Under the pieces are notes generated by a model. The model did no database searches. It saw only the letters and a program-made list of their open reading frames with translations, and was not told the DNA's origin. A stretch of DNA of 62,856 bases, counting the filler. It is 7 parts of 7 records of this genome, joined end to end, with 100 filler letters (N's around TTAATTAATTAA, not from the genome) between each part and the next. Parts side by side here need not be neighbours in the genome. Positions count along the whole stretch, not along the records: positions 1 to 28,164 come from SRR9188676_824; 6 more parts are not named here. The stretch is one strand, 5' to 3'. The first letter of the stretch is position 1. Each line of letters begins with the position of its first letter. This document shows, one piece after another, positions 1-62,856 of the stretch. The translations under genes and the position numbers were made by a program.

Positions 1-1
1 A

Positions 2-27
2 GCAAGATGGAGATTATGTATACATAA
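2..27 (-). promoter_or_regulatory. Candidate origin of transfer (oriT): palindrome plus MOBP-type nic site
   Basis: Perfect palindrome TTATGTATACATAA at 14-27. The minus strand then reads CATCTTG^C (9 to 2), matching the MOBP nic consensus YATCYTG^Y. Lies just upstream of the mob genes. Confidence 0.55.
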
Positions 28-102
28 ACTACCGTGCAAGCACTTTTTGAGGAAGGAATCATTTTACAGAAAATACACATCAACCTAAAATATCACAAAC
101 CT

Positions 103-465
103 ATGGAAGCAAAGAAGCCAAAACAATCAGGACGACCTAGATTAGAAGATGCCTTGGAATGTGTTATTCCAGCGAGGTTCACCCAGACAGAATTTGAAGA
201 GATTAAACAAAAATCAAAAGGCTTAAAAATGTCAAGGTCAGCTTATATTCGTTCCATGACGCTCAAAGGGAAGGTTCAAAATTTGTTTACGGAAGAAGAA
301 CAAAAAGCCAAAAAACAATTGATAGGAATTGCCAATAATCTTAATCAACTCTTGAAGCTTTGTCATATTCATGGCATAGAGAAAATGATAAAACAAGTAA
401 ATCTACAGCTAGGAAATATTGATAAAATCTTAGATAAGTACAATCATGGTGGGAGTAGTGAGTGA
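103..465 (+). CDS. mobA: Relaxosome accessory ribbon-helix-helix protein (Bacteroidota MobA / plasmid MobC family)
   Basis: GRP N-terminus, RHH segment SRSAYIRSM and the LIGIANNLNQL motif; overlaps the relaxase start. ATG at 103 preferred over GTG at 34. Confidence 0.85.
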   Translation: MEAKKPKQSGRPRLEDALECVIPARFTQTEFEEIKQKSKGLKMSRSAYIRSMTLKGKVQNLFTEEEQKAKKQLIGIANNLNQLLKLCHIHGIEKMIKQVNLQLGNIDKILDKYNHGGSSE

Positions 466-1477
466 AAAGGGAAAATCATTTGAAGGTCTAATTAATTACT
501 TGTTTGAAGGAAGACTAAAAGATAGAGGAAGTGCTAATAAACGCCCTGAAATCGTGAGTCATGCAGAAAATGTGAGAATTCCTTTTGGAATAGAAGATAA
601 AGTAGGTCGAAACAGGCTTATCTCAGATTTAATCAATCAAGCTAAACTACATCGCAATTATGGTGATTATAGCACGAAGTATGTTGGAGAGCATATTTTA
701 TCTTTTACGGAAAAAGACGTTAAAAAATTAGGGAAAGACCAGATAAAAGAACTTTGCGAACAGTATGTAAAAGATGCTGGTTTAGATAAAACTCAATATG
801 TAGCCATCTCACATGCTGATACAGAGCATTATCATATTCATGTTATCTTTAATAGGTGCCAGAATGATAATACGCTGTATCCGGATTGGAAAGAAAAAGC
901 AAAAACAGCAGAGAGAGCTATAGCGCTTGCTTTAAAATATGATTTAGGTTTAACAGATAAGCAAGAGCACATGGCAGATAGTAAAGGGGTTTTGGAAATA
1001 AGGGCAAATCACGGAGATATTATAGATTTAGCCAAAAATCCAGTTCTCAATAGTATCAGAAATATAAAGCATTTAGAAAAAATCTGTGAAGCTCAATACA
1101 TTCCATTTTCACTAAAGAGAGACAAATTGAATGTCGGAAATAAGACCTTCAAGAAGCGAGATTTAGAGGCTGTGTTCTTTAGGAACCGTCAAATGAGCAA
1201 AGAAGAAAGAGACAATAAAAAAGCTAGTGAGTATTCATCTCAAAAAAGAAAAATTAAACAAAAACCAGCCTATACCCTCAAAAAAGAAAAGATTAAAAGA
1301 AAATCAGAAGAGCAGCAAAAGCAAGAAAAGAGTAATATTAACCTGAGCATTCTAGATGAACCATTACAAAGTATTCCTCAACCCTTAGAAGAAAATCTGG
1401 AGTTTAATTATAAAAAGGCATATAGTAAAAGTGATAAAGAAGAAAAAATGTACTATAAAAGAAGAAAAAGGCGTTAG
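446..1477 (+). CDS. mobB: MOBP-family relaxase
   Basis: N-terminal FEGLINY (catalytic Tyr), HILSF motif and the HADTEHYHIH HUH motif. Confidence 0.9.
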   Translation: MVGVVSEKGKSFEGLINYLFEGRLKDRGSANKRPEIVSHAENVRIPFGIEDKVGRNRLISDLINQAKLHRNYGDYSTKYVGEHILSFTEKDVKKLGKDQIKELCEQYVKDAGLDKTQYVAISHADTEHYHIHVIFNRCQNDNTLYPDWKEKAKTAERAIALALKYDLGLTDKQEHMADSKGVLEIRANHGDIIDLAKNPVLNSIRNIKHLEKICEAQYIPFSLKRDKLNVGNKTFKKRDLEAVFFRNRQMSKEERDNKKASEYSSQKRKIKQKPAYTLKKEKIKRKSEEQQKQEKSNINLSILDEPLQSIPQPLEENLEFNYKKAYSKSDKEEKMYYKRRKRR

Positions 1478-1534
1478 TATTTTGAAAAATAAGTATTTAG
1501 CTCTATAGTTCCCTTAATAATTTGAATACTTCCT

Positions 1535-3943
1535 ATGAATGAACAAACCAAAAATGCAGAGTTTATCAAAGTGATTGGCATTACACTTATTCCTGTACAC
1601 CTCTTTTTCTTTTACTATCCATTGATGCGTAAAAGCTTACACATTTCATGGCTAGATCCTATTTATTTGTCATTAAATGGAAGGCTTTCCATGGTAAATT
1701 CGTCGATACTGATGAACACTTTAGCTGTTTTTATGCTATTAGTATATGCCATTACAACGCCAATTGGAAAAGATAAAGAGCTTAAAAAATCACAAATAGT
1801 CAGGAATACTAGCTTTGGTTGTTTACTTATTCTAATGAGTGCTTTCTTGTTTTATGTATTGCCTTATAACCAGTGGGGATTTTACGTATACATAATAGGG
1901 TTGGGGATAGGATATTATTGCTACATGAGTAATATTGCTTTACTATTACAACTGGTTCAGCTCAATCAATCAGAGGAATTTAATGTTGAAAAGGAGACAT
2001 TTCCTCAGATGCTAGAAAAAGTAGAGACAGCGCATAGTATTAATATCCCATATCATTTTTACTACAAGCAAAAATGGCATAAGGGCTGGCTTAATTTTGT
2101 TAATCCCTTTCGAGCCATCTTAGTAGCAGGTTCTCCTGGTTCAGGAAAATCTTTTGGAACAATCAATTTAGCCATCCATCAATTAATTCACAAGGGCTAT
2201 TGTTTGTACGTTTATGATTTTAAAATACCAACCTTAGCACTAGAGGTGTTCAATGGACTTTGGCATTACAAAGAACTACTCAAACAAGAATACGGGAGCA
2301 TAGCCCATTGGGAGAAAAAGACAGGAAAGTTTTTTCCCAAGTATTATCAAATAGACCTTAAAAACCCTCTTAAATCCAACAGAATCAATCCCATAGGGTC
2401 AAACTTAATCCTAGAGGTGGTTGATGCTGCAGAAAGTGCCAAATTTATCATGCAAGGCTTAAGAGGAACAGAAGGTGGGGGAGATGGGAGTAGTAAATTC
2501 TTCGACCAATCAGCAGAAAACTTATTAACGGCTTGTATATACTTTTTAAAAAGAAAGTCTAATCAATATGGAAAGGAATTTTGTAGCCTTCCCCATGTAG
2601 TAGAACTGCTACAAAAGCCCTATGAAATACTCTTTCCACTTTTAATGTCCGATCCTTATGTCAGAAACCTCGCTTCGACTTTTAACAATGCTTTTGAAAA
2701 AGGCGTTTTTGAGCAGCTACAAGGGCAAGTAGATTCCTTAGTGATACCGATGGGACAATTAAGTGATCCCGGCATCTACTGGGCCTTTACAGGAGCAGAT
2801 TTTGATATTAATATTTCTAATCCTAAAAATCCCTCCATTTTAGTGATTGGAAACGACCCAGATAGAGAAGATACCTATGGAATATTACTTTCATTACTCA
2901 ATGGAAAGCTCACTAAAACCATCAACAAAAAGAATCAATTACCTTTAGCGGTTATTTTAGATGAATTACCCACCTTACCTTTTAATTCGGTGAGTAATCT
3001 AATAGCCACCGCACGTTCTAATAAAGTAGCCTGTATTTTAGGGATACAAGATACTTCACAGTTTGTATTAAGATACGGGCAAGAAAAAGCCAATATGATT
3101 ATTAATATGGTGGGTTCTATTTTGACAGGACAAATTCGAGGAGAATTAGCCAAGACTATTTCTGAATGTATCGGGAAAATCAATCAAGAACAGGTTTCAG
3201 AAAGTATTTCGGCTCAGGGAATTTCTTATAGTGTATCGACCCAGCTTAATGAGGCGGTAACCATTTCTACGATTGCCAATTTATCGCAAGGAGAGATGGT
3301 TGGAACCATTTCAGATGATTTTGTCGCACCACTTAAATACAAACGCTTTCACGGGAAAATAGATGCCTTAGCACACGAAGCATCACCCACGACAAAAATG
3401 CCCATCAAAGAAATCCCAGATTTGAATCCTGCTTTTCGTTTAATGAAAGGCGAAACAGAAAGCGATAGAGAAATGCGAGTAAAAATTATGGTGAGAGAAA
3501 ACTATGAAGCAATCAAAAAGGATTTAGTCCTCTTACAATATTTAGAGCTGATACGCTTTCAGTTTCAAAAGGAAGAAAGTCAAGATATTAATTTAGAAGT
3601 ACTGGCAGAAGGAATGCTGAATTATATCATGAAAGTGAATAAATACCTCACCAAGGAAGGCTTAAGTCCTCAAGGAGAAGTATTTATGGATAAATTAGAA
3701 ATCATGAATACCATCTTTCAGAACAATATTGCTAGTAAAATAGCCTTGTCAGAAACTGAAAGTCAGGATAGTTTAGTGGATGGAAAGATTGTGGCAGCTC
3801 CCAAGAAATTGTATGAAGAATATACCTCTGAAGAAGCCAAAACCTTACAAGCACATTACCGAGAGTTTTTTCAAGTGTATAGCAGTGCTTCTGTTCAAAA
3901 ACCGATGAATGATTATGAAAGTTATGATGGCGATGATTTTTAA
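1535..3943 (+). CDS. mobC: Type IV coupling protein (Bacteroidota MobC, VirD4/TraD-like)
   Basis: N-terminal TM segments, GWLNFVNPFRA, Walker A GSPGSGKS, Walker B ILDELPT and ATARSNKVA. Confidence 0.92.
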   Translation: MNEQTKNAEFIKVIGITLIPVHLFFFYYPLMRKSLHISWLDPIYLSLNGRLSMVNSSILMNTLAVFMLLVYAITTPIGKDKELKKSQIVRNTSFGCLLILMSAFLFYVLPYNQWGFYVYIIGLGIGYYCYMSNIALLLQLVQLNQSEEFNVEKETFPQMLEKVETAHSINIPYHFYYKQKWHKGWLNFVNPFRAILVAGSPGSGKSFGTINLAIHQLIHKGYCLYVYDFKIPTLALEVFNGLWHYKELLKQEYGSIAHWEKKTGKFFPKYYQIDLKNPLKSNRINPIGSNLILEVVDAAESAKFIMQGLRGTEGGGDGSSKFFDQSAENLLTACIYFLKRKSNQYGKEFCSLPHVVELLQKPYEILFPLLMSDPYVRNLASTFNNAFEKGVFEQLQGQVDSLVIPMGQLSDPGIYWAFTGADFDINISNPKNPSILVIGNDPDREDTYGILLSLLNGKLTKTINKKNQLPLAVILDELPTLPFNSVSNLIATARSNKVACILGIQDTSQFVLRYGQEKANMIINMVGSILTGQIRGELAKTISECIGKINQEQVSESISAQGISYSVSTQLNEAVTISTIANLSQGEMVGTISDDFVAPLKYKRFHGKIDALAHEASPTTKMPIKEIPDLNPAFRLMKGETESDREMRVKIMVRENYEAIKKDLVLLQYLELIRFQFQKEESQDINLEVLAEGMLNYIMKVNKYLTKEGLSPQGEVFMDKLEIMNTIFQNNIASKIALSETESQDSLVDGKIVAAPKKLYEEYTSEEAKTLQAHYREFFQVYSSASVQKPMNDYESYDGDDF

Positions 3944-4965
3944 GATTGACTCCACTTTCTCCAAAGCATTTCAAGGACACCCATGTTATTAACCACCAAG
4001 AATTTGCTAAAGAAGAGTATCACTAATTGAATGATACAATAGGAGAAGAAGAACTCATTAAAATACCCTTCTATATTGCTGTCAGACCAAAGCCAAATGC
4101 TTGTAATGATCATATTTTGAAGTAAATAAATGGTAAGACTTCTTCTACCAAAGGGGATGAAGAAAAGAACCAAAGAATAGTACTTTTTAATGAGTAGATA
4201 GAAGCCAATGACAAAAGATGTAGATAAAGAAAGGATATAAGTAAAGAAGAATATTTTAACCAGAGCACTTCCATTTTCAAGGATAAAAAAGATAGTGGCT
4301 AACGCTATAAACATCATTGATAAAGAAAACCACAAGAGCGTAAACCTTTTTCTAAGAATGAATCCTTCTAAATGAAAGAAGGAGATAAAAAAGCCTATTG
4401 AAGCCATTAATAGCATTTCTAAGTGATAACAGACAGCGAAATATAAAGAATGAAGGTTTAGGTTAATACAGTATTTAAGATTAGCGATAAAGATGTTTGA
4501 ATCATGGAAATAGTCTTTTGGGTTTCCCGCTTCATTCATATCAAATGGAATATAATAGAGCGCCAAGAAGGTCAGGAAGCAAATGAATAGGAGGGAAGAA
4601 ACAGGATATTTTGCTAAAATAGGATGAGCATAAAATAGTATTAAACCAATGATGGCATATTCTTTTAAAATATCTCCGTAGAAGAAAAGATTATTAAAAA
4701 TTCCCAACAAAAAAAGCAAAAACATTCTTTTAGCAAAAGCAGATGGCTTGTCTTTAGAAAGCTTAATCAATAGACCAAAACCATAGCCAAAGATGGCACT
4801 TAAACAGAACCATCCCTTATCGTTAATGAATAAAAGAATGGAAGAAAGAATAAGATTAGGCTGTATTACATTAAAAACGGCAAAGGTGTTATACAAGCCA
4901 ATCCACAAAATAAAATAGCCACGAAGCGCATCAATGACGCTGTTGCGATTGTTCTTAGGATTCAT
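3940..4965 (-). CDS. DUF418/YeiB-like multi-pass membrane protein
   Basis: IDALRG, FGYGF, YGDIL, GRRSLTIYLLQ and GVLEMLWR motifs; very hydrophobic. Confidence 0.8.
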   Translation of the reverse strand: MNPKNNRNSVIDALRGYFILWIGLYNTFAVFNVIQPNLILSSILLFINDKGWFCLSAIFGYGFGLLIKLSKDKPSAFAKRMFLLFLLGIFNNLFFYGDILKEYAIIGLILFYAHPILAKYPVSSLLFICFLTFLALYYIPFDMNEAGNPKDYFHDSNIFIANLKYCINLNLHSLYFAVCYHLEMLLMASIGFFISFFHLEGFILRKRFTLLWFSLSMMFIALATIFFILENGSALVKIFFFTYILSLSTSFVIGFYLLIKKYYSLVLFFIPFGRRSLTIYLLQNMIITSIWLWSDSNIEGYFNEFFFSYCIIQLVILFFSKFLVVNNMGVLEMLWRKWSQS

Positions 4966-4987
4966 GTATGATAGGTTTTAAGGGTAA

Positions 4988-5014
4988 CTCAGTACTCATG
5001 TAGAGAGTACTGAG
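4988..5014. terminator. Stem-loop after the DUF3945 gene (possible terminator or processing hairpin)
   Basis: CTCAGTACTC-N7-GAGTACTGAG, a perfect 10-bp stem. Confidence 0.45.
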
Positions 5015-5032
5015 GAATAAGTATATTGTGTG

Positions 5033-6193
5033 TTACTTCTTCAAAGACTTAGGAGTACTGATTTCATTTTTAGGTACTTCAAGTACTTCTTTCACAACCT
5101 CTTTTTTATCAAGGGGAATGGAAGGTGTTTTTTTTAAGAGACCTGTATAGGCAGCATCCTCCAAAAGTGGAATTTTTAAGGCTTTTTCATTGGTTTTTGT
5201 CTCAGCTGTTGGTATGACAGCTTGAGCTTCCCCTTTCTTAAAATGGAAAACGATTCCTTTTTCAGCATCTAAAGTAATGTTAGCATCAAATAGCTTACCT
5301 GTCTTATTGCTGGTAAGTCCTGTGAGGGAAACGGACTCCCCTACACGTAATTGATTTCTTTGCTCCTCAGAGAGTTCTAAACCCAACAATTTTTTAGGAA
5401 TATCTTGGATGGGCTTGAGCTCCAAATGGCCATCTTTTAAAGAAACAGCAGCACTAAATAGGTTACCTGTTTTGGCCGAGCGTAAATCGTACAGTAACAC
5501 AGTCTCTCCATGTTTAATTTGTTCTTGTTGCTCTTTGTCCAATTTTACACCCAGTATTTCTTTAGGAATGGATAAATCAACTTTTTTAAAGCTCAAACCT
5601 CTATTAAGTGCATCTACACTAACAACAGCGTCCCAATTTTCACCACCATCTTTGGCGGTAAGTCCTTTTAAAAGAATGGGATTTCCTTGTTTGAGATTTT
5701 CCTTTTGTTGCTGGGTTAATGTTACACCAAGAATAGTATCTGCAACTGATAATTTAGAAGCACTCATGGTTGCCAAGGTATTTGTCTCTTTATCTAACGA
5801 AACATATTTGGGTGTTGCTATACCTTTTTCATCCACATAAATGACTCTATTAGCATTGCCAAATTGCTGTAATTTATCAATATCTTCCTGACTTAAAAAC
5901 TGCTTTAAGGCAGAAGGAATTTGTAAGGTTTGTTGTTTTTCAATAAAATGCAAAGTTGGTTTCTGCTCAGGATAGGTTAATACATACTTTCCTTGGCGAC
6001 TTTCACCTTCAGGATTCATTTCAAGGAGAGGCGTTCTTTTCCCATCAATCAGGTTTTTCGCCATTTTACTTAAATCCCCAATTTCCTTGTAATCATTGTG
6101 CACGACGATGAGTACATTCTTTAAGATTTTCGCTAATTCTTCTGAAAGGGCTGCAATGTTTTGCAGATGTTCTTTTTCATTAAATTGTGCCAT
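5033..6193 (-). CDS. DUF3945/DUF4099-type conjugative-element protein with three tandem repeats
   Basis: YVSLDKETN followed by three units like ILGVxLxxEQxxQLxxGExVxLxGLxSxKTGxLFxAxV. Confidence 0.75.
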   Translation of the reverse strand: MAQFNEKEHLQNIAALSEELAKILKNVLIVVHNDYKEIGDLSKMAKNLIDGKRTPLLEMNPEGESRQGKYVLTYPEQKPTLHFIEKQQTLQIPSALKQFLSQEDIDKLQQFGNANRVIYVDEKGIATPKYVSLDKETNTLATMSASKLSVADTILGVTLTQQQKENLKQGNPILLKGLTAKDGGENWDAVVSVDALNRGLSFKKVDLSIPKEILGVKLDKEQQEQIKHGETVLLYDLRSAKTGNLFSAAVSLKDGHLELKPIQDIPKKLLGLELSEEQRNQLRVGESVSLTGLTSNKTGKLFDANITLDAEKGIVFHFKKGEAQAVIPTAETKTNEKALKIPLLEDAAYTGLLKKTPSIPLDKKEVVKEVLEVPKNEISTPKSLKK

Positions 6194-6217
6194 GAGATGA
6201 ATGTTTAAAAGATTAAA

Positions 6218-7513
6218 TTATACCTGATTGGCAGGCTTTGAGGAATTACTTTGTGTATTGGCTCCCGATTGAGGAAGTCCGTAAATTTTACTAGCATTAC
6301 TATTACCCCCGCCACCATCAGTACTATTGCCACTAGTCCTTGCCATTTCTGCTGCTTTAATAGTCCGAGCCGCTTCAGCGATAGGTTTACTAATGGTCTG
6401 TGCCGTTTTAAGGGCAAGAAAACTGGTGGCTGCCACAAATGTTGAGCCTGAGATAGGAGAGTTGGTCATTCCCCCCGAAGCGCCACTGACAATTAAAGTC
6501 ACCAAAGAGGGTGTTTTGAGCACAGCAAAACAGCCAATGATAGTAACACCAATGGACAGAAATACAGGAGTCCAATCAATGTATTGAATGGTGTTATAAG
6601 CCTCTAGTGTACTATTAGCCGTCGCTAAAGACCCACCAATGATGGTTCCTCCAAGAATATGCGTGTTTTCTGCAAACTTAAGCAGTACATCATAAGCATT
6701 TTGGTCAGAAATGTTTTTAAGGCGGTAGGCGATGGCTAAACACATATTGGCCACAGGAAACCAAAGTAATTTCCCGACATAGTTGGCATAAAAATTCTTC
6801 CAATTATCAGAAAAAGCATGAAAGACAGAAAGACCAATAGCGATAGGACCAAAGGCAATTAAAATGGCAAGATTGATATTTTGCATGGTCAGTACTGCTA
6901 GATAACTAATTTGCAAAGCCACATTAATTAAGGCATTGATAATGCCTACAATCATTCCTATCCACCATGAAACAGCAGTAAATAGCTTGACATTGTAATA
7001 AATATTAGAAACCGTTTGCTTAACACTACCTAGACCGTCACTAACAGCATTTTTTATATCATCCAGAAAGCCCTCATCTTGTTCTACAGGACTGTTTGTG
7101 CCATTGCTAGGTGTATTGTTGATATTATCCGCCTCTTCTGTTTGATTATCTTTAATTGTCTTCTCTAAGTCAATTTTATACTGCTCTTCTAATGCTTGAT
7201 TTTGCTCCATGTAGGAAATTGCCCAGCCTTGAGTAGAAGCGCCGACGGGAGAGATAAGAAAATCACAAAGACTAAGGGTCGTATTATAGAAAATGAGTAA
7301 CATTGCCAGCATAAATGGACGAACAAATGCTTCTAAGTGCGTTGCTAATCCATCGACTTCTCCACTGGCCATGATTCTCCACATTTTAATGCAAATCCAA
7401 AAGAGTGAACCGACTCCTGCGATGGTTCTACCCACGGCAATAAAAGGAGAAAATGCCGATTTTATATCGGAAGTAATCACATTGATTTCTGAAACAAGGG
7501 CTGAAATATCCAT
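6218..7513 (-). CDS. traJ: Conjugative transposon TraJ (VirB6-like)
   Basis: GRTIAGVGSL, VRPF, LIAFGPIAIGLSVF and LWFPVAN motifs; Gly/Ser-rich tail. Confidence 0.85.
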   Translation of the reverse strand: MDISALVSEINVITSDIKSAFSPFIAVGRTIAGVGSLFWICIKMWRIMASGEVDGLATHLEAFVRPFMLAMLLIFYNTTLSLCDFLISPVGASTQGWAISYMEQNQALEEQYKIDLEKTIKDNQTEEADNINNTPSNGTNSPVEQDEGFLDDIKNAVSDGLGSVKQTVSNIYYNVKLFTAVSWWIGMIVGIINALINVALQISYLAVLTMQNINLAILIAFGPIAIGLSVFHAFSDNWKNFYANYVGKLLWFPVANMCLAIAYRLKNISDQNAYDVLLKFAENTHILGGTIIGGSLATANSTLEAYNTIQYIDWTPVFLSIGVTIIGCFAVLKTPSLVTLIVSGASGGMTNSPISGSTFVAATSFLALKTAQTISKPIAEAARTIKAAEMARTSGNSTDGGGGNSNASKIYGLPQSGANTQSNSSKPANQV

Positions 7514-7517
7514 CGGT

Positions 7518-8141
7518 TTATTGGCTAAGTAAGAAGCTACAGGTTAAGAATTCAGCGCCTAAATCAGATTTTTTATTATCATAATACACATTCAGTGTAT
7601 CCCCATGAAAACTGATAGTATGTTTATGCGGGAAAAGTAATGGAAAGAAGTAATTCGTAGATTTTTGATGGTCTATTTGATGAATCTTTCTATTCAAATA
7701 AAGAGCTTTTAGGATTGATACAGCCGTATCTTTTTGATTTAAACCTCTTGTACCTGTTTTTTTAAGGATTTCAAAAGCACTGTTGTCATCCTTGATTTTT
7801 ATTTGATCAGTCCATTGGATTTCAGATACTTTAGTTCCATGGTCAATGATTTGAAAAGTAGCCGTTGAATCGAAAATGTTCTTTAAGTCCAAGGTAATAT
7901 ATTTTTCATATCGATTGCCCAGCCAATTAGCTGTTTTCCCTTTGTACCAGCGATAAATTTTATTTCCGTAACGGAAATGGGCTTCAATGCCAATGAGCTG
8001 AAAATTCTTAGCCGAATAGGCTTTAATGACATCTGAAGCAGTTTCTATCTTAGCATCGTTTACTTCAGATGTTGAAGAACAAGCTACAGTAAAGATTAAT
8101 ATGAGTAGGAGCGAGATTCGCTTTAAGTTAATGGTTTTCAT
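7518..8141 (-). CDS. Lipoprotein of unknown function (entry-exclusion candidate)
   Basis: Signal peptide with lipobox TVA-C; lies between the VirB5-like gene and traJ. Confidence 0.6.
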   Translation of the reverse strand: MKTINLKRISLLLILIFTVACSSTSEVNDAKIETASDVIKAYSAKNFQLIGIEAHFRYGNKIYRWYKGKTANWLGNRYEKYITLDLKNIFDSTATFQIIDHGTKVSEIQWTDQIKIKDDNSAFEILKKTGTRGLNQKDTAVSILKALYLNRKIHQIDHQKSTNYFFPLLFPHKHTISFHGDTLNVYYDNKKSDLGAEFLTCSFLLSQ

Positions 8142-8176
8142 AAGCATAAGAGTTAAGAGAAATATATTTTAAAGGT

Positions 8177-9364
8177 TTATTTATCGAAATTCATCATTTT
8201 TCCAGCATCCATAGCACCAGAGTTTTTATAGAAATCAGAAACATTAAACTTATTATCTTTACTAAACAGAGCGTTTTCATGTTGCTGTTTAAGCATGATG
8301 AGTTCGGCATGAAGTTTATTGATTTCTGAATCAATTTTTGTGTACAAATCAACTTGTTTATTGATTAATTGGATTCTATCAATGTCGGATAATCGCCCTA
8401 ATTTGGCATTGATTTCAACAGCTTGACCTTTCCCTTTTTCATTGGCAGAGCCACCAAATATTCCTCCAAGGTTTAGGCCTAAAGCATCTGATAGCGTAGA
8501 AACCATTTGATCTTGAAAATTAGAGGCAAGTTCATCAATAGAATTTGAAAGACTTGATTCAAGGTTATTAAAGACGTTCCCAAGATTGCCACCAGACTGA
8601 AGTGTTTGGTAGAAATTATTCAAAGCTTGAGTATTGCCAAACTGAATAAGGTGCTGTTCTAGCACAGCGAGTTTGATTTGTTCTGAGCCATCAGAATTCT
8701 CAAACTCACTCTTTAAAGTGCTGAGTGTTGTTAGTTGATTGGTGACTGACTGGGTAGCCGCATTAAAACTGTTTTCAATGCCCTTGGTATTGACCTGTGC
8801 GCCAAGTCCCGTACCTGTTTCTCCTTGATTGGTATAAGATGCTGGATTGGTATCAAAAGAGATTGGTGCAGTATTACCCTGTGTATTGGTAAAAGGCTGA
8901 TAACGAGTATCTATGCTGATAATTCCTTGATAGAGACCATTAAACTTTGTGATGTATAATTGCTTTTGAAGGGGATTAATAAAGGGTATGATAGCCTGCT
9001 GAAAATAACTTTTTACTTGTTGTAAATGCGTTAAAACCGCTTGATTTCTTCCTCTGATATTCATGTCCTTTTCATAATAGTTTTTAATTAAGTCAGAAGG
9101 ATTGTTGTTGTAGTTAAACTCTGCCATCTCAAGGTTTAGCCTCGTTTTCTCAGTTGAATTCATGCCAATGACATCTGCCGTTGTTTGATTTTCTGTTTTT
9201 AATTGAGAATTCGCAATTTCTTTATGGTCTCCCTCAATTTTACTCATCAGTTTTGATTGGATAACTTGTGCAATATTTTGAGCAAGGTTTGAAGGGTCAA
9301 TCACTGCGGCATGGCTGGTAAAGCTTAATAAAATACCCAGTAGGAGGTAGTGTGATTTTTTCAT
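8177..9364 (-). CDS. Secreted VirB5/TraI-like coiled-coil protein
   Basis: Signal peptide then VIDPSNLAQNI (VxDPxN motif of VirB5/TrbJ/TraI); C-terminal LSDIDRIQLI resembles TraI/DUF4141; Q/N-rich. Confidence 0.55.
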   Translation of the reverse strand: MKKSHYLLLGILLSFTSHAAVIDPSNLAQNIAQVIQSKLMSKIEGDHKEIANSQLKTENQTTADVIGMNSTEKTRLNLEMAEFNYNNNPSDLIKNYYEKDMNIRGRNQAVLTHLQQVKSYFQQAIIPFINPLQKQLYITKFNGLYQGIISIDTRYQPFTNTQGNTAPISFDTNPASYTNQGETGTGLGAQVNTKGIENSFNAATQSVTNQLTTLSTLKSEFENSDGSEQIKLAVLEQHLIQFGNTQALNNFYQTLQSGGNLGNVFNNLESSLSNSIDELASNFQDQMVSTLSDALGLNLGGIFGGSANEKGKGQAVEINAKLGRLSDIDRIQLINKQVDLYTKIDSEINKLHAELIMLKQQHENALFSKDNKFNVSDFYKNSGAMDAGKMMNFDK

Positions 9365-9369
9365 CTTTT

Positions 9370-9933
9370 TTATTTATGATTTAGAAAATAGGAAAACAGT
9401 TTTGCCAAAAAATAGGAATTACTGATGATAAAAAGTACAGGTAAAGTACATGAATTCAACAGGAAATAAATTTCAAGAAACGTAAAATGAGTAGATACTT
9501 TCTCTTGTAAAAATTCTTCTTTTTGCTCATCTGAGGCATTCTTTGAGGGAATTTTGAAATATTTAAGATGAAGCTTTAGCAGTACAAATCTTAGTTGCTT
9601 ATAAAAACCAACAAAGGTCATTTTATGTCTGCTTAGCCATATCAATCCCTGAAGAAAAAAAGCGATTAAAAAGTAAAGTATTTGCCCAAAAAAGGGCTTT
9701 ATACCATACAATGTTTCAATATCATTCAAAAGTGTAATGGCATAGAAATATGGAAGTACATATAGTCCAGTATTCTTGTGAATCAATTGATTAATTTTTT
9801 GTACAAATGGCGAAGATGCAGTCTCCCCATGCCTGATGATTCCCTTTCTTTCCAAAAAGGCAATGAATGCTAAAAAGCATACGGTGGTCATAAGGTCTAT
9901 ATAAAATACTAGCATAGTGGAATTCCCCCTCAT
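9370..9933 (-). CDS. Hypothetical membrane protein in the tra operon
   Basis: About four hydrophobic segments; co-oriented and tightly spaced with tra genes. Confidence 0.6.
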   Translation of the reverse strand: MRGNSTMLVFYIDLMTTVCFLAFIAFLERKGIIRHGETASSPFVQKINQLIHKNTGLYVLPYFYAITLLNDIETLYGIKPFFGQILYFLIAFFLQGLIWLSRHKMTFVGFYKQLRFVLLKLHLKYFKIPSKNASDEQKEEFLQEKVSTHFTFLEIYFLLNSCTLPVLFIISNSYFLAKLFSYFLNHK

Positions 9934-9983
9934 TGATATAACAAGTTTACCTATTGGATTAATTACAATCAGGTTTATAAGGA

Positions 9984-10559
9984 CTATAGGGCATCAAAGA
10001 GTTTAAATTTTAGACCTACTTGTGCATTTGCTTTGATTTGCCGAGTAATCGCAGCGGTTGTTCCATCGGCATCAACTTTGGCGAAAACTGCTATTTTACG
10101 AGAGAAAAATTTCTCTACATTAAAGCCAATCGTCAAGAATGGATAAGCCTTACCTTGGCTAGCTCCATTAGCTGTTCCATTACTAAGTGATTGAAATCCA
10201 GCACCTAATCCATATAAAAATCCGAGAAATGAAAGATGATATTTTCCTTTCAGTAAAGTTGCTTCATAGCTATATTTTAGTTGATAGTTTTTAAGTAAAG
10301 CGGCAGTATTATCTTGCATTTTCTCTTGTCTATAAGCAAAACCAATTCGATGATAATTGGATGTAGCAGTACCAAAACATAAGGATGCGGCATAAAATCT
10401 ATCACCTTGTTGCCAGTTTTGTGGGAAATTGTTATCCTCAAAAAGTAAGGGTATTCCGCTTGAAACTTCAAGGTATTTTGTGCTTTTATTCCTGATTTGT
10501 GCCTGAGTGTCAGTTAAATATCCTGTTATCAAAATGGCTATCAAAAAGTATGTTTTCAT
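9984..10559 (-). CDS. traO: Conjugative transposon TraO (small outer-membrane beta-barrel)
   Basis: Signal peptide, alternating beta-strands, terminal VGLKF; directly follows traN. Confidence 0.7.
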   Translation of the reverse strand: MKTYFLIAILITGYLTDTQAQIRNKSTKYLEVSSGIPLLFEDNNFPQNWQQGDRFYAASLCFGTATSNYHRIGFAYRQEKMQDNTAALLKNYQLKYSYEATLLKGKYHLSFLGFLYGLGAGFQSLSNGTANGASQGKAYPFLTIGFNVEKFFSRKIAVFAKVDADGTTAAITRQIKANAQVGLKFKLFDAL

Positions 10560-11512
10560 AATTTTTTCATCTGATAGTAAAAGGTTTCATAATCAATTTT
10601 AAGGTTCATATTACGGCTACCGTCTTTCTCTACGATGTCAATTTCAAAGTTTTTGTCTTTACCAATTGAAAACTTAGGCATCATAAACACAAAGTTGAAA
10701 TAAGCACCAGCGTCTCCTAGTTTTCGTCCATCTGGAGCACCCTCTTGTTCGAGGTAAACGAAATTGGGATTAAGTTCAATTTCTTGTGAAACTTCCTTTT
10801 TGCGCTTTGTTTTATCACGTACATAGAATTTCATGTACTCCAAGCCATAATCTAAGGGCGAGCTATTTTTCATGCTAATACATACAATAATCTTCCCTTC
10901 CTTAGTAGCCAACTGTATGAGTTTGAACTGTACTTTTCCGACTTTATCAGCAATGTGTTGAATAGTATGCCTAGTTTTTGATAGCTCAATCATCTTTTTA
11001 GAGAAATGAATCATCTCCGTTTCCGTATAATAAGTATCGCTAAAGACTATTTTCTCTGGTCTATCGCTAACCTGTTTCTCAAAAGCATCATTTAAACCTG
11101 CTGCCATGGTAATATTGAGTTTGTTGGGAGATTCGTTATAGGAAACCAGAAAACTATAATACTTTCCATCATGCGTAATGACGGTAACATTGGTTTCAAA
11201 AATGCCTATTTGAGCTGCTTTAAGCTTTAATACATTATCGACACCTTCCACTCTATCGCAAATAATTCGGTTAGAACCAGCATCAAAATATTTAATAGGG
11301 GCATCAAATACAATATGAGTAGTCTTATAAAAAGCGACACTCACAGGATAACTCCCTTTGATGTTATGCTCTTTGAAGGTTAAGACCTTCTTCTGATTGG
11401 CGGAAGAAATAAGACCCGTAGAATCAGTTTTAATCAGGTTCAATGTCTGTGCTTCCATCAAGAGTGAAAACAGCGTCAAACAGCAAGAGAGTAGATATTT
11501 CAGATTTTTCAT
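10556..11512 (-). CDS. traN: Conjugative transposon TraN (VirB9-like, DUF4138)
   Basis: KTTHIVFDAPIKYFDAGS, NVLKLKA, ETNVTVITHDG, QEIEL and EKDGSRN motifs. Confidence 0.9.
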   Translation of the reverse strand: MKNLKYLLSCCLTLFSLLMEAQTLNLIKTDSTGLISSANQKKVLTFKEHNIKGSYPVSVAFYKTTHIVFDAPIKYFDAGSNRIICDRVEGVDNVLKLKAAQIGIFETNVTVITHDGKYYSFLVSYNESPNKLNITMAAGLNDAFEKQVSDRPEKIVFSDTYYTETEMIHFSKKMIELSKTRHTIQHIADKVGKVQFKLIQLATKEGKIIVCISMKNSSPLDYGLEYMKFYVRDKTKRKKEVSQEIELNPNFVYLEQEGAPDGRKLGDAGAYFNFVFMMPKFSIGKDKNFEIDIVEKDGSRNMNLKIDYETFYYQMKKL

Positions 11513-11515
11513 AGA

Positions 11516-12682
11516 TTAGTTTTTGATTAAGAGGAAGAGTTGTTGTCCAGTTTTAATGCTGACTTTTACATCTCTAATTTTTGCATTAACATATTGATTA
11601 GCACCATTGAGGGACTGATTGACTAAAGAACCCACCACCTGATTGCCGACGGTTTGGGCAAGACTTCCTTGGGGATTATAAACCAATAGCGGATTCATAG
11701 CACCTAGCGTACTTCCTACATTTTGTCCCCAAGCATTCTTTTGCATTTCGTTTTCAGCATCAATGCTTACTTTCAAGCCTAACAAGCCATCCAGATCCAT
11801 CACCTGAGCGTTGAGGGCTTGATAAACATCATTTTTGATATAACCCTCTACAGAAAGTAATAGTCTATCTCCCTGAATATGGCTTTTAGCACCAATAATA
11901 TCGCCCGCTTGATAGCGTAGATTATCCAAGGATTTACTTTCGGTCAACATAATTTTGACTGTTGTATTATTACGCACTGTTTTAGATTCTAATAATTTTC
12001 CTTTGATTAAAATATGTTGTTTACTCTTTCCTAAGTTGCTACTGGGATCAATGCCAATGGTTGGCATATCTTCTTTCATTTGATGATTAGCATAAAAGCG
12101 ATTATTGACAGGTGATAAAAATGGATTATCCCATGCTGTGGATTGATCATTTTTAGCTTTTAAATCATCATCACTAAAGCTAAATCCATCGTTTTTAGAT
12201 TTTTCGGAGTCTTTATTAGCTCTAAGAGGAGTAGTCACATTGTTTTTAGGTTTATTGACCGTTTCTAATACTTTGATTCTTTCCTCCAATCGCTTAATGC
12301 TTTGAAGGTTTTTATCCTGATAAGAAGACCTATTTTCATTTGAATAAACCTTCTTCTTTTTCTCCAGTATTTTAGAAGAATCAACGTGAGTTTTTCCTAA
12401 ATACTCAGGATTGTTCTCCCATGAATTGGGTGAATTTTGTACTGGTTCGCTAGCCCAAAAACGCTCATTCTCTATTTCCTTTTTTTGATTAAAAGGCGTT
12501 TTTTCTTCAATCTTTTTATCAGCCGCAGGAATGTCAAAATTGATGGCTGAAAATTCATTTTCATGCGTTTGGGCAGCTCCATCTTTTTGAGGAATGATGT
12601 ACAAGTAAAATCCTACGAGAATCATATTGATGATCAGCGAAATAGGATATTTAAGAAAGCTTAAGTTAAAATACTTTTCCAT
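11516..12682 (-). CDS. traM: Conjugative transposon TraM (VirB10-like)
   Basis: N-terminal TM anchor, disordered linker, and C-terminal GDRLLL, MDLDGLLGL and KVSIKTG motifs. Confidence 0.85.
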   Translation of the reverse strand: MEKYFNLSFLKYPISLIINMILVGFYLYIIPQKDGAAQTHENEFSAINFDIPAADKKIEEKTPFNQKKEIENERFWASEPVQNSPNSWENNPEYLGKTHVDSSKILEKKKKVYSNENRSSYQDKNLQSIKRLEERIKVLETVNKPKNNVTTPLRANKDSEKSKNDGFSFSDDDLKAKNDQSTAWDNPFLSPVNNRFYANHQMKEDMPTIGIDPSSNLGKSKQHILIKGKLLESKTVRNNTTVKIMLTESKSLDNLRYQAGDIIGAKSHIQGDRLLLSVEGYIKNDVYQALNAQVMDLDGLLGLKVSIDAENEMQKNAWGQNVGSTLGAMNPLLVYNPQGSLAQTVGNQVVGSLVNQSLNGANQYVNAKIRDVKVSIKTGQQLFLLIKN

Positions 12683-12742
12683 ATTGTTTAAAGGGTAAGA
12701 GCCAACTATAACAAAATTAGGGATGGAAAAAGTCTTAGAAAT

Positions 12743-13399
12743 CTAAGGATTGCTTGGATTAATGACTATATCTTTTGTCCCCCGACTATTGATTTCCTTA
12801 TTGCCAATGACCTTCATTTTATTGAGAAAAAAGCCATAAAGATTATTATCCGTTCTATCTCTTTCTTCCATCGAAAATTCAGTCACTAGAAAACTCTCTT
12901 TGGTAACGCCCCCTTGTCCTCTGAGTAATACTTTTCCGTAAAACCGCCCCATAGAGCCTCTAAAGACAATACTATCGACCTTAATGTACTGAATGGCATT
13001 GCGTTGAACGATGTTATTATAATAGTTTTGGCTGTTGTAAAATTCGTACAATGGAATAAAGTCAGCATAGTAAAAACTCTTTTGAATATTACTATGGATT
13101 TGCTGTTCATCTGGTTCGAGTCGAAAGAAAAGCTCATGGGCTTTAGCTACCATCGCCTTTTTTGCTACTAATTCAAAGCCATCATTATAAACATCATATA
13201 CTTTACGAATCTCTCCATTTTTATCCATGATGTAAGGTTTAGGCTTTTGAGAAGTAACAGCATCTTTATACAAAACCATTGAAGTAATAATCAAGATGAG
13301 AGCAAAACCCAACACGCCAAAAACTAGGTACTTTCCCGTATGGTTAATGCGATCAATATCTCTGAGATACTTGATTTCAAAGCTTTTTTCTTTACTCAT
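12743..13399 (-). CDS. traK: Conjugative transposon TraK (VirB8-like)
   Basis: Single TM, HELFFRLEPD, YYNNIV, IKVDSI and RTDNNLYGF motifs. Confidence 0.85.
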   Translation of the reverse strand: MSKEKSFEIKYLRDIDRINHTGKYLVFGVLGFALILIITSMVLYKDAVTSQKPKPYIMDKNGEIRKVYDVYNDGFELVAKKAMVAKAHELFFRLEPDEQQIHSNIQKSFYYADFIPLYEFYNSQNYYNNIVQRNAIQYIKVDSIVFRGSMGRFYGKVLLRGQGGVTKESFLVTEFSMEERDRTDNNLYGFFLNKMKVIGNKEINSRGTKDIVINPSNP

Positions 13400-16010
13400 A
13401 TTCATAGGAAATCATGCGAGGATTATGGCTGATTTTAGAATTATAATTGAATTTTTCATCACAGAATCTGATAACTGCTTGAGGTGAGCCATTGAACATC
13501 ATCATTAATTCAGCGAGGTAATTAATCGTTAATTCAAAATTTCGGTTGAACTCTCTCAAATAAAGAAATTTGACTAAATTCTTCTCAGGTGCTTCAGTAG
13601 TATATGCCCAGTATTCTTTATGAGATAATAAAATGCCATAGACACCATACACCTCATTTGTCCAAAGAATCAATAATTCTCTGAACCTATCATCTGCTTT
13701 TAAATCACGATTAAGACTTAACAACATGGCAACGTGTTTATCTTCCAAAGAAAGTACCTGAGCGATTTTATCAATCTTCTTCATATACTTAGCCATAGAA
13801 AGAATGAACTTAATGTCTGACTGAGTAACGACTGTTTCTTTGATAATAGGAGAGGAGATAATGTCATCTAATTCCTGCGTTACCAAACCAATGGTTCCTT
13901 TAAACTTCCTGGCAGTTTTATAAACCTCTTTGATGTACTCTGCAAACATATCCGACATGATAGCCTTCCAGGCTTCCTCAATAATGAGATATTTTCTTTG
14001 GTTAAGCTTTTCCTTGAGAATCTCCTCATAAGTACCCATCATGTAAATGACGACGAGCGGGAAAAGTACTTTATTCCCTTTGATATTATCTAATTCAAAG
14101 ACAATAAAACGCTCATTTTTAAGGTCAATTTGATAAGAAGCATTTAATACTTCTGCATAAATACCACCCACATGAAAAATCTTTAATACATCTAAAAAAT
14201 GATTGATGTCAAAAAGCTTAGAAGTGTTCAAATGCGGTAAATCCTTATGTCTAAAAACACTCGCCATGTATTCATAATAGCTATTGAAACAAAGCGGAAT
14301 CATTTCGTTTTCCTCTCTTTTCTTTGTTGCTACATAATTGTAATAATAGCTAATGGATTGTAACACAATGTTTTCATCTAGTTTACTAGGCAAGTCATCT
14401 CCTTTCCAAGCTTTGAGAAGCAATTTTAGCATCATATCCAAACGCCGTTCGGAAGGCATTTCAGTATCAATCACAAAAGGGTTAATTTGAATGGGGACTT
14501 CGTCACCAAAAGAAAAATAAGAACCTTTGAGATAGTTTTTACAAAGGTTTTCATAACTATGTCCTACATCAACAAGCATTACAAATGCTCCACTTTCTAC
14601 AGCCCAGCGGACTAAATAATTCATGCTTACGGATTTTCCTGAACCCGTTGGTCCTAAGCAAAAGAAATTATACCCTGTAATGGCTTTTCGCTGTCTCGAA
14701 TTGCCACTTTCCGCAAATACATCAACAATTACTCTTGCCCCATTGCGATTGACAAGTGGTAATCCCAAGGCTGACTTACCATCGAAGGCAAATGTTTCTT
14801 CAAAGTTTAAAAAAGATGAACCCACCGCATCATAGGTCAAAATCATTTGGTCAGCACCGATGTTACCAGCATTGCCCGGCATGGTATTCATAAAGACAAT
14901 GGGTAATTCTTCATTACATTCAAAAGGAATTAAATCAACTTTTTTGAATCCATCATTGATTTGAGACTTGAGTACTTTTAAATCTTCATAACTATCAGCA
15001 TGCCAGAAAACTAGATTGGCATAAAAGCGAATAGGAGATAAGCGTCCAGATCCATCAATCAAATTTTGAAGAAAGAGTTTGGTATCCTGTAAAGAGTGTT
15101 CATTTTCCTCTGAAAAAGAAAGAATCCCACTTTTTTGCTTGATAAGGCTTTGCAGAGATGACTTAACATTTTCAAGACTTTCTTTATAAATCACCACATT
15201 GTAAATACACTCTCCGTCTATTTTATGCGTAAAAGATTTACACAAGGCAGCAGGGAAAAAACTAATTTCAGTGGAAAGGTTTTTATCCCCCGTAAAACTT
15301 GAAATGGTATCGTTGATGGATAAGATGGAATCAATTTGATAGATTCCACAGTATTTATCACCCACTTTCAAGCAGTTTTTATCAGGCAGGTAAATAACAT
15401 CCTTGATCGCATCTTGAGTATCTTGGGTGAGCATCATGTATTTTTCACAGAGATTAAGATGGCTTTTAGTGCCTAATAAATCTTTCTCATCCACCAAATG
15501 AAAAGAAAAATCCATGCCTTGTGCTAATGTTCTAAGAAAAATCTCAATACTGCTGGTAAATTTCTCAATAGACTCTTTTTGTATGTTCTTCTTATCTACT
15601 TTGATAAGCGAACTAAAAATACCATTGGTAGAGAGTGTTTTCTTAGTAGGAGGAGTATTAACCAAAGTAAAGAATAGATAACTTTTGGTTTGTTTAAACC
15701 TTTTTTCAAAAAGTAAACGTTCGTTAGCTCCTCCAAGATAAGTTTCTGAAGAAGCCTGTAAGTTAATATCACCCTCAGTATAATCGTTAAAACAAAAAAA
15801 GGTCTGCGCATGTAAAAGCGTATGAGCAGGAAGGCTCGAAAACGCATTTTTAAAATTGAGGTTAACTTGCTGATAGCTATCAGCCGATAAAGTATTTAGG
15901 TTAGCAAAAACACCTTCATAACATAAGGTTATATCACCATTTCGACTGAGTAAAGCCCCAAAATCAGTCGCACCAATGATGGGAAAGCTTTCTTTGTTAT
16001 TAATAATCAT
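13392..16010 (-). CDS. traG: Conjugative transposon TraG ATPase (VirB4-like)
   Basis: Walker A GPTGSGKS, LVDVGHSY, FELDNIK, IIEEAWKA and ARKFKG. ATG at 16010 chosen over TTG at 16067. Confidence 0.93.
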   Translation of the reverse strand: MIINNKESFPIIGATDFGALLSRNGDITLCYEGVFANLNTLSADSYQQVNLNFKNAFSSLPAHTLLHAQTFFCFNDYTEGDINLQASSETYLGGANERLLFEKRFKQTKSYLFFTLVNTPPTKKTLSTNGIFSSLIKVDKKNIQKESIEKFTSSIEIFLRTLAQGMDFSFHLVDEKDLLGTKSHLNLCEKYMMLTQDTQDAIKDVIYLPDKNCLKVGDKYCGIYQIDSILSINDTISSFTGDKNLSTEISFFPAALCKSFTHKIDGECIYNVVIYKESLENVKSSLQSLIKQKSGILSFSEENEHSLQDTKLFLQNLIDGSGRLSPIRFYANLVFWHADSYEDLKVLKSQINDGFKKVDLIPFECNEELPIVFMNTMPGNAGNIGADQMILTYDAVGSSFLNFEETFAFDGKSALGLPLVNRNGARVIVDVFAESGNSRQRKAITGYNFFCLGPTGSGKSVSMNYLVRWAVESGAFVMLVDVGHSYENLCKNYLKGSYFSFGDEVPIQINPFVIDTEMPSERRLDMMLKLLLKAWKGDDLPSKLDENIVLQSISYYYNYVATKKREENEMIPLCFNSYYEYMASVFRHKDLPHLNTSKLFDINHFLDVLKIFHVGGIYAEVLNASYQIDLKNERFIVFELDNIKGNKVLFPLVVIYMMGTYEEILKEKLNQRKYLIIEEAWKAIMSDMFAEYIKEVYKTARKFKGTIGLVTQELDDIISSPIIKETVVTQSDIKFILSMAKYMKKIDKIAQVLSLEDKHVAMLLSLNRDLKADDRFRELLILWTNEVYGVYGILLSHKEYWAYTTEAPEKNLVKFLYLREFNRNFELTINYLAELMMMFNGSPQAVIRFCDEKFNYNSKISHNPRMISYEYE

Positions 16011-16068
16011 AGAATAGATAATTAGGTTTAGCGGTGAAACAAACTTAGAAACCAATACCTTTTTCAAG

Positions 16069-16104
16069 TAAGTACAAGAATAAGCACAAGAGTAAATACA
16101 AGGA
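16069..16104. repeat. Three 12-bp tandem direct repeats between traF and traG
   Basis: TAAGTACAAGAA / TAAGCACAAGAG / TAAATACAAGGA. Confidence 0.7.
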
Positions 16105-16110
16105 CTGTGT

Positions 16111-16431
16111 TTAAAACAATCTTATCTTGGTCATAGTAGGTCTTCCACCTGCTATTTTATGAACCCGAAAAAAATACTTTACCAACATCTTTTCATAACC
16201 GAAAGGACCAATTTTTCTAAGGAAGACGAAAGAGAAAAAGCCAACACAAGCAACCGTAATGATTGAAAATAAAGAACCAATCAATAAATGCCCAATTTTA
16301 ATAGCAATGATTAAACATACTAACATGGTTACTAGTAAGATAACAGCCCAAACAATGATTAAAGACATTGGAAAGCCTTTAAAATAAGGCGGTTGATTCA
16401 CGCCTTTGTGGGTGTAATATTGGGTAATCAT
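16111..16431 (-). CDS. traF: TraF (DUF4133, VirB3-like)
   Basis: YxTHKGVNQPPYFKG N-terminus, two TMs, KIGPFG. Confidence 0.8.
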   Translation of the reverse strand: MITQYYTHKGVNQPPYFKGFPMSLIIVWAVILLVTMLVCLIIAIKIGHLLIGSLFSIITVACVGFFSFVFLRKIGPFGYEKMLVKYFFRVHKIAGGRPTMTKIRLF

Positions 16432-16434
16432 TTG

Positions 16435-16761
16435 CTAGAAAAATAAGATTTTAGAAAGCCCAACACCTATGAGGATGACCAATGAACCCATCAAAACACC
16501 CTGAAGGTTTTTAAAGGCTTGCTGATCGCCTTGTTTATACTTAAATCCAGCAGAGGTAATACCTATGAGGAAAACCACACCCGAGATTGCCATGAGTAGT
16601 GTGGTTACACCATCAATAATACTTCTGATTTCTGTAGCCCCAGATTCAGAGGCGGAAGCCACTTTAGTCCCCCAATTAGATTGGGCTTGGATATAGCATC
16701 CATACAGAGAGAAGAGAGTAGTCAGCAGTAAATGCTTAACTTTTTGCTTGTTTGATTGCAT
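16435..16761 (-). CDS. traE: TraE (DUF4134, VirB2 pilin-like)
   Basis: Signal peptide, LLMAISGVVFLIG, KYKQGDQ and C-terminal FF. Confidence 0.8.
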   Translation of the reverse strand: MQSNKQKVKHLLLTTLFSLYGCYIQAQSNWGTKVASASESGATEIRSIIDGVTTLLMAISGVVFLIGITSAGFKYKQGDQQAFKNLQGVLMGSLVILIGVGLSKILFF

Positions 16762-16815
16762 GATAGAATAGATTTAGGTTTGAAAAATTTGCTCATAAAT
16801 TCAGAAAGAAAACAA

Positions 16816-17043
16816 TCACTGATTAATCATTGCATCGAACTCCACCTTTTCGGCTTGAATTTGGGTACGAGTATCTAATGATTTACCTAAAGAAGAAGGA
16901 TTGTCAAACATAGATTCTTTGCTATGCTGACCACTGATAAAGTAATCATAGAAGAAGAAAACAGTCCAAGTACAGAGGGTTAAAGTTCCTACCCCTATTC
17001 CATATACGTTCCAGTTAAATAATAAAATTGAAGAATGATTCAT
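16816..17043 (-). CDS. Small membrane-anchored protein, first gene of the tra operon
   Basis: 75 aa with one TM ending FYD; co-oriented with traE. Confidence 0.5.
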   Translation of the reverse strand: MNHSSILLFNWNVYGIGVGTLTLCTWTVFFFYDYFISGQHSKESMFDNPSSLGKSLDTRTQIQAEKVEFDAMINQ

Positions 17044-17050
17044 AATTGTA

Positions 17051-17091
17051 TAATTTTGGATTGACTATTTATATATCATATATCAAATATA
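17051..17091. promoter_or_regulatory. Face-to-face Bacteroidota -7 promoter elements
   Basis: TAATTTTG on + at 17051-17058 (towards the tnpA-like gene) and TATATTTG on - at 17091-17084 (towards tra). Both fit TAnnTTTG. Confidence 0.45.
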
Positions 17092-17128
17092 ATAAAAAAA
17101 TAGATAAGTATATATTAAACTAATAAAA

Positions 17129-17512
17129 ATGAAAGAAAATATTTTACAGTATTGTATTATCTTTTGCACTAAGTATAAAAAAACACTTTTGACTGAAGAG
17201 CTTCATGCAGATTTTTTGAATCTTACATATCGTTATTGTTATGAAAACTCCATAGCATTGTTGTCATTAGACATTAGAGATAAACATACGGTTATCCTTG
17301 AAATAAGTACAGAGATAGCGATGGAGTCTCCTCATGTAATCATTACCAATTTAAAGGCATACTTGGCGGGAGAATTAAAAAAGAATTATCCGCAGCTTAA
17401 ATCAAAAACCCCAAGCCTTTGGACAAGGCAACATTTTATTCAAACGATAGGAGTAAGGAATGATGAATTAATGGAAGCTTTTGTATTCAATCAGAAAGGA
17501 TTAAAAGATTAG
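17129..17512 (+). CDS. IS200/IS605-family Y1 transposase homolog with substituted catalytic residues
   Basis: YCIIFCTKYK, LKA...LKKNYPQLK and SLWTR...TIG match TnpA. HUH reads H53-T-V and the catalytic YxxxQ reads F118xxxQ122. Confidence 0.8.
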   Translation: MKENILQYCIIFCTKYKKTLLTEELHADFLNLTYRYCYENSIALLSLDIRDKHTVILEISTEIAMESPHVIITNLKAYLAGELKKNYPQLKSKTPSLWTRQHFIQTIGVRNDELMEAFVFNQKGLKD

Positions 17513-17641
17513 CTTAGCGTTTTAAGATTAAATTTAAATTATAATATAATCTTTTTGTTAGTTTGGTGGTAGTGTATTGAATAAATTAAACAAATTGTGT
17601 AATTTTACCAATATAACCACAATTCAATACATATTACTTTT

Positions 17642-18553
17642 ATGCAGATGGATTTATTGTCAGGTCTCAAAGAGCGATTCTTTGTGAGTGCTGAACAAAT
17701 TGAAAAGATTAAGTTAAATACTATTCATGATAGTATCCTTCATACAACTCCTTCTGAGAAACCAAGTTTGATTATTGTGGGTGGGCAATCAGGGAGTAAG
17801 AAGGAAGAGTTAATTTTTATGGCTACAGAAGAGCTTGCTGGAAATACCATGCTATTGTCAGCTGATATTTTACGTAACTATCATCCTAATGTTACTGAGA
17901 TTAAGCAAGAATATCCTGATATGTTGCTGCCTCTAACAGCAGATTTTACCAAAGAACTTTTGCTCCATATTGAGGACTATGCCATTCAAAACCATTACAA
18001 TGTTGTATTGGAAGCAAGTTTAGGTAATGCAGAAAAAGCAGTTCAACGATTAAGTAAATACAAAGAGCAGGCTTATTTGATAGCCTTGAAAGTACTATCC
18101 ATCAATAAAATGTTTAGTTATTTGAATGCAGAAGAAGAATATGAAAATCGGTTACTAACAGAAAAAAGCGGAAGGCTAGTATCTAAACAGTATCACGATC
18201 AGCTATGTAATAAGATTCCTCAGACACTTCAAACGTTATATGAACAGCAATTACTGGATAAAATAAGTATTTACCAACTTCATACTTTTGAAGAAAATAG
18301 GGTATTAAAATCCAAGCCAACCATCTTGGAAGAAAAGAAGGAGAAGGCTTTAGAAGCTTATTTGAATGAACAAAACAGAGATTTTACTTCGACAGAATTA
18401 GCTTATTTAAAAGAGAAAGCTCAAAAGGTAAAAGCTATGAAAGTAAACAGAGAAGCTAACTTTTTAGAAAAAGTACGTTTCGATTTCAACTTCAAGTTTA
18501 TTTTAGAAGGTAAGGAAGGAAAAACTAAAAGTAAGAAGATGACGGCAGTGTGA
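17642..18553 (+). CDS. Zeta-toxin (PezT)-family P-loop protein with degenerate Walker A
   Basis: GGQSGSKKE (canonical GGQPGxGKT), ADILRNYHPN, NVVLE and GRLVSKQYHD. Confidence 0.8.
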   Translation: MQMDLLSGLKERFFVSAEQIEKIKLNTIHDSILHTTPSEKPSLIIVGGQSGSKKEELIFMATEELAGNTMLLSADILRNYHPNVTEIKQEYPDMLLPLTADFTKELLLHIEDYAIQNHYNVVLEASLGNAEKAVQRLSKYKEQAYLIALKVLSINKMFSYLNAEEEYENRLLTEKSGRLVSKQYHDQLCNKIPQTLQTLYEQQLLDKISIYQLHTFEENRVLKSKPTILEEKKEKALEAYLNEQNRDFTSTELAYLKEKAQKVKAMKVNREANFLEKVRFDFNFKFILEGKEGKTKSKKMTAV

Positions 18554-18560
18554 TTTTAAG

Positions 18561-18598
18561 CCTATCAATACATAAAATCTCTTTTATGTATTGATAGG
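18561..18598. terminator. Bidirectional hairpin between the convergent zeta and hipA genes
   Basis: Perfect 17-bp stem CCTATCAATACATAAAA-TCTC-TTTTATGTATTGATAGG. Confidence 0.75.
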
Positions 18599-18617
18599 TA
18601 AAAGTAAGGAGTGTTCA

Positions 18618-19883
18618 CTAAACTGTCATAAATGCTCTGCTAATCATTTCCTGTTCGTTTCTACTTATTTTATATTTTGTAGCTATTGTTTTCCATTCAG
18701 CCACAACTCCCTTAATCTCTTCAATAATTTGCTTGGCACGTTCTTGTTTTAGCCTAAAAAATATAGCGACTTCCAATGCAAGATTTGTATCCAAAGCATT
18801 ATCATTTTCTGAAATGTTTAATTTTAATCCAGTGCCGGTTTCAATGGGATTTATATCAAAAGCAGGGGAGAGTTCCCAACCTTTGTTTGTCAATAAAAAT
18901 CCATGATTTCTAAGATGGTCATCTGTATTAGAGACACAAATATTAAAGACAATTCTTCTCCAAAGCTGTTCTAAATCACCCTCAACGTTTGAGCCATTTC
19001 GCATGATAAATTCGGCTAAATGTAAGTAACTTACCCCATCTTGAAAATCTGTTCCATCGGTATGTCCTAGTAGTGTCATAGCAGAGGCAAAATGAATCCT
19101 TTTATTATTAACTCTATCAAAACGTTTTGTCAAAAAAGTATGATGATGACCACTAAACTTTTGAATCATTGCTTCAGACATTTGAATACCCGATTTTTGA
19201 GCTAATTCATAAATAACCATTTCCCATGCAGCAGTATCTCGATTATCAAAGTTACTTGGGAATTTTGCAATCCATAAATGGTTATTGGTATCCACAATAC
19301 TTGCTTTGGGTCTTGCACCTCCTAAAGATGAACCAGGAGCAATGAGCATATTTAACCACTTTAAATAGTCAGGATTATCTACACTGTCATCTTTTTCAAG
19401 TAGAAGACTAGCTTGCTCTAATTCTCTTAAAGAGGTAAAAGGTGGAGCCGCCATTGCTTTATTATCATTTAAAAATGGCCCCTCAATAGATTCCTTAAAT
19501 CGTATTGCCCCCATTCTATGTTGGTCATAGACACCCAAAAGATAATCTGTTTCAAAAAGTAATTGTTCTCTGCGTCCCTCAAATCGTGCTATAGCGGCTT
19601 CACGCCTACGCATGAGTAACCGTCCCCATCTGTCGGGAGAAGAATCCATAAAAATTCCAAAATTACTTTTAGTATCATTTAGGTATTGCTTCCCACTATA
19701 TAATGCTAAATCAGGATCAAGTGAAAAGAGATATTCATTAACTTTCAACCACTGTTTATCATATTCAAAAGCAAATATTTCTTTTCCTCTGATTTGCGTT
19801 GCAGATAATTCACCCATTAATTGAGGTATTTCTGAGCTTTCCCAATCTGTAAATACAGTGATATGTCGTTTTTTTTCTGCCAT
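18618..19883 (-). CDS. hipA: HipA-family toxin kinase
   Basis: DSSPDRWGR, GSSLGGARPKA, IAKFP, RFDR, NTDDHLRNHGF and LSPAFD. Start at MAEKK. Confidence 0.93.
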   Translation of the reverse strand: MAEKKRHITVFTDWESSEIPQLMGELSATQIRGKEIFAFEYDKQWLKVNEYLFSLDPDLALYSGKQYLNDTKSNFGIFMDSSPDRWGRLLMRRREAAIARFEGRREQLLFETDYLLGVYDQHRMGAIRFKESIEGPFLNDNKAMAAPPFTSLRELEQASLLLEKDDSVDNPDYLKWLNMLIAPGSSLGGARPKASIVDTNNHLWIAKFPSNFDNRDTAAWEMVIYELAQKSGIQMSEAMIQKFSGHHHTFLTKRFDRVNNKRIHFASAMTLLGHTDGTDFQDGVSYLHLAEFIMRNGSNVEGDLEQLWRRIVFNICVSNTDDHLRNHGFLLTNKGWELSPAFDINPIETGTGLKLNISENDNALDTNLALEVAIFFRLKQERAKQIIEEIKGVVAEWKTIATKYKISRNEQEMISRAFMTV

Positions 19884-19887
19884 TATC

Positions 19888-20211
19888 TTATGCCTCTTTA
19901 GGTTTTCTGCTTGCCCGTTTTTTGACCAATAAATCAGCATCTTGTAATTTTCTACCTAAAGTATCATCATTGGCTAGGTTTAGAAAGTTTCTTTCTAAGC
20001 CCAATACAAATAATACTTGAACGTATGCTCCCATCGCAACACTTGGTGTACCTTTTTCAATTAACCATAGTGTGGTACGACTAATATCCGCACGTTCTGC
20101 AACTTGTTCAGCGCTTAGTTTTCTTCTTAGTCGAGCCAGTCTAATATCTTCTCCTAATTGAGCTAATATTTTAGCAGCAGTCGGTAATAATATAGTTGCT
20201 TTAGTATTCAT
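19888..20211 (-). CDS. hipB: XRE-family HTH antitoxin (HipB-like)
   Basis: LGEDIRLARLRRKLSAEQVAERADISRTTL HTH; immediately upstream of hipA. Confidence 0.85.
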   Translation of the reverse strand: MNTKATILLPTAAKILAQLGEDIRLARLRRKLSAEQVAERADISRTTLWLIEKGTPSVAMGAYVQVLFVLGLERNFLNLANDDTLGRKLQDADLLVKKRASRKPKEA

Positions 20212-20270
20212 AATGTTTGATATTATGAACAAATATACAATTAATGTTTATAATATCAAACATTATGAAT
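20206..20270 (-). promoter_or_regulatory. hipBA promoter enclosed by a 26-bp inverted-repeat operator
   Basis: Arms 20206-20231 and 20245-20270 differ by one base. The minus strand reads TTTG (20260-20257)-N19-TATATTTG (20237-20230), a canonical Bacteroidota -33/-7 promoter. Confidence 0.75.
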
Positions 20271-20283
20271 TAATCTGATTATT

Positions 20284-23200
20284 TCAAATTTTAACTCTCA
20301 TCCCTTTCTTTTCCATCTCATTAACCTGCTCTTCAGCATTGCTTGATGGAGTAATATTGATGGACTTTTCCTTCTTTTCAATGGTTTGATCAATTTTTTC
20401 TTTTAGGGAGTCAAGTTCTTTTTTGACTTTGATCAGCTCATTTTCTCCTTTAAAGTCCTCTTGGATAAACTTTCTTAAATCATTGATGTTCTTGTTAATG
20501 TTTTCAATGTTCTGTTGAACGCTTTCTAATAATACAGGAATTTTGAGGAGTGCTCTTTGAGGATATTGTACAGCAATGTCTGGCGTACTGGCAAGATAAC
20601 CGCCATTGAAAGCATACTTTTCATTACTCTGTCCCTGCAAGATTAAGATATTCTCTAAACTTACTCTGTTATCAAAGTCCCTTATCTTAGTCGCCTCAAA
20701 ATACATTTTAAATCCTGCATAAGTGCCTACTTCCGTAATACCTTCTTGAGCAATGCTATCTCTTAATTTAACAAGATATGTGCCTAGTCCTTTTTCAGTC
20801 CTTATATCAAGTTCCTTTTTATCAAAAAGTGAATCTGAATGACGAGTAATAAAACTTTCTAAGCTTTGTGAATTAACCAGGTATTTGTCAAGATTAATTT
20901 TTTCTGACTTAAAATCTACTTGTTGGTCTAAAAGGAACTTTTGATCTTTCAGCAATGCTTCTTTTTTTATTTCATTTAGCCGTAAGGAAGTTTCCAAACC
21001 CTCTATCTTTTCTTCAGCCAATCGTTGATCTTTCAAAAACATAAACTTTTCAGATTCAACCTTTCCAAGCTCACGTTCTAATTTTGCTTTATCAAGAAGC
21101 ATGGTATTTCCAGAAAGAATGGCGCAGTACTCGGCATAATTCATACCATTGGCTTCGTCCATACCGCCTTCATCAATTTTTCGTACACCTAGCTGATTCG
21201 ATTTAATCTGATTGATAAAAATACTCTTGTTAAGCAGAAGATTGAATTTATAGGAATCTAGCGTCTGTTCAACGGCATAGACAAAATTATGTACTTCATT
21301 GTTATTAAACTTCATGGCATATTCGTTACCTTGCCTAGCACCTCGACCAATGCGCTGTTCAAATTCAGAAGGTTTCCATGGAATATCCAGGTGATGCATG
21401 GCAATCATACGACGCTGAGCATTTACGCCAGTACCTAAAGTACTTGTTGAGCCAATCAAAACTCTCACTTCACCATTATTCATTTTTTCAAAGAGTTTTT
21501 CTCGTTGTTTATCCGTTTTGAAAGATTGAATAAATGCAATTTCCTCTGGCTTTAAGCCTTTTTCTATCAACTTATCCTTAATAGCAAAATAAACATTGAA
21601 GCCAGTACTTTTAGAAGAAGGAGTACTTAAATCACAGAAAATCATTTGAGTCGCTTTAAAGTGATTACCTTCCTGATAGTAATCTAATACTTTATGACAG
21701 CATTGATTGATTTTATTATTGACATCATCGTTAAAACTAGGATGAATCAAACGCATATCCAATGCCATTTTCTTACTCTCATTGGTGGCAATTAGCATCT
21801 TCGCCTTTTCTTCACTTTCACTTAAAGGATTACGATAGATTAAGGTACCATCACCAGTATTAGCAAAATCTTGTAAACGCAAAGAAAAGTCTTGTTGCTC
21901 TTTGGTTTGTGGTAAAACCACTAATTCTGTTTTAGCTTTGGCTGGAAAGATGCCAACCATATCACTTGTTTTATAGTCTGTAATTTGACTATAGAAAATA
22001 GCTAATTCAGGTACTTTGATGTATTCTCTAAAACGTTCTTTCTGAATGATATTATTGGTGATGGAGATTTCGTACTCGGTTGATTTAACCCCATAAGTAG
22101 CAATCCAAGAATCGAAATTAAAAATCTGTTGTTTCTTTAATTCTTTGGGTCGAAGGTATTTAAATAACAAATACAGTTCATTCAAAGAATTCGAAATGGG
22201 CGTTCCAGACAGAAAAGTAACCCCTAAATCTCTCCCTTTTTTCTCTTGTAAAGTTCGTAGCGCAACCAACATATTTAAAGCTCTATCACTTCCTTCCATA
22301 CTTCCTAGTCCAGCCACATTATTATGACGAGTACTGTAAGTAAGGTTTTTATAAATATGCGATTCATCGACAAAAATATGATCAATCCCCATAGAATCGA
22401 AGTTGAGCACATCATCACGATGTTCTTTAATCGCTTCCATTTTGGTCTTAAGCTTACTTTCTAAATTAGCTTGACGTTTCAGTAAGCCTTTGTATTGTTG
22501 TTTGGTCTCATACGTTTGAGACATCGAATTCATCACCTTCAAATCCTTGTTCAGGTTATTCAATTCATCTCCAAGAACAGCCGAAAAGGCTTCATGAGAA
22601 TGAGGTATTTTGCTAAACTGCTCATGGGTAAGAATAACGCAGTCCCAATTATTATTCTTGATTTGATTGAAGATATTCTCCCGATTCTTTTTACTAAAAT
22701 CAACATCACCACTGTAAAGTAAACTAGCATTAGGATAAGCCTTTTTATAGGTTTCAGCAATCTGAGCAATGTTCGCTTTCAAGCAAAGAATCAAAGGTTT
22801 ATTAGCCACGCCTAAGCGTTTCATTTCATGGCTTGTTACAATCATCGTCAATGATTTACCTAAACCCACTTGATGGTCAACAATTCCACCATCTTGCTGA
22901 ATCAAAGCCCAAGCGGCATCTTTCTGGGATTTATACAAATCAGGAATACCTAAATTCTGTAAGTTTAATTGAGGGAAAGTTAAATGTCCACCATCGTATT
23001 GAGGTTTTACGTAGCAGTTAAACTTCTGATTATAAGTTTTGGCTAAATCGTTCTTAAAATCAATGTCTTGTTCATTCAAAAAGGCGATGAATTTGTTTCT
23101 AATATCTTCAATCTTGTTATTGACTAAGATGGTTTTATCTTTATCAGTTACATAAATATTTTTACCTCTGTCAACATCATAGCCAATTAACTTTTCCATT

Positions 23201-25449
23201 TTTGGCGTAGTATTGTACAAAGCATGTTCTAGCAAATCAATTCCATTTACTTTATTGTTGTCGGCAGTAACGGCATACAAAGTATTAATATTCTCATTGC
23301 GTTCATACTTTTGGTATCTAATCATGTAGTTATCAGTATTTTCTAAATAATCTACCGTAATACTTGAACTGTTGAAGAGCTGCCGAGCAAAGCGTTCATA
23401 GATTTTAGGGGAAATCCATCTTTCACCCAGATTAAAATCTAAATCATTATAACTAATAGGAGTGGGGAGAACCTCCTTTAAACAATCTAAAGTATGCTGT
23501 AATCTTTCTTTTTTTTGCTGGTCTTCAATGTTAGGGAGATTGTTTTCTAACCAATTGATTTTCTCGACCACATTCCCTGAAATGACAGAAGCAAAACCCT
23601 CAAACCTTGCTGTTTTAGGATTAAAAGCAATAAGTTTATCCGCTAATAATTGCTGTTCAATTGCTGCTTCATTATGTTGACTAAGTTTAGTTATGTAACC
23701 AGTATCAGCAAACCCATATTGATTGAGCGAAACATAGAAAGCATCCTTGACAGAATAATCATGTACTTGATTAAAAGCAACGGGTTTATAGAAAATATCC
23801 GACTTGACAAACTCTTTATTTTCAACCCGCTCTAATCCGAAAACTTGCTTATTCTTAGGGTCTTCGTCTAAATAAATTCTATTGGTATTAAGAGAACCAT
23901 AAACACTCTTAAAGTTATCGTACTGTTCATTGAGTAATTTCCTTAAAAAGGAATGCTCAATTTTTTCGGCTAATTCGTAGCGATACAAATCATCATAAGT
24001 TTTACGGATTTGCATCACAGACAAATACATATTTTGCAGTTCCAAAGTATAGTCAGTGGGAACAAGGTAATTAGCACCAACATCAATTTTAAGCTTGTAT
24101 AACTTCTCATTTTCAACGACAAACTGACCATCAATATCGCTTTCGGTCAGTGGCGTTTTATAAGGAATGTTTTTGGGCAATGCTGGCGTAATTGATAAAG
24201 TGGTTTCAATAGGATTAACAGGAGCAGCAGGAGCAAAGAGGTCTAACTGGAAAAGATTAGCTTTCTTACTGACAGAAATAGCTTGAAAAAGAGAATGTTC
24301 AGATGATTTCACAGCAAGATTAATGGTAAAGTTTTTCTTGAAATCAGATGCCAAAATTTCATCCACCGCTTTACAGATTTCAAGGAGTCCACCCGCTTTT
24401 AAATACGCTAAATTGGGTCTTCCATATTGGTCTTTCCCGAAGGTCAACTCATCAGAAATGATAGCATTACGATTCAGGTGGAAATATTCATTAAGTTGAA
24501 ATTTGTGAGATGACTGCTCATTAGTGATTAAAGCAGTTCGCACTAAAGATTGCTCCATTGGATTCAGCGAAGTTTTTGGACCAGTCTTTTGTAAAATCAA
24601 TAAATCAGCACCAGCCTGAGTCCCGGCATCTAAGAAAGTATTTTGAGGTAATCGAATCGCTGAAATAAGATTAGCATTAGCCATTACAAATTGCCTAATG
24701 GGTAAATTAACTGGACTATCCAAAACACCATAAGGCATAATATGCGCTAAAACCCCGCCTTCCTTCAACAAGTCAAGTGATTTGATAAGGAAGAAATTAT
24801 GAATATGATTGCTCGCCTGTCGTTTTACTTTATTCTTATTGAGATTATATATAGGGTCAAAAACTTTAAAATCACCGAAAGGAATATTGGAAGAAATTAA
24901 ATCATAAGTACCCATTTTATGTTTTCCAACAGTTTCAAAAGGAGCATTTACACTGTTCGCATGAAGAGCCTTTAAGATTTTAGCGGTTAAATCATCTTTC
25001 TCCAAGAGTAAGCTATCTTTCATGGCAATTCCCAGTTTTTGAAACTCGCTAAAAAATAATCCAGAACCCGCACTTGGATCAAGATAATTATCAGCTTTCA
25101 CAGCATTTTTTAGCAGGGCATTTCCAATGGAGCGAATGAGTTCAGGGGAAGTATAAAAGCTGGTGAGAATACTGTTTTTGATACTCTCGATATTTTGCTC
25201 GTAGTTTGGCTTTGAGGATAAGAAAGCATGTAATTCTTCAATGTGAGGTTTAATTTTTAGAGACTCTAAACTCCAAGAAGAGATATTATCCAAAGGCAAG
25301 AGTAATTCTTTTAGACCACCCCAACCTTTAAATGCTGAAAGAATCTCTTTCTCCTCAGGACTGGCAACTCTTTTTTCATCGAGGATTTGGTACGCAGTTT
25401 TGAGTCCCTCCAAATTATCTTTGAGGACTTGCTTCTTATGATAGGACAT
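20284..25449 (-). CDS. N6-adenine methylase-SNF2/SF2 helicase fusion (DarB-like)
   Basis: FKGWGG, SFYTS, LDPSAGSG, SNIPFG; helicase motifs HQVGLGKS, VDESH, LSGTP, GTGVN and QRIGRGARQG. Confidence 0.9.
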   Translation of the reverse strand: MSYHKKQVLKDNLEGLKTAYQILDEKRVASPEEKEILSAFKGWGGLKELLLPLDNISSWSLESLKIKPHIEELHAFLSSKPNYEQNIESIKNSILTSFYTSPELIRSIGNALLKNAVKADNYLDPSAGSGLFFSEFQKLGIAMKDSLLLEKDDLTAKILKALHANSVNAPFETVGKHKMGTYDLISSNIPFGDFKVFDPIYNLNKNKVKRQASNHIHNFFLIKSLDLLKEGGVLAHIMPYGVLDSPVNLPIRQFVMANANLISAIRLPQNTFLDAGTQAGADLLILQKTGPKTSLNPMEQSLVRTALITNEQSSHKFQLNEYFHLNRNAIISDELTFGKDQYGRPNLAYLKAGGLLEICKAVDEILASDFKKNFTINLAVKSSEHSLFQAISVSKKANLFQLDLFAPAAPVNPIETTLSITPALPKNIPYKTPLTESDIDGQFVVENEKLYKLKIDVGANYLVPTDYTLELQNMYLSVMQIRKTYDDLYRYELAEKIEHSFLRKLLNEQYDNFKSVYGSLNTNRIYLDEDPKNKQVFGLERVENKEFVKSDIFYKPVAFNQVHDYSVKDAFYVSLNQYGFADTGYITKLSQHNEAAIEQQLLADKLIAFNPKTARFEGFASVISGNVVEKINWLENNLPNIEDQQKKERLQHTLDCLKEVLPTPISYNDLDFNLGERWISPKIYERFARQLFNSSSITVDYLENTDNYMIRYQKYERNENINTLYAVTADNNKVNGIDLLEHALYNTTPKMEKLIGYDVDRGKNIYVTDKDKTILVNNKIEDIRNKFIAFLNEQDIDFKNDLAKTYNQKFNCYVKPQYDGGHLTFPQLNLQNLGIPDLYKSQKDAAWALIQQDGGIVDHQVGLGKSLTMIVTSHEMKRLGVANKPLILCLKANIAQIAETYKKAYPNASLLYSGDVDFSKKNRENIFNQIKNNNWDCVILTHEQFSKIPHSHEAFSAVLGDELNNLNKDLKVMNSMSQTYETKQQYKGLLKRQANLESKLKTKMEAIKEHRDDVLNFDSMGIDHIFVDESHIYKNLTYSTRHNNVAGLGSMEGSDRALNMLVALRTLQEKKGRDLGVTFLSGTPISNSLNELYLLFKYLRPKELKKQQIFNFDSWIATYGVKSTEYEISITNNIIQKERFREYIKVPELAIFYSQITDYKTSDMVGIFPAKAKTELVVLPQTKEQQDFSLRLQDFANTGDGTLIYRNPLSESEEKAKMLIATNESKKMALDMRLIHPSFNDDVNNKINQCCHKVLDYYQEGNHFKATQMIFCDLSTPSSKSTGFNVYFAIKDKLIEKGLKPEEIAFIQSFKTDKQREKLFEKMNNGEVRVLIGSTSTLGTGVNAQRRMIAMHHLDIPWKPSEFEQRIGRGARQGNEYAMKFNNNEVHNFVYAVEQTLDSYKFNLLLNKSIFINQIKSNQLGVRKIDEGGMDEANGMNYAEYCAILSGNTMLLDKAKLERELGKVESEKFMFLKDQRLAEEKIEGLETSLRLNEIKKEALLKDQKFLLDQQVDFKSEKINLDKYLVNSQSLESFITRHSDSLFDKKELDIRTEKGLGTYLVKLRDSIAQEGITEVGTYAGFKMYFEATKIRDFDNRVSLENILILQGQSNEKYAFNGGYLASTPDIAVQYPQRALLKIPVLLESVQQNIENINKNINDLRKFIQEDFKGENELIKVKKELDSLKEKIDQTIEKKEKSINITPSSNAEEQVNEMEKKGMRVKI

Positions 25450-25503
25450 TTTAGATAGGAGGTTTAGAATAATGTAGTACTGTGTGTGTTTAATGAAGTT
25501 GAT

Positions 25504-25911
25504 TTAATCCAGGAAAAAGGATTCAATCAGTGTTGAGATAGATTTCTCTTCATCAATCAAAGAGCGGTATTCTTTAGAGAAATAGCGCATTTTTGCGCTA
25601 GTCTCAGCATCAAAAACATCAATACTAAAGGCGTATTGCTCCACCAGCATATCATACAGTCTTGAGTAGCTCGTCTGAAAATCAAAGAGATTTTTAGAGA
25701 CCATTTCCTCAGCTTCAGCTGATTGAAAACCTAGGAGTATAAGCCTTTCCAATTCACTATAATAGTGCTGAATTCTTTGATTGATAAGTGTTTCCAAATC
25801 GTTTTTTGGATAATAATCCAAGATGTCAGGATTGTTTGCTTCTAAAAAAGCAACGACTGTTTTCTGTTTTTCAGTAATGACAGAGTTTTTGAAAGATAAT
25901 TGCGCTTGCAT
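25504..25911 (-). CDS. DUF1896-like protein upstream of the methylase-helicase
   Basis: FLEANNPD...INQR...G..SAEAEE...L pattern and the usual position before the DarB-like gene. Confidence 0.55.
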   Translation of the reverse strand: MQAQLSFKNSVITEKQKTVVAFLEANNPDILDYYPKNDLETLINQRIQHYYSELERLILLGFQSAEAEEMVSKNLFDFQTSYSRLYDMLVEQYAFSIDVFDAETSAKMRYFSKEYRSLIDEEKSISTLIESFFLD

Positions 25912-26510
25912 ATAAATATAGTTTAGTGTGTATATAACTAATTTTAAAGTAAAGATAATAACTTAAAGTATTATTCAAAATTTAAAAAGAATAATTTGGA
26001 AGAATACATCAAAAAAGAAGAGATGAATTAAAAGAAGAACCTGAAAATCGGCATAACTGTTGTCCAAAGACAGCCTTCTCTGGGCTGATACACAAGGCTT
26101 ACGAAGACAGTCTTTGGAAGTGATTGCAAGAGTTCCCATCATGAAATGAAAGCTCAGGCTACACACGATTTCATGATTGGAACACTTGCTTGGGCTATAT
26201 TAGTGGAAATAACACCTACATTTTGTTGCCTATTTAGAGAAAGATTAGCCCATAAAAGTCGTTTTAGATTGGTTAAACCTAACATGTACTATTGGGAGTT
26301 TTGGTAGTCATATACATGAATTCGGTCGATTTGCACGAATGGGAGTTTCAATCCTTATTCAACTCTTGATTATCCTTGATATGAGATAAGAAATGAGGGG
26401 TTAGAAAGTATAATTCCTTTTATACAATCCGAAAATTATATAAAACAAACGACTCAAAATGTAACAACTTGATATAAGCTTATTAATACCTTTGTATTCA
26501 AGCTGAAATA

Positions 26511-26942
26511 ATGAAAACACGTTTGACTCGCATATTTTGTTTGCTAATGGCAATGCAGGTACTTTTTATGAGTACAGGCTTTTCCATGATTGAACATTAT
26601 TGCAAGATAAAAGGTAAGCAAACGTTCATTTTTACAAAACCACCACAATGTTGTGCGAATAAAATTCAGCACAAAAAACAATCAAGTACATCAGTAATTA
26701 AGAAGAAAAAGTGTTGCGAAGAACACAAAACTTTTCTAAAAATTACGCCCAATGCTTCTCATGGTCATGATGTAGCGCAAGGGTTTGTGCATCATGATTG
26801 GATTGATATTACCCCAAAAATATCATTTATCTCTGTCTGGGTATCTGAAGCTGTATCTTTTCAGATTTCTCATCGTTACAGTCCAGCACCGCCACTTTCA
26901 GGACGAAATCTTCTTGTTTTTATTCAATCGTTTCTTATCTGA
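26511..26942 (+). CDS. HYC_CC_PP family protein
   Basis: N-terminal TM, EHYC, two CC pairs and C-terminal PAPP...FLI. A TACCTTTG -7 element lies at 26487. Confidence 0.85.
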   Translation: MKTRLTRIFCLLMAMQVLFMSTGFSMIEHYCKIKGKQTFIFTKPPQCCANKIQHKKQSSTSVIKKKKCCEEHKTFLKITPNASHGHDVAQGFVHHDWIDITPKISFISVWVSEAVSFQISHRYSPAPPLSGRNLLVFIQSFLI

Positions 26943-27321
26943 TACTGTTGGTTAGAATTGCCTACTATTTTCTTGATTTTACCAAGAAAATGAACTCAAT
27001 TTTTAACCTAAACTGTATCGTTTATGTTTCATTCCACTCTTGTTTCTATTTATAAAAATCAGCGTAAGTTACCTGTGACAACTTATTAGGAAAGCTTTGA
27101 AACTAACGCCAGCATATCATGGGTAATACCGATGCAGTAACGGTTTCAAAAGAAATTCAATTATTGAGATTATCAATCAAGTTAGTGAACAAGTATCCTG
27201 AAGTACAACGCAAATGCAATTTAAAAAGTAGTAGATTATACGAAAACACGACACATTTTAAAGAATTATTAAAGAAAAATATCTATTAAAGAAACATTCT
27301 TGATTACGTCAAAACGCAAAG

Positions 27322-28164
27322 ATGAAAAAAATAATCATTCCCATTTTTACTCTAATGCTAGGTGGTTGCATAAGTAAGACAAGTGAAGTTCCTCAACTAA
27401 ATATAAATTATCCAGCCGCTTATGTTGTCAATGGCGAGAGTAGTACGATATCCATTATCAACTTAAATATCAATGAAGTTGCCGATTTGATACAATTAAC
27501 GGATGATATGTCGGGAATGGCTCATGGAGCAAATGCGATGTTTTTACAATATCCACATCATATTTATTTGAATCCTAGTAAAAGTCAGATTGCCATTGCA
27601 GCTCCAGGAGCAGATTTGAGTCAAGGACATGGAACGACTGCAAGCCATTCGGGCGGAGCAAAAGTTGCTGTTCTAAATGCAAGCTCTGGCATAAATGTAA
27701 AGTTGATTGATGTACCAATGATGAATCATAATGCTATTTACACGACCGATGGAAAGGAAATTTGGACTTCTCAAATGGATGAAGCAGGAAAAATATTGGT
27801 TTATGATGCCACTACCTATACTTTGAAAAATACGATTTCAGTGGGAAAAGAGCCTGCTGAAATTACGTTTTCCAATGATGGAACAACTGCTTTTGTTGCA
27901 AATGGAATGGATAATACTGTAACAGCGATTAATCCAAATACCAAAACCATTTTAGCTACGATTCCTGTTGGAATGAATCCTGTGGGAGCGTGGACGGGTT
28001 CGGATAATCGAATGTACGTGGACAATGAAGAGGGGCAAACTGTATCAATTATTGATGTAAAAACCTTGAAAGTGGTAGAAACTATTGCGTTAGGCTTTAT
28101 GCCGGGTTTTGTAGCATACCAAGGCGGTATGAAGGAAATGTGGGTAACAGACCCAATGGCTGGG
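27322..28164 (+). CDS. YncE/YVTN-type beta-propeller lipoprotein, truncated by the contig end
   Basis: Lipobox LGG-C, repeated AYVVN/AFVAN/MYVDN...TISVG blades, His/Met-rich loops. Confidence 0.8.
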
Positions 28165-28264
28165 NNNNNNNNNNNNNNNNNNNNNNNNNNNNNNNNNNNN
28201 NNNNNNNNTTAATTAATTAANNNNNNNNNNNNNNNNNNNNNNNNNNNNNNNNNNNNNNNNNNNN
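28165..28264. other. Artificial contig linker
   Basis: N44-TTAATTAATTAA-N44, with stops in all six frames. Confidence 0.98.
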
Positions 28265-28897
28265 ACATACATAAATAAATAAGCTTATAATGGAGAGAAA
28301 ATACTGATCTTTACATACATACATAAATCAGTAGAGAGAAAAGAATGAGCTCAGAATTACAAAATCATCGCATAATCGATTTTGAAAGGTAGTACAGCCA
28401 CACAAGGAAGAATATCCAGAACATAAATGTCATTCATCGATCCCATGATCGACGGCAGGAGAAAAGGGAGAGTACGTTTGTGTGAATGGAAATGAGAATG
28501 AGAGTGATTGAATATTATATAAATGGCAGGGCATATGATCAGAGTGATCCTGTCACCGTGACTAACCGCTATAGAAGTATATAGACATGGCTAAATTGAC
28601 AACCTTATGAATTTATAAAAAGCAGTGCAGATAATTAAGAGATATAAAGTTGGAGTCCTGGATTACGGGGTTTGTTCAACGCAAACCTAATCCGACATTA
28701 ATCGAAATTCTCCTGACTCTGAGAGGGGTGATAGGGGTCGCGTCCTCAAATCAGCTTTTCTCGAACGTTGAAAAATCGGTTCAGATTCGCGGATTTGATT
28801 GTGGATTAGATTTGTGGATCTGATTTGCGGTGGCTTACTTGAATGATAAGATTAGAATTAGTCTGCGAGAATGATCGAAGTTCTATGGTAGACATAC

Positions 28898-31800
28898 CGG
28901 GGTGGAATTGGAGACCGTAGAATCGCTTCTGAGGGTGCCAGAGAGCGGCATGAGGGCAGTTTTCGGTGTGTGCAAGATTTTCGAACCCAGTCGGGATTTT
29001 TGTCAGTTTGTCACCGTGCGACATCCACTATGGACGATAAAAAAAAAACAAAGAAATAAGTTCTTAGATTACCACTATGGGGACGAACACGAGAATAAAA
29101 AAAAAGCTCCTAAATAAGTCAAAAGTGACACGATCATTGGATAAATCAATACAACTAGAAAAATCATCATCTGAATGAATGTCCAGTCTTCTCTGATTTC
29201 TGCTTGGTTGTAATGGTCAGTTCTCCAACGCATGTGAGTCCTCACTTGATGACGACCACTTTCAGATGGGGCTTTAAGAGTCCGATGTATTTCCTTTCTT
29301 TATAGCGAATCAAAACGGAAGTGGTGCTGAGGGACGCGGCCCCAAACCAGGTCAGTTCTGATCTGCGGTGACCCATTTGGGTTTGATATCGAATGCTAGA
29401 GAAAATACCCTCGGGTATGGGTCATAGGTATAGGTCATGAGTATGGATATGGGTATTCGTATGGGTATGGAGATGGGTATGGAGAATGGTCTGACTATGA
29501 GTCATGAGTAAAGTTACTAGTATGAATGTGAGTATGGGCATGACTTGTACCATTCTAGATGTAGCGGGAAGGCCGGCAAAGAGGTCACAGTGGGGCACAT
29601 CAATCAGAAGAGTAGAGTGGCCGAACTCTCGCTCGGATGCACCTTGTACTTCGCCACCGAGCTGGAAAAAAACATCAAACAAAAGAGAAAGTTCGGTATT
29701 CAAGAACATCATCATCAACATTTATTGTTTTCCACCTCGCATTTTTGCTCATTGTGGAAAACGATAAATAATGATGATTGCATTGAATAGCAGATGCTGC
29801 GAATGGCAATACCCAGAGCCACAACAGAATCCAGTCAATTTATTTAATCAGGGGAATGTCGGAGAATAAGGGCTCGGAACCAGGAACATTCATTGCCCGC
29901 CACAGATAGAGAGTGCTTCAAGAGTGCATCCCCGAACCTCTCTATTCACCTTTTCACCGTTTGTTTTAATGGTTGATCAGCCTTGGGAAGTCATTTCTTG
30001 AACACATCAGATGTCGAGAAAGGGAACCGAGACTAACATGTAGTATTCTCTCTTTTCCAATGACCACCTCAATAAAAAACACACATCGAAATCACCTTTT
30101 GTAGGGAAGCTCAATAATCGTTATTCGAAGATTCAATACCTCACGAGCCATTTCATACACACCGATGCCAAGAATGGGGAGCCTAGACTTCTAACAGGTA
30201 CTATTTCCTTTCCCAATGACCATCCCAATAAAAACACATCGAAGTCACAAAAAAGCTTACCTGATGGGCCATTTCTTGAACACCATAGCAGATGCCGAGA
30301 ATGGGGATGCCGAGCGACCACACATCAGAATGCACATGGGGAGAGGCGGCCTCATACACGCTAGCAGGCCCACCTGGCCAGAAAAAAAGAAAAAAGAAAG
30401 AAGAAAGAGGAATAAGATCCACCGTTTTTTTCCCTCTTTTTTTTTCCAGACAACAGTTGAAGAAAGAAGAGAGACCTGAAATTGTTATGCCATGCAGAGG
30501 CGGTAAACCTGGGCCTCAGATGATGATCTGGATCTGTGATGTGGATCTGGAGCGCAGGTGGTATTCGAGCAATTTGGGAAGAGCAGTGATAATGGCTATG
30601 GGACGAATACGATCAATGCAGGAAATAGTAGCAAAAAGAGTCTACGTCGAAGCATTACAGCATCCGATCCTGGAAATTGTTGCCCCGCTTTTTGTTCTGT
30701 TTAGGTTCCTTGGTGCGGAATTATTCGTCCAGTTATGGCAAAGCGTAGTTATTATTGAACTTGAACACTCTATGCTATCGCAGCTTTCATATTGTCGTAG
30801 CCTGATTTGCGTTCTTGCTCCTTGTGGCAAACATGAATTGATGCTGCAGATGATGATGCCCCGAAATGAAGTCGGTCGATGTGCAGGAATAAGAAAATTA
30901 ACTGTGTCAATCCCTCAAACAGCGTGGATTGGCTCAACTAGCTAGTGATAAAAGGAAGAGGTCGGCCTCCTGGACTTTGATTGTTTCTGGCGAATCTACG
31001 GAATCCTGAACACTCTATTCTCTGTAGCTGCTATTCGGCTTTACCATTCATTTTCATTCTGGTCCACAGCTTGCAAGCAGATTCATTGTGGATGACAATA
31101 AATGAATGATGGGGTCAGAGAAGCCCATAGCTTCTTGAGGGAGATTTTAAATGATGAAGATTTCAGCTTCGAAGGGCCTTTCAGACCACCATTTATAGGA
31201 AGAAAGGTGTGTGATCTGTCTAGAATATGTCTCTTTTGCAACGAGACTGAACGGTCTCCTCATTCGAAGGATAGAGGAGAATAACGTTAGATTCGATCTA
31301 CGGACTGAAATATGATCTTGCGAAGCTGTTGCTCAATTCTTTCTTTCGATGATGATTATAATGGTGATGATTGCGTGTCTTCGAGCAACAATATTGTTCT
31401 GTTCATTGATGGGTTCCAACTTCCTGCGTTGAGAAAGTCAATAATTTGGAAATGAGTAGTTTCCTTAGAATTTTCAGATCGCCTGGCGCTCTCAGGCACC
31501 AGTTTCGGAGTATTTCTTACTCTTTTTTATCTCTCATTGTTACTCGAAGGTTAGGTTGATGGGAGCTCAACTGTTGACCAGAATAATCTATTGTGAGTGG
31601 CATTGTATTCGGAAGTCGATCATCTGCTTATATCTCGAACGGGGGCTGTTTCCGGAAGACTGCAGGCAAAATCGACATATCCTTCAAAATAAAGTAATTA
31701 ATGCTTATTGAGAACAAGAAATATAAACAATTACAACTGAAAGCTGATAGAAGAGCAGGTAACTTCACAAGATTGACATTCCTAGACGTACCAGAGAGAA

Positions 31801-32053
31801 TGATTCCCTTCGGATGATGAGAGCGGATGAGTTCAATCGGAGAAGTTCCAGAAATCAATTCACAGAACACATTTGCTTCACGGACTCGTCGTGCAATCAA
31901 GTGGCTGCATAATGTCAGAACATCAACATCGGAGAGCGAAATTGATGATCAACACACAAACCTGTACTGTGAGCCAAAGTCGAGAATCAAGATGGTTTCA
32001 TGCTTGTTCTCAATAACAGATGAAACTGGTTCAACGATAGGAGATGTATCCAT
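28898..32053 (-). CDS. guaA: Eukaryotic GMP synthase, glutamine amidotransferase domain (5 exons, 3' part not in contig)
   Basis: Exons 32053-31962, 31904-31792, 30373-30261, 29661-29551 and 29027-28898 join by GT-AG into [20 protein letters not shown]...GIILSGGPASVY...LGICYGVQ...WMSHGD...GLQFHP. Confidence 0.92.
29413..29540. repeat. Degenerate (GGTATG)n-like hexamer repeat in a GMPS intron
   Basis: Run of ggtatg/agtatg/gatatg/gtcatg units. Confidence 0.65.
30500..31500 (-). mobile_element. Decayed non-LTR retrotransposon fragments in GMPS intron 2
   Basis: Minus-strand frames give PGSDAV (PGPDG-like) and [21 protein letters not shown] (RT RPIS..KLLE motif) near 30545-30675, among stops and frameshifts. 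Confidence 0.45.
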
Positions 32054-32219
32054 TTCAGAGGTGTGCTGGCGATCAGAAAGAGATCCTGAATCGAAGATCG
32101 TGTTGCTCTAGAAGCCTAGAAAGCTCGACACCGCTTGTGGTAAACAAAAGGAAACCCACAGCCCACAAAGTCTTAACGGGGATGCTCTTGAAGTGAATTG
32201 ATTTTATATCATATTCTCA

Positions 32220-32621
32220 ATGTATTCCTTGCGTTCGTGTTTCTTCATCCTTCTGCTGCTTCCACTTCTTTTGACCACAGTCCAGGCTCATCGAAAAGGT
32301 AGCAGATCATGTTCTTGTTGACATTCCCTCTCTGTTAGTTATATCTCATCGATTAAATACTTGGGGTAATAGTCGTGCAATTCGCTTCCGAATCATATCT
32401 CTGTTTATTCGAGAGATAGGAACGTGACTGACATTCTCTTTTCATTGCCATTTCATTTTCTACAGCTGCGACGGCTACTTGTGAAGATAAAATTAAGAAT
32501 GGACTTGAAAGTGATGTAGACTGTGGAGGGGCTGACTGCCCGCCGTGCGCCGTAAATCTTCAGTGCCTGAATGCGACTGATTGCGTTAACCCACTTATCT
32601 GCCATGAAAGTTTCTGTTCAG
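32220..32621 (+). CDS. Secreted Cys-rich protein (first two exons)
   Basis: Exon 32220-32298 encodes a signal peptide; exon 32466-32621 encodes [24 protein letters not shown]...C...DC...C...FC. The intron is GT-AG and in phase. Confidence 0.75.
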
Positions 32622-32969
32622 GTTTGTGATGATTGTTTGTGCTCATATATATTACTGTTATGGGAATACCTCTCAAAACCTCCCCTCGAAAGTACACAGC
32701 CGGATCATCATTCGTGCACATCGATCTTATTTTCCCTTGCTCTTCTTGTGGAGCATCGAGGATAGAATTCTCCGAAAAACATCAATTCGTCGTAGTCTTT
32801 CCAATTTGATACGTTTTCAAGAGGAGAGATCTGAATGTCAATTCCTAGCTGCAAGTAGTCCGAGTTTCACGAACTCCCCGCCATCTAATTTCCTGCGGGT
32901 GGGTTGTTAGGCTTCTCAACGATGCATTTCAAAAGCATTCTTCTGGTACCGCTAAAGTAGCCCTTGAAA

Positions 32970-33018
32970 GATGCATGAAAATTGGCTGATGCATGAAAAT
33001 TGGCTGATGCAGGAAATT
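32970..33018. repeat. 18-bp tandem repeat, about 2.7 copies
   Basis: GATGCATGAAAATTGGCT twice, then GATGCAGGAAATT. Confidence 0.8.
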
Positions 33019-33119
33019 ATAATCATATTGTCATTTAAGAGCCATCAGAGGGCAACACACCACATTGTAGCGAATAACACTACTCAATTGTGATAGGACT
33101 CCCACCCCCCGTGCACACG

Positions 33120-33199
33120 TTCACAAAAATAGCCCCTTCTCGTCACCTTATTCCAAAAGCTCGAGAATAAAGGTTCCTAAAAGGGACTATTTTTGTGAA
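33120..33199. repeat. Long inverted repeat (MITE-like or transposon sub-terminal hairpin)
   Basis: TTCACAAAAATAGCCCCTT ... AAGGGACTATTTTTGTGAA (18/19 match), with an inner CCTTATTC/GAATAAAGG stem. Confidence 0.6.
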
Positions 33200-33209
33200 G
33201 AGTCGTGCG

Positions 33210-33309
33210 NNNNNNNNNNNNNNNNNNNNNNNNNNNNNNNNNNNNNNNNNNNNTTAATTAATTAANNNNNNNNNNNNNNNNNNNNNNNNNNNNNNNNNNN
33301 NNNNNNNNN
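33210..33309. other. Artificial contig linker
   Basis: N44-TTAATTAATTAA-N44. Confidence 0.98.
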
Positions 33310-33465
33310 ATATTGATACAATCTTAGATAAGTACAATCGTGATAGTAGTTGTCAGCAAAAAGGAAAGTCATTTGAAGGCTTAATCAATTACTTATTTGA
33401 AGGAAGATTAAAAGATAAAGGGGCTGTCAATAAATGCACTGAAATCATTAGTTATTCTGATAATT
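33310..33465 (+). pseudogene. Relic of a mobA 3' end / mobB relaxase 5' end
   Basis: Aligns by eye with about 416-571 (ATCTTAGATAAGTACAATC...KSFEGLINYLFEGRLKD). ATG is changed to GTG, there is a 1-nt deletion, and similarity stops after about 43 codons. Confidence 0.85.
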
Positions 33466-33664
33466 CGGAGTAGGAGATAGAGTAGGTCTAGGTCGCAATA
33501 GCTAGCAGGACAAGGTAAATCATTTGAAAGTCGGGTGCTTGAAGAAGGAAATATTGTTTTCAACTTGCCTGAGATAAATAGCTTTGCGCTGTATCGGTAT
33601 ACATTGAAATAACAAGTATATTTCAATGAAATATATCTTTAGCTCTAAAAAAGAAACAATTCCT

Positions 33665-34963
33665 ATGTTCAAAAAACTCGCTTTATTGACCCTTATTTGG
33701 GCTTTGTGTTTACCCATAGCTTTCTCGCAACCTACAGAGAAGTTTGTAAAAGTTTTAGTGGCTGCCGACCACGCCGATTGGACCTATAAGCTAGGAGAAA
33801 AAGTAAAATTTACCATTGCTGTTTTTAAAAACGGGAATTTGGTAAAAGATGCAAAAGTAAGGTATGAAATAGGCCCTGAGAAGCAAGAACCTTCTAAGAA
33901 AGAAGCTATTAGTTTGGCCACAGGCTCGCAAATTATTGATGGAGGAACGATGACAATCTCAGGTTTTCTCCGTTGTGTTGCTATTGCAGAAATTGATGGA
34001 AAAGAATACAGAAATCTAAGTACAGCCGCTTTTGAACCCTTGACTATCAGTCCAACCGTTGAAAATCCTGCTGATTTTGATACTTTCTGGCGAGAAGCGA
34101 AAGATGAACTAGCGAAAATTCCGATAGATGCTAAAATGACATTGTTACCAGAACGGTGTACAGAAAAGGTAAATGTATATCATGTTAATCTTCAAAACTT
34201 CAAAATAGGGGCAAGGCTTTACGGCATATTGTGTGTTCCTAAAAAAGAAGGAAAATATCCTGCTTTGTTGCAAGTGCCGGGGGCTGGTGTCCGTCCTTAT
34301 GGAGGTGATATTAATAATGCAGAAAAGGGAATCATTACTTTTCAAATAGGGATTCATGGTATTCCTGTTACGATGGAACCATCTGTTTACACCGATTTGG
34401 GAGCTGGTATTTTGAATGGTTATCCTAATTATAACCTTGATGACAAAAATCGTTTTTTCTATAAAAGGGTTTATATGGGGTGTGTCAGAGCCAACGATTT
34501 TTTAACAAGTCTTCCACAATATGATGGTTCAAACCTAGCTGTTACAGGCGGTAGTCAAGGGGGAGCTTTATCCATCGTAACGGCAGCGTTAGATAGCAGG
34601 GTAAAATGGCTAGGGGCATTTTATCCAGCCTTGGCAGATGTAACAGGTTATTTAAAAGGCAGAGCAGGAGGATGGCCACACTATTTTGATAAATTGGGTA
34701 GAGCCTATAATGAAACTAAAGAAAAAATAGCGACAGTCGGGTATTATGATGTAGTGAATTTTGCACGCAGAGTAAAAGTGCCTGGGATGTATTCATGGGG
34801 GTTTAATGACGAAACCTGCCCACCAACATCTATGTATGCAGCCTACAATGTAATTACTGCACCCAAAGAGTTATTCTTAGCCCTCGATACTGGTCACTGG
34901 ACTTATCCAGAACAGGGAGAAAAAATGAATAATTGGTTACAGGAAAAGCTAAAAGGAAAGTAA
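33665..34963 (+). CDS. Acetyl xylan esterase, CE7 family, secreted
   Basis: Signal peptide, PADFDTFW, GGSQGG nucleophile elbow, DETCPP and GH catalytic His. Confidence 0.9.
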   Translation: MFKKLALLTLIWALCLPIAFSQPTEKFVKVLVAADHADWTYKLGEKVKFTIAVFKNGNLVKDAKVRYEIGPEKQEPSKKEAISLATGSQIIDGGTMTISGFLRCVAIAEIDGKEYRNLSTAAFEPLTISPTVENPADFDTFWREAKDELAKIPIDAKMTLLPERCTEKVNVYHVNLQNFKIGARLYGILCVPKKEGKYPALLQVPGAGVRPYGGDINNAEKGIITFQIGIHGIPVTMEPSVYTDLGAGILNGYPNYNLDDKNRFFYKRVYMGCVRANDFLTSLPQYDGSNLAVTGGSQGGALSIVTAALDSRVKWLGAFYPALADVTGYLKGRAGGWPHYFDKLGRAYNETKEKIATVGYYDVVNFARRVKVPGMYSWGFNDETCPPTSMYAAYNVITAPKELFLALDTGHWTYPEQGEKMNNWLQEKLKGK

Positions 34964-34995
34964 AATATAGCTTCTAGGATTTTCAACAGTGTGAT

Positions 34996-35026
34996 GAAGT
35001 CAGTATTCTCTCATAATACTGACTTC
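34996..35026. terminator. Stem-loop after the CE7 gene
   Basis: GAAGTCAGTATT-N7-AATACTGACTTC, a 12-bp stem. Confidence 0.55.
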
Positions 35027-35060
35027 CATACGTTCATGTTTAATAAAGTAAAAAACTTTT

Positions 35061-36571
35061 ATGAATATCTTCAATCGTTTGCTGATAGTATGTTGTTTGA
35101 TGGGTAATGTGGTTGCTGTAGATGCTCAGAACATAGAGACATCTAAGCATAACATCATGCCTGAGTTGAAAATATCATTCATAAAAAAGGGAGTATTAAG
35201 ACCTAGGAGTACACAGGAAATAGCCTCTTCAAATTGGATTATTGGCTGTGAAACCCTTGACCGAGATATGGCTGACTATGATCAGTACAAGGCGTATATC
35301 GCTCCTTTGGGCATCAAACGATTAAGAATGCAAGCTGGTTGGGCGAAAACCGAAAAAGTAAAAGGTAAATATGATTGGCAATGGCTGGATAAAATTATTG
35401 ACGATGCCCACAAACAGGGGTTTCAACCGTGGTTAGAGACATCATATGGTAACCCAATATATCAAGGTGGCGGTGGCATTAATTTGAGTGCAGGAATACC
35501 TACTTCGCCCGAAGCACTAGAAGCATGGGATAAGTGGGTTGAAGCCTTAGTGGTGCGTTATAAAGAAAAAGTAAGCGACTGGGAAATTTGGAATGAGCCA
35601 AATTTTGGAGATAATGAAATCAACCTTCCTGAGAAAGTAGCTGAATTGAATATTAGAACGGCAGAGATTATCAAAAAACATCAGCCAAAGGCTAAAATAT
35701 CAGGCTTGGCAATGGGGCATATTGATTTAAAATATGCTGATGTTTTTTTCAAAACAATCTATCAAAAAGGGAAAATGAGTCTTTTTGATAATATGACTTA
35801 CCATGATTATGTCTATAATCCTGATGCTAATTATGCTCATGTGGCAGCATTGAAACAGAGTTTAGATAAATATGCCCCGAATGTCAAACTACGTCAAGGC
35901 GAAAATGGTGCGCCTTCGTCAAGTGGATATGGACGTGGGGCATTGGGAGACTATGATTGGACTGAAGTTTCACAAGCCAAATGGAATGTACGTAGAATGT
36001 TAGGAGATTTAGGACATGATATAGAATCGAGTATTTTAGGAATTGTCGAGATGAATTACAGAGTAATGAACGGGCCTATTAATAAAAAGAATGTGAAAGG
36101 TATTTTAGAAGCAGATTCTCTAAACAGGGTTATTCGTCCTAAAATAGCATATTATGCGATGCAAAATGTTGCTTCTGTTTTTGATAATACCCTCCAAAGA
36201 ATTAAAAATTTAGCAACTACTCATAATATCGAAACTCCATTAAAAGCAGATGAAGTAAAGTATAATAAGGGCACCGACAGGAGTTTGGCAGTATATGGCT
36301 ATGAACATACGCAATCTAAAAAGCAAGTATTCACCATCTGGCTAGATGAAGCTATTCCAATTATTCCAATTTGACAAAAAATGTAAATTTCACTATCCTC
36401 AATGGTAATTTTGAACAACCTGTTTATGTAGATATTCTTACAGGGTTAGTTTATGAAATACCTGATAATCAGTGGCAAAAGATAGGGGATAAATACGTTT
36501 TTAATAATCTTCCAGTGTATGATGCCCCGATATTGATTGCCGATAAATCCTTGATTAGCCTTAAAAAATAG
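35061..36571 (+). CDS. Clan GH-A (GH39/GH5-like) glycoside hydrolase, frameshifted near 36360
   Basis: Signal peptide, WEIWNEP acid/base, YHDY and RQGENG nucleophile. The C-terminal beta-sandwich continues in ORF 36371-36571. Confidence 0.75.
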
Positions 36572-36609
36572 TTTATTGATTAGAACCTTTTATGAATGAT
36601 AGATTCTAA

Positions 36610-37494
36610 TCATCTTCCAGTTTGTTTCCTATATTCCATCGGGTTTTGGTTGAACTGTTTTCGAAATAGGCGATTGAAATTAGACAGATTTTTAAATCCA
36701 CATTCATAGCAAATTTCAAGGATAGATTTATTGGTTTCTTGCAAGAGTCTACAACTTTCAGTGAGGCGCATTTCGATAACAAAACTCAAAAAAGTTTTTT
36801 GTGTACGAGATTTAAAATACCTACAAAAAGCTGATTCTGAAAGATTACTTATTCCAGCAACTTCTGTGATAGAAATGTCATCTTTAAAATGTAACAAAGC
36901 GTATTCCAACACTTTATTCATTTTTAAACTATCATTGATATTGATACCACTAATAGTATTTACCGAAATAGGCTGTAATTCTTGTCCATTTGAAAGAATA
37001 TCAAAGATTTCGATAAGCTTACTAAGTCGCCCGACATTCCCTAGGTTAAGCATCTCTATCATGATTTGCTTGATTTTTTCTTTAGCTCCTCCCAACACAA
37101 GCAAACCATTCATCGATAATAGCAGTACTTTTTTCATGTTTGTCATTTCAGCACTATTGAAAAAATCTCCTCCTAAAAAATCTTCTGAAAACTGAATCAC
37201 TATGGAGCAAGGTTTTATCGGATTATCGTCTTGATAAAAACAATCGTCAGCCTTGAATAAATGAGGTACATTTTTACCAATAAATGCCACTTCTCCTTCT
37301 TGATAAGATGAGAAATTATCCCCAATAAATTTCTTTCCAAAGCCTTTTTCGCAATAAACCAGTTCATACTCTTTATGAAAATGCCAAGGCGTTTCAAAAT
37401 TTGGCGACTCATAACGGCCAATAATAAACGAACTTCCTGTGGCTAAAGGAAGCTTTTGGAAGACTGCATGCTTAGATATTTTTAAATTGGTCAA
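36610..37494 (-). CDS. AraC-family regulator
   Basis: WHFHKEYEL cupin; C-terminal SAFCRYFK and CGFKNLSNFNRLF HTH. Confidence 0.92.
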   Translation of the reverse strand: MTNLKISKHAVFQKLPLATGSSFIIGRYESPNFETPWHFHKEYELVYCEKGFGKKFIGDNFSSYQEGEVAFIGKNVPHLFKADDCFYQDDNPIKPCSIVIQFSEDFLGGDFFNSAEMTNMKKVLLLSMNGLLVLGGAKEKIKQIMIEMLNLGNVGRLSKLIEIFDILSNGQELQPISVNTISGININDSLKMNKVLEYALLHFKDDISITEVAGISNLSESAFCRYFKSRTQKTFLSFVIEMRLTESCRLLQETNKSILEICYECGFKNLSNFNRLFRKQFNQNPMEYRKQTGR

Positions 37495-37604
37495 AATAGT
37501 ATCGGTAAAAGTTATTTTATAGTGGCAATATAATATTATTCATTGTTTTTTTGTGTATTAATTTATGTTAATAACCTAAAACGGTATTATCTTACTTATT
37601 AAGT

Positions 37605-38528
37605 ATGAAAAAAAATGTATTAAACAGGCGTAATTTTTTAGCTTTTATACCCGCTATTTCCATAGCATCAACGGCTTTGGCAAATCGTAGCCATCATCAT
37701 TTACCTATCTCCTGTAACAGCTATAATTGGATTACTTTCTATAATAGAGCTCATAAAAAATGGGGTGATAATCTAGAACAAAATTTTTCTGAGTTTGTCA
37801 AAACAGGCATAAAAGCGTATGAGCCAAATATTGAAAGTCCAGCAATGGCTCAACAATTAATTCCTGTACTTAATAAATACGATATCGCATTGCCTTCTAT
37901 TTATGTCAATAGTGTTTTACACGAAAAAGAGGCAATCAAAACCTCTATCAATACGATAATAGCCATTGCAGATGTAGTTAAAAACTATGGAACAAAAATT
38001 ATTGTAACCAACCCAAGTCCGATAAAATGGGGTTCAAACGAATTGAAAAATGATGCACAGTTGAATCTTCAAGCACAGGCAATGGAAACATTGGGCAAGG
38101 AACTGAGACAAAGAGGTTTAACATTGGCTTATCACACCCATGACGTCGAGCTAAAAGCAGGTGCCAGAGAATTTCATCATATACTGCTAAATACCACTCC
38201 TCAAAATGTTTCTTTTTGTTTTGATGTACACTGGGTTTACAGAGGCTCCGACAACTCAGAAGTCGCCGTATTCGATGTCTTGAAGCTATATGGAAAAAGA
38301 ATAGCTGAGCTACATATCAGACAATCTATTGGCGGTGTATGGGCAGAAACATTTACCGCTCAAGGTGATATTGATTATACCAGATTAGCCAATGAACTCA
38401 CGAAAATGAATATCCATCCACACATTGTGATAGAACAATGTTTAGAACCCAACTCGCCCAATACTATGGATGTCGTCAGTGCTCATATAAAAGGACTTTC
38501 GGCCGTTAAAGAAACATTCTTAGGATAG
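37605..38528 (+). CDS. Tat-exported IolE/xylose-isomerase-like TIM-barrel protein
   Basis: NRRNFL Tat motif; YHTH, FDVHW, ELHIRQ and VIEQ metal ligands. Confidence 0.85.
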   Translation: MKKNVLNRRNFLAFIPAISIASTALANRSHHHLPISCNSYNWITFYNRAHKKWGDNLEQNFSEFVKTGIKAYEPNIESPAMAQQLIPVLNKYDIALPSIYVNSVLHEKEAIKTSINTIIAIADVVKNYGTKIIVTNPSPIKWGSNELKNDAQLNLQAQAMETLGKELRQRGLTLAYHTHDVELKAGAREFHHILLNTTPQNVSFCFDVHWVYRGSDNSEVAVFDVLKLYGKRIAELHIRQSIGGVWAETFTAQGDIDYTRLANELTKMNIHPHIVIEQCLEPNSPNTMDVVSAHIKGLSAVKETFLG

Positions 38529-38570
38529 CGTTTAACATTATTCAATTTAGAAAACCTTTTATTTAACAAA

Positions 38571-39959
38571 ATGGAAAATTCAAGAAGAAAATTTTTAAAG
38601 AACATGGGTGGCTCAGTAGCCGCAATATCCATTGGCACTACTGGTGTAAATGCTCATGAAGAAGTACTACACAGAAAACTGATTCCTTCTACTAAAATTA
38701 GTGCTAATGATAAAATCAGAATTGGGTTAATTGGTTCGGGCATTATTGGACATTACGATACGGATGCCGCCCTTAAAGTTGATGGGGTGGAATTAGTAGC
38801 TGTTTGTGATTTATACACTGGTCGCTTAGATAGAGCCAAGGAAAAATGGGGTAATGGCATTTTCACCACCAAAGATTACAGAGAAATATTAGCCAGAAAA
38901 GATATCGATGCCGTATTGATTTGTACACCAGACCATTGGCACCAAAAAATAGCGATTGATGCGATGAATGCGGGCAAACATGTGTATTGTGAAAAACCAA
39001 TGATTCAGAAAATAGAAGATGGACATGCTATTATTGAAACTCAAAAGAAAACAGGAAAGGTTTTTCTGGTTGGGAGCCAAAGGGCAAGTAGTTTAGCTGT
39101 TCTAGAAGCCAAAAAACACTTTGAAAAAGGAGTAATTGGCGAGTTGAGTTATGTAGAGGCTTATTGTGATAGAACCGATGCCAAAGGGGCATGGCAGTAT
39201 TCTATTCCGACAGATGCTTCGCCAGAAACCATTGATTTTGATAAGTTTTTAGGCAATGCACCTAAAGTTCCTTTCAGTGCAGAGCGTTTTTTCAGATGGC
39301 GAAATTTTAAAGATTATGGTACTGGCTCTGCTGGCGATTTAGTTGTTCATTTACTGACAGGCTTACACACCATCACAGGTTCAATAGGTCCAAATAAGAT
39401 ATTTGCATTAGGAGAAGTAAACTATTGGAAAGATGGAAGAGATGCCTATGATTTAATCAACTCATTTATGGCTTATCCTCAAACACCTACGCTATCTTCT
39501 TTTCAATTATACACACGTATTAATTTGGCAAGTGGTGAAGGAAAAAATGGTTTTGGCATAAAACTCATTGGAACAGAAGGTTCAATAGAAGTTGGTTGGA
39601 ACGACTTTAAAGTAAGAACATTGAAAAGAAGCGCAGCCCCTGGTTTCGGAGGATATGATTCTTTCGATAGTTTTTCTGCTCAACAAAAAGAAGACTATAA
39701 AAAATGGTACAAAGAAAAGTATGGCAATACCATGGGAGGTTTTGACATGGGAAAGACCATTGAATTTACAGCACCTGCCAATTATGACGACAGAGTGGAT
39801 CACATGATTTGCTTTTTTAATGGAATACGGTCGAATATACCTGTTTTAGAGGATGCCACTTTTGGACTAAGAACAGCAGGACCATCTATCGCTTGTAATA
39901 TTAGTGCTGAAAAAAACAAAGCATTGAATTGGGATGCCGAGAAAATGAAATTATCTTAA
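38571..39959 (+). CDS. Tat-exported Gfo/Idh/MocA oxidoreductase
   Basis: SRRKFL, IGSGIIG, TPDHWH, CEKP and GDLVVH. Confidence 0.9.
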   Translation: MENSRRKFLKNMGGSVAAISIGTTGVNAHEEVLHRKLIPSTKISANDKIRIGLIGSGIIGHYDTDAALKVDGVELVAVCDLYTGRLDRAKEKWGNGIFTTKDYREILARKDIDAVLICTPDHWHQKIAIDAMNAGKHVYCEKPMIQKIEDGHAIIETQKKTGKVFLVGSQRASSLAVLEAKKHFEKGVIGELSYVEAYCDRTDAKGAWQYSIPTDASPETIDFDKFLGNAPKVPFSAERFFRWRNFKDYGTGSAGDLVVHLLTGLHTITGSIGPNKIFALGEVNYWKDGRDAYDLINSFMAYPQTPTLSSFQLYTRINLASGEGKNGFGIKLIGTEGSIEVGWNDFKVRTLKRSAAPGFGGYDSFDSFSAQQKEDYKKWYKEKYGNTMGGFDMGKTIEFTAPANYDDRVDHMICFFNGIRSNIPVLEDATFGLRTAGPSIACNISAEKNKALNWDAEKMKLS

Positions 39960-39974
39960 ATAACTATTTAGCTC

Positions 39975-41168
39975 ATGAAAATTGCCATGTTGGGGTCGGG
40001 TTTTATTGCTCGCTTTTATGCTACTTCACTGCATGCCCAAAGAAGAAAAGACTTTATTTATACGGTGTATTCTCGTAATATCGACAAAGCAAAACGCTTT
40101 GCAGAAGATTATCATTTACAGCATTTTACTGATAATATGGAAGAAGCCATCAACCATCCAGAAGTAGATGTTGTGCTAATTTCATTGCCTAATCATTTGC
40201 ATGAAATAGCCGTAAGTGCCTGTGCTAAAGCTAAAAAACACGTTTTATGTACCAAACCTTTGGGCAGAACAGCAGCCGAGGCCGAACGAATGTTACATTT
40301 AGTAGAAGATGCAGGTATTTTTGCAGGCTATCTTGAAGATTTATGCTATACGCCCAAATTCTTAAAATCAGTAGCTAGCGTACAGCAAGGTAGCATTGGT
40401 AGAGTACTCTGGACAAAATCAAGGGAAGCACATCCTGGTCCACATAGTGATTGGTTCTGGGACAAAGAAAAATCTGGTGGCGGAGCAATTATCGATTTAG
40501 CTTGTCACTGTGTAGAAATCAGTAGAAATTTTATTGGGAAAGATATAAAACCCATTGAAGTAATGTGTTGGGCTGATACTCAAGTACACCCAATTGAAGC
40601 CGAAGACCATGCTATTGGGCTAGTAAAATTTGAAAACGGAGCGATTGGTCAGTTTGAGGTAAGCTGGACTTTCAGAGGGGGTATGGATTTACGAGACGAG
40701 GTAGTCGGTACAGAAGGTTCTATTTGGCTCAATAGTTTTTTACGCACAGGTTTTGAAGTTTTTAGCACAGGCAAAGGAGCAGGCTATGTAGCTGAAAAAG
40801 CGGAAGTAAATAATGGTTGGTTATTTCCTGTAGGCGACGAAGCCCACGAGTTGGGATACCCAAATATGTTTACAGATATGTTTGATGCCATTGAAAATCA
40901 ACGTGAGCCACAGGAAACTTTTTATGACGGATATGTAGTAAATGCCATTTTAGATGCGGCTTTTATCTCTGCAAAAAGCAAGCAATGGGAAACCGTGCAA
41001 CTCCCTATCTGGCGAGGATTGACTGGACAAACAAAACCTTCTGTTTACAAAGAATATGACAATGAGCATTGGTTAGTAAAAGAGGAGCTGCTTCCTAATG
41101 GAGATAAAAAAGTGATTCTAAAGAAAAAAACGACGGGCGAGATTGTAGAAATATCAACGTTAACTTAA
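39975..41168 (+). CDS. Gfo/Idh/MocA oxidoreductase
   Basis: LGSGFIA, LPNHLH, CTKPL and [11 protein letters not shown]. Confidence 0.9.
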
Positions 41169-41173
41169 ATATA

Positions 41174-42055
41174 TCAGCTGTTGGTTTCGCCTTTACGGTA
41201 CTGAACAGGCGAAACACCCATTTGTTGTTTGAATAACCTTGAAAAATAAAATGGGTCGTCGATTCCAATTGCTGAAGCTACTTCATTGATACGCAAAGCC
41301 GTAAAATGAAGTAGTTGACAAGCTTTCTGAATCCTTAAATGATTGAAATACTCAATGGGTGCATAGCCAGTATCTTCTTTGAATTTTTTAGAGAAAAAGG
41401 AGATAGAAAGATGGGCAGACTGAGCAATTTCTTCAAGGGTAAGCGTATTAGCAAGATTTTCTTGCATAAACTTAATGGCTTTGTCGGTAGAACTAATCAC
41501 GGGATGAGTGTCGTTTACTCGCTGAAAATGTTCTGTCGTAATAAAAGTAGATAAATAATAAGATAGCGAAAGATTGGCAAACAGCAGATTATTAGCACTA
41601 TAACCTTTTAACAAGGTATTTGAAATTTGTTTGAATAAGTCATTACGCTCATTGGAAAAACCAACTTGAACGCTTTCGACACTATCATTCATAATAGCCT
41701 TTACAACATCATTGACATTATTTCCGTCGAGATGAAACCAATAAATTGTCCAAGGATTCTGAGCATCAGCTACGTAAGAATGAGGTACATTTTTAGGGAT
41801 AACAAATATTTCTCCAGCCGAAATACTGATTATTTTATTTTGAATCTGAATGCGTCCTTTTCCATGCGTACAGTAAATCAAAATGACTTTTGAAATACCC
41901 AACGGACGTTGGTAATAATGGTGTAGTGCTTTGGGATAAAACCCCATACGGGTAATATAAAGCGAATGAATTAAGGGCAATGCTCTACTTTTATTAATTG
42001 CTAGGGTAGGAATTTCTATAATTAATTCTCCTTCAAAGCCTCTACTTTTTTGCAT
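41174..42055 (-). CDS. AraC-family regulator
   Basis: AraC ligand-binding domain (PWTIYWFH) and DDPFYFSRLFK HTH. Confidence 0.92.
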   Translation of the reverse strand: MQKSRGFEGELIIEIPTLAINKSRALPLIHSLYITRMGFYPKALHHYYQRPLGISKVILIYCTHGKGRIQIQNKIISISAGEIFVIPKNVPHSYVADAQNPWTIYWFHLDGNNVNDVVKAIMNDSVESVQVGFSNERNDLFKQISNTLLKGYSANNLLFANLSLSYYLSTFITTEHFQRVNDTHPVISSTDKAIKFMQENLANTLTLEEIAQSAHLSISFFSKKFKEDTGYAPIEYFNHLRIQKACQLLHFTALRINEVASAIGIDDPFYFSRLFKQQMGVSPVQYRKGETNS

Positions 42056-42191
42056 AAATATATTGTATTATTCAATTTTTATAAAAGTAAAATAATCCAT
42101 GTAATTAATAAAATTGTTTAGTTATTATTTCTTTGAAAAAACGAATTTTGTATCAATAAAATATAAAAAATATTACATACAAAAATACGAA

Positions 42192-44378
42192 ATGGATTTA
42201 AGTAAATACAGCCTTCAGCGAATCAAAAACACTTATTGTGTTCATTACTATATACTTAAAACTACTATCTTGATAGTAATTATACTATTTAATGTTTTGA
42301 GCACAAGCTTTGTAAAAGCACAACAATCTTATGCAAAGTGGACTACTGATGAATTGGTATTAAACAATGGATTTGTCCAGAGAAATATAAAATTACCTGT
42401 ATTATCAGGCAGTTTTGGGACTACTACTTATAAACCCGTAGTGGGAGAATTTAGGTACTTTGAAAAGGTTAATCCAGAGTTTCAATTTGAGGTTAATAAT
42501 AAAGTTTATGCAGGAACAGACAATTGGACTTTAGCAGGTATCCAAAAAATTACAGACACTAAGCAAGGCGAGGGAGTAGCAGTCAAGTTGCTAAGTGACG
42601 ATAAACAAATTGAACTTACCATTAAATATTTGTTGTACCCTAACTTACCTGTGATTCGTAAAAATTTGGTCATTAAGAATTTATCAAACAAAAGTGTTTC
42701 TTTAGAATCTATAGATGTTGAGAAATTTAACATTACAGGATATTTTGCCACAACCTTTAGTTGGATTTGCCATGATTATGGAAGAAGACGTTCTATTGGT
42801 CCTTATGATGGCAATATGCAAGATGCCTTGCTAACAGTACATAATAGCGATTGGCAACAGGGGATGGTCATTGGTAATGAAGCTGCTGGTGTAATTAAAC
42901 ATACATCTGTCTTTTGGCAAGAGCCTACTATTTGTAGTGGCTTAACTCATAAAGATACACAGTTTCCTTTCAGAAAACACCTTCAGCAAGGAGAAAGCTT
43001 TGAGTCCCCACAAGTCTTTACGATGGTATATAATAATCATAAAGACCCTGACGAAATACTTAACACGGCTGTACCAGACTTTGTGCGAAAACATTTAGGC
43101 ACACGCCTTTCTGAATTATCACAAAAACCAACTTTTGTGTATAATACTTGGATGCCTTTTCGCAAAGATATTAATGAGAAATTGGTCATGGAATTAGCAA
43201 AGGCTGCCGCTGATGCTGGCATGAAAGAGTTTGTGATAGATGATGGCTGGAATGATAACTATGGAGATTGGATTATTGACAAGAAGAAATTTCCTAATGG
43301 CTTAAAACCTGTGTTCGATTATATCAAATCGTTAGGAATGAAACCCGGTTTATGGGTAAGTGTCGGTAGTGCTTCGCCAGATAGCAAAGTGTATCAAGAA
43401 CATCCAGAATGGTTTGTATTGGATGAAAACCAACAGCCTGCCAATTTGCATGAGAATGATTTAAAAATGCGAACAGCTTGCTTTAGTACGGGTTGGTACG
43501 ATTATATCAAAAACGTTTTGATGAAACTGTCCTTAGAATACGGACTAGAATATTTAAAACTCGACTTTACGGTTGTTACCAGTCCATACAGATTTGGTCA
43601 TAAAAATACAGGCTGTTACGCTACCAATCATGCTAATCATAAAGATCAACACGAATCATTTTATGTAAACTATGAACGTGTTTGGAAGCTTTTTGACGAA
43701 TTGCATGCGACCAAGCCAACCCTATTTATCGACTGTACCTTTGAAACCATGGGTGGTTTACAATTGATAGATTATGCCATGTTGAAACATGCAGAAGGAA
43801 ATTGGCTCTCTAATTTTTACGGTCCGCCACAGGAAAACGTCGATTTAAGAGTAAGAAATATGGCTTGGTGGCGTTCGCCTGCTATTCCAGCAACAGCATT
43901 AGTTATCGGAAATCCCGAAATGCAAGATGCAGGTTGGGAAATGCACATAAAATCGCTTGCAGGTGCTTTACCCATTATGTTAGGTGACCCAAGAAAACTA
44001 TCAGCTCCAGATTTTAAGAAGTATAGAACCTATGCAGATTGGTTGCAATTGATGGAAAACAAACATCAAATCATGAGTTACAGGCAAGATTTAGCAGGTT
44101 TGGGGGAACCTAAAGAAGGGCAATGGGATGGATTTCAGCGCATTAATACAGAAACAAAATCAGGAGGAATAATTGGGGTATTTAAGCATGGAAGTTTGGA
44201 AAGTGAAAGACAAATATTCATCACATCCTTACAACCTGACAAAACCTACCTTATCAAACAAGCAATTTCTGGCAAGAAAATCATCCAGATGACAGGGAGC
44301 CAATTATCCTCTATTGGATTTAAGGTGAAAATCAATGAAAAATATAACGGAGAACTATTTGAAGTAATTAAGCAATAA
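42192..44378 (+). CDS. GH36 alpha-galactosidase-like glycoside hydrolase
   Basis: YNTW, FVIDDGW, KFPNGL, GMKPGLW and YLKLDF nucleophile. Start uncertain. Confidence 0.85.
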   Translation: MDLSKYSLQRIKNTYCVHYYILKTTILIVIILFNVLSTSFVKAQQSYAKWTTDELVLNNGFVQRNIKLPVLSGSFGTTTYKPVVGEFRYFEKVNPEFQFEVNNKVYAGTDNWTLAGIQKITDTKQGEGVAVKLLSDDKQIELTIKYLLYPNLPVIRKNLVIKNLSNKSVSLESIDVEKFNITGYFATTFSWICHDYGRRRSIGPYDGNMQDALLTVHNSDWQQGMVIGNEAAGVIKHTSVFWQEPTICSGLTHKDTQFPFRKHLQQGESFESPQVFTMVYNNHKDPDEILNTAVPDFVRKHLGTRLSELSQKPTFVYNTWMPFRKDINEKLVMELAKAAADAGMKEFVIDDGWNDNYGDWIIDKKKFPNGLKPVFDYIKSLGMKPGLWVSVGSASPDSKVYQEHPEWFVLDENQQPANLHENDLKMRTACFSTGWYDYIKNVLMKLSLEYGLEYLKLDFTVVTSPYRFGHKNTGCYATNHANHKDQHESFYVNYERVWKLFDELHATKPTLFIDCTFETMGGLQLIDYAMLKHAEGNWLSNFYGPPQENVDLRVRNMAWWRSPAIPATALVIGNPEMQDAGWEMHIKSLAGALPIMLGDPRKLSAPDFKKYRTYADWLQLMENKHQIMSYRQDLAGLGEPKEGQWDGFQRINTETKSGGIIGVFKHGSLESERQIFITSLQPDKTYLIKQAISGKKIIQMTGSQLSSIGFKVKINEKYNGELFEVIKQ

Positions 44379-44401
44379 AGGAACATTAAAAAAATAAGAA
44401 C

Positions 44402-45238
44402 ATGGGAAAACAATCATTAACGGCTGCTCAGATAGAGCAATACAATCAAGATGGATACTTGATTCTAAAAGGTTTCTTTAACCAAGAGGAAGTTTCAAAA
44501 CTATATCAAATAGCCATAGAGGATAGCATAATGAGTAAAAATGCTATTAATGTGAATGATAGTTCAGGAAAAAGAAGTAAGCTTTCGTTATGGTATAAGC
44601 CTGGAGATGATGTATATGGATTGCTAACCAGAGGTAGCAGTTTGATTAATACAGTAGATAAATTACTTGATGGAGATGCTTCTGTTTGTCATTTTCATTC
44701 TAAATTGATGCAAAAAGAACCACGAGTAGGCGGGGCTTGGGAATGGCACCAAGACTATGGTTATTGGTATAAAAATGAGTTTTTATTGCCTGACCAAATG
44801 ATGTCGGTAATGGTTGCTATTACGGATGCGAATCAAGAAAATGGTTGTTTACAGGTTATCAAAGGCTCGCACAAAATGGGGAGAGTAGAACATGGCTTTT
44901 CGGGGGAGCAAGTAGGTGCATCACAGAGATATGTGGATTTAGCCCTAAAAACGATGGAATTAATCTATGTGGAGTTACAAGGAGGAGATGTATTACTTTT
45001 CCATAGTAACCTTTTACATCGCTCAGAAGCTAACCTTTCTGATAAACCTCGTTGGTCTATGATTTCTTGTTACAATCGTGCGTCTAATATTCCTTATAAC
45101 GATTCGGCTTCTTCTAATTCTAGCATTACTCCGATTGATATTGTGCCAGATGAAGCACTGCTAACTTGGCAAACTTCAGGATTAAGAGAAGACGAAGCGG
45201 AATTTTTAGTAAAAGAAGCGGATGTTGCTTTGAAGTAA
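44402..45238 (+). CDS. PhyH-family Fe(II)/2-oxoglutarate dioxygenase
   Basis: WHQD, NGCLQVIKGSH, FHSNLLHRS...R. Confidence 0.9.
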   Translation: MGKQSLTAAQIEQYNQDGYLILKGFFNQEEVSKLYQIAIEDSIMSKNAINVNDSSGKRSKLSLWYKPGDDVYGLLTRGSSLINTVDKLLDGDASVCHFHSKLMQKEPRVGGAWEWHQDYGYWYKNEFLLPDQMMSVMVAITDANQENGCLQVIKGSHKMGRVEHGFSGEQVGASQRYVDLALKTMELIYVELQGGDVLLFHSNLLHRSEANLSDKPRWSMISCYNRASNIPYNDSASSNSSITPIDIVPDEALLTWQTSGLREDEAEFLVKEADVALK

Positions 45239-45281
45239 ATATAATACTAAATTAACGGCAGTAACGTGTAAACCCTAACTC

Positions 45282-46091
45282 ATGAATATTAAATTTTATG
45301 CTCCTCAGTGGGGCAATGTACTTCCTTTTCAAACTTTTTGTCAAAATGTAAAGACTGCAGGATACGATGGTGTAGAAATGGCTTTACCTTTTGACGAAAA
45401 AGAAAAAGCTGAAATACTGGCTACCTTAAATGATTTTGACCTTGAGCTTATCGGTCAATATTGGCAATCTCATGAAAAAGATTTAGGCGAACATGCTCAT
45501 AACTATGAAAAGTATTTGAGAAACCTTATTTCGGCTAAGCCTATTTTCATTAACTGTCAAACTGGAAAAGACTACTTTACTTTTGAACAAAACAAGCAGT
45601 TATTTGAGCTAGCCAGTAGGATTTCTGAGGAAACAGGCATTAAAATTATTCATGAAACTCATCGAGGCAAAAGTCTTTTTGCTGCCCACATTACACAGGA
45701 ATATCTAAATCAAATCCCAGCTTTGAGGATTTGTTTAGATATTTCTCATTGGTGCAACGTTCACGAGTCATTATTAGCTGATCAGCAGGACGCTGTAGCC
45801 AAGGCAATTGCTCATGCTAATCATATTCATAGTAGAGTCGGTCACCCAGAAGGCCCACAGGTAAATGACCCACGTGCTCCAGAATGGGAGGAAGTACTAC
45901 AAACACATTTATCTTGGTGGGACAAAGTTGTAGCAACGCATCGACAACAAGGTACACAGCTTACTGTCACTACAGAATTCGGCCCAGCTACTTACATGCC
46001 TGTATTGCCTTATACCCAGATGCCTGTAGCGAACCAATGGGAGATTAATGTATTTATGATGAATTTATTGAAAAAGAGATATAACGCTTAA
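45282..46091 (+). CDS. Sugar phosphate isomerase/epimerase (TIM barrel)
   Basis: GYDGVE, HETHR, DISHW, HIHSRVG and EFGP. Confidence 0.85.
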   Translation: MNIKFYAPQWGNVLPFQTFCQNVKTAGYDGVEMALPFDEKEKAEILATLNDFDLELIGQYWQSHEKDLGEHAHNYEKYLRNLISAKPIFINCQTGKDYFTFEQNKQLFELASRISEETGIKIIHETHRGKSLFAAHITQEYLNQIPALRICLDISHWCNVHESLLADQQDAVAKAIAHANHIHSRVGHPEGPQVNDPRAPEWEEVLQTHLSWWDKVVATHRQQGTQLTVTTEFGPATYMPVLPYTQMPVANQWEINVFMMNLLKKRYNA

Positions 46092-46103
46092 TCGAGGATA
46101 GAC

Positions 46104-47588
46104 TTATTCGTTTCGATGCTTCTCAAACAATTGACGATATACCCATTTATCTAATTTTAGATTTTTGATAATGGGTTGATGATAAGGCATTTTTGAGAGG
46201 TCGTTAAACGTGTTCCATAATTTTTGAGAACGACTATTCAATGTAAATACATTTCTGAACACTTGAATGATTACTTTTTCAAGGGCATGGTATTTCTTTT
46301 CGATTTTCAATTTTCGTTCTAGCGATACCAAATCATAACTCAAGTAATCAAAATTACCCAAACGATGATGAATCAATAAATTTAATATCCTGATTTCAGC
46401 ATACAATGATGTACCGAGGTCTTCTTGAAAAACAGCTAGAATCTCATTGACATATTGCAGTGCTACTGTATAATCTCTTGTAAAATAATAAAGCCTCGCC
46501 AAGGTATAATAAGCTTTTATTTGAAGCTTGGCAGGTACTTGTCCTATGCTTTTTTGTATTTCGTTTAGCTGGCTGTTTACCCATGCAAGTGCTTGATGGG
46601 TTTGCTCTAAATCGTTATGAAGGTTAACTTGGTATGAAAAAATAAGCACATGTAAATAGTATCTGGTACTTTCACTGAGCGCAGGAATGTTTTGGAGTTT
46701 CGCTATAAAAAAAGCCATCTCTTCCCATTTTTCCATGGCTCTTAAATCGGTTAAAATACCTTCAATGCAATAGATGTAATACATTGGGTTGTCTATCCAA
46801 AGCGTTTGATGTTGCTCAAATAAATCTATCAATTCATAAAAAATAGCGATGCTTCCTTTTGAATTGCCTACTGCCAAAAAGTACGTGGACTGAAACTGTA
46901 AGTGCAATCGTTTTGACTCAAATGTTTTTTGTCTTGATTGCTGTAAAATCTGACTTTCTTCCAACAATAAATCATTGAGCTTTTCAATATCCGCCGAACT
47001 TCTGACCATCCCGTTTTTAAGATACCTAAACCAAAGTATTTCATAAAGCATGGCTTGCTCATGATGGATATTTTCTTGTTTTAACAAAGCTTTGAATTGT
47101 TCTTGCTTACGTATAAGCTCCGTCTCCGTGATGTCTGAAAACTGTAAACTCACCAAGTTTTGTAGTTCTAATTTGCTAAGTAATAAGTAGAAAAGATGTT
47201 TATCATGTTTAACAGCAAGTTGAATGGCTTTGGCTAATCGCTTGTTATACAAATCAATATGTCCTTTGTTGAATAGAATTTTACATTCCTGAATCATATT
47301 CAAAAGCTGACTTTCAAGCGAATTTTCCTCTTCAAATAATCGTAGACTTTTTAAAATATTGGCATACAAATACTTTCTTGCTGGTTCTATAGATTTTGAC
47401 GTGAGTTCATTGGCTACTCGTTGAGTTACCTCTTCGTCAAAATTTGAACAACTATCCAGAATATCATAAAGTTGCATAAAAGTTTTAGCCCCTTCTTGCA
47501 TTTGCGTCGTTAACCTGAAATACCTTTTCTCTGCTTTTGATAAAGATTGTATTAATTTATATAAAAGTAAGAGTTCAGACTTAGCCAT
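46104..47588 (-). CDS. Helical (TPR-like) Bacteroidota protein, probable regulator (RusR-like)
   Basis: LIQSLSKAEKRYF N-terminus, all-helical; divergent from rbsK. Confidence 0.5.
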   Translation of the reverse strand: MAKSELLLLYKLIQSLSKAEKRYFRLTTQMQEGAKTFMQLYDILDSCSNFDEEVTQRVANELTSKSIEPARKYLYANILKSLRLFEEENSLESQLLNMIQECKILFNKGHIDLYNKRLAKAIQLAVKHDKHLFYLLLSKLELQNLVSLQFSDITETELIRKQEQFKALLKQENIHHEQAMLYEILWFRYLKNGMVRSSADIEKLNDLLLEESQILQQSRQKTFESKRLHLQFQSTYFLAVGNSKGSIAIFYELIDLFEQHQTLWIDNPMYYIYCIEGILTDLRAMEKWEEMAFFIAKLQNIPALSESTRYYLHVLIFSYQVNLHNDLEQTHQALAWVNSQLNEIQKSIGQVPAKLQIKAYYTLARLYYFTRDYTVALQYVNEILAVFQEDLGTSLYAEIRILNLLIHHRLGNFDYLSYDLVSLERKLKIEKKYHALEKVIIQVFRNVFTLNSRSQKLWNTFNDLSKMPYHQPIIKNLKLDKWVYRQLFEKHRNE

Positions 47589-47738
47589 ATTGATATTATA
47601 GAATTATTATTTCATTTAAATTGCTAAAAATACAAATAAAGGTTAATAATATTAGTTTTAGCCATAACTAAAAATGATAAAAATTCTACTTTTAATTGAA
47701 TTAATAAAAGGTATTTTTGTATAAAAAAAAGAATGTAA

Positions 47739-48644
47739 ATGAGTAAGATTATTATAATTGGTAGTTCAAATACAGATATGGTGATAAAAGCACCAAAATT
47801 ACCCTTACCTGGTGAAACAGTAATGGGTGGAAAATTTTTGATGAACCCGGGAGGGAAAGGAGCCAATCAAGCCGTTACATCTGCTAGATTGGGCTGTCCG
47901 ACAGTTTTTATCTGTAAAGTGGGCAATGATGTTTTTGGTAAAATGGCTTTACAACAATTTGAAAAAGAAGGGATTCAAACAGATTTTGTATTTACAGATG
48001 CAGAACAACCTTCGGGTGTTGCCTTGATTAATGTCGATATGCAAGGAGAAAATTGTATTACAGTTGCTCCTGGGGCAAATGCTTTTCTATCACCCACCAA
48101 CATAGACAAAGCCAGTGCAATATTTGAAAAGGATGATTTAATATTGATGCAACTAGAAACACCCCTTGAAACGGTGGAATATGTGGTTAATAAATTTCAT
48201 CAAACCGAAGCGACTATCATTCTCAACCCTGCTCCAGCAACTCCGCTTAAAGAAGACATTTTAAAATACTTAACAGTAATTACCCCTAACGAAACAGAGG
48301 CAGAAATCCTTACAGGAATATCTGTTGTCAATGAAGACGGACTTCGAAAAGCCGCTAATATTCTTAGAGAAAAAGGAGTGAAGAATGTAGTGATTACACG
48401 TGGCTCAAAAGGAGCGTATATTTTATCTGATGAGTTTGAAGGAATGGTCGCTTCGGTAAAAGTAGAAGCTGTTGACACCACTGCCGCTGGAGATTGTTTT
48501 AATGGTGCTTTGGCTGTAGGCTTATTTGAAAAGATGTCTTTGAAAGAAGCCGTACAGTTTGCTTGCAAAGCAGCAGCAGCCTCGGTAAAAAAGATGGGAG
48601 CACAATCTTCTATTCCATATCGCAAGGAATTAATGGTGAGTTAA
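47739..48644 (+). CDS. rbsK: Ribokinase
   Basis: GSSNTD, PGGKGANQA, NPAPA, PNETEA and DTTAAGDCFNG. TATTTTTG -7 element at 47712. Confidence 0.95.
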   Translation: MSKIIIIGSSNTDMVIKAPKLPLPGETVMGGKFLMNPGGKGANQAVTSARLGCPTVFICKVGNDVFGKMALQQFEKEGIQTDFVFTDAEQPSGVALINVDMQGENCITVAPGANAFLSPTNIDKASAIFEKDDLILMQLETPLETVEYVVNKFHQTEATIILNPAPATPLKEDILKYLTVITPNETEAEILTGISVVNEDGLRKAANILREKGVKNVVITRGSKGAYILSDEFEGMVASVKVEAVDTTAAGDCFNGALAVGLFEKMSLKEAVQFACKAAAASVKKMGAQSSIPYRKELMVS

Positions 48645-48711
48645 CGTTATTACTGTTGGCTTTTTTGTCATTATTTTAAACATAAAACTATTGAAAATCT
48701 GATTGATACAC

Positions 48712-50277
48712 ATGAAAAAAATACTATTATTGATTGCTTTACTTTCTACAGCATGCTGTAGCATTGCTCAGACCGCAAAAACAATTACCCTCTCTCAGAA
48801 AGACCTTAAAAATAAAATAAAAGGCGGTTGGGCTGGACAAACTATTGGCGTAACCTTCGGAGGGCCGATGGAATTCAAATACAATGGGACAATCATCAAC
48901 GAATATCAACCTGTACCTTGGTATGATGGTTATCTCAAAAAAATGATGTTAGAAAATCCCGGACTCTACGATGATTTATACATGGATTTAACCTTTGTAG
49001 AAGTTTTTGAAAAAGAAGGACTCGATGCTCCAGTAAATTCTCATGCCAAAGCTTATGCCAATGCGGGCTACGCTCTTTGGCACGCTAATCAAGTAGGGCG
49101 AAGTAACATTTTGAACGGAATCATGCCCCCACAATCAGGTTATTGGGAAAATAACCCACATGCTGATTGTATAGACTATCAAATTGAATGCGATTTTGCA
49201 GGTTTAATGTCTCCTGCCATGCCAAATGCTGCCTCAAAAATTTCTGATAAAATCGGGCATATTATGAATTATGGCGATGGCTATTATGGTGGGGTTTATT
49301 TAGGTGCTTGTTATGCTTTGGCTTTTGTCTCAAAAGATGTTCGCTATGTGGTTCAGGAAGCCTTAAAAACTGTTCCTAAAGAAAGCAATTATTATAAATG
49401 TATTGCGGATGTCATTAAATGGCATAAAATGTATCCAAACGACTGGAAAAGAACTTGGTACGAAATTCAGAATAAATGGTCGCAAGATGTAGGTTGTCCA
49501 GATGGCGTTTTTGCACCTTTTAATATTGATGCTACCATTAATTCTGCTTATGTAGTAGTAGGGTTATTGTATGGCAATGGAGATTTTACTAAAACGATGG
49601 AAATCACTACTCGTTGTGGACAAGACGCTGATTGCAATCCGTCTTCGGCAGGAGGAATTTTAGGAACAATATTGGGCTACGATGCCATCCCTACTTATTG
49701 GAAAATGGGCTTGAAAGAAGCGGAAGACATCGACTTTAAATATACTTCTACGTCTTTGAACAAAGTTTATGAGGTTGGTTACAAACATGCTCTTTTAAAT
49801 ATTGAACGCAATGGAGGAAAAGTTCTAAAAGAATCTGTAACGATTCCAGTACAAATTCCAGTAGCAGTACCATTTGAAAAAAGTTTTGACAACACTTATC
49901 CTATCGATAGAAAGTATGTTTACAGCTCATTGAAAAAAGAATATTCTTTTGATTTTGAGGGAACAGGCTTTGTTGTAAAAGGCGAAACAGCGAAGTGGGC
50001 ATCAACCAGTACTTATGTTTTTGATATGGAAGTATATATCGACGGCAAATTGTTTGAAACGGCAAAACTACCCACTTCATTTACTACCAGAAGACATGAG
50101 TTAACATGGAAATACAAACTTCCAAAAGGAAAACATACAATATCCTTAAAATTATTGAATCCTTCTGCTGACCACGATTGTAGGATAACAGATATTTTAA
50201 TTTATAGCGATCAGCCCAATAGTACAGCCAATGAAAATGTATTTAGATTTGGTCAGCCTATCAAACCCAAACAATAA
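48712..50277 (+). CDS. Exported ADP-ribosylglycohydrolase-family protein
   Basis: Signal peptide, GGWAGQTIG, YDDLYMD and GQDADCN; C-terminal beta-sandwich. Confidence 0.8.
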   Translation: MKKILLLIALLSTACCSIAQTAKTITLSQKDLKNKIKGGWAGQTIGVTFGGPMEFKYNGTIINEYQPVPWYDGYLKKMMLENPGLYDDLYMDLTFVEVFEKEGLDAPVNSHAKAYANAGYALWHANQVGRSNILNGIMPPQSGYWENNPHADCIDYQIECDFAGLMSPAMPNAASKISDKIGHIMNYGDGYYGGVYLGACYALAFVSKDVRYVVQEALKTVPKESNYYKCIADVIKWHKMYPNDWKRTWYEIQNKWSQDVGCPDGVFAPFNIDATINSAYVVVGLLYGNGDFTKTMEITTRCGQDADCNPSSAGGILGTILGYDAIPTYWKMGLKEAEDIDFKYTSTSLNKVYEVGYKHALLNIERNGGKVLKESVTIPVQIPVAVPFEKSFDNTYPIDRKYVYSSLKKEYSFDFEGTGFVVKGETAKWASTSTYVFDMEVYIDGKLFETAKLPTSFTTRRHELTWKYKLPKGKHTISLKLLNPSADHDCRITDILIYSDQPNSTANENVFRFGQPIKPKQ

Positions 50278-50297
50278 ACCACTCAATAGTAGAAAAT

Positions 50298-51290
50298 ATG
50301 TTTATCATTGAAAATTACTCCACGGCTGTATTCTTCTGTCTAATTACGATGCTCTGCTGGGGGTCTTGGGCAAATACTCAAAAACTCACGGCAAACAACT
50401 GGCGTTTCGAGCTTTTTTATTGGGATTATGTAGTAGGCATTCTACTGACTGCTTTTATTTTGGCAATTACACTTGGTAGTTATGGTGAAAAAGGAAGGGA
50501 TTTCTTTAGTGATTTCCAGCAGGCTTCTAATGAAAATATTGGTTCTGCGATCATTGGGGGCATTATTTTCAACGCAGCCAATATCTTGTTAACCGATGCA
50601 ATGGCAATTGCAGGGATGTCGGTAGCATTTCCAGTAGGTATTGGTTTAGCATTAGTCATTGGCGTAATTGTTAATTATTTAGACCATCCGCTAGGCAATG
50701 GAATACTTTTGACGATAGGTGTAGGGCTCATCACGCTGGCAATTTTACTGAATGCAAAGGTATATCGTACCTCTTCGGCAAGTAATAAAGTTTCAACGAA
50801 GGGATTGGCACTATCGGTAATAAGTGGTTTGTTGATGGGCTTGTTTTATAAATATGTGGCCAATGCCATGTTTCCAGATTTTGAAGTACCAGAAGTTGGT
50901 AAATTGAGTCCCTATACGGCTATTTTCTTTTTTTCCATCGGCATATTATTAAGCAACTTTATATTCAACACTATATTAATTTATCGTCCGTTTGTAGGCG
51001 ATTCGCTCAATTATAAGGCATATTGGCAAGGAAGTTTCAAAAATCATAGTATGGGAATTTTGGGTGGAACGATTTGGTGTTTGGGTATGGCATTCAATAT
51101 TATTGCTAGTGGAAAAGCTGGGCCTGCTATTTCATATGGACTTGGCCAAGGAGCAACTATTGTAGCGGCTATTTGGGGAATTTATGTTTGGAAGGAATTC
51201 AAAAATGCTAGTAAAAGCACGAATGTTCTATTGAATATAATGTTACTTTTCTACCTTTTAGGATTAGGAATGATTATTTTGGCTAGGTGA
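50298..51290 (+). CDS. DMT/GRP-family sugar (ribose-type) permease
   Basis: LCWGSWANTQK, ELFYWDY, GMSVAFPVG and SYGLGQGAT...WGIYVWKEF; about 10 TMs. Confidence 0.8.
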   Translation: MFIIENYSTAVFFCLITMLCWGSWANTQKLTANNWRFELFYWDYVVGILLTAFILAITLGSYGEKGRDFFSDFQQASNENIGSAIIGGIIFNAANILLTDAMAIAGMSVAFPVGIGLALVIGVIVNYLDHPLGNGILLTIGVGLITLAILLNAKVYRTSSASNKVSTKGLALSVISGLLMGLFYKYVANAMFPDFEVPEVGKLSPYTAIFFFSIGILLSNFIFNTILIYRPFVGDSLNYKAYWQGSFKNHSMGILGGTIWCLGMAFNIIASGKAGPAISYGLGQGATIVAAIWGIYVWKEFKNASKSTNVLLNIMLLFYLLGLGMIILAR

Positions 51291-51292
51291 AA

Positions 51293-51392
51293 NNNNNNNN
51301 NNNNNNNNNNNNNNNNNNNNNNNNNNNNNNNNNNNNTTAATTAATTAANNNNNNNNNNNNNNNNNNNNNNNNNNNNNNNNNNNNNNNNNNNN
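51293..51392. other. Artificial contig linker
   Basis: N44-TTAATTAATTAA-N44. Confidence 0.98.
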
Positions 51393-54289
51393 ATGTGCAA
51401 CTGGGAATCGCTATCTAAACGATGTATACATCTTGAATACAGGTCAGTTTCGTCTCTCGTTTCTCTTCTGCATCCCATCTTGCGGTGATTTTTGTGCGTT
51501 TGAACCAAATCCTCAACACTCTGCGATTCTCTTCCACAGTGCAACTGACATGGCATCGTGTCCTGACCCAAGGCACGCCCCCTGGTGTCCGAGCAGGCTG
51601 TACAAGTGAGCTCTATAGTAACCATATGTTCATTCTTGGAGGCCATAAGGGCGACAAGGCCAACGATATATATGATGACATATGGGCACTCAATATGGGT
51701 ATGTGCTTTTGATTTATTCATCGACGTTACGCTTCTTTTTTCTTGTTCTCGATTGAGTGATGGTTTCGATGCTCGATGTATATATACCCAAACAGACGCA
51801 CAGAGATCATAATGGTCGATACATACATTTACTCCATCTCACAAAGTCACCTTCTGCTCATTCCACGCTATTGTACTGTGTGTTGTGTCTAACATTTATT
51901 CTCCACAATTTGCGTTTTTGTGTTCCTTTCAGTGAACTTTGAGTGGATCAAAATCCGGACGTATATCCCTGCAGCGATCACGTGCCACGCGTCTGTACTC
52001 ATCGACACCAAGATCTTCATTTTTGGCGGAAAAACCAGGCGGCAGAAGAAGCTCGAGCCCGAAGCTTGCCTCTTCGTGCTAGATATTAATTTCTCGGTGT
52101 GGCTGTGCTTGCCTTCTCCCAAAACTGTGTCCGGCGTCTATGGTCACACTCTCACCGCTTTAGGAACAAATTTGTTCATTGTGGGAGGGATGCAAGCTGA
52201 GGTATGTGGACACACCATAACAAATGACAGGCGACTAACTTACTCTCTGGAAGGGGAGAATGACGCACAGTCAACAGGGACATAAACATGGGGAAATTTT
52301 CGGATCTTCCATTGACTTCCTCCCGAGATTCACAATTTTTTCAACTTTCTGTGCCTCCTCCTACCGTACGCACTCTATATCACTTCATTTCTTACGGATA
52401 ACTCACTGATGACCATTTGAGGCTGGGCCTTTAGATCACAACTCGTTCGATTCTTGACTTTACCTCTTCTCAGAATTCATCTATTATTTTCATTCGAACA
52501 CACGCCGACTTCTGATCCTCCGCTCCTATTTTATCAGAATTACAATGGACTTTCGTTTCTCAGCCTCCTGTGCTTCGGATAAAGTGATGATTTCTATACC
52601 TCCGTCGTGTAGGGGACATGTTCACCGTCAATGTTTTTGGTCGATGTGTGTGCGATCTTCCGGCGAGACTCCATTCCCTTTGTGACTCCTCTGTCGGCAT
52701 CCTCTGTGGTCACACTATCCTACAGCGGTACGTGGAAATGCCGAGGAATCATTTCATTCGCAAGTCAACCCCACACCCACCCCACCCACCCCACCCCCAA
52801 CACACAATCCACCCCGCCTGCGGACAGTGAGTCGGGAGGCCCCCTTCCTCCCCGCCGCGTGTCATGTCGAGAGAAAGAGAGAAAGAAAGTAGGAGAGAAA
52901 CGAGAGAGGAAGAGAGAAAGGAAGTCGATGGTTATACCGCGAGCATCCGAGCGCATTTCCTCTCCTCGGGCCCATTGGATCACTTGATCGATGATGCCAT
53001 GGAATCAGGTCGAAGGGTCTTGTCCCAGTCGCAAGGCAGTTGTGCCGTACATTTCGCGAGAAATATGTTCATCGTAGTCTGTCTCGGACGGCTTGGGGTG
53101 GATTGAAGGGCTGTCATGAATAGTTCCAATGTGCATGGATTTTTTCTCATTCTCATTTGTTCTGTACTTTGTGAGTTCCAGGTGACTTTAGCAATGCACC
53201 AGTTCCGCCTGCATGGAAACAGATGATGGGCCAATCGGCTGCCCAAGAGGTTTGTATCTCGTTTTTTTCTCGCGAACCTCATTATCCAACACACATACTC
53301 ACTTCCACCAATCCATCCACAACACCCACAAATGCACATCGATCCGCAGAGTCATATGCTCCACCCTGACACACCATACCACCTACTACTCAGTACCATA
53401 GTCAAAATCCATGAAGATGTTTTGAATAAAAATAAGCACAGTCATCGATCCACGCACACATCAATTCTAACACTTTCACTCTCGTAAAAACACCTTTCTA
53501 CTCCACGCTCCGGTACTGTGTGTCATGTATGATGTTTCTGCTATTGGAATTTGCTTGATCTCTGTCGTCATTGTTTTTGTTTGTTTAATTCGCTTATTTT
53601 CTTTTTCATTTGTATCCCATCACCACGTTCAGGCTCATGTGATCAACGAAGCAGACACGAATCTGATAGCCGCAGCGAACGCATCGTCTGGCCAATTCGC
53701 GCACTTGCCTATCTATCGCCCGGCATCCTCACCCTCCCCATCAGCGTCTTCCATTTCTACCGCCACCCTCTCGAACCAGACTCACCATACCCATCATCAA
53801 CCCCATTCACAGTCAGCACAGCTAACCACCACACCCACAAGCACCCATGCCCATACTCATCCCCCCACACATGCCCATGGTACTAATAATATCACCTCGA
53901 CCCCCGCTAGTCTCTCTGCATCCACTAACATCAATATGGGCATGTCAGCCGCGGGTCACCCAGCGGTTCCCTCATCACTCACATCTGCAATGAACGCAGG
54001 ACCATTACCCTACATCCCCTCCCATACCACCCCAACACCCATTTCTGCCGCGAACCAACCCAGTACTAATATCACAGTATCTAACGGGAATGGAAACACG
54101 AGCGGCGCTAATGCGAACCATGTAGGGTCAGCTACTATCAATGGCTCTGGCTCTGCTGTCGAGAACAATTTGGCGACTGTGACAGGAAGTATCCAATCAT
54201 TGACATTTATGAAAGATCGGCCTTCAAGCTCTGGAAGCTCAAGTGCGTCCTCTGCCAGAGTCGGCCAGTCAAATTTAAAAATGATCTAG
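51393..54289 (+). CDS. Eukaryotic Kelch-repeat protein, 3' part, spliced
   Basis: Exons to 51442, 51540-51698 and 51933-52201 give Kelch blades (YLNDVYILN, MFILGG, IFIFGG, GHTLT...LFIVGG). Probable last exon 53633-54289 is S/T/H/N low-complexity; middle exons are unresolved. Confidence 0.7.
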
Positions 54290-54971
54290 TCTCTGACGAT
54301 TTTCTCATTGTGTCTCTCTCCCGTTTCGCTCGATTTATTGATTCTTATTATATGATTCCTCCTCTGATAATCTCCACGGCGACCGCTCTCCTACCCTTGC
54401 GCTCTCTATTAATATATTAAGATACAATTTTTTTTGGTCTGTTATGAACTTATTTATTGGTACGATTTTAGTGTATTTACGCAGGCTATTGTTTTCCCCC
54501 ATGAAATCGCTATTAATCTGAATATTATCCCTTTTCTCTGTATTTCTCTTGTTGAACTTTACTCGAATTTTTGATCATTTTTTTGTTCTGTTGAAGATTG
54601 ATTGAGATCATTGAGATCATTCTCTACTTCTCTTCAGAGATATATATTCACCCACTGATTTGTTCAATTTTCTGCATCCATATATGATTTTTATTTTGCT
54701 TTCACCTCGCGTATCTCTCTCCTGTCATCCTCAGACCCCCTTTCAAGTTTTTGTCATTTCTGAGCTTAATTATTCCAAATTTCGTTGTTGCTAGGCTTAT
54801 ATTTAGTTGGTTTTGGTTTTGGTTTTGGTCTTTTAATTCCGATTTATCTCTCAATGTCCTGCATATATCTGTACATCTCGCTTGCAAATATTTACGGACG
54901 TCGTGTGGCCAATGAGAATCAGACGTGAAGAGTTCGCTAAGAAGGATCGACAAACTTTTTTCTCGAAGCTC

Positions 54972-55071
54972 NNNNNNNNNNNNNNNNNNNNNNNNNNNNN
55001 NNNNNNNNNNNNNNNTTAATTAATTAANNNNNNNNNNNNNNNNNNNNNNNNNNNNNNNNNNNNNNNNNNNN
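54972..55071. other. Artificial contig linker
   Basis: N44-TTAATTAATTAA-N44. Confidence 0.98.
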
Positions 55072-55115
55072 GCCATATCCAAAAGTATAGCATTGATCAC
55101 GAAGGTGTCAAACCT

Positions 55116-57959
55116 ATGCTAGTATATCGTATACTCGATGAGCAGGCCAAACTTGGTCCTTTGTACCGTCCTGTTTTCCCTGAGGATGAGGAACGCCTTG
55201 CATGTCTCATGAATGATGCTGACTATCACCACTTACGAAAGGCATTTGATGGATCATTAGTCAACGAGCAGTGTGATGATAACGATGATGATGATGAGTA
55301 TTCAGGGGGATTAAGTGACCTAAGCGCCAATGATGACGATCTGGCTCCACTTCTTGAGAACCTCTTTGCTTTTGATTTTGGTGATGATGATTCTGTCGAT
55401 TCCGAACTCGACTCTTCTGATACGCATATTTCCGATCCACAACTCCACTCCACAGCACCATCACCACCTATTCTCCCCCCCACCCAACCTGAAAATGCTC
55501 ATGCTCCTAGCAGATCAGACCTTCTGAAAGAGCTGTACACCAAGATTTCAGACAACATCCTCTGGCTCAAATATCGAAAGAATGTCCCTGAGGAGACCTG
55601 TACAGCGTCTGTGAACACTGCACTGGATAGTCTGCATACCGCCATCGAACTTTCGGTGCAGACCTTTGAACAACAAATGACATCCAGTCTGCTCCAGCTC
55701 TGCCCTCATGAAATGAGTCCAGCTGATGTGACTGTCTCTGTAAAGGACGTACTCGAGCTGATTCAGTGTCGGACAAAATCAACGCGGTTCTCTGTTCTTG
55801 ACCCAGTTATTGACACTGTCGGTAGAACAGCATATCTTCAAGAAGAATTCCTGAAATCACATGTGAACATCGCAGAGCCAGAGAAGTATAGTCTTGGCAT
55901 CAACAGCAGCGGGAAAGAACGATTCGCATATCGAGTCCCTCTCAAAACTCAGCTAGAGATCCTACTCGCAAATCCCAAGTTCACAGAACTTCTTGAGATG
56001 TCATTCACTCGCATAGCCGATCAGATCAGATCTTATCGGCACGAACACACCAATGGGACTGGAAGATCTCACATCATGCGTGACGTCACAGATGGACATC
56101 TATTTGGTACAAATACATTTGCTGATACATCTCGCGTATTTATTATGGGATATTCTGATGATATTGACTTGACCCACGATTTACGCAAAAGCGTAAATGT
56201 CACAGTTATGTACTATAGTCTTGTAAACCTCACCAGCGATATCCGAAACCGATCTCCCCTGATTATGCTCGGGGGCATAGCAATGAAGGACGACATCAAG
56301 GAGTTCGGACTTGAAAAATTCTTGGAACCAATACTACAAGACCTGCGTCAATTATCCGAGACTGGGTTTTCCATCAGCTCCCCAAATGAAATGATTCCTC
56401 GCCCATTGAAAGGACATTTGGTCACAGGCCGTATGATCATCGAGATTTCTCATCGTCACTCCACTTTGTGTGAATACTTTTGCCATATTCTTGCTCGTGA
56501 TCGTGCAATGGCGACGTAGAAGAGCTTCTTTCATACATGGGAGAGGAAAGAGCTAAGTTCTCGTCTGAGCATGGCATTAATTGTGAAGCCCCTCTTAAAG
56601 AAATTCCCTCTTTTGACTACATTAATTGCACCCCAATAGACATAGCTCACATTCTCCTCGAGGGTGTGTGTGGTTACACGCTCTCGAGCTTCTTGAGTGT
56701 TCATGGCATTCCAGCGATGGGTAGTAAGGCTGAGGTCATTCGCGTTCTCAACCAAGGTATGTAAAAATGCACAGTGTTGTGTCTCTTTTTATTCGTTTAT
56801 TATTTTTAAAAGAAATATGTATTATATCGTTGTTCAGAGAGGGTGGTTTAGAGATCACATCTCTGCGTGTGTGTCGCCGTGCTTGTTCTTTTTGTTGTCG
56901 AGTGTATTACCTTTTATCGTTGTAAAAATACATACACCGCGTTCTAACTCTCGCTTCCTCTCTTTTTGTTCTTCTCTCCCTTAGCTATACTGAGAGAAAA
57001 GCTCGGTTACACTGCAGAACCGTTATCAACTATCGGTGCAACGCAGAAGACCAAGCTGACGGGGAAACCCTCAAAGACAAACAAAGTCCCAAAGAACGAC
57101 AGCACGACCGTGAAAATAAAGCAGAAAGGTATAGACAATGTCAAACAGGGATATATATTTGCATGTGTTTTTTCCTCTCTCTGTCCGTCTCTCTCTCTCT
57201 TCCCTAAAATGGGTTAGACACACATGATTTCAATCAAGCTATCACACACAAACGATGTGGGACATCCTATATAGATATATCGTTCATCATACAAACTTAT
57301 TTAATTTATCGATCATCACACACACACACACACACAAATATCAATACTGCACACGTCCTTAAAGGCACATTTATGGTTTTTTAATCTCTCTTTTCCCCCC
57401 GTCTGTGTGTAAACGTGTGTCAATATACCATACACACACGAAAACAAATATATCCAGCCTGCCAAATGTGGTGGCTCTGCCGCGCGCTTCCTGTCCTTCT
57501 GGCGAACAAGGTTCCGGTGAACACGCGTGCATGGGAACATGTTCTACTCCTAAATGACATCCTTCAGCTTTGTACTCTATTTGAGGTGACTGAAGAGATC
57601 GCGGAATGGTTAGACCGAAAAGTAGAAAAATTCCTCAAACTGACGGTGGAACTTTACGGAGCCTCCGCAATTAAGCCTAAGCATCATTACCTAATTCACC
57701 TTGGGCATTTTATGAGGCTGTAAGTACAAAACCTTCCCCCATAATACCTTTCCCCGAATTATTTATATAACTAAAATCTGTTTTTTATATAGCTTCGGTC
57801 CCCTTAGGCATCTCTGGACTCTCCGCTTCGAAAGCAAGCATCGAGCTGCCAAGCAGATGCATGGGGTGAATAACTTCAAAAACCCACCCTACACGGTATC
57901 GTGGAGGTTGCAGTTCGCTCAAGCATCCCATATTGGTCGCAAGGAAACAATATTTAAAG
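55116..57959 (+). mobile_element. Intron-containing EnSpm/CACTA (CMC)-like transposase, probably internally deleted
   Basis: VPLKTQL, DVTDG, YSDD, YYSLVNL..R, LRQL..GF, DIAHILLEGV, KQKACQMW, KPKHHYLIH...FGPLRHLWTLRFESKH. Exons about 55116-56430, 56520-56756, 56985-57128, 57458-57719 and 57793-57959. Confidence 0.7.
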
Positions 57960-58206
57960 GTGTGTGTAACTCTCGCCGCGCGTGGACACGCGGATATAAT
58001 TAGTACTTCTTTTTGTATGTTCATTTTTCCACAAAGGGTATTTAATGTCAAAGTTACTCCAGCATATTCACTCTCTCTGGTAGTGTGTATTTGTTTGTTA
58101 TTTGTGTGATTTTTGGACCCTCTCCGACGACCATTCTCGACACTCTCCTTAATTTTGTGTTAGGATAATTTAACGTTAAATTATGCAATGATTTTGGTAA
58201 CTATGA

Positions 58207-58306
58207 NNNNNNNNNNNNNNNNNNNNNNNNNNNNNNNNNNNNNNNNNNNNTTAATTAATTAANNNNNNNNNNNNNNNNNNNNNNNNNNNNNNNNNNNNNN
58301 NNNNNN
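58207..58306. other. Artificial contig linker
   Basis: N44-TTAATTAATTAA-N44. Confidence 0.98.
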
Positions 58307-58953
58307 AATATGATGTGTGAGTGGAGATGTGAATGTCGTTCTCTTATTTATGGTATATGGTGCCGAATAGCTGTACATGCAATCTGTCCTGACTGCTCTA
58401 ATGGGTGCTCGCATGTGTATCATTCACAACAATGGCGGTTGGTTTATGAAAATCTCATTCAGCACATCATAGCAACTGACTTGCTGAGGATGCCACGCCA
58501 GCGGAGCTTTTTCTGGAGTGACGAGGATCAGTCGAGATCCTGAAACTAAAAGGGCGCAGACATTCGAGAGCGAAATTCATGTATAAGGTACCAAGGGCGT
58601 CGTAAAGATGTAGAAGAAGTGTAATCAAGTGTTATCACGATAATGTGAGAAAAAATCAAATAGTGACAATAGAGGAGCTGTTTCTAAACTCAGGTTTGTG
58701 ACGAGTACTACTCTCGAAAATCAGGAGCCTTTCCTTCCTCTCATGGAACCTTCTTCATTTCCTTCCTTTCCTTCCTATCATAGAACTATAACATCTCATC
58801 TACCTCTTAAGCTGCTTGCCTCGATGTGACCAAATAAATTGACAAAGACATGAACAACGGAAGGCGGATGATCGGTATCTTATGGAACGAAAGCAAGTAT
58901 GTTCTATGTCTGAGATATATAGTAAGAAAATGGTTGGTTTGTAATGTTCGTAC

Positions 58954-59307
58954 CATGCTTCGGACAGGAGCGAACGGTAACCGCAATCCTTTCATATTTT
59001 TGGACATGCGGCCCAACACTGGATTGCTGTCCTTGACCGTCTCCCATTTCACAAATCCTTTGAGTCGGAAGCAGTCCTCAACAATTTCAGTAAATTCATG
59101 AAAGGAGTTCACATCCTCGAGATCCCTCAAATAGATATGAGACGAAATAGGGGCATCGATTGGATGTTGGATGGGAGGTGGATTCTGGTCATCTCGCCCC
59201 AGCAAAGTGGTTTGGACTTGATCTACACTATCTGTGTCGTCATCTTGCCATGGTGTTGTGGCATCCACCACATCCTCAGGACTGAGGAAGGAGATTCTTT
59301 TGATCAT
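58954..59307 (-). CDS. First exon of an unidentified eukaryotic gene, divergent from CFAP119
   Basis: ATG-initiated, protein-like composition, ending at a plausible GTACG donor. Downstream exons not resolved. Confidence 0.45.
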
Positions 59308-59505
59308 CCAATTTCTCGAGCGAAAAAAAATCGAATTTCATTTCATAAACAAACACTGTATAAGAAACGAAGGGGGTAAATAATAAATGTATTATTCTAG
59401 AGATGTCAATCTATACCCCCCTAACCTTAGATCTCTGGTACTTTGCTGGTCTCAAGAGGGTCCTTATAAAACTTTTCCTGATTTTAACGGAAATTGACAC
59501 TCGCA

Positions 59506-60704
59506 ATGGCTTCTGCCTTAACATGGTGCGATCTGGCTCGCGAGCATATCCAAAAACTCGATGAAAGTCTTGAAAGCCCCGAAGGGCTCTCGTATGGCTC
59601 ATATTTGCTGGAATCTCCTGAAGAAACTAACTTGATCCCATCAGAATGCTTGCAAGATGTATGGGCCTTGAAGATTACGAAGATGATATTGAAAGCGCCG
59701 CACTTCTTGACTTCTATTATTACAATTTATGATATCCTTGCATATCTGTTTTCCCCTTCATCTCATACTTGCTCTATTGGCCCCCTCGATTCATCATCTA
59801 TAACAACAATCATTTTCACAGTTTGGATTCCTTAACTGTATTTCTTTCTTGCTTCACTTTTGCTCGAGAGCAGGGTTTCAATGCTGAAAAGACTTCAGCG
59901 ATGTTTTCCATTTTGAAACTTGCACATTTTACTGCCATCGGTGAGTCTGATATTATTCAGTAATTCATGATCCATTTCTGATTCATTCTTTGTTATTCCT
60001 ACTTCTCTTACAGAGCAACTACAAACCCCTGAAGAGAGTTTTCAATTCTTTCAAAATTTGCTTCTACAACACTCTGTCGAAAGACCTCCCTATTCAGTGG
60101 GGCTCTTTTCCCTTTCTGATGTCCAAAAAATCCGAGATTATGCATTGAATAGGTCAGTACTCTCATTTAAATACATATTTTTCATCCAGATTGATTGTAG
60201 CCGAGACTCGTTTGCTACCCACGTCTTCCCTAATTGCGCATGAGTTGATGGTCCACACGTTCAATGTGACTCTCTCAGATAAGCTAGAAATAATATATTA
60301 CGCTCTGGTCACAATATATCTTAATCAATGAAGCTCTTTGATCCTCTCGGGAGAAACAAAAAACTCGCTACATCTTTTCCTTTCATTTCACATCATTCAG
60401 CGAATTTCAGTTCCAGGTATGCCTCGCTAATGGCTACTGCCTTAATGGCAATTTCCTCTTTAATTGTAAATATGATGTGTGAAAGAGTGTTGGAATGAAA
60501 ATTCTGGAAAATGTGAATATTCCCAGTCTCTGAATGTTTTTTTCTTTTTCTCTCATGTTCAGCTATTTCCGGCACTTCAAACTGTACAAATACGTATACA
60601 CAAAGGAGCAGCGATTGGATTTCACTGTTTCCGACCCTCAAGTCGAAATCCCAAGACAATGGCTACCCTTATCTGGCGCCGAACAGGACTTCACAGCCGA
60701 AGAG
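59506..60704 (+). CDS. CFAP119: Flagellar central-pair protein CFAP119 / C1a-32 (CLAMP domain), 5' part, spliced
   Basis: Exons 59506-59591, 59645-59731, 59858-59940, 60014-60152 and 60563-60704 give LLDFYYYNLCFAREQGFNAEKTSAMFSI...LLQHSVERPPYSVGLFS...SYFRHFKLYKYVY. Confidence 0.85.
59732..59857 (+). other. U12-type (minor spliceosome) AT-AC intron
   Basis: 5' splice site ATATCCTT, branch site TTCCTTAAC at 59828-59836 and 3' end CAC. Removal restores the frame (TG|T TTT GCT). Confidence 0.88.
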
Positions 60705-60739
60705 GTATGCTGGTTTACCACGCACAGATACATAAGTAA

Positions 60740-60839
60740 NNNNNNNNNNNNNNNNNNNNNNNNNNNNNNNNNNNNNNNNNNNNTTAATTAATTAANNNNN
60801 NNNNNNNNNNNNNNNNNNNNNNNNNNNNNNNNNNNNNNN
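60740..60839. other. Artificial contig linker
   Basis: N44-TTAATTAATTAA-N44. Confidence 0.98.
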
Positions 60840-60937
60840 TTCTTTTCAATCTTTTCTATGACTTTTCTGGAAACTTTCCACCTTGATTATTCGAAAATCT
60901 TCAATGCCTGTCTCATCATAGTTTCCCGCCTCCTCAG

Positions 60938-62456
<1,519 letters not shown>

Positions 62457-62856
62457 GTAATTACGGTCACACTTTCATCTATATTTTTCCCATCAATGTC
62501 ACGTCATAGGGGAGTGCTCCTGGAAACTGGGGTTGAATTCCAAGAAAACTGCTCTGCTGTTGGTAGATCCTTTCCATCGAACTTTTCATGGGCTGGATCA
62601 TAATTGGTTTCTAATTTATCAGGACGCATCGTTGGGATCATAGATCGCTCCTCCGAAGGAGCAGGAATTTCGGGGTAAAATCAGTCGCTGAAGCGTTGGC
62701 GTTGATCAGGAGGATATGTTTTTCCGTTGAAGATTGTGATGATTTGTTGGATTGAAAGTTGCCTCGATGTAATGGTGAACTTGATCCTCACTTCAACTTA
62801 GTGATTAGTAAGACTCGTCGCAATGTCAACTTTTTTCGGTAGTACATTTCGGTGAG

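Follow-up and report, generated by a model that had tools for sequence, protein, structure and literature searches.

Our analyses indicated that a 127-residue protein encoded on an ICE of Arcicella, a freshwater bacterium, is a non-catalytic Y1 TnpA that was probably recruited for another job, as its DNA-cutting residues have been lost yet the gene has been kept intact by selection. The gene, which we refer to as that of the dead TnpA, lies in a window (the whole stretch of DNA that was analysed, 62,856 nucleotides with filler, of which positions 1 to 28,164 come from SRR9188676_824) at the following position.

17129 to 17512, plus strand: dead-TnpA gene, an IS200-type TnpA homologue of 127 aa with an ATG start (ORF call, PF01797, NF033573 and alignments).

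Residues, predicted fold and flanks of the dead TnpA

The Pfam Y1_Tnp profile (PF01797) matched the protein with an E-value of 7.5e-14 and 52.3 bits (cut-off 23), and the alignment joined residues 6 to 122 of the protein to positions 5 to 121 of the 121-position profile, that is, its whole length. The intact, full-length TnpA reading frame reported in a preliminary description of this DNA was therefore present. The NCBIfam model for IS200/IS605 transposases (NF033573) was barely passed (55.4 bits; cut-off 55), and with such a score automatic annotation will tend to count the dead TnpA as an insertion sequence. Sequence matches to IS200/IS605 TnpA proteins in the PDB were obtained at 4e-6.

In the alignment with IS608 TnpA (2a6m/2vhg), the N-terminal YH of the active enzyme (kYHivwC) corresponded to YC in the dead TnpA (qYCiifC), and the HUH region (dHiHil) to kHtVil, such that the dead TnpA has H53-T54-V55, with the first histidine kept and Val in place of the second. 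In the C-terminal helix, where IS608 TnpA has kqYienQ, the dead TnpA has eaFvfnQ, which puts F118 at the position of Tyr127 and keeps the glutamine as Q122. The YC, H-T-V and FxxxQ motifs were thus exactly as the preliminary description had written them. According to a passage in PMC3597680, IS608 TnpA is inactivated by mutation of H64, H66 or Y127. Because IS608 TnpA needs these residues, the canonical HUH/Tyr chemistry has been lost from the dead TnpA and, judged from its residues, HUH/tyrosine cleavage is no longer possible for the 127-residue protein.

The overall scaffold was retained in structure prediction. An AlphaFold2 model built from the family alignment (pLDDT 81.7, pTM 0.77) had the strand and helix order of TnpA, with a predicted beta-alpha-beta-beta-alpha-beta-alpha core. 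Foldseek with this model gave the ISDra2 and IS608 TnpAs as best matches, and also a Sulfolobus TnpA, at a probability of 1.00 (2fyx, TM 0.84).

The surroundings of the gene were not those of a transposable element. No tnpB was found among the neighbour genes scanned around the dead-TnpA gene or in the loci of its relatives, and no flanking repeats were found around the gene. The 85-nt upstream flank folded no better than shuffled sequences (z of +1.3 and +0.55), and the 129-nt downstream flank folded only weakly better than its shuffles (z of -1.5 and -1.8), with no significant hairpin in either, in agreement with the lack of tnpB and of IS ends noted earlier. Directly after the stop codon of the dead-TnpA gene the sequence diverges between loci; upstream, the loci share the promoter region and orf75. 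There was one copy of the gene in genome G001 and two in G117, one per ICE copy and with the same neighbours. Based on the single copy per element, the same flank in all loci, and the absence of tnpB and end hairpins, the dead-TnpA gene is not part of an insertion sequence.

Conservation, selection and distribution

A word-indexed search of 5.8 billion proteins returned 22 relatives at 57–98% identity, which together with the query gave a family alignment of 23 sequences. F118 and Q122 were present in all 23. Histidine was found in none of them at position 55 (V in 21, I in one and M in one), and H53 was present in 20 of 23, being replaced by N in two members and by Q in another. Thirty-three columns were invariant across members as low as 57% identity. 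The strongest family-specific conservation was in a block of helix A, residues 28–40, where D28, L30, N31, Y34, C37, Y38, E39 and N40 were invariant (23/23); the counterpart segment of IS608 TnpA shares no such motif. A fourth lineage (loci L015 and L016, 49.6% identity) has F-I-V at the HUH positions and keeps the Phe, with the protein ending just after it.

Selection was assessed by pairwise Nei-Gojobori counts between the window copy and each locus. There were 14 synonymous and two non-synonymous differences from L005 (omega 0.030), and 16 and two, respectively, from L006 (omega 0.026). Omega was 0.125 against L030, and about 0.28 against L028 and L029, at which distance dS is near saturation. 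In the same loci omega was 0.035–0.052 for TraG and 0.12–0.22 for a zeta-like neighbour of the dead-TnpA gene. The dS of the dead-TnpA gene against L005 and L006 (0.22–0.25) was lower than that of traE (0.52–0.79) and of the zeta-like gene (0.40–0.42), which may reflect recombination or extra constraint. At long distance the dead TnpA evolved faster than TraG, as accessory genes do (dN against L028 of 0.43 and 0.14, respectively). Reading frames were intact at all nine genome places, as the flagged stops fall at or past the ORF ends. Together, the substitution counts indicate that the gene is under strong purifying selection (omega 0.03–0.13).

The preliminary description had raised a possible domesticated transposase, and had named active IS200 copies as closest homologues of a neutrally decaying singleton as the pattern that would speak against it. 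What was found instead was 22 relatives with Phe and Gln and low dN/dS, and domestication was borne out by the conserved clade, the intact frames and the purifying selection. The clade with Tyr-to-Phe replacement and HUH loss that it had envisaged does exist on conjugative elements, with dN/dS of 0.03–0.13; the linkage to tra operons that went with it is not universal.

The family has a narrow distribution. When 1.84 billion representative proteins were searched exhaustively with HMMER, only two matches reached E <= 1e-30, both of them family members, and the next match was at 1.5e-15. All seven loci from genome contigs were from Arcicella. With the family profile, 15 of 401 genomes of the same bacterial family matched at E <= 1e-5; matches at the level of the family itself (E of 2e-47 to 1e-72) came from eight of the 25 Arcicella genomes and from none of the 376 others. 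The seven non-Arcicella genomes that matched did so at E >= 1.8e-18, and their seven full-length ORFs have the Tyr (7/7) and, in six cases, HxH. No close relative was found in the plasmid collection (256 records matched, all below 60% identity, the 25 listed at 30–32%) or in the phage collection (22 records, all below 60% identity and listed at 22–33%), and viral contigs gave no match to the dead TnpA. One near-identical locus, and no other, was found among metagenome contigs. In the Protein Atlas the dead TnpA matched generic Y1_Tnp clusters only, and PADLOC returned no match for the dead-TnpA gene, orf75 or the zeta-like gene. As far as sequence comparison can tell, the dead-TnpA clade is narrow, distinct and restricted to Arcicella elements.

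Setting on the conjugative element

The window contains a Bacteroidota-type conjugation gene set, with TraE/TraF/TraG/TraM/TraN-type genes, a relaxase and a coupling protein. The genes of the element that bear on the dead TnpA are the following.

446 to 3943: relaxase and coupling protein (T4SS-DNA_transf).
13392 to 16067, minus strand: TraG ATPase (Pfam, TraG P-loop).
16111 to 16431, minus strand: traF-like gene, weak DUF4133 match (Pfam).
16435 to 16761, minus strand: traE-like gene, DUF4134 (Pfam).
16816 to 17043, minus strand: orf75, first gene of the tra operon (75 aa, one hydrophobic segment, no family match).
17642 to 18553, plus strand: zeta-toxin-like gene (303 aa).

Downstream of traG the tra operon continues with TraM (Transposon_TraM) and DUF4138 (TraN-like) genes. 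Beyond the zeta-like gene are hipBA and then a 1721-aa methyltransferase-helicase fusion. No integrase or element ends were identified within the window. The gene had been described at first as divergent from the first tra gene; it is indeed divergent from the tra operon, with the qualification that the gene opposite is orf75 and not traE.

The orf75/dead-TnpA pair was present in every locus, always in divergent orientation, and a zeta-like gene was present in every locus 0.1–3.7 kb after the dead-TnpA gene. The tra operon adjoins the pair in the window-type loci (L002–L006), in L007 and in L028. In two loci, L029 (genome G157) and L030 (G206), the dead-TnpA gene is kept with no adjoining tra genes, and in L030 a Tn3-family transposase abuts orf75. 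TraG of the window lineage was absent from both of these genomes (best match 29% identical in G157; no match in G206, a genome that is 81% complete). In L005 (G133) traG is split in two and the dead-TnpA ORF is intact. The tra losses in L029, L030 and L005 may be recent. As the dead-TnpA gene persists without tra genes or with a split traG, its retention does not require a role directed purely at tra.

The gap between the dead-TnpA and zeta-like genes is a cargo hot spot. In L006 it is occupied by 3.7 kb of opposite-strand genes (a secreted esterase and two small ORFs), in L030 by an AbiEi/AbiEii pair and in L029 by one opposite-strand ORF. In L028 it contains another zeta operon, in which the P-loop is canonical and a 96-aa ORF precedes the zeta gene.

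A sister ICE in G188 (L061; TraG 65% identical) was informative as to which genes belong together. A 39%-identical orf75 homologue heads traE-F-G in this element, neither the dead TnpA nor the zeta gene was found in the 11.5 kb upstream, and the divergent slot is occupied by a 220-aa ORF whose match to HTH_19 is weak (E 0.0017) and falls below the cut-off. Because the sister ICE has orf75 only, we consider orf75 to be a gene of the tra operon and the dead TnpA an accessory of one sub-lineage. Where TraG is 86% identical to that of the window (a partial match) the dead TnpA is 66% identical, where TraG is 80% identical it is 50%, and where TraG is 65% identical the gene is absent. On these identities, the divergence of the dead TnpA tracks that of TraG.

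The dead-TnpA gene and orf75 are separated by 85 nt, in which two putative promoter boxes, located by pattern match to TAnnTTTG (which we take to be the Bacteroidota -7 consensus), are interleaved face to face.

17051 to 17058, plus strand: putative -7 box of the dead-TnpA gene, TAATTTTG.
17084 to 17091, minus strand: putative -7 box of the orf75-tra operon, TATATTTG.

The plus-strand box is TAATTTTG or TAAATTTG at the same place in all four lineages, and the minus-strand box is TATATTTG, TAGTTTTG or TAGCTTTG. As TAnnTTTG is not enriched across the window (64 found, 77.7 expected), the promoter argument rests on position and conservation, on the basis of which we regard 17051–17058 as the putative promoter of the dead-TnpA gene. 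The 85-nt intergenic region contained neither a conserved hairpin nor a conserved inverted repeat.

No Rfam family and no tRNA was found in scans of the window. In a freshwater metatranscriptome (X11), from a library that may contain DNA, two 151-nt contigs were identical to 17075–17225 and 17497–17647. A second RNA run (X15), whose contigs likewise come from a library that may contain DNA, covers the 3' part of the zeta gene only. Given the possible DNA in these libraries, we do not take either set of contigs as evidence that the genes are transcribed.

On the other side of the dead-TnpA gene is an interrupted inverted repeat to which the preliminary description had drawn attention.

17573 to 17582 and 17622 to 17631: exact 10-bp inverted repeat, TGTATTGAAT and ATTCAATACA, the two arms lying 39 nt apart.

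The repeat is exact in the window, as described; it is also at chance level, poorly conserved and associated with the leader of the zeta gene. A perfect 10-bp inverted repeat within 120 nt occurred in 29% of 1000 shuffles of a 941-nt region and in 9.6% of 2000 shuffles of the 129-nt gap. The right arm has one mismatch in L003–L005 and three in L006, and the repeat is missing from L007, L030, L028 and L029. The arms enclose a near-consensus -7 box, TAATTTTA (17600–17607), at which L007 has a perfect TAATTTTG. In L006 a leader of roughly 95 nt containing the repeat has stayed beside the zeta gene, beyond the 3.7-kb insertion. Since it travels with the zeta gene across this insertion, the repeat would belong, if to anything, to the zeta gene leader.

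Possible roles and comparison with known systems

The reading that we favor, tentatively and with somewhat less than even confidence, is that the dead TnpA is a domesticated, non-cleaving IS200-type (Y1, subclass 1.1-like) TnpA that serves as an accessory factor of this Arcicella ICE lineage and binds a ligand without cutting it. Its gene is a single-copy accessory gene at a fixed position, back to back with the orf75-traE-traF-traG promoter and upstream of the cargo hot spot. As the Phe and Gln are invariant, the C-terminal helix would presumably still dock, and the bound ligand would not be cut. The likeliest ligand would be a structured single-stranded nucleic acid that the element itself produces, namely the strand being transferred or the divergent promoter region when melted. 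By binding it, the protein would act in the transfer, the establishment or the control of the ICE.

In support of non-cleaving binding, replacement of Tyr by Phe takes away only the nucleophile. The title of PDB entry 2xo6, one of the Foldseek matches, describes a Y132F mutant of ISDra2 TnpA crystallised with its DNA end, and loss of the Tyr hydroxyl therefore need not abolish binding. In addition, basic KYKK, KK and K..K..R patches are common to the dead and the active TnpAs. The overall charge points the other way: the family core has a median pI of 6.1 and a net charge of -2 (range -6 to +3), compared with a median pI of 9.3 and net charge of +5 for 52 active relatives, and this loss of net positive charge argues against strong nucleic-acid binding. 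Of the hairpin-binding regulator of conjugation put forward in the preliminary description, the non-catalytic domestication is retained, and the regulatory part is weakened by the lost positive charge, the non-universal tra linkage and the chance-level repeat.

An alternative that we consider rather unlikely, albeit deserving of weight, is that the TnpA scaffold has become a protein adaptor that uses a new helix A surface to bind another protein of the ICE, for example orf75 or a component of the relaxosome, the coupling protein or the type IV secretion system. The concentration of family-specific conservation in helix A residues 28–40, the loss of net positive charge and the constant pairing of orf75 with the dead TnpA are all in keeping with such a role. 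The dN values of orf75 and the dead TnpA were also nearly equal (0.277 and 0.276 for L007, 0.326 and 0.302 for L030, and 0.419 and 0.429 for L028); three such pairs are few, however, and similar constraint gives the same result. The presence of orf75 without the dead TnpA in the sister ICE and the retention of the basic patches of active TnpAs also count against an adaptor. The helix A surface and the near-equal dN nevertheless fit a protein-partner role equally well.

The constant zeta-like neighbour suggests a further alternative, namely that the dead TnpA neutralises the zeta-like protein as an antitoxin would, or regulates it, within a maintenance module of the element, which to our mind is improbable. 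In all four lineages the two genes are found together, even at the two loci that lack tra genes, and both are absent from sister ICE L061. Distant zeta homologues in other genera are rare (five of 401 genomes of the order matched, one being G001 itself), and at all four of their loci a 101–135-aa ORF abuts or overlaps the start of the toxin gene. Antitoxin genes are usually arranged in this way. In the Arcicella loci tblastn detected no homologue of these ORFs (best E 0.08), so that the dead TnpA, which is similar to them in size and is not basic, could be their replacement.

Against such a partnership, the two genes are separate units: the gap between them is 129 nt and the zeta gene keeps its own leader of roughly 95 nt with a -7-like box, which is not the directly upstream, co-transcribed position of an antitoxin gene. 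Genes also intervene in L006, L028, L029 and L030, some of them on the opposite strand. Furthermore, the linked zetas may not be toxic kinases. The Walker A motif of the zeta-like protein in the window is degenerate, GGQSGSKKE as opposed to GGQPGSGK[ST] in relatives, and the zetas linked to the dead TnpA have GGQSGSKKE, GGQEGSFKA or AGQVGSFKE (K-K-E, F-K-A and F-K-E versus G-K-S/T). The Asp of the D-x-L-R motif, which we take to be catalytic in zeta toxins, is absent in L007 and L030. Because of the degenerate Walker A motif and the loss of this Asp in two lineages, the linked zeta-like proteins may be pseudo-kinases that need no antitoxin. Given this possibility and the separate transcription units, the antitoxin reading stays a minor one.

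We attach a similarly small likelihood to a combined reading in which the dead TnpA and the zeta with its degenerate P-loop form an ICE module of two pseudoenzymes, neither of which would cut DNA or phosphorylate its usual substrate. The module would bind the incoming single strand, or a factor of the host or a rival element, and would aid establishment or persistence; the dead TnpA would then be one case of a wider and as yet undescribed class of Tyr-to-Phe, TnpA-derived binding proteins in metagenomes.

It is very unlikely that the dead TnpA is a dominant-negative inhibitor, as had been suggested for IS200, one that would pair with resident Y1 transposases into inactive heterodimers, or compete with them for their hairpins, and so shield the single strand of the element from IS insertion. 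TnpA active sites are formed in trans by two monomers, according to a passage in PMC3597680, and other PF01797 genes were present in 24 of 25 Arcicella genomes. These offer no obvious target, however, as the four resident genes sampled were all of the subclass 1.2 type (intact DH[IV]H, WQ and YI.NQEEHH, which are the motifs given by Quentin et al., PMC6006769, Table 1). The sampled resident genes also missed E 1e-5 with the family profile, which detected no TnpA of the classical IS200 type in any of the 25 Arcicella genomes, and heterodimers are unlikely at such low similarity. A separate idea, that Arcicella has no Y1 transposases to inhibit, was ruled out by the PF01797 genes in those 24 genomes.

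Least credible of all is that the gene is what remains of an IS200 insertion, evolving neutrally and not yet decayed, as would suit a narrow family in one genus and the treatment of TnpA-Y1 proteins without core motifs as probably non-functional in a passage of Quentin et al. 2018 (PMC6006769), since this is contradicted by the frames intact at all nine places, the omega of 0.03–0.13, the 33 invariant columns, the conserved putative promoter box and the unvarying Phe at the Tyr position.

Selection on this TnpA without its chemistry is as strong as that on the core conjugation ATPase TraG. If the favored reading of a domesticated, non-cleaving TnpA is true, a scaffold that binds hairpins has been turned into a non-catalytic module, and the user is a mobile element that itself works through single-stranded DNA. 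To our knowledge, the Y1 transposases described so far are active, be it as IS enzymes or as domesticated RAYTs. In the full texts searched, there was no account of an IS200-type TnpA that is conserved, catalytically inactive and carried by a conjugative element. Passages of Quentin et al. 2018 (PMC6006769) suggest that motif-less TnpA-Y1 proteins are non-functional, and 202 of 924 were removed from its analysis.

Sorting of 148 non-family proteins among the best profile-search matches by the state of their HUH and Tyr hints that pseudo-transposases may be common and overlooked. Fifty-four had no HUH and Phe at the Tyr position, 33 had no HUH with the Tyr kept, 54 had both and seven had other combinations; the catalytic position was not Tyr in 61, of which 57 had Phe. 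The search profile itself has Phe and no HUH and favours such proteins, so these class shares are not population estimates. In a quick tree of 137 rows (the query, five of the 22 family members and 131 of the 148 others, at 110–180 aa), with the catalytic columns included, the Arcicella family (SH-aLRT 99) was nested in a weakly supported cluster of 39–44 rows with no HUH-and-Tyr member, and many forks were unresolved. Ten of the metagenomic Tyr-to-Phe relatives were looked up, and all were in tiny metagenome clusters. When 401 Bacteroidota genomes were searched with a profile of the distant dead relatives, the full-length ORFs found besides the Arcicella family all had HxH and Tyr (18/18). 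The metagenomic dead TnpA-like proteins (54/148) resemble the Arcicella family in the Tyr-to-Phe replacement, the kept Gln and the lost HUH, and differ from it in being less than about 35% identical.

Three known systems are comparable to the dead TnpA. Like an epsilon/PezA-type antitoxin, it is small and non-basic, and its gene precedes a zeta-family gene on the same strand; it differs in its fold, its separate transcription unit, the genes inserted between the two and the degenerate P-loop of the linked zeta. Like the RAYTs (TnpA-REP), it is a single-copy, non-IS relative of Y1 TnpAs that is under selection. The RAYTs, as described in PMC8266576 and PMC6006769 (Table 1), are chromosomal host genes that keep HUH and Tyr and have REP repeats on their flanks, whereas the dead TnpA has neither the chemistry nor flanking repeats and rides a mobile element. 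The RAYT structure 4er8 was also a far weaker Foldseek match (E 7.7e-4, TM 0.61) than the IS200-type TnpAs. The closest likeness is to the IS200/IS605 TnpAs (IS608 and ISDra2; subclass 1.1 of Quentin et al. 2018), with which the dead TnpA has in common its length, its fold and the KY[KR][KR], PxLWT and x3-Q motifs, at about 21–33% identity to solved or annotated members. It is set apart from these enzymes by Val for the second His, Phe for the Tyr, the missing net positive charge and the new invariant helix A motif, and its gene is set apart from their elements in having neither subterminal hairpins nor tnpB and in being present as a single copy at a fixed place on the ICE.

Zeta-like genes beside the dead TnpA

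Analyses of the region 3' of the dead TnpA (the IS200-type homologue without HUH and the catalytic Tyr) identified a zeta-toxin-like gene, and in one other Arcicella locus, L028, a second gene of this kind.

Window 17642-18553: dead-TnpA-linked zeta-toxin-like gene, with counterparts in L006, L007, L028, L029 and L030
L028 8612-9809 (G188:C31): second zeta-like gene and a 96-aa ORF, convergent to the dead-TnpA gene

The Walker A motif of the linked gene was degenerate in the window and in all five counterparts, having K-K-E, F-K-A or F-K-E instead of G-K-S/T. In addition, the upstream ORF of about 100 aa that was present in all four zeta relatives from other genera was absent at the linked gene, and yet the gene was under purifying selection (omega 0.12-0.22). 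Based on these features, its product may be a pseudo-kinase. The second zeta-like gene of L028, which was inserted between the dead-TnpA gene and the degenerate zeta gene, had a canonical P-loop (GAQPGAGKT), and its start was overlapped by the 96-aa ORF.

Downstream genes and a possible end of the ICE

Two further features followed the zeta gene in the window, in the order listed.

Window 18618-20232: hipB-hipA pair (HTH_31; HipA_C)
Window 20284-25449: 1721-aa fusion of an Eco57I-like methyltransferase and a SNF2/Helicase_C domain

The fusion was conserved across the other ICE loci (66-100% identity). Between 25900 and 33600 of the window, ORFs of at least 90 aa were scarce and G+C climbed from 0.35 to 0.42; the genes beyond this interval were of ordinary kinds (glycoside hydrolases and esterases). 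This interval may contain the ICE's right-hand end; a tRNA scan and an Rfam search of the whole window found no tRNA genes or Rfam families.

The dead-TnpA gene at damaged loci and its synonymous divergence

At the Arcicella loci L005 and L030, tra genes were damaged or missing.

L005 2299-4946 (G133:C32): split traG and split following 220-aa gene
L030 6788-9448 (G206:C30): Tn3-family transposase
L030 10233-11833 (G206:C30): AbiEi/AbiEii pair

In L005, traG and the next gene were each in two pieces, and the adjoining dead-TnpA gene was intact (98.4% identity). In L030, the Tn3-family transposase occupied the expected place of the tra operon beside orf75 (the 75-aa ORF that heads this operon), and the AbiEi/AbiEii pair lay between the dead TnpA and zeta. 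L030 looks like an ICE remnant that has retained orf75, the dead TnpA, zeta and the methyltransferase-helicase.

The dS of the dead-TnpA gene (17129-17512) relative to L005 and L006 was 0.22-0.25, lower than the values for traE (0.52-0.79), traF (0.32-0.51) and zeta (0.40-0.42) at the same loci. Recombination or constraint at the nucleotide level could account for this low divergence.

TnpA-like proteins elsewhere

Among 148 metagenomic TnpA-like proteins (P0023-P0170), which were best matches of the family profile and hence a sample biased by that query, 54 had lost HUH and had Phe for the catalytic Tyr with the Gln kept, and 61 had a residue other than Tyr at the catalytic position, this being Phe in 57. 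Within Arcicella, PF01797 matches were found in 24 of 25 genomes, and four other Y1_Tnp genes were sampled.

L062-L065 (G001:C12, G001:C34, G188:C31 and G066:C6): other Y1_Tnp genes, about 150-160 aa

The DH[IV]H, WQ and YI.NQEEHH motifs were intact in these genes, one of which was cut short, and fit subclass 1.2 of the survey by Quentin et al. 2018 (PMC6006769).
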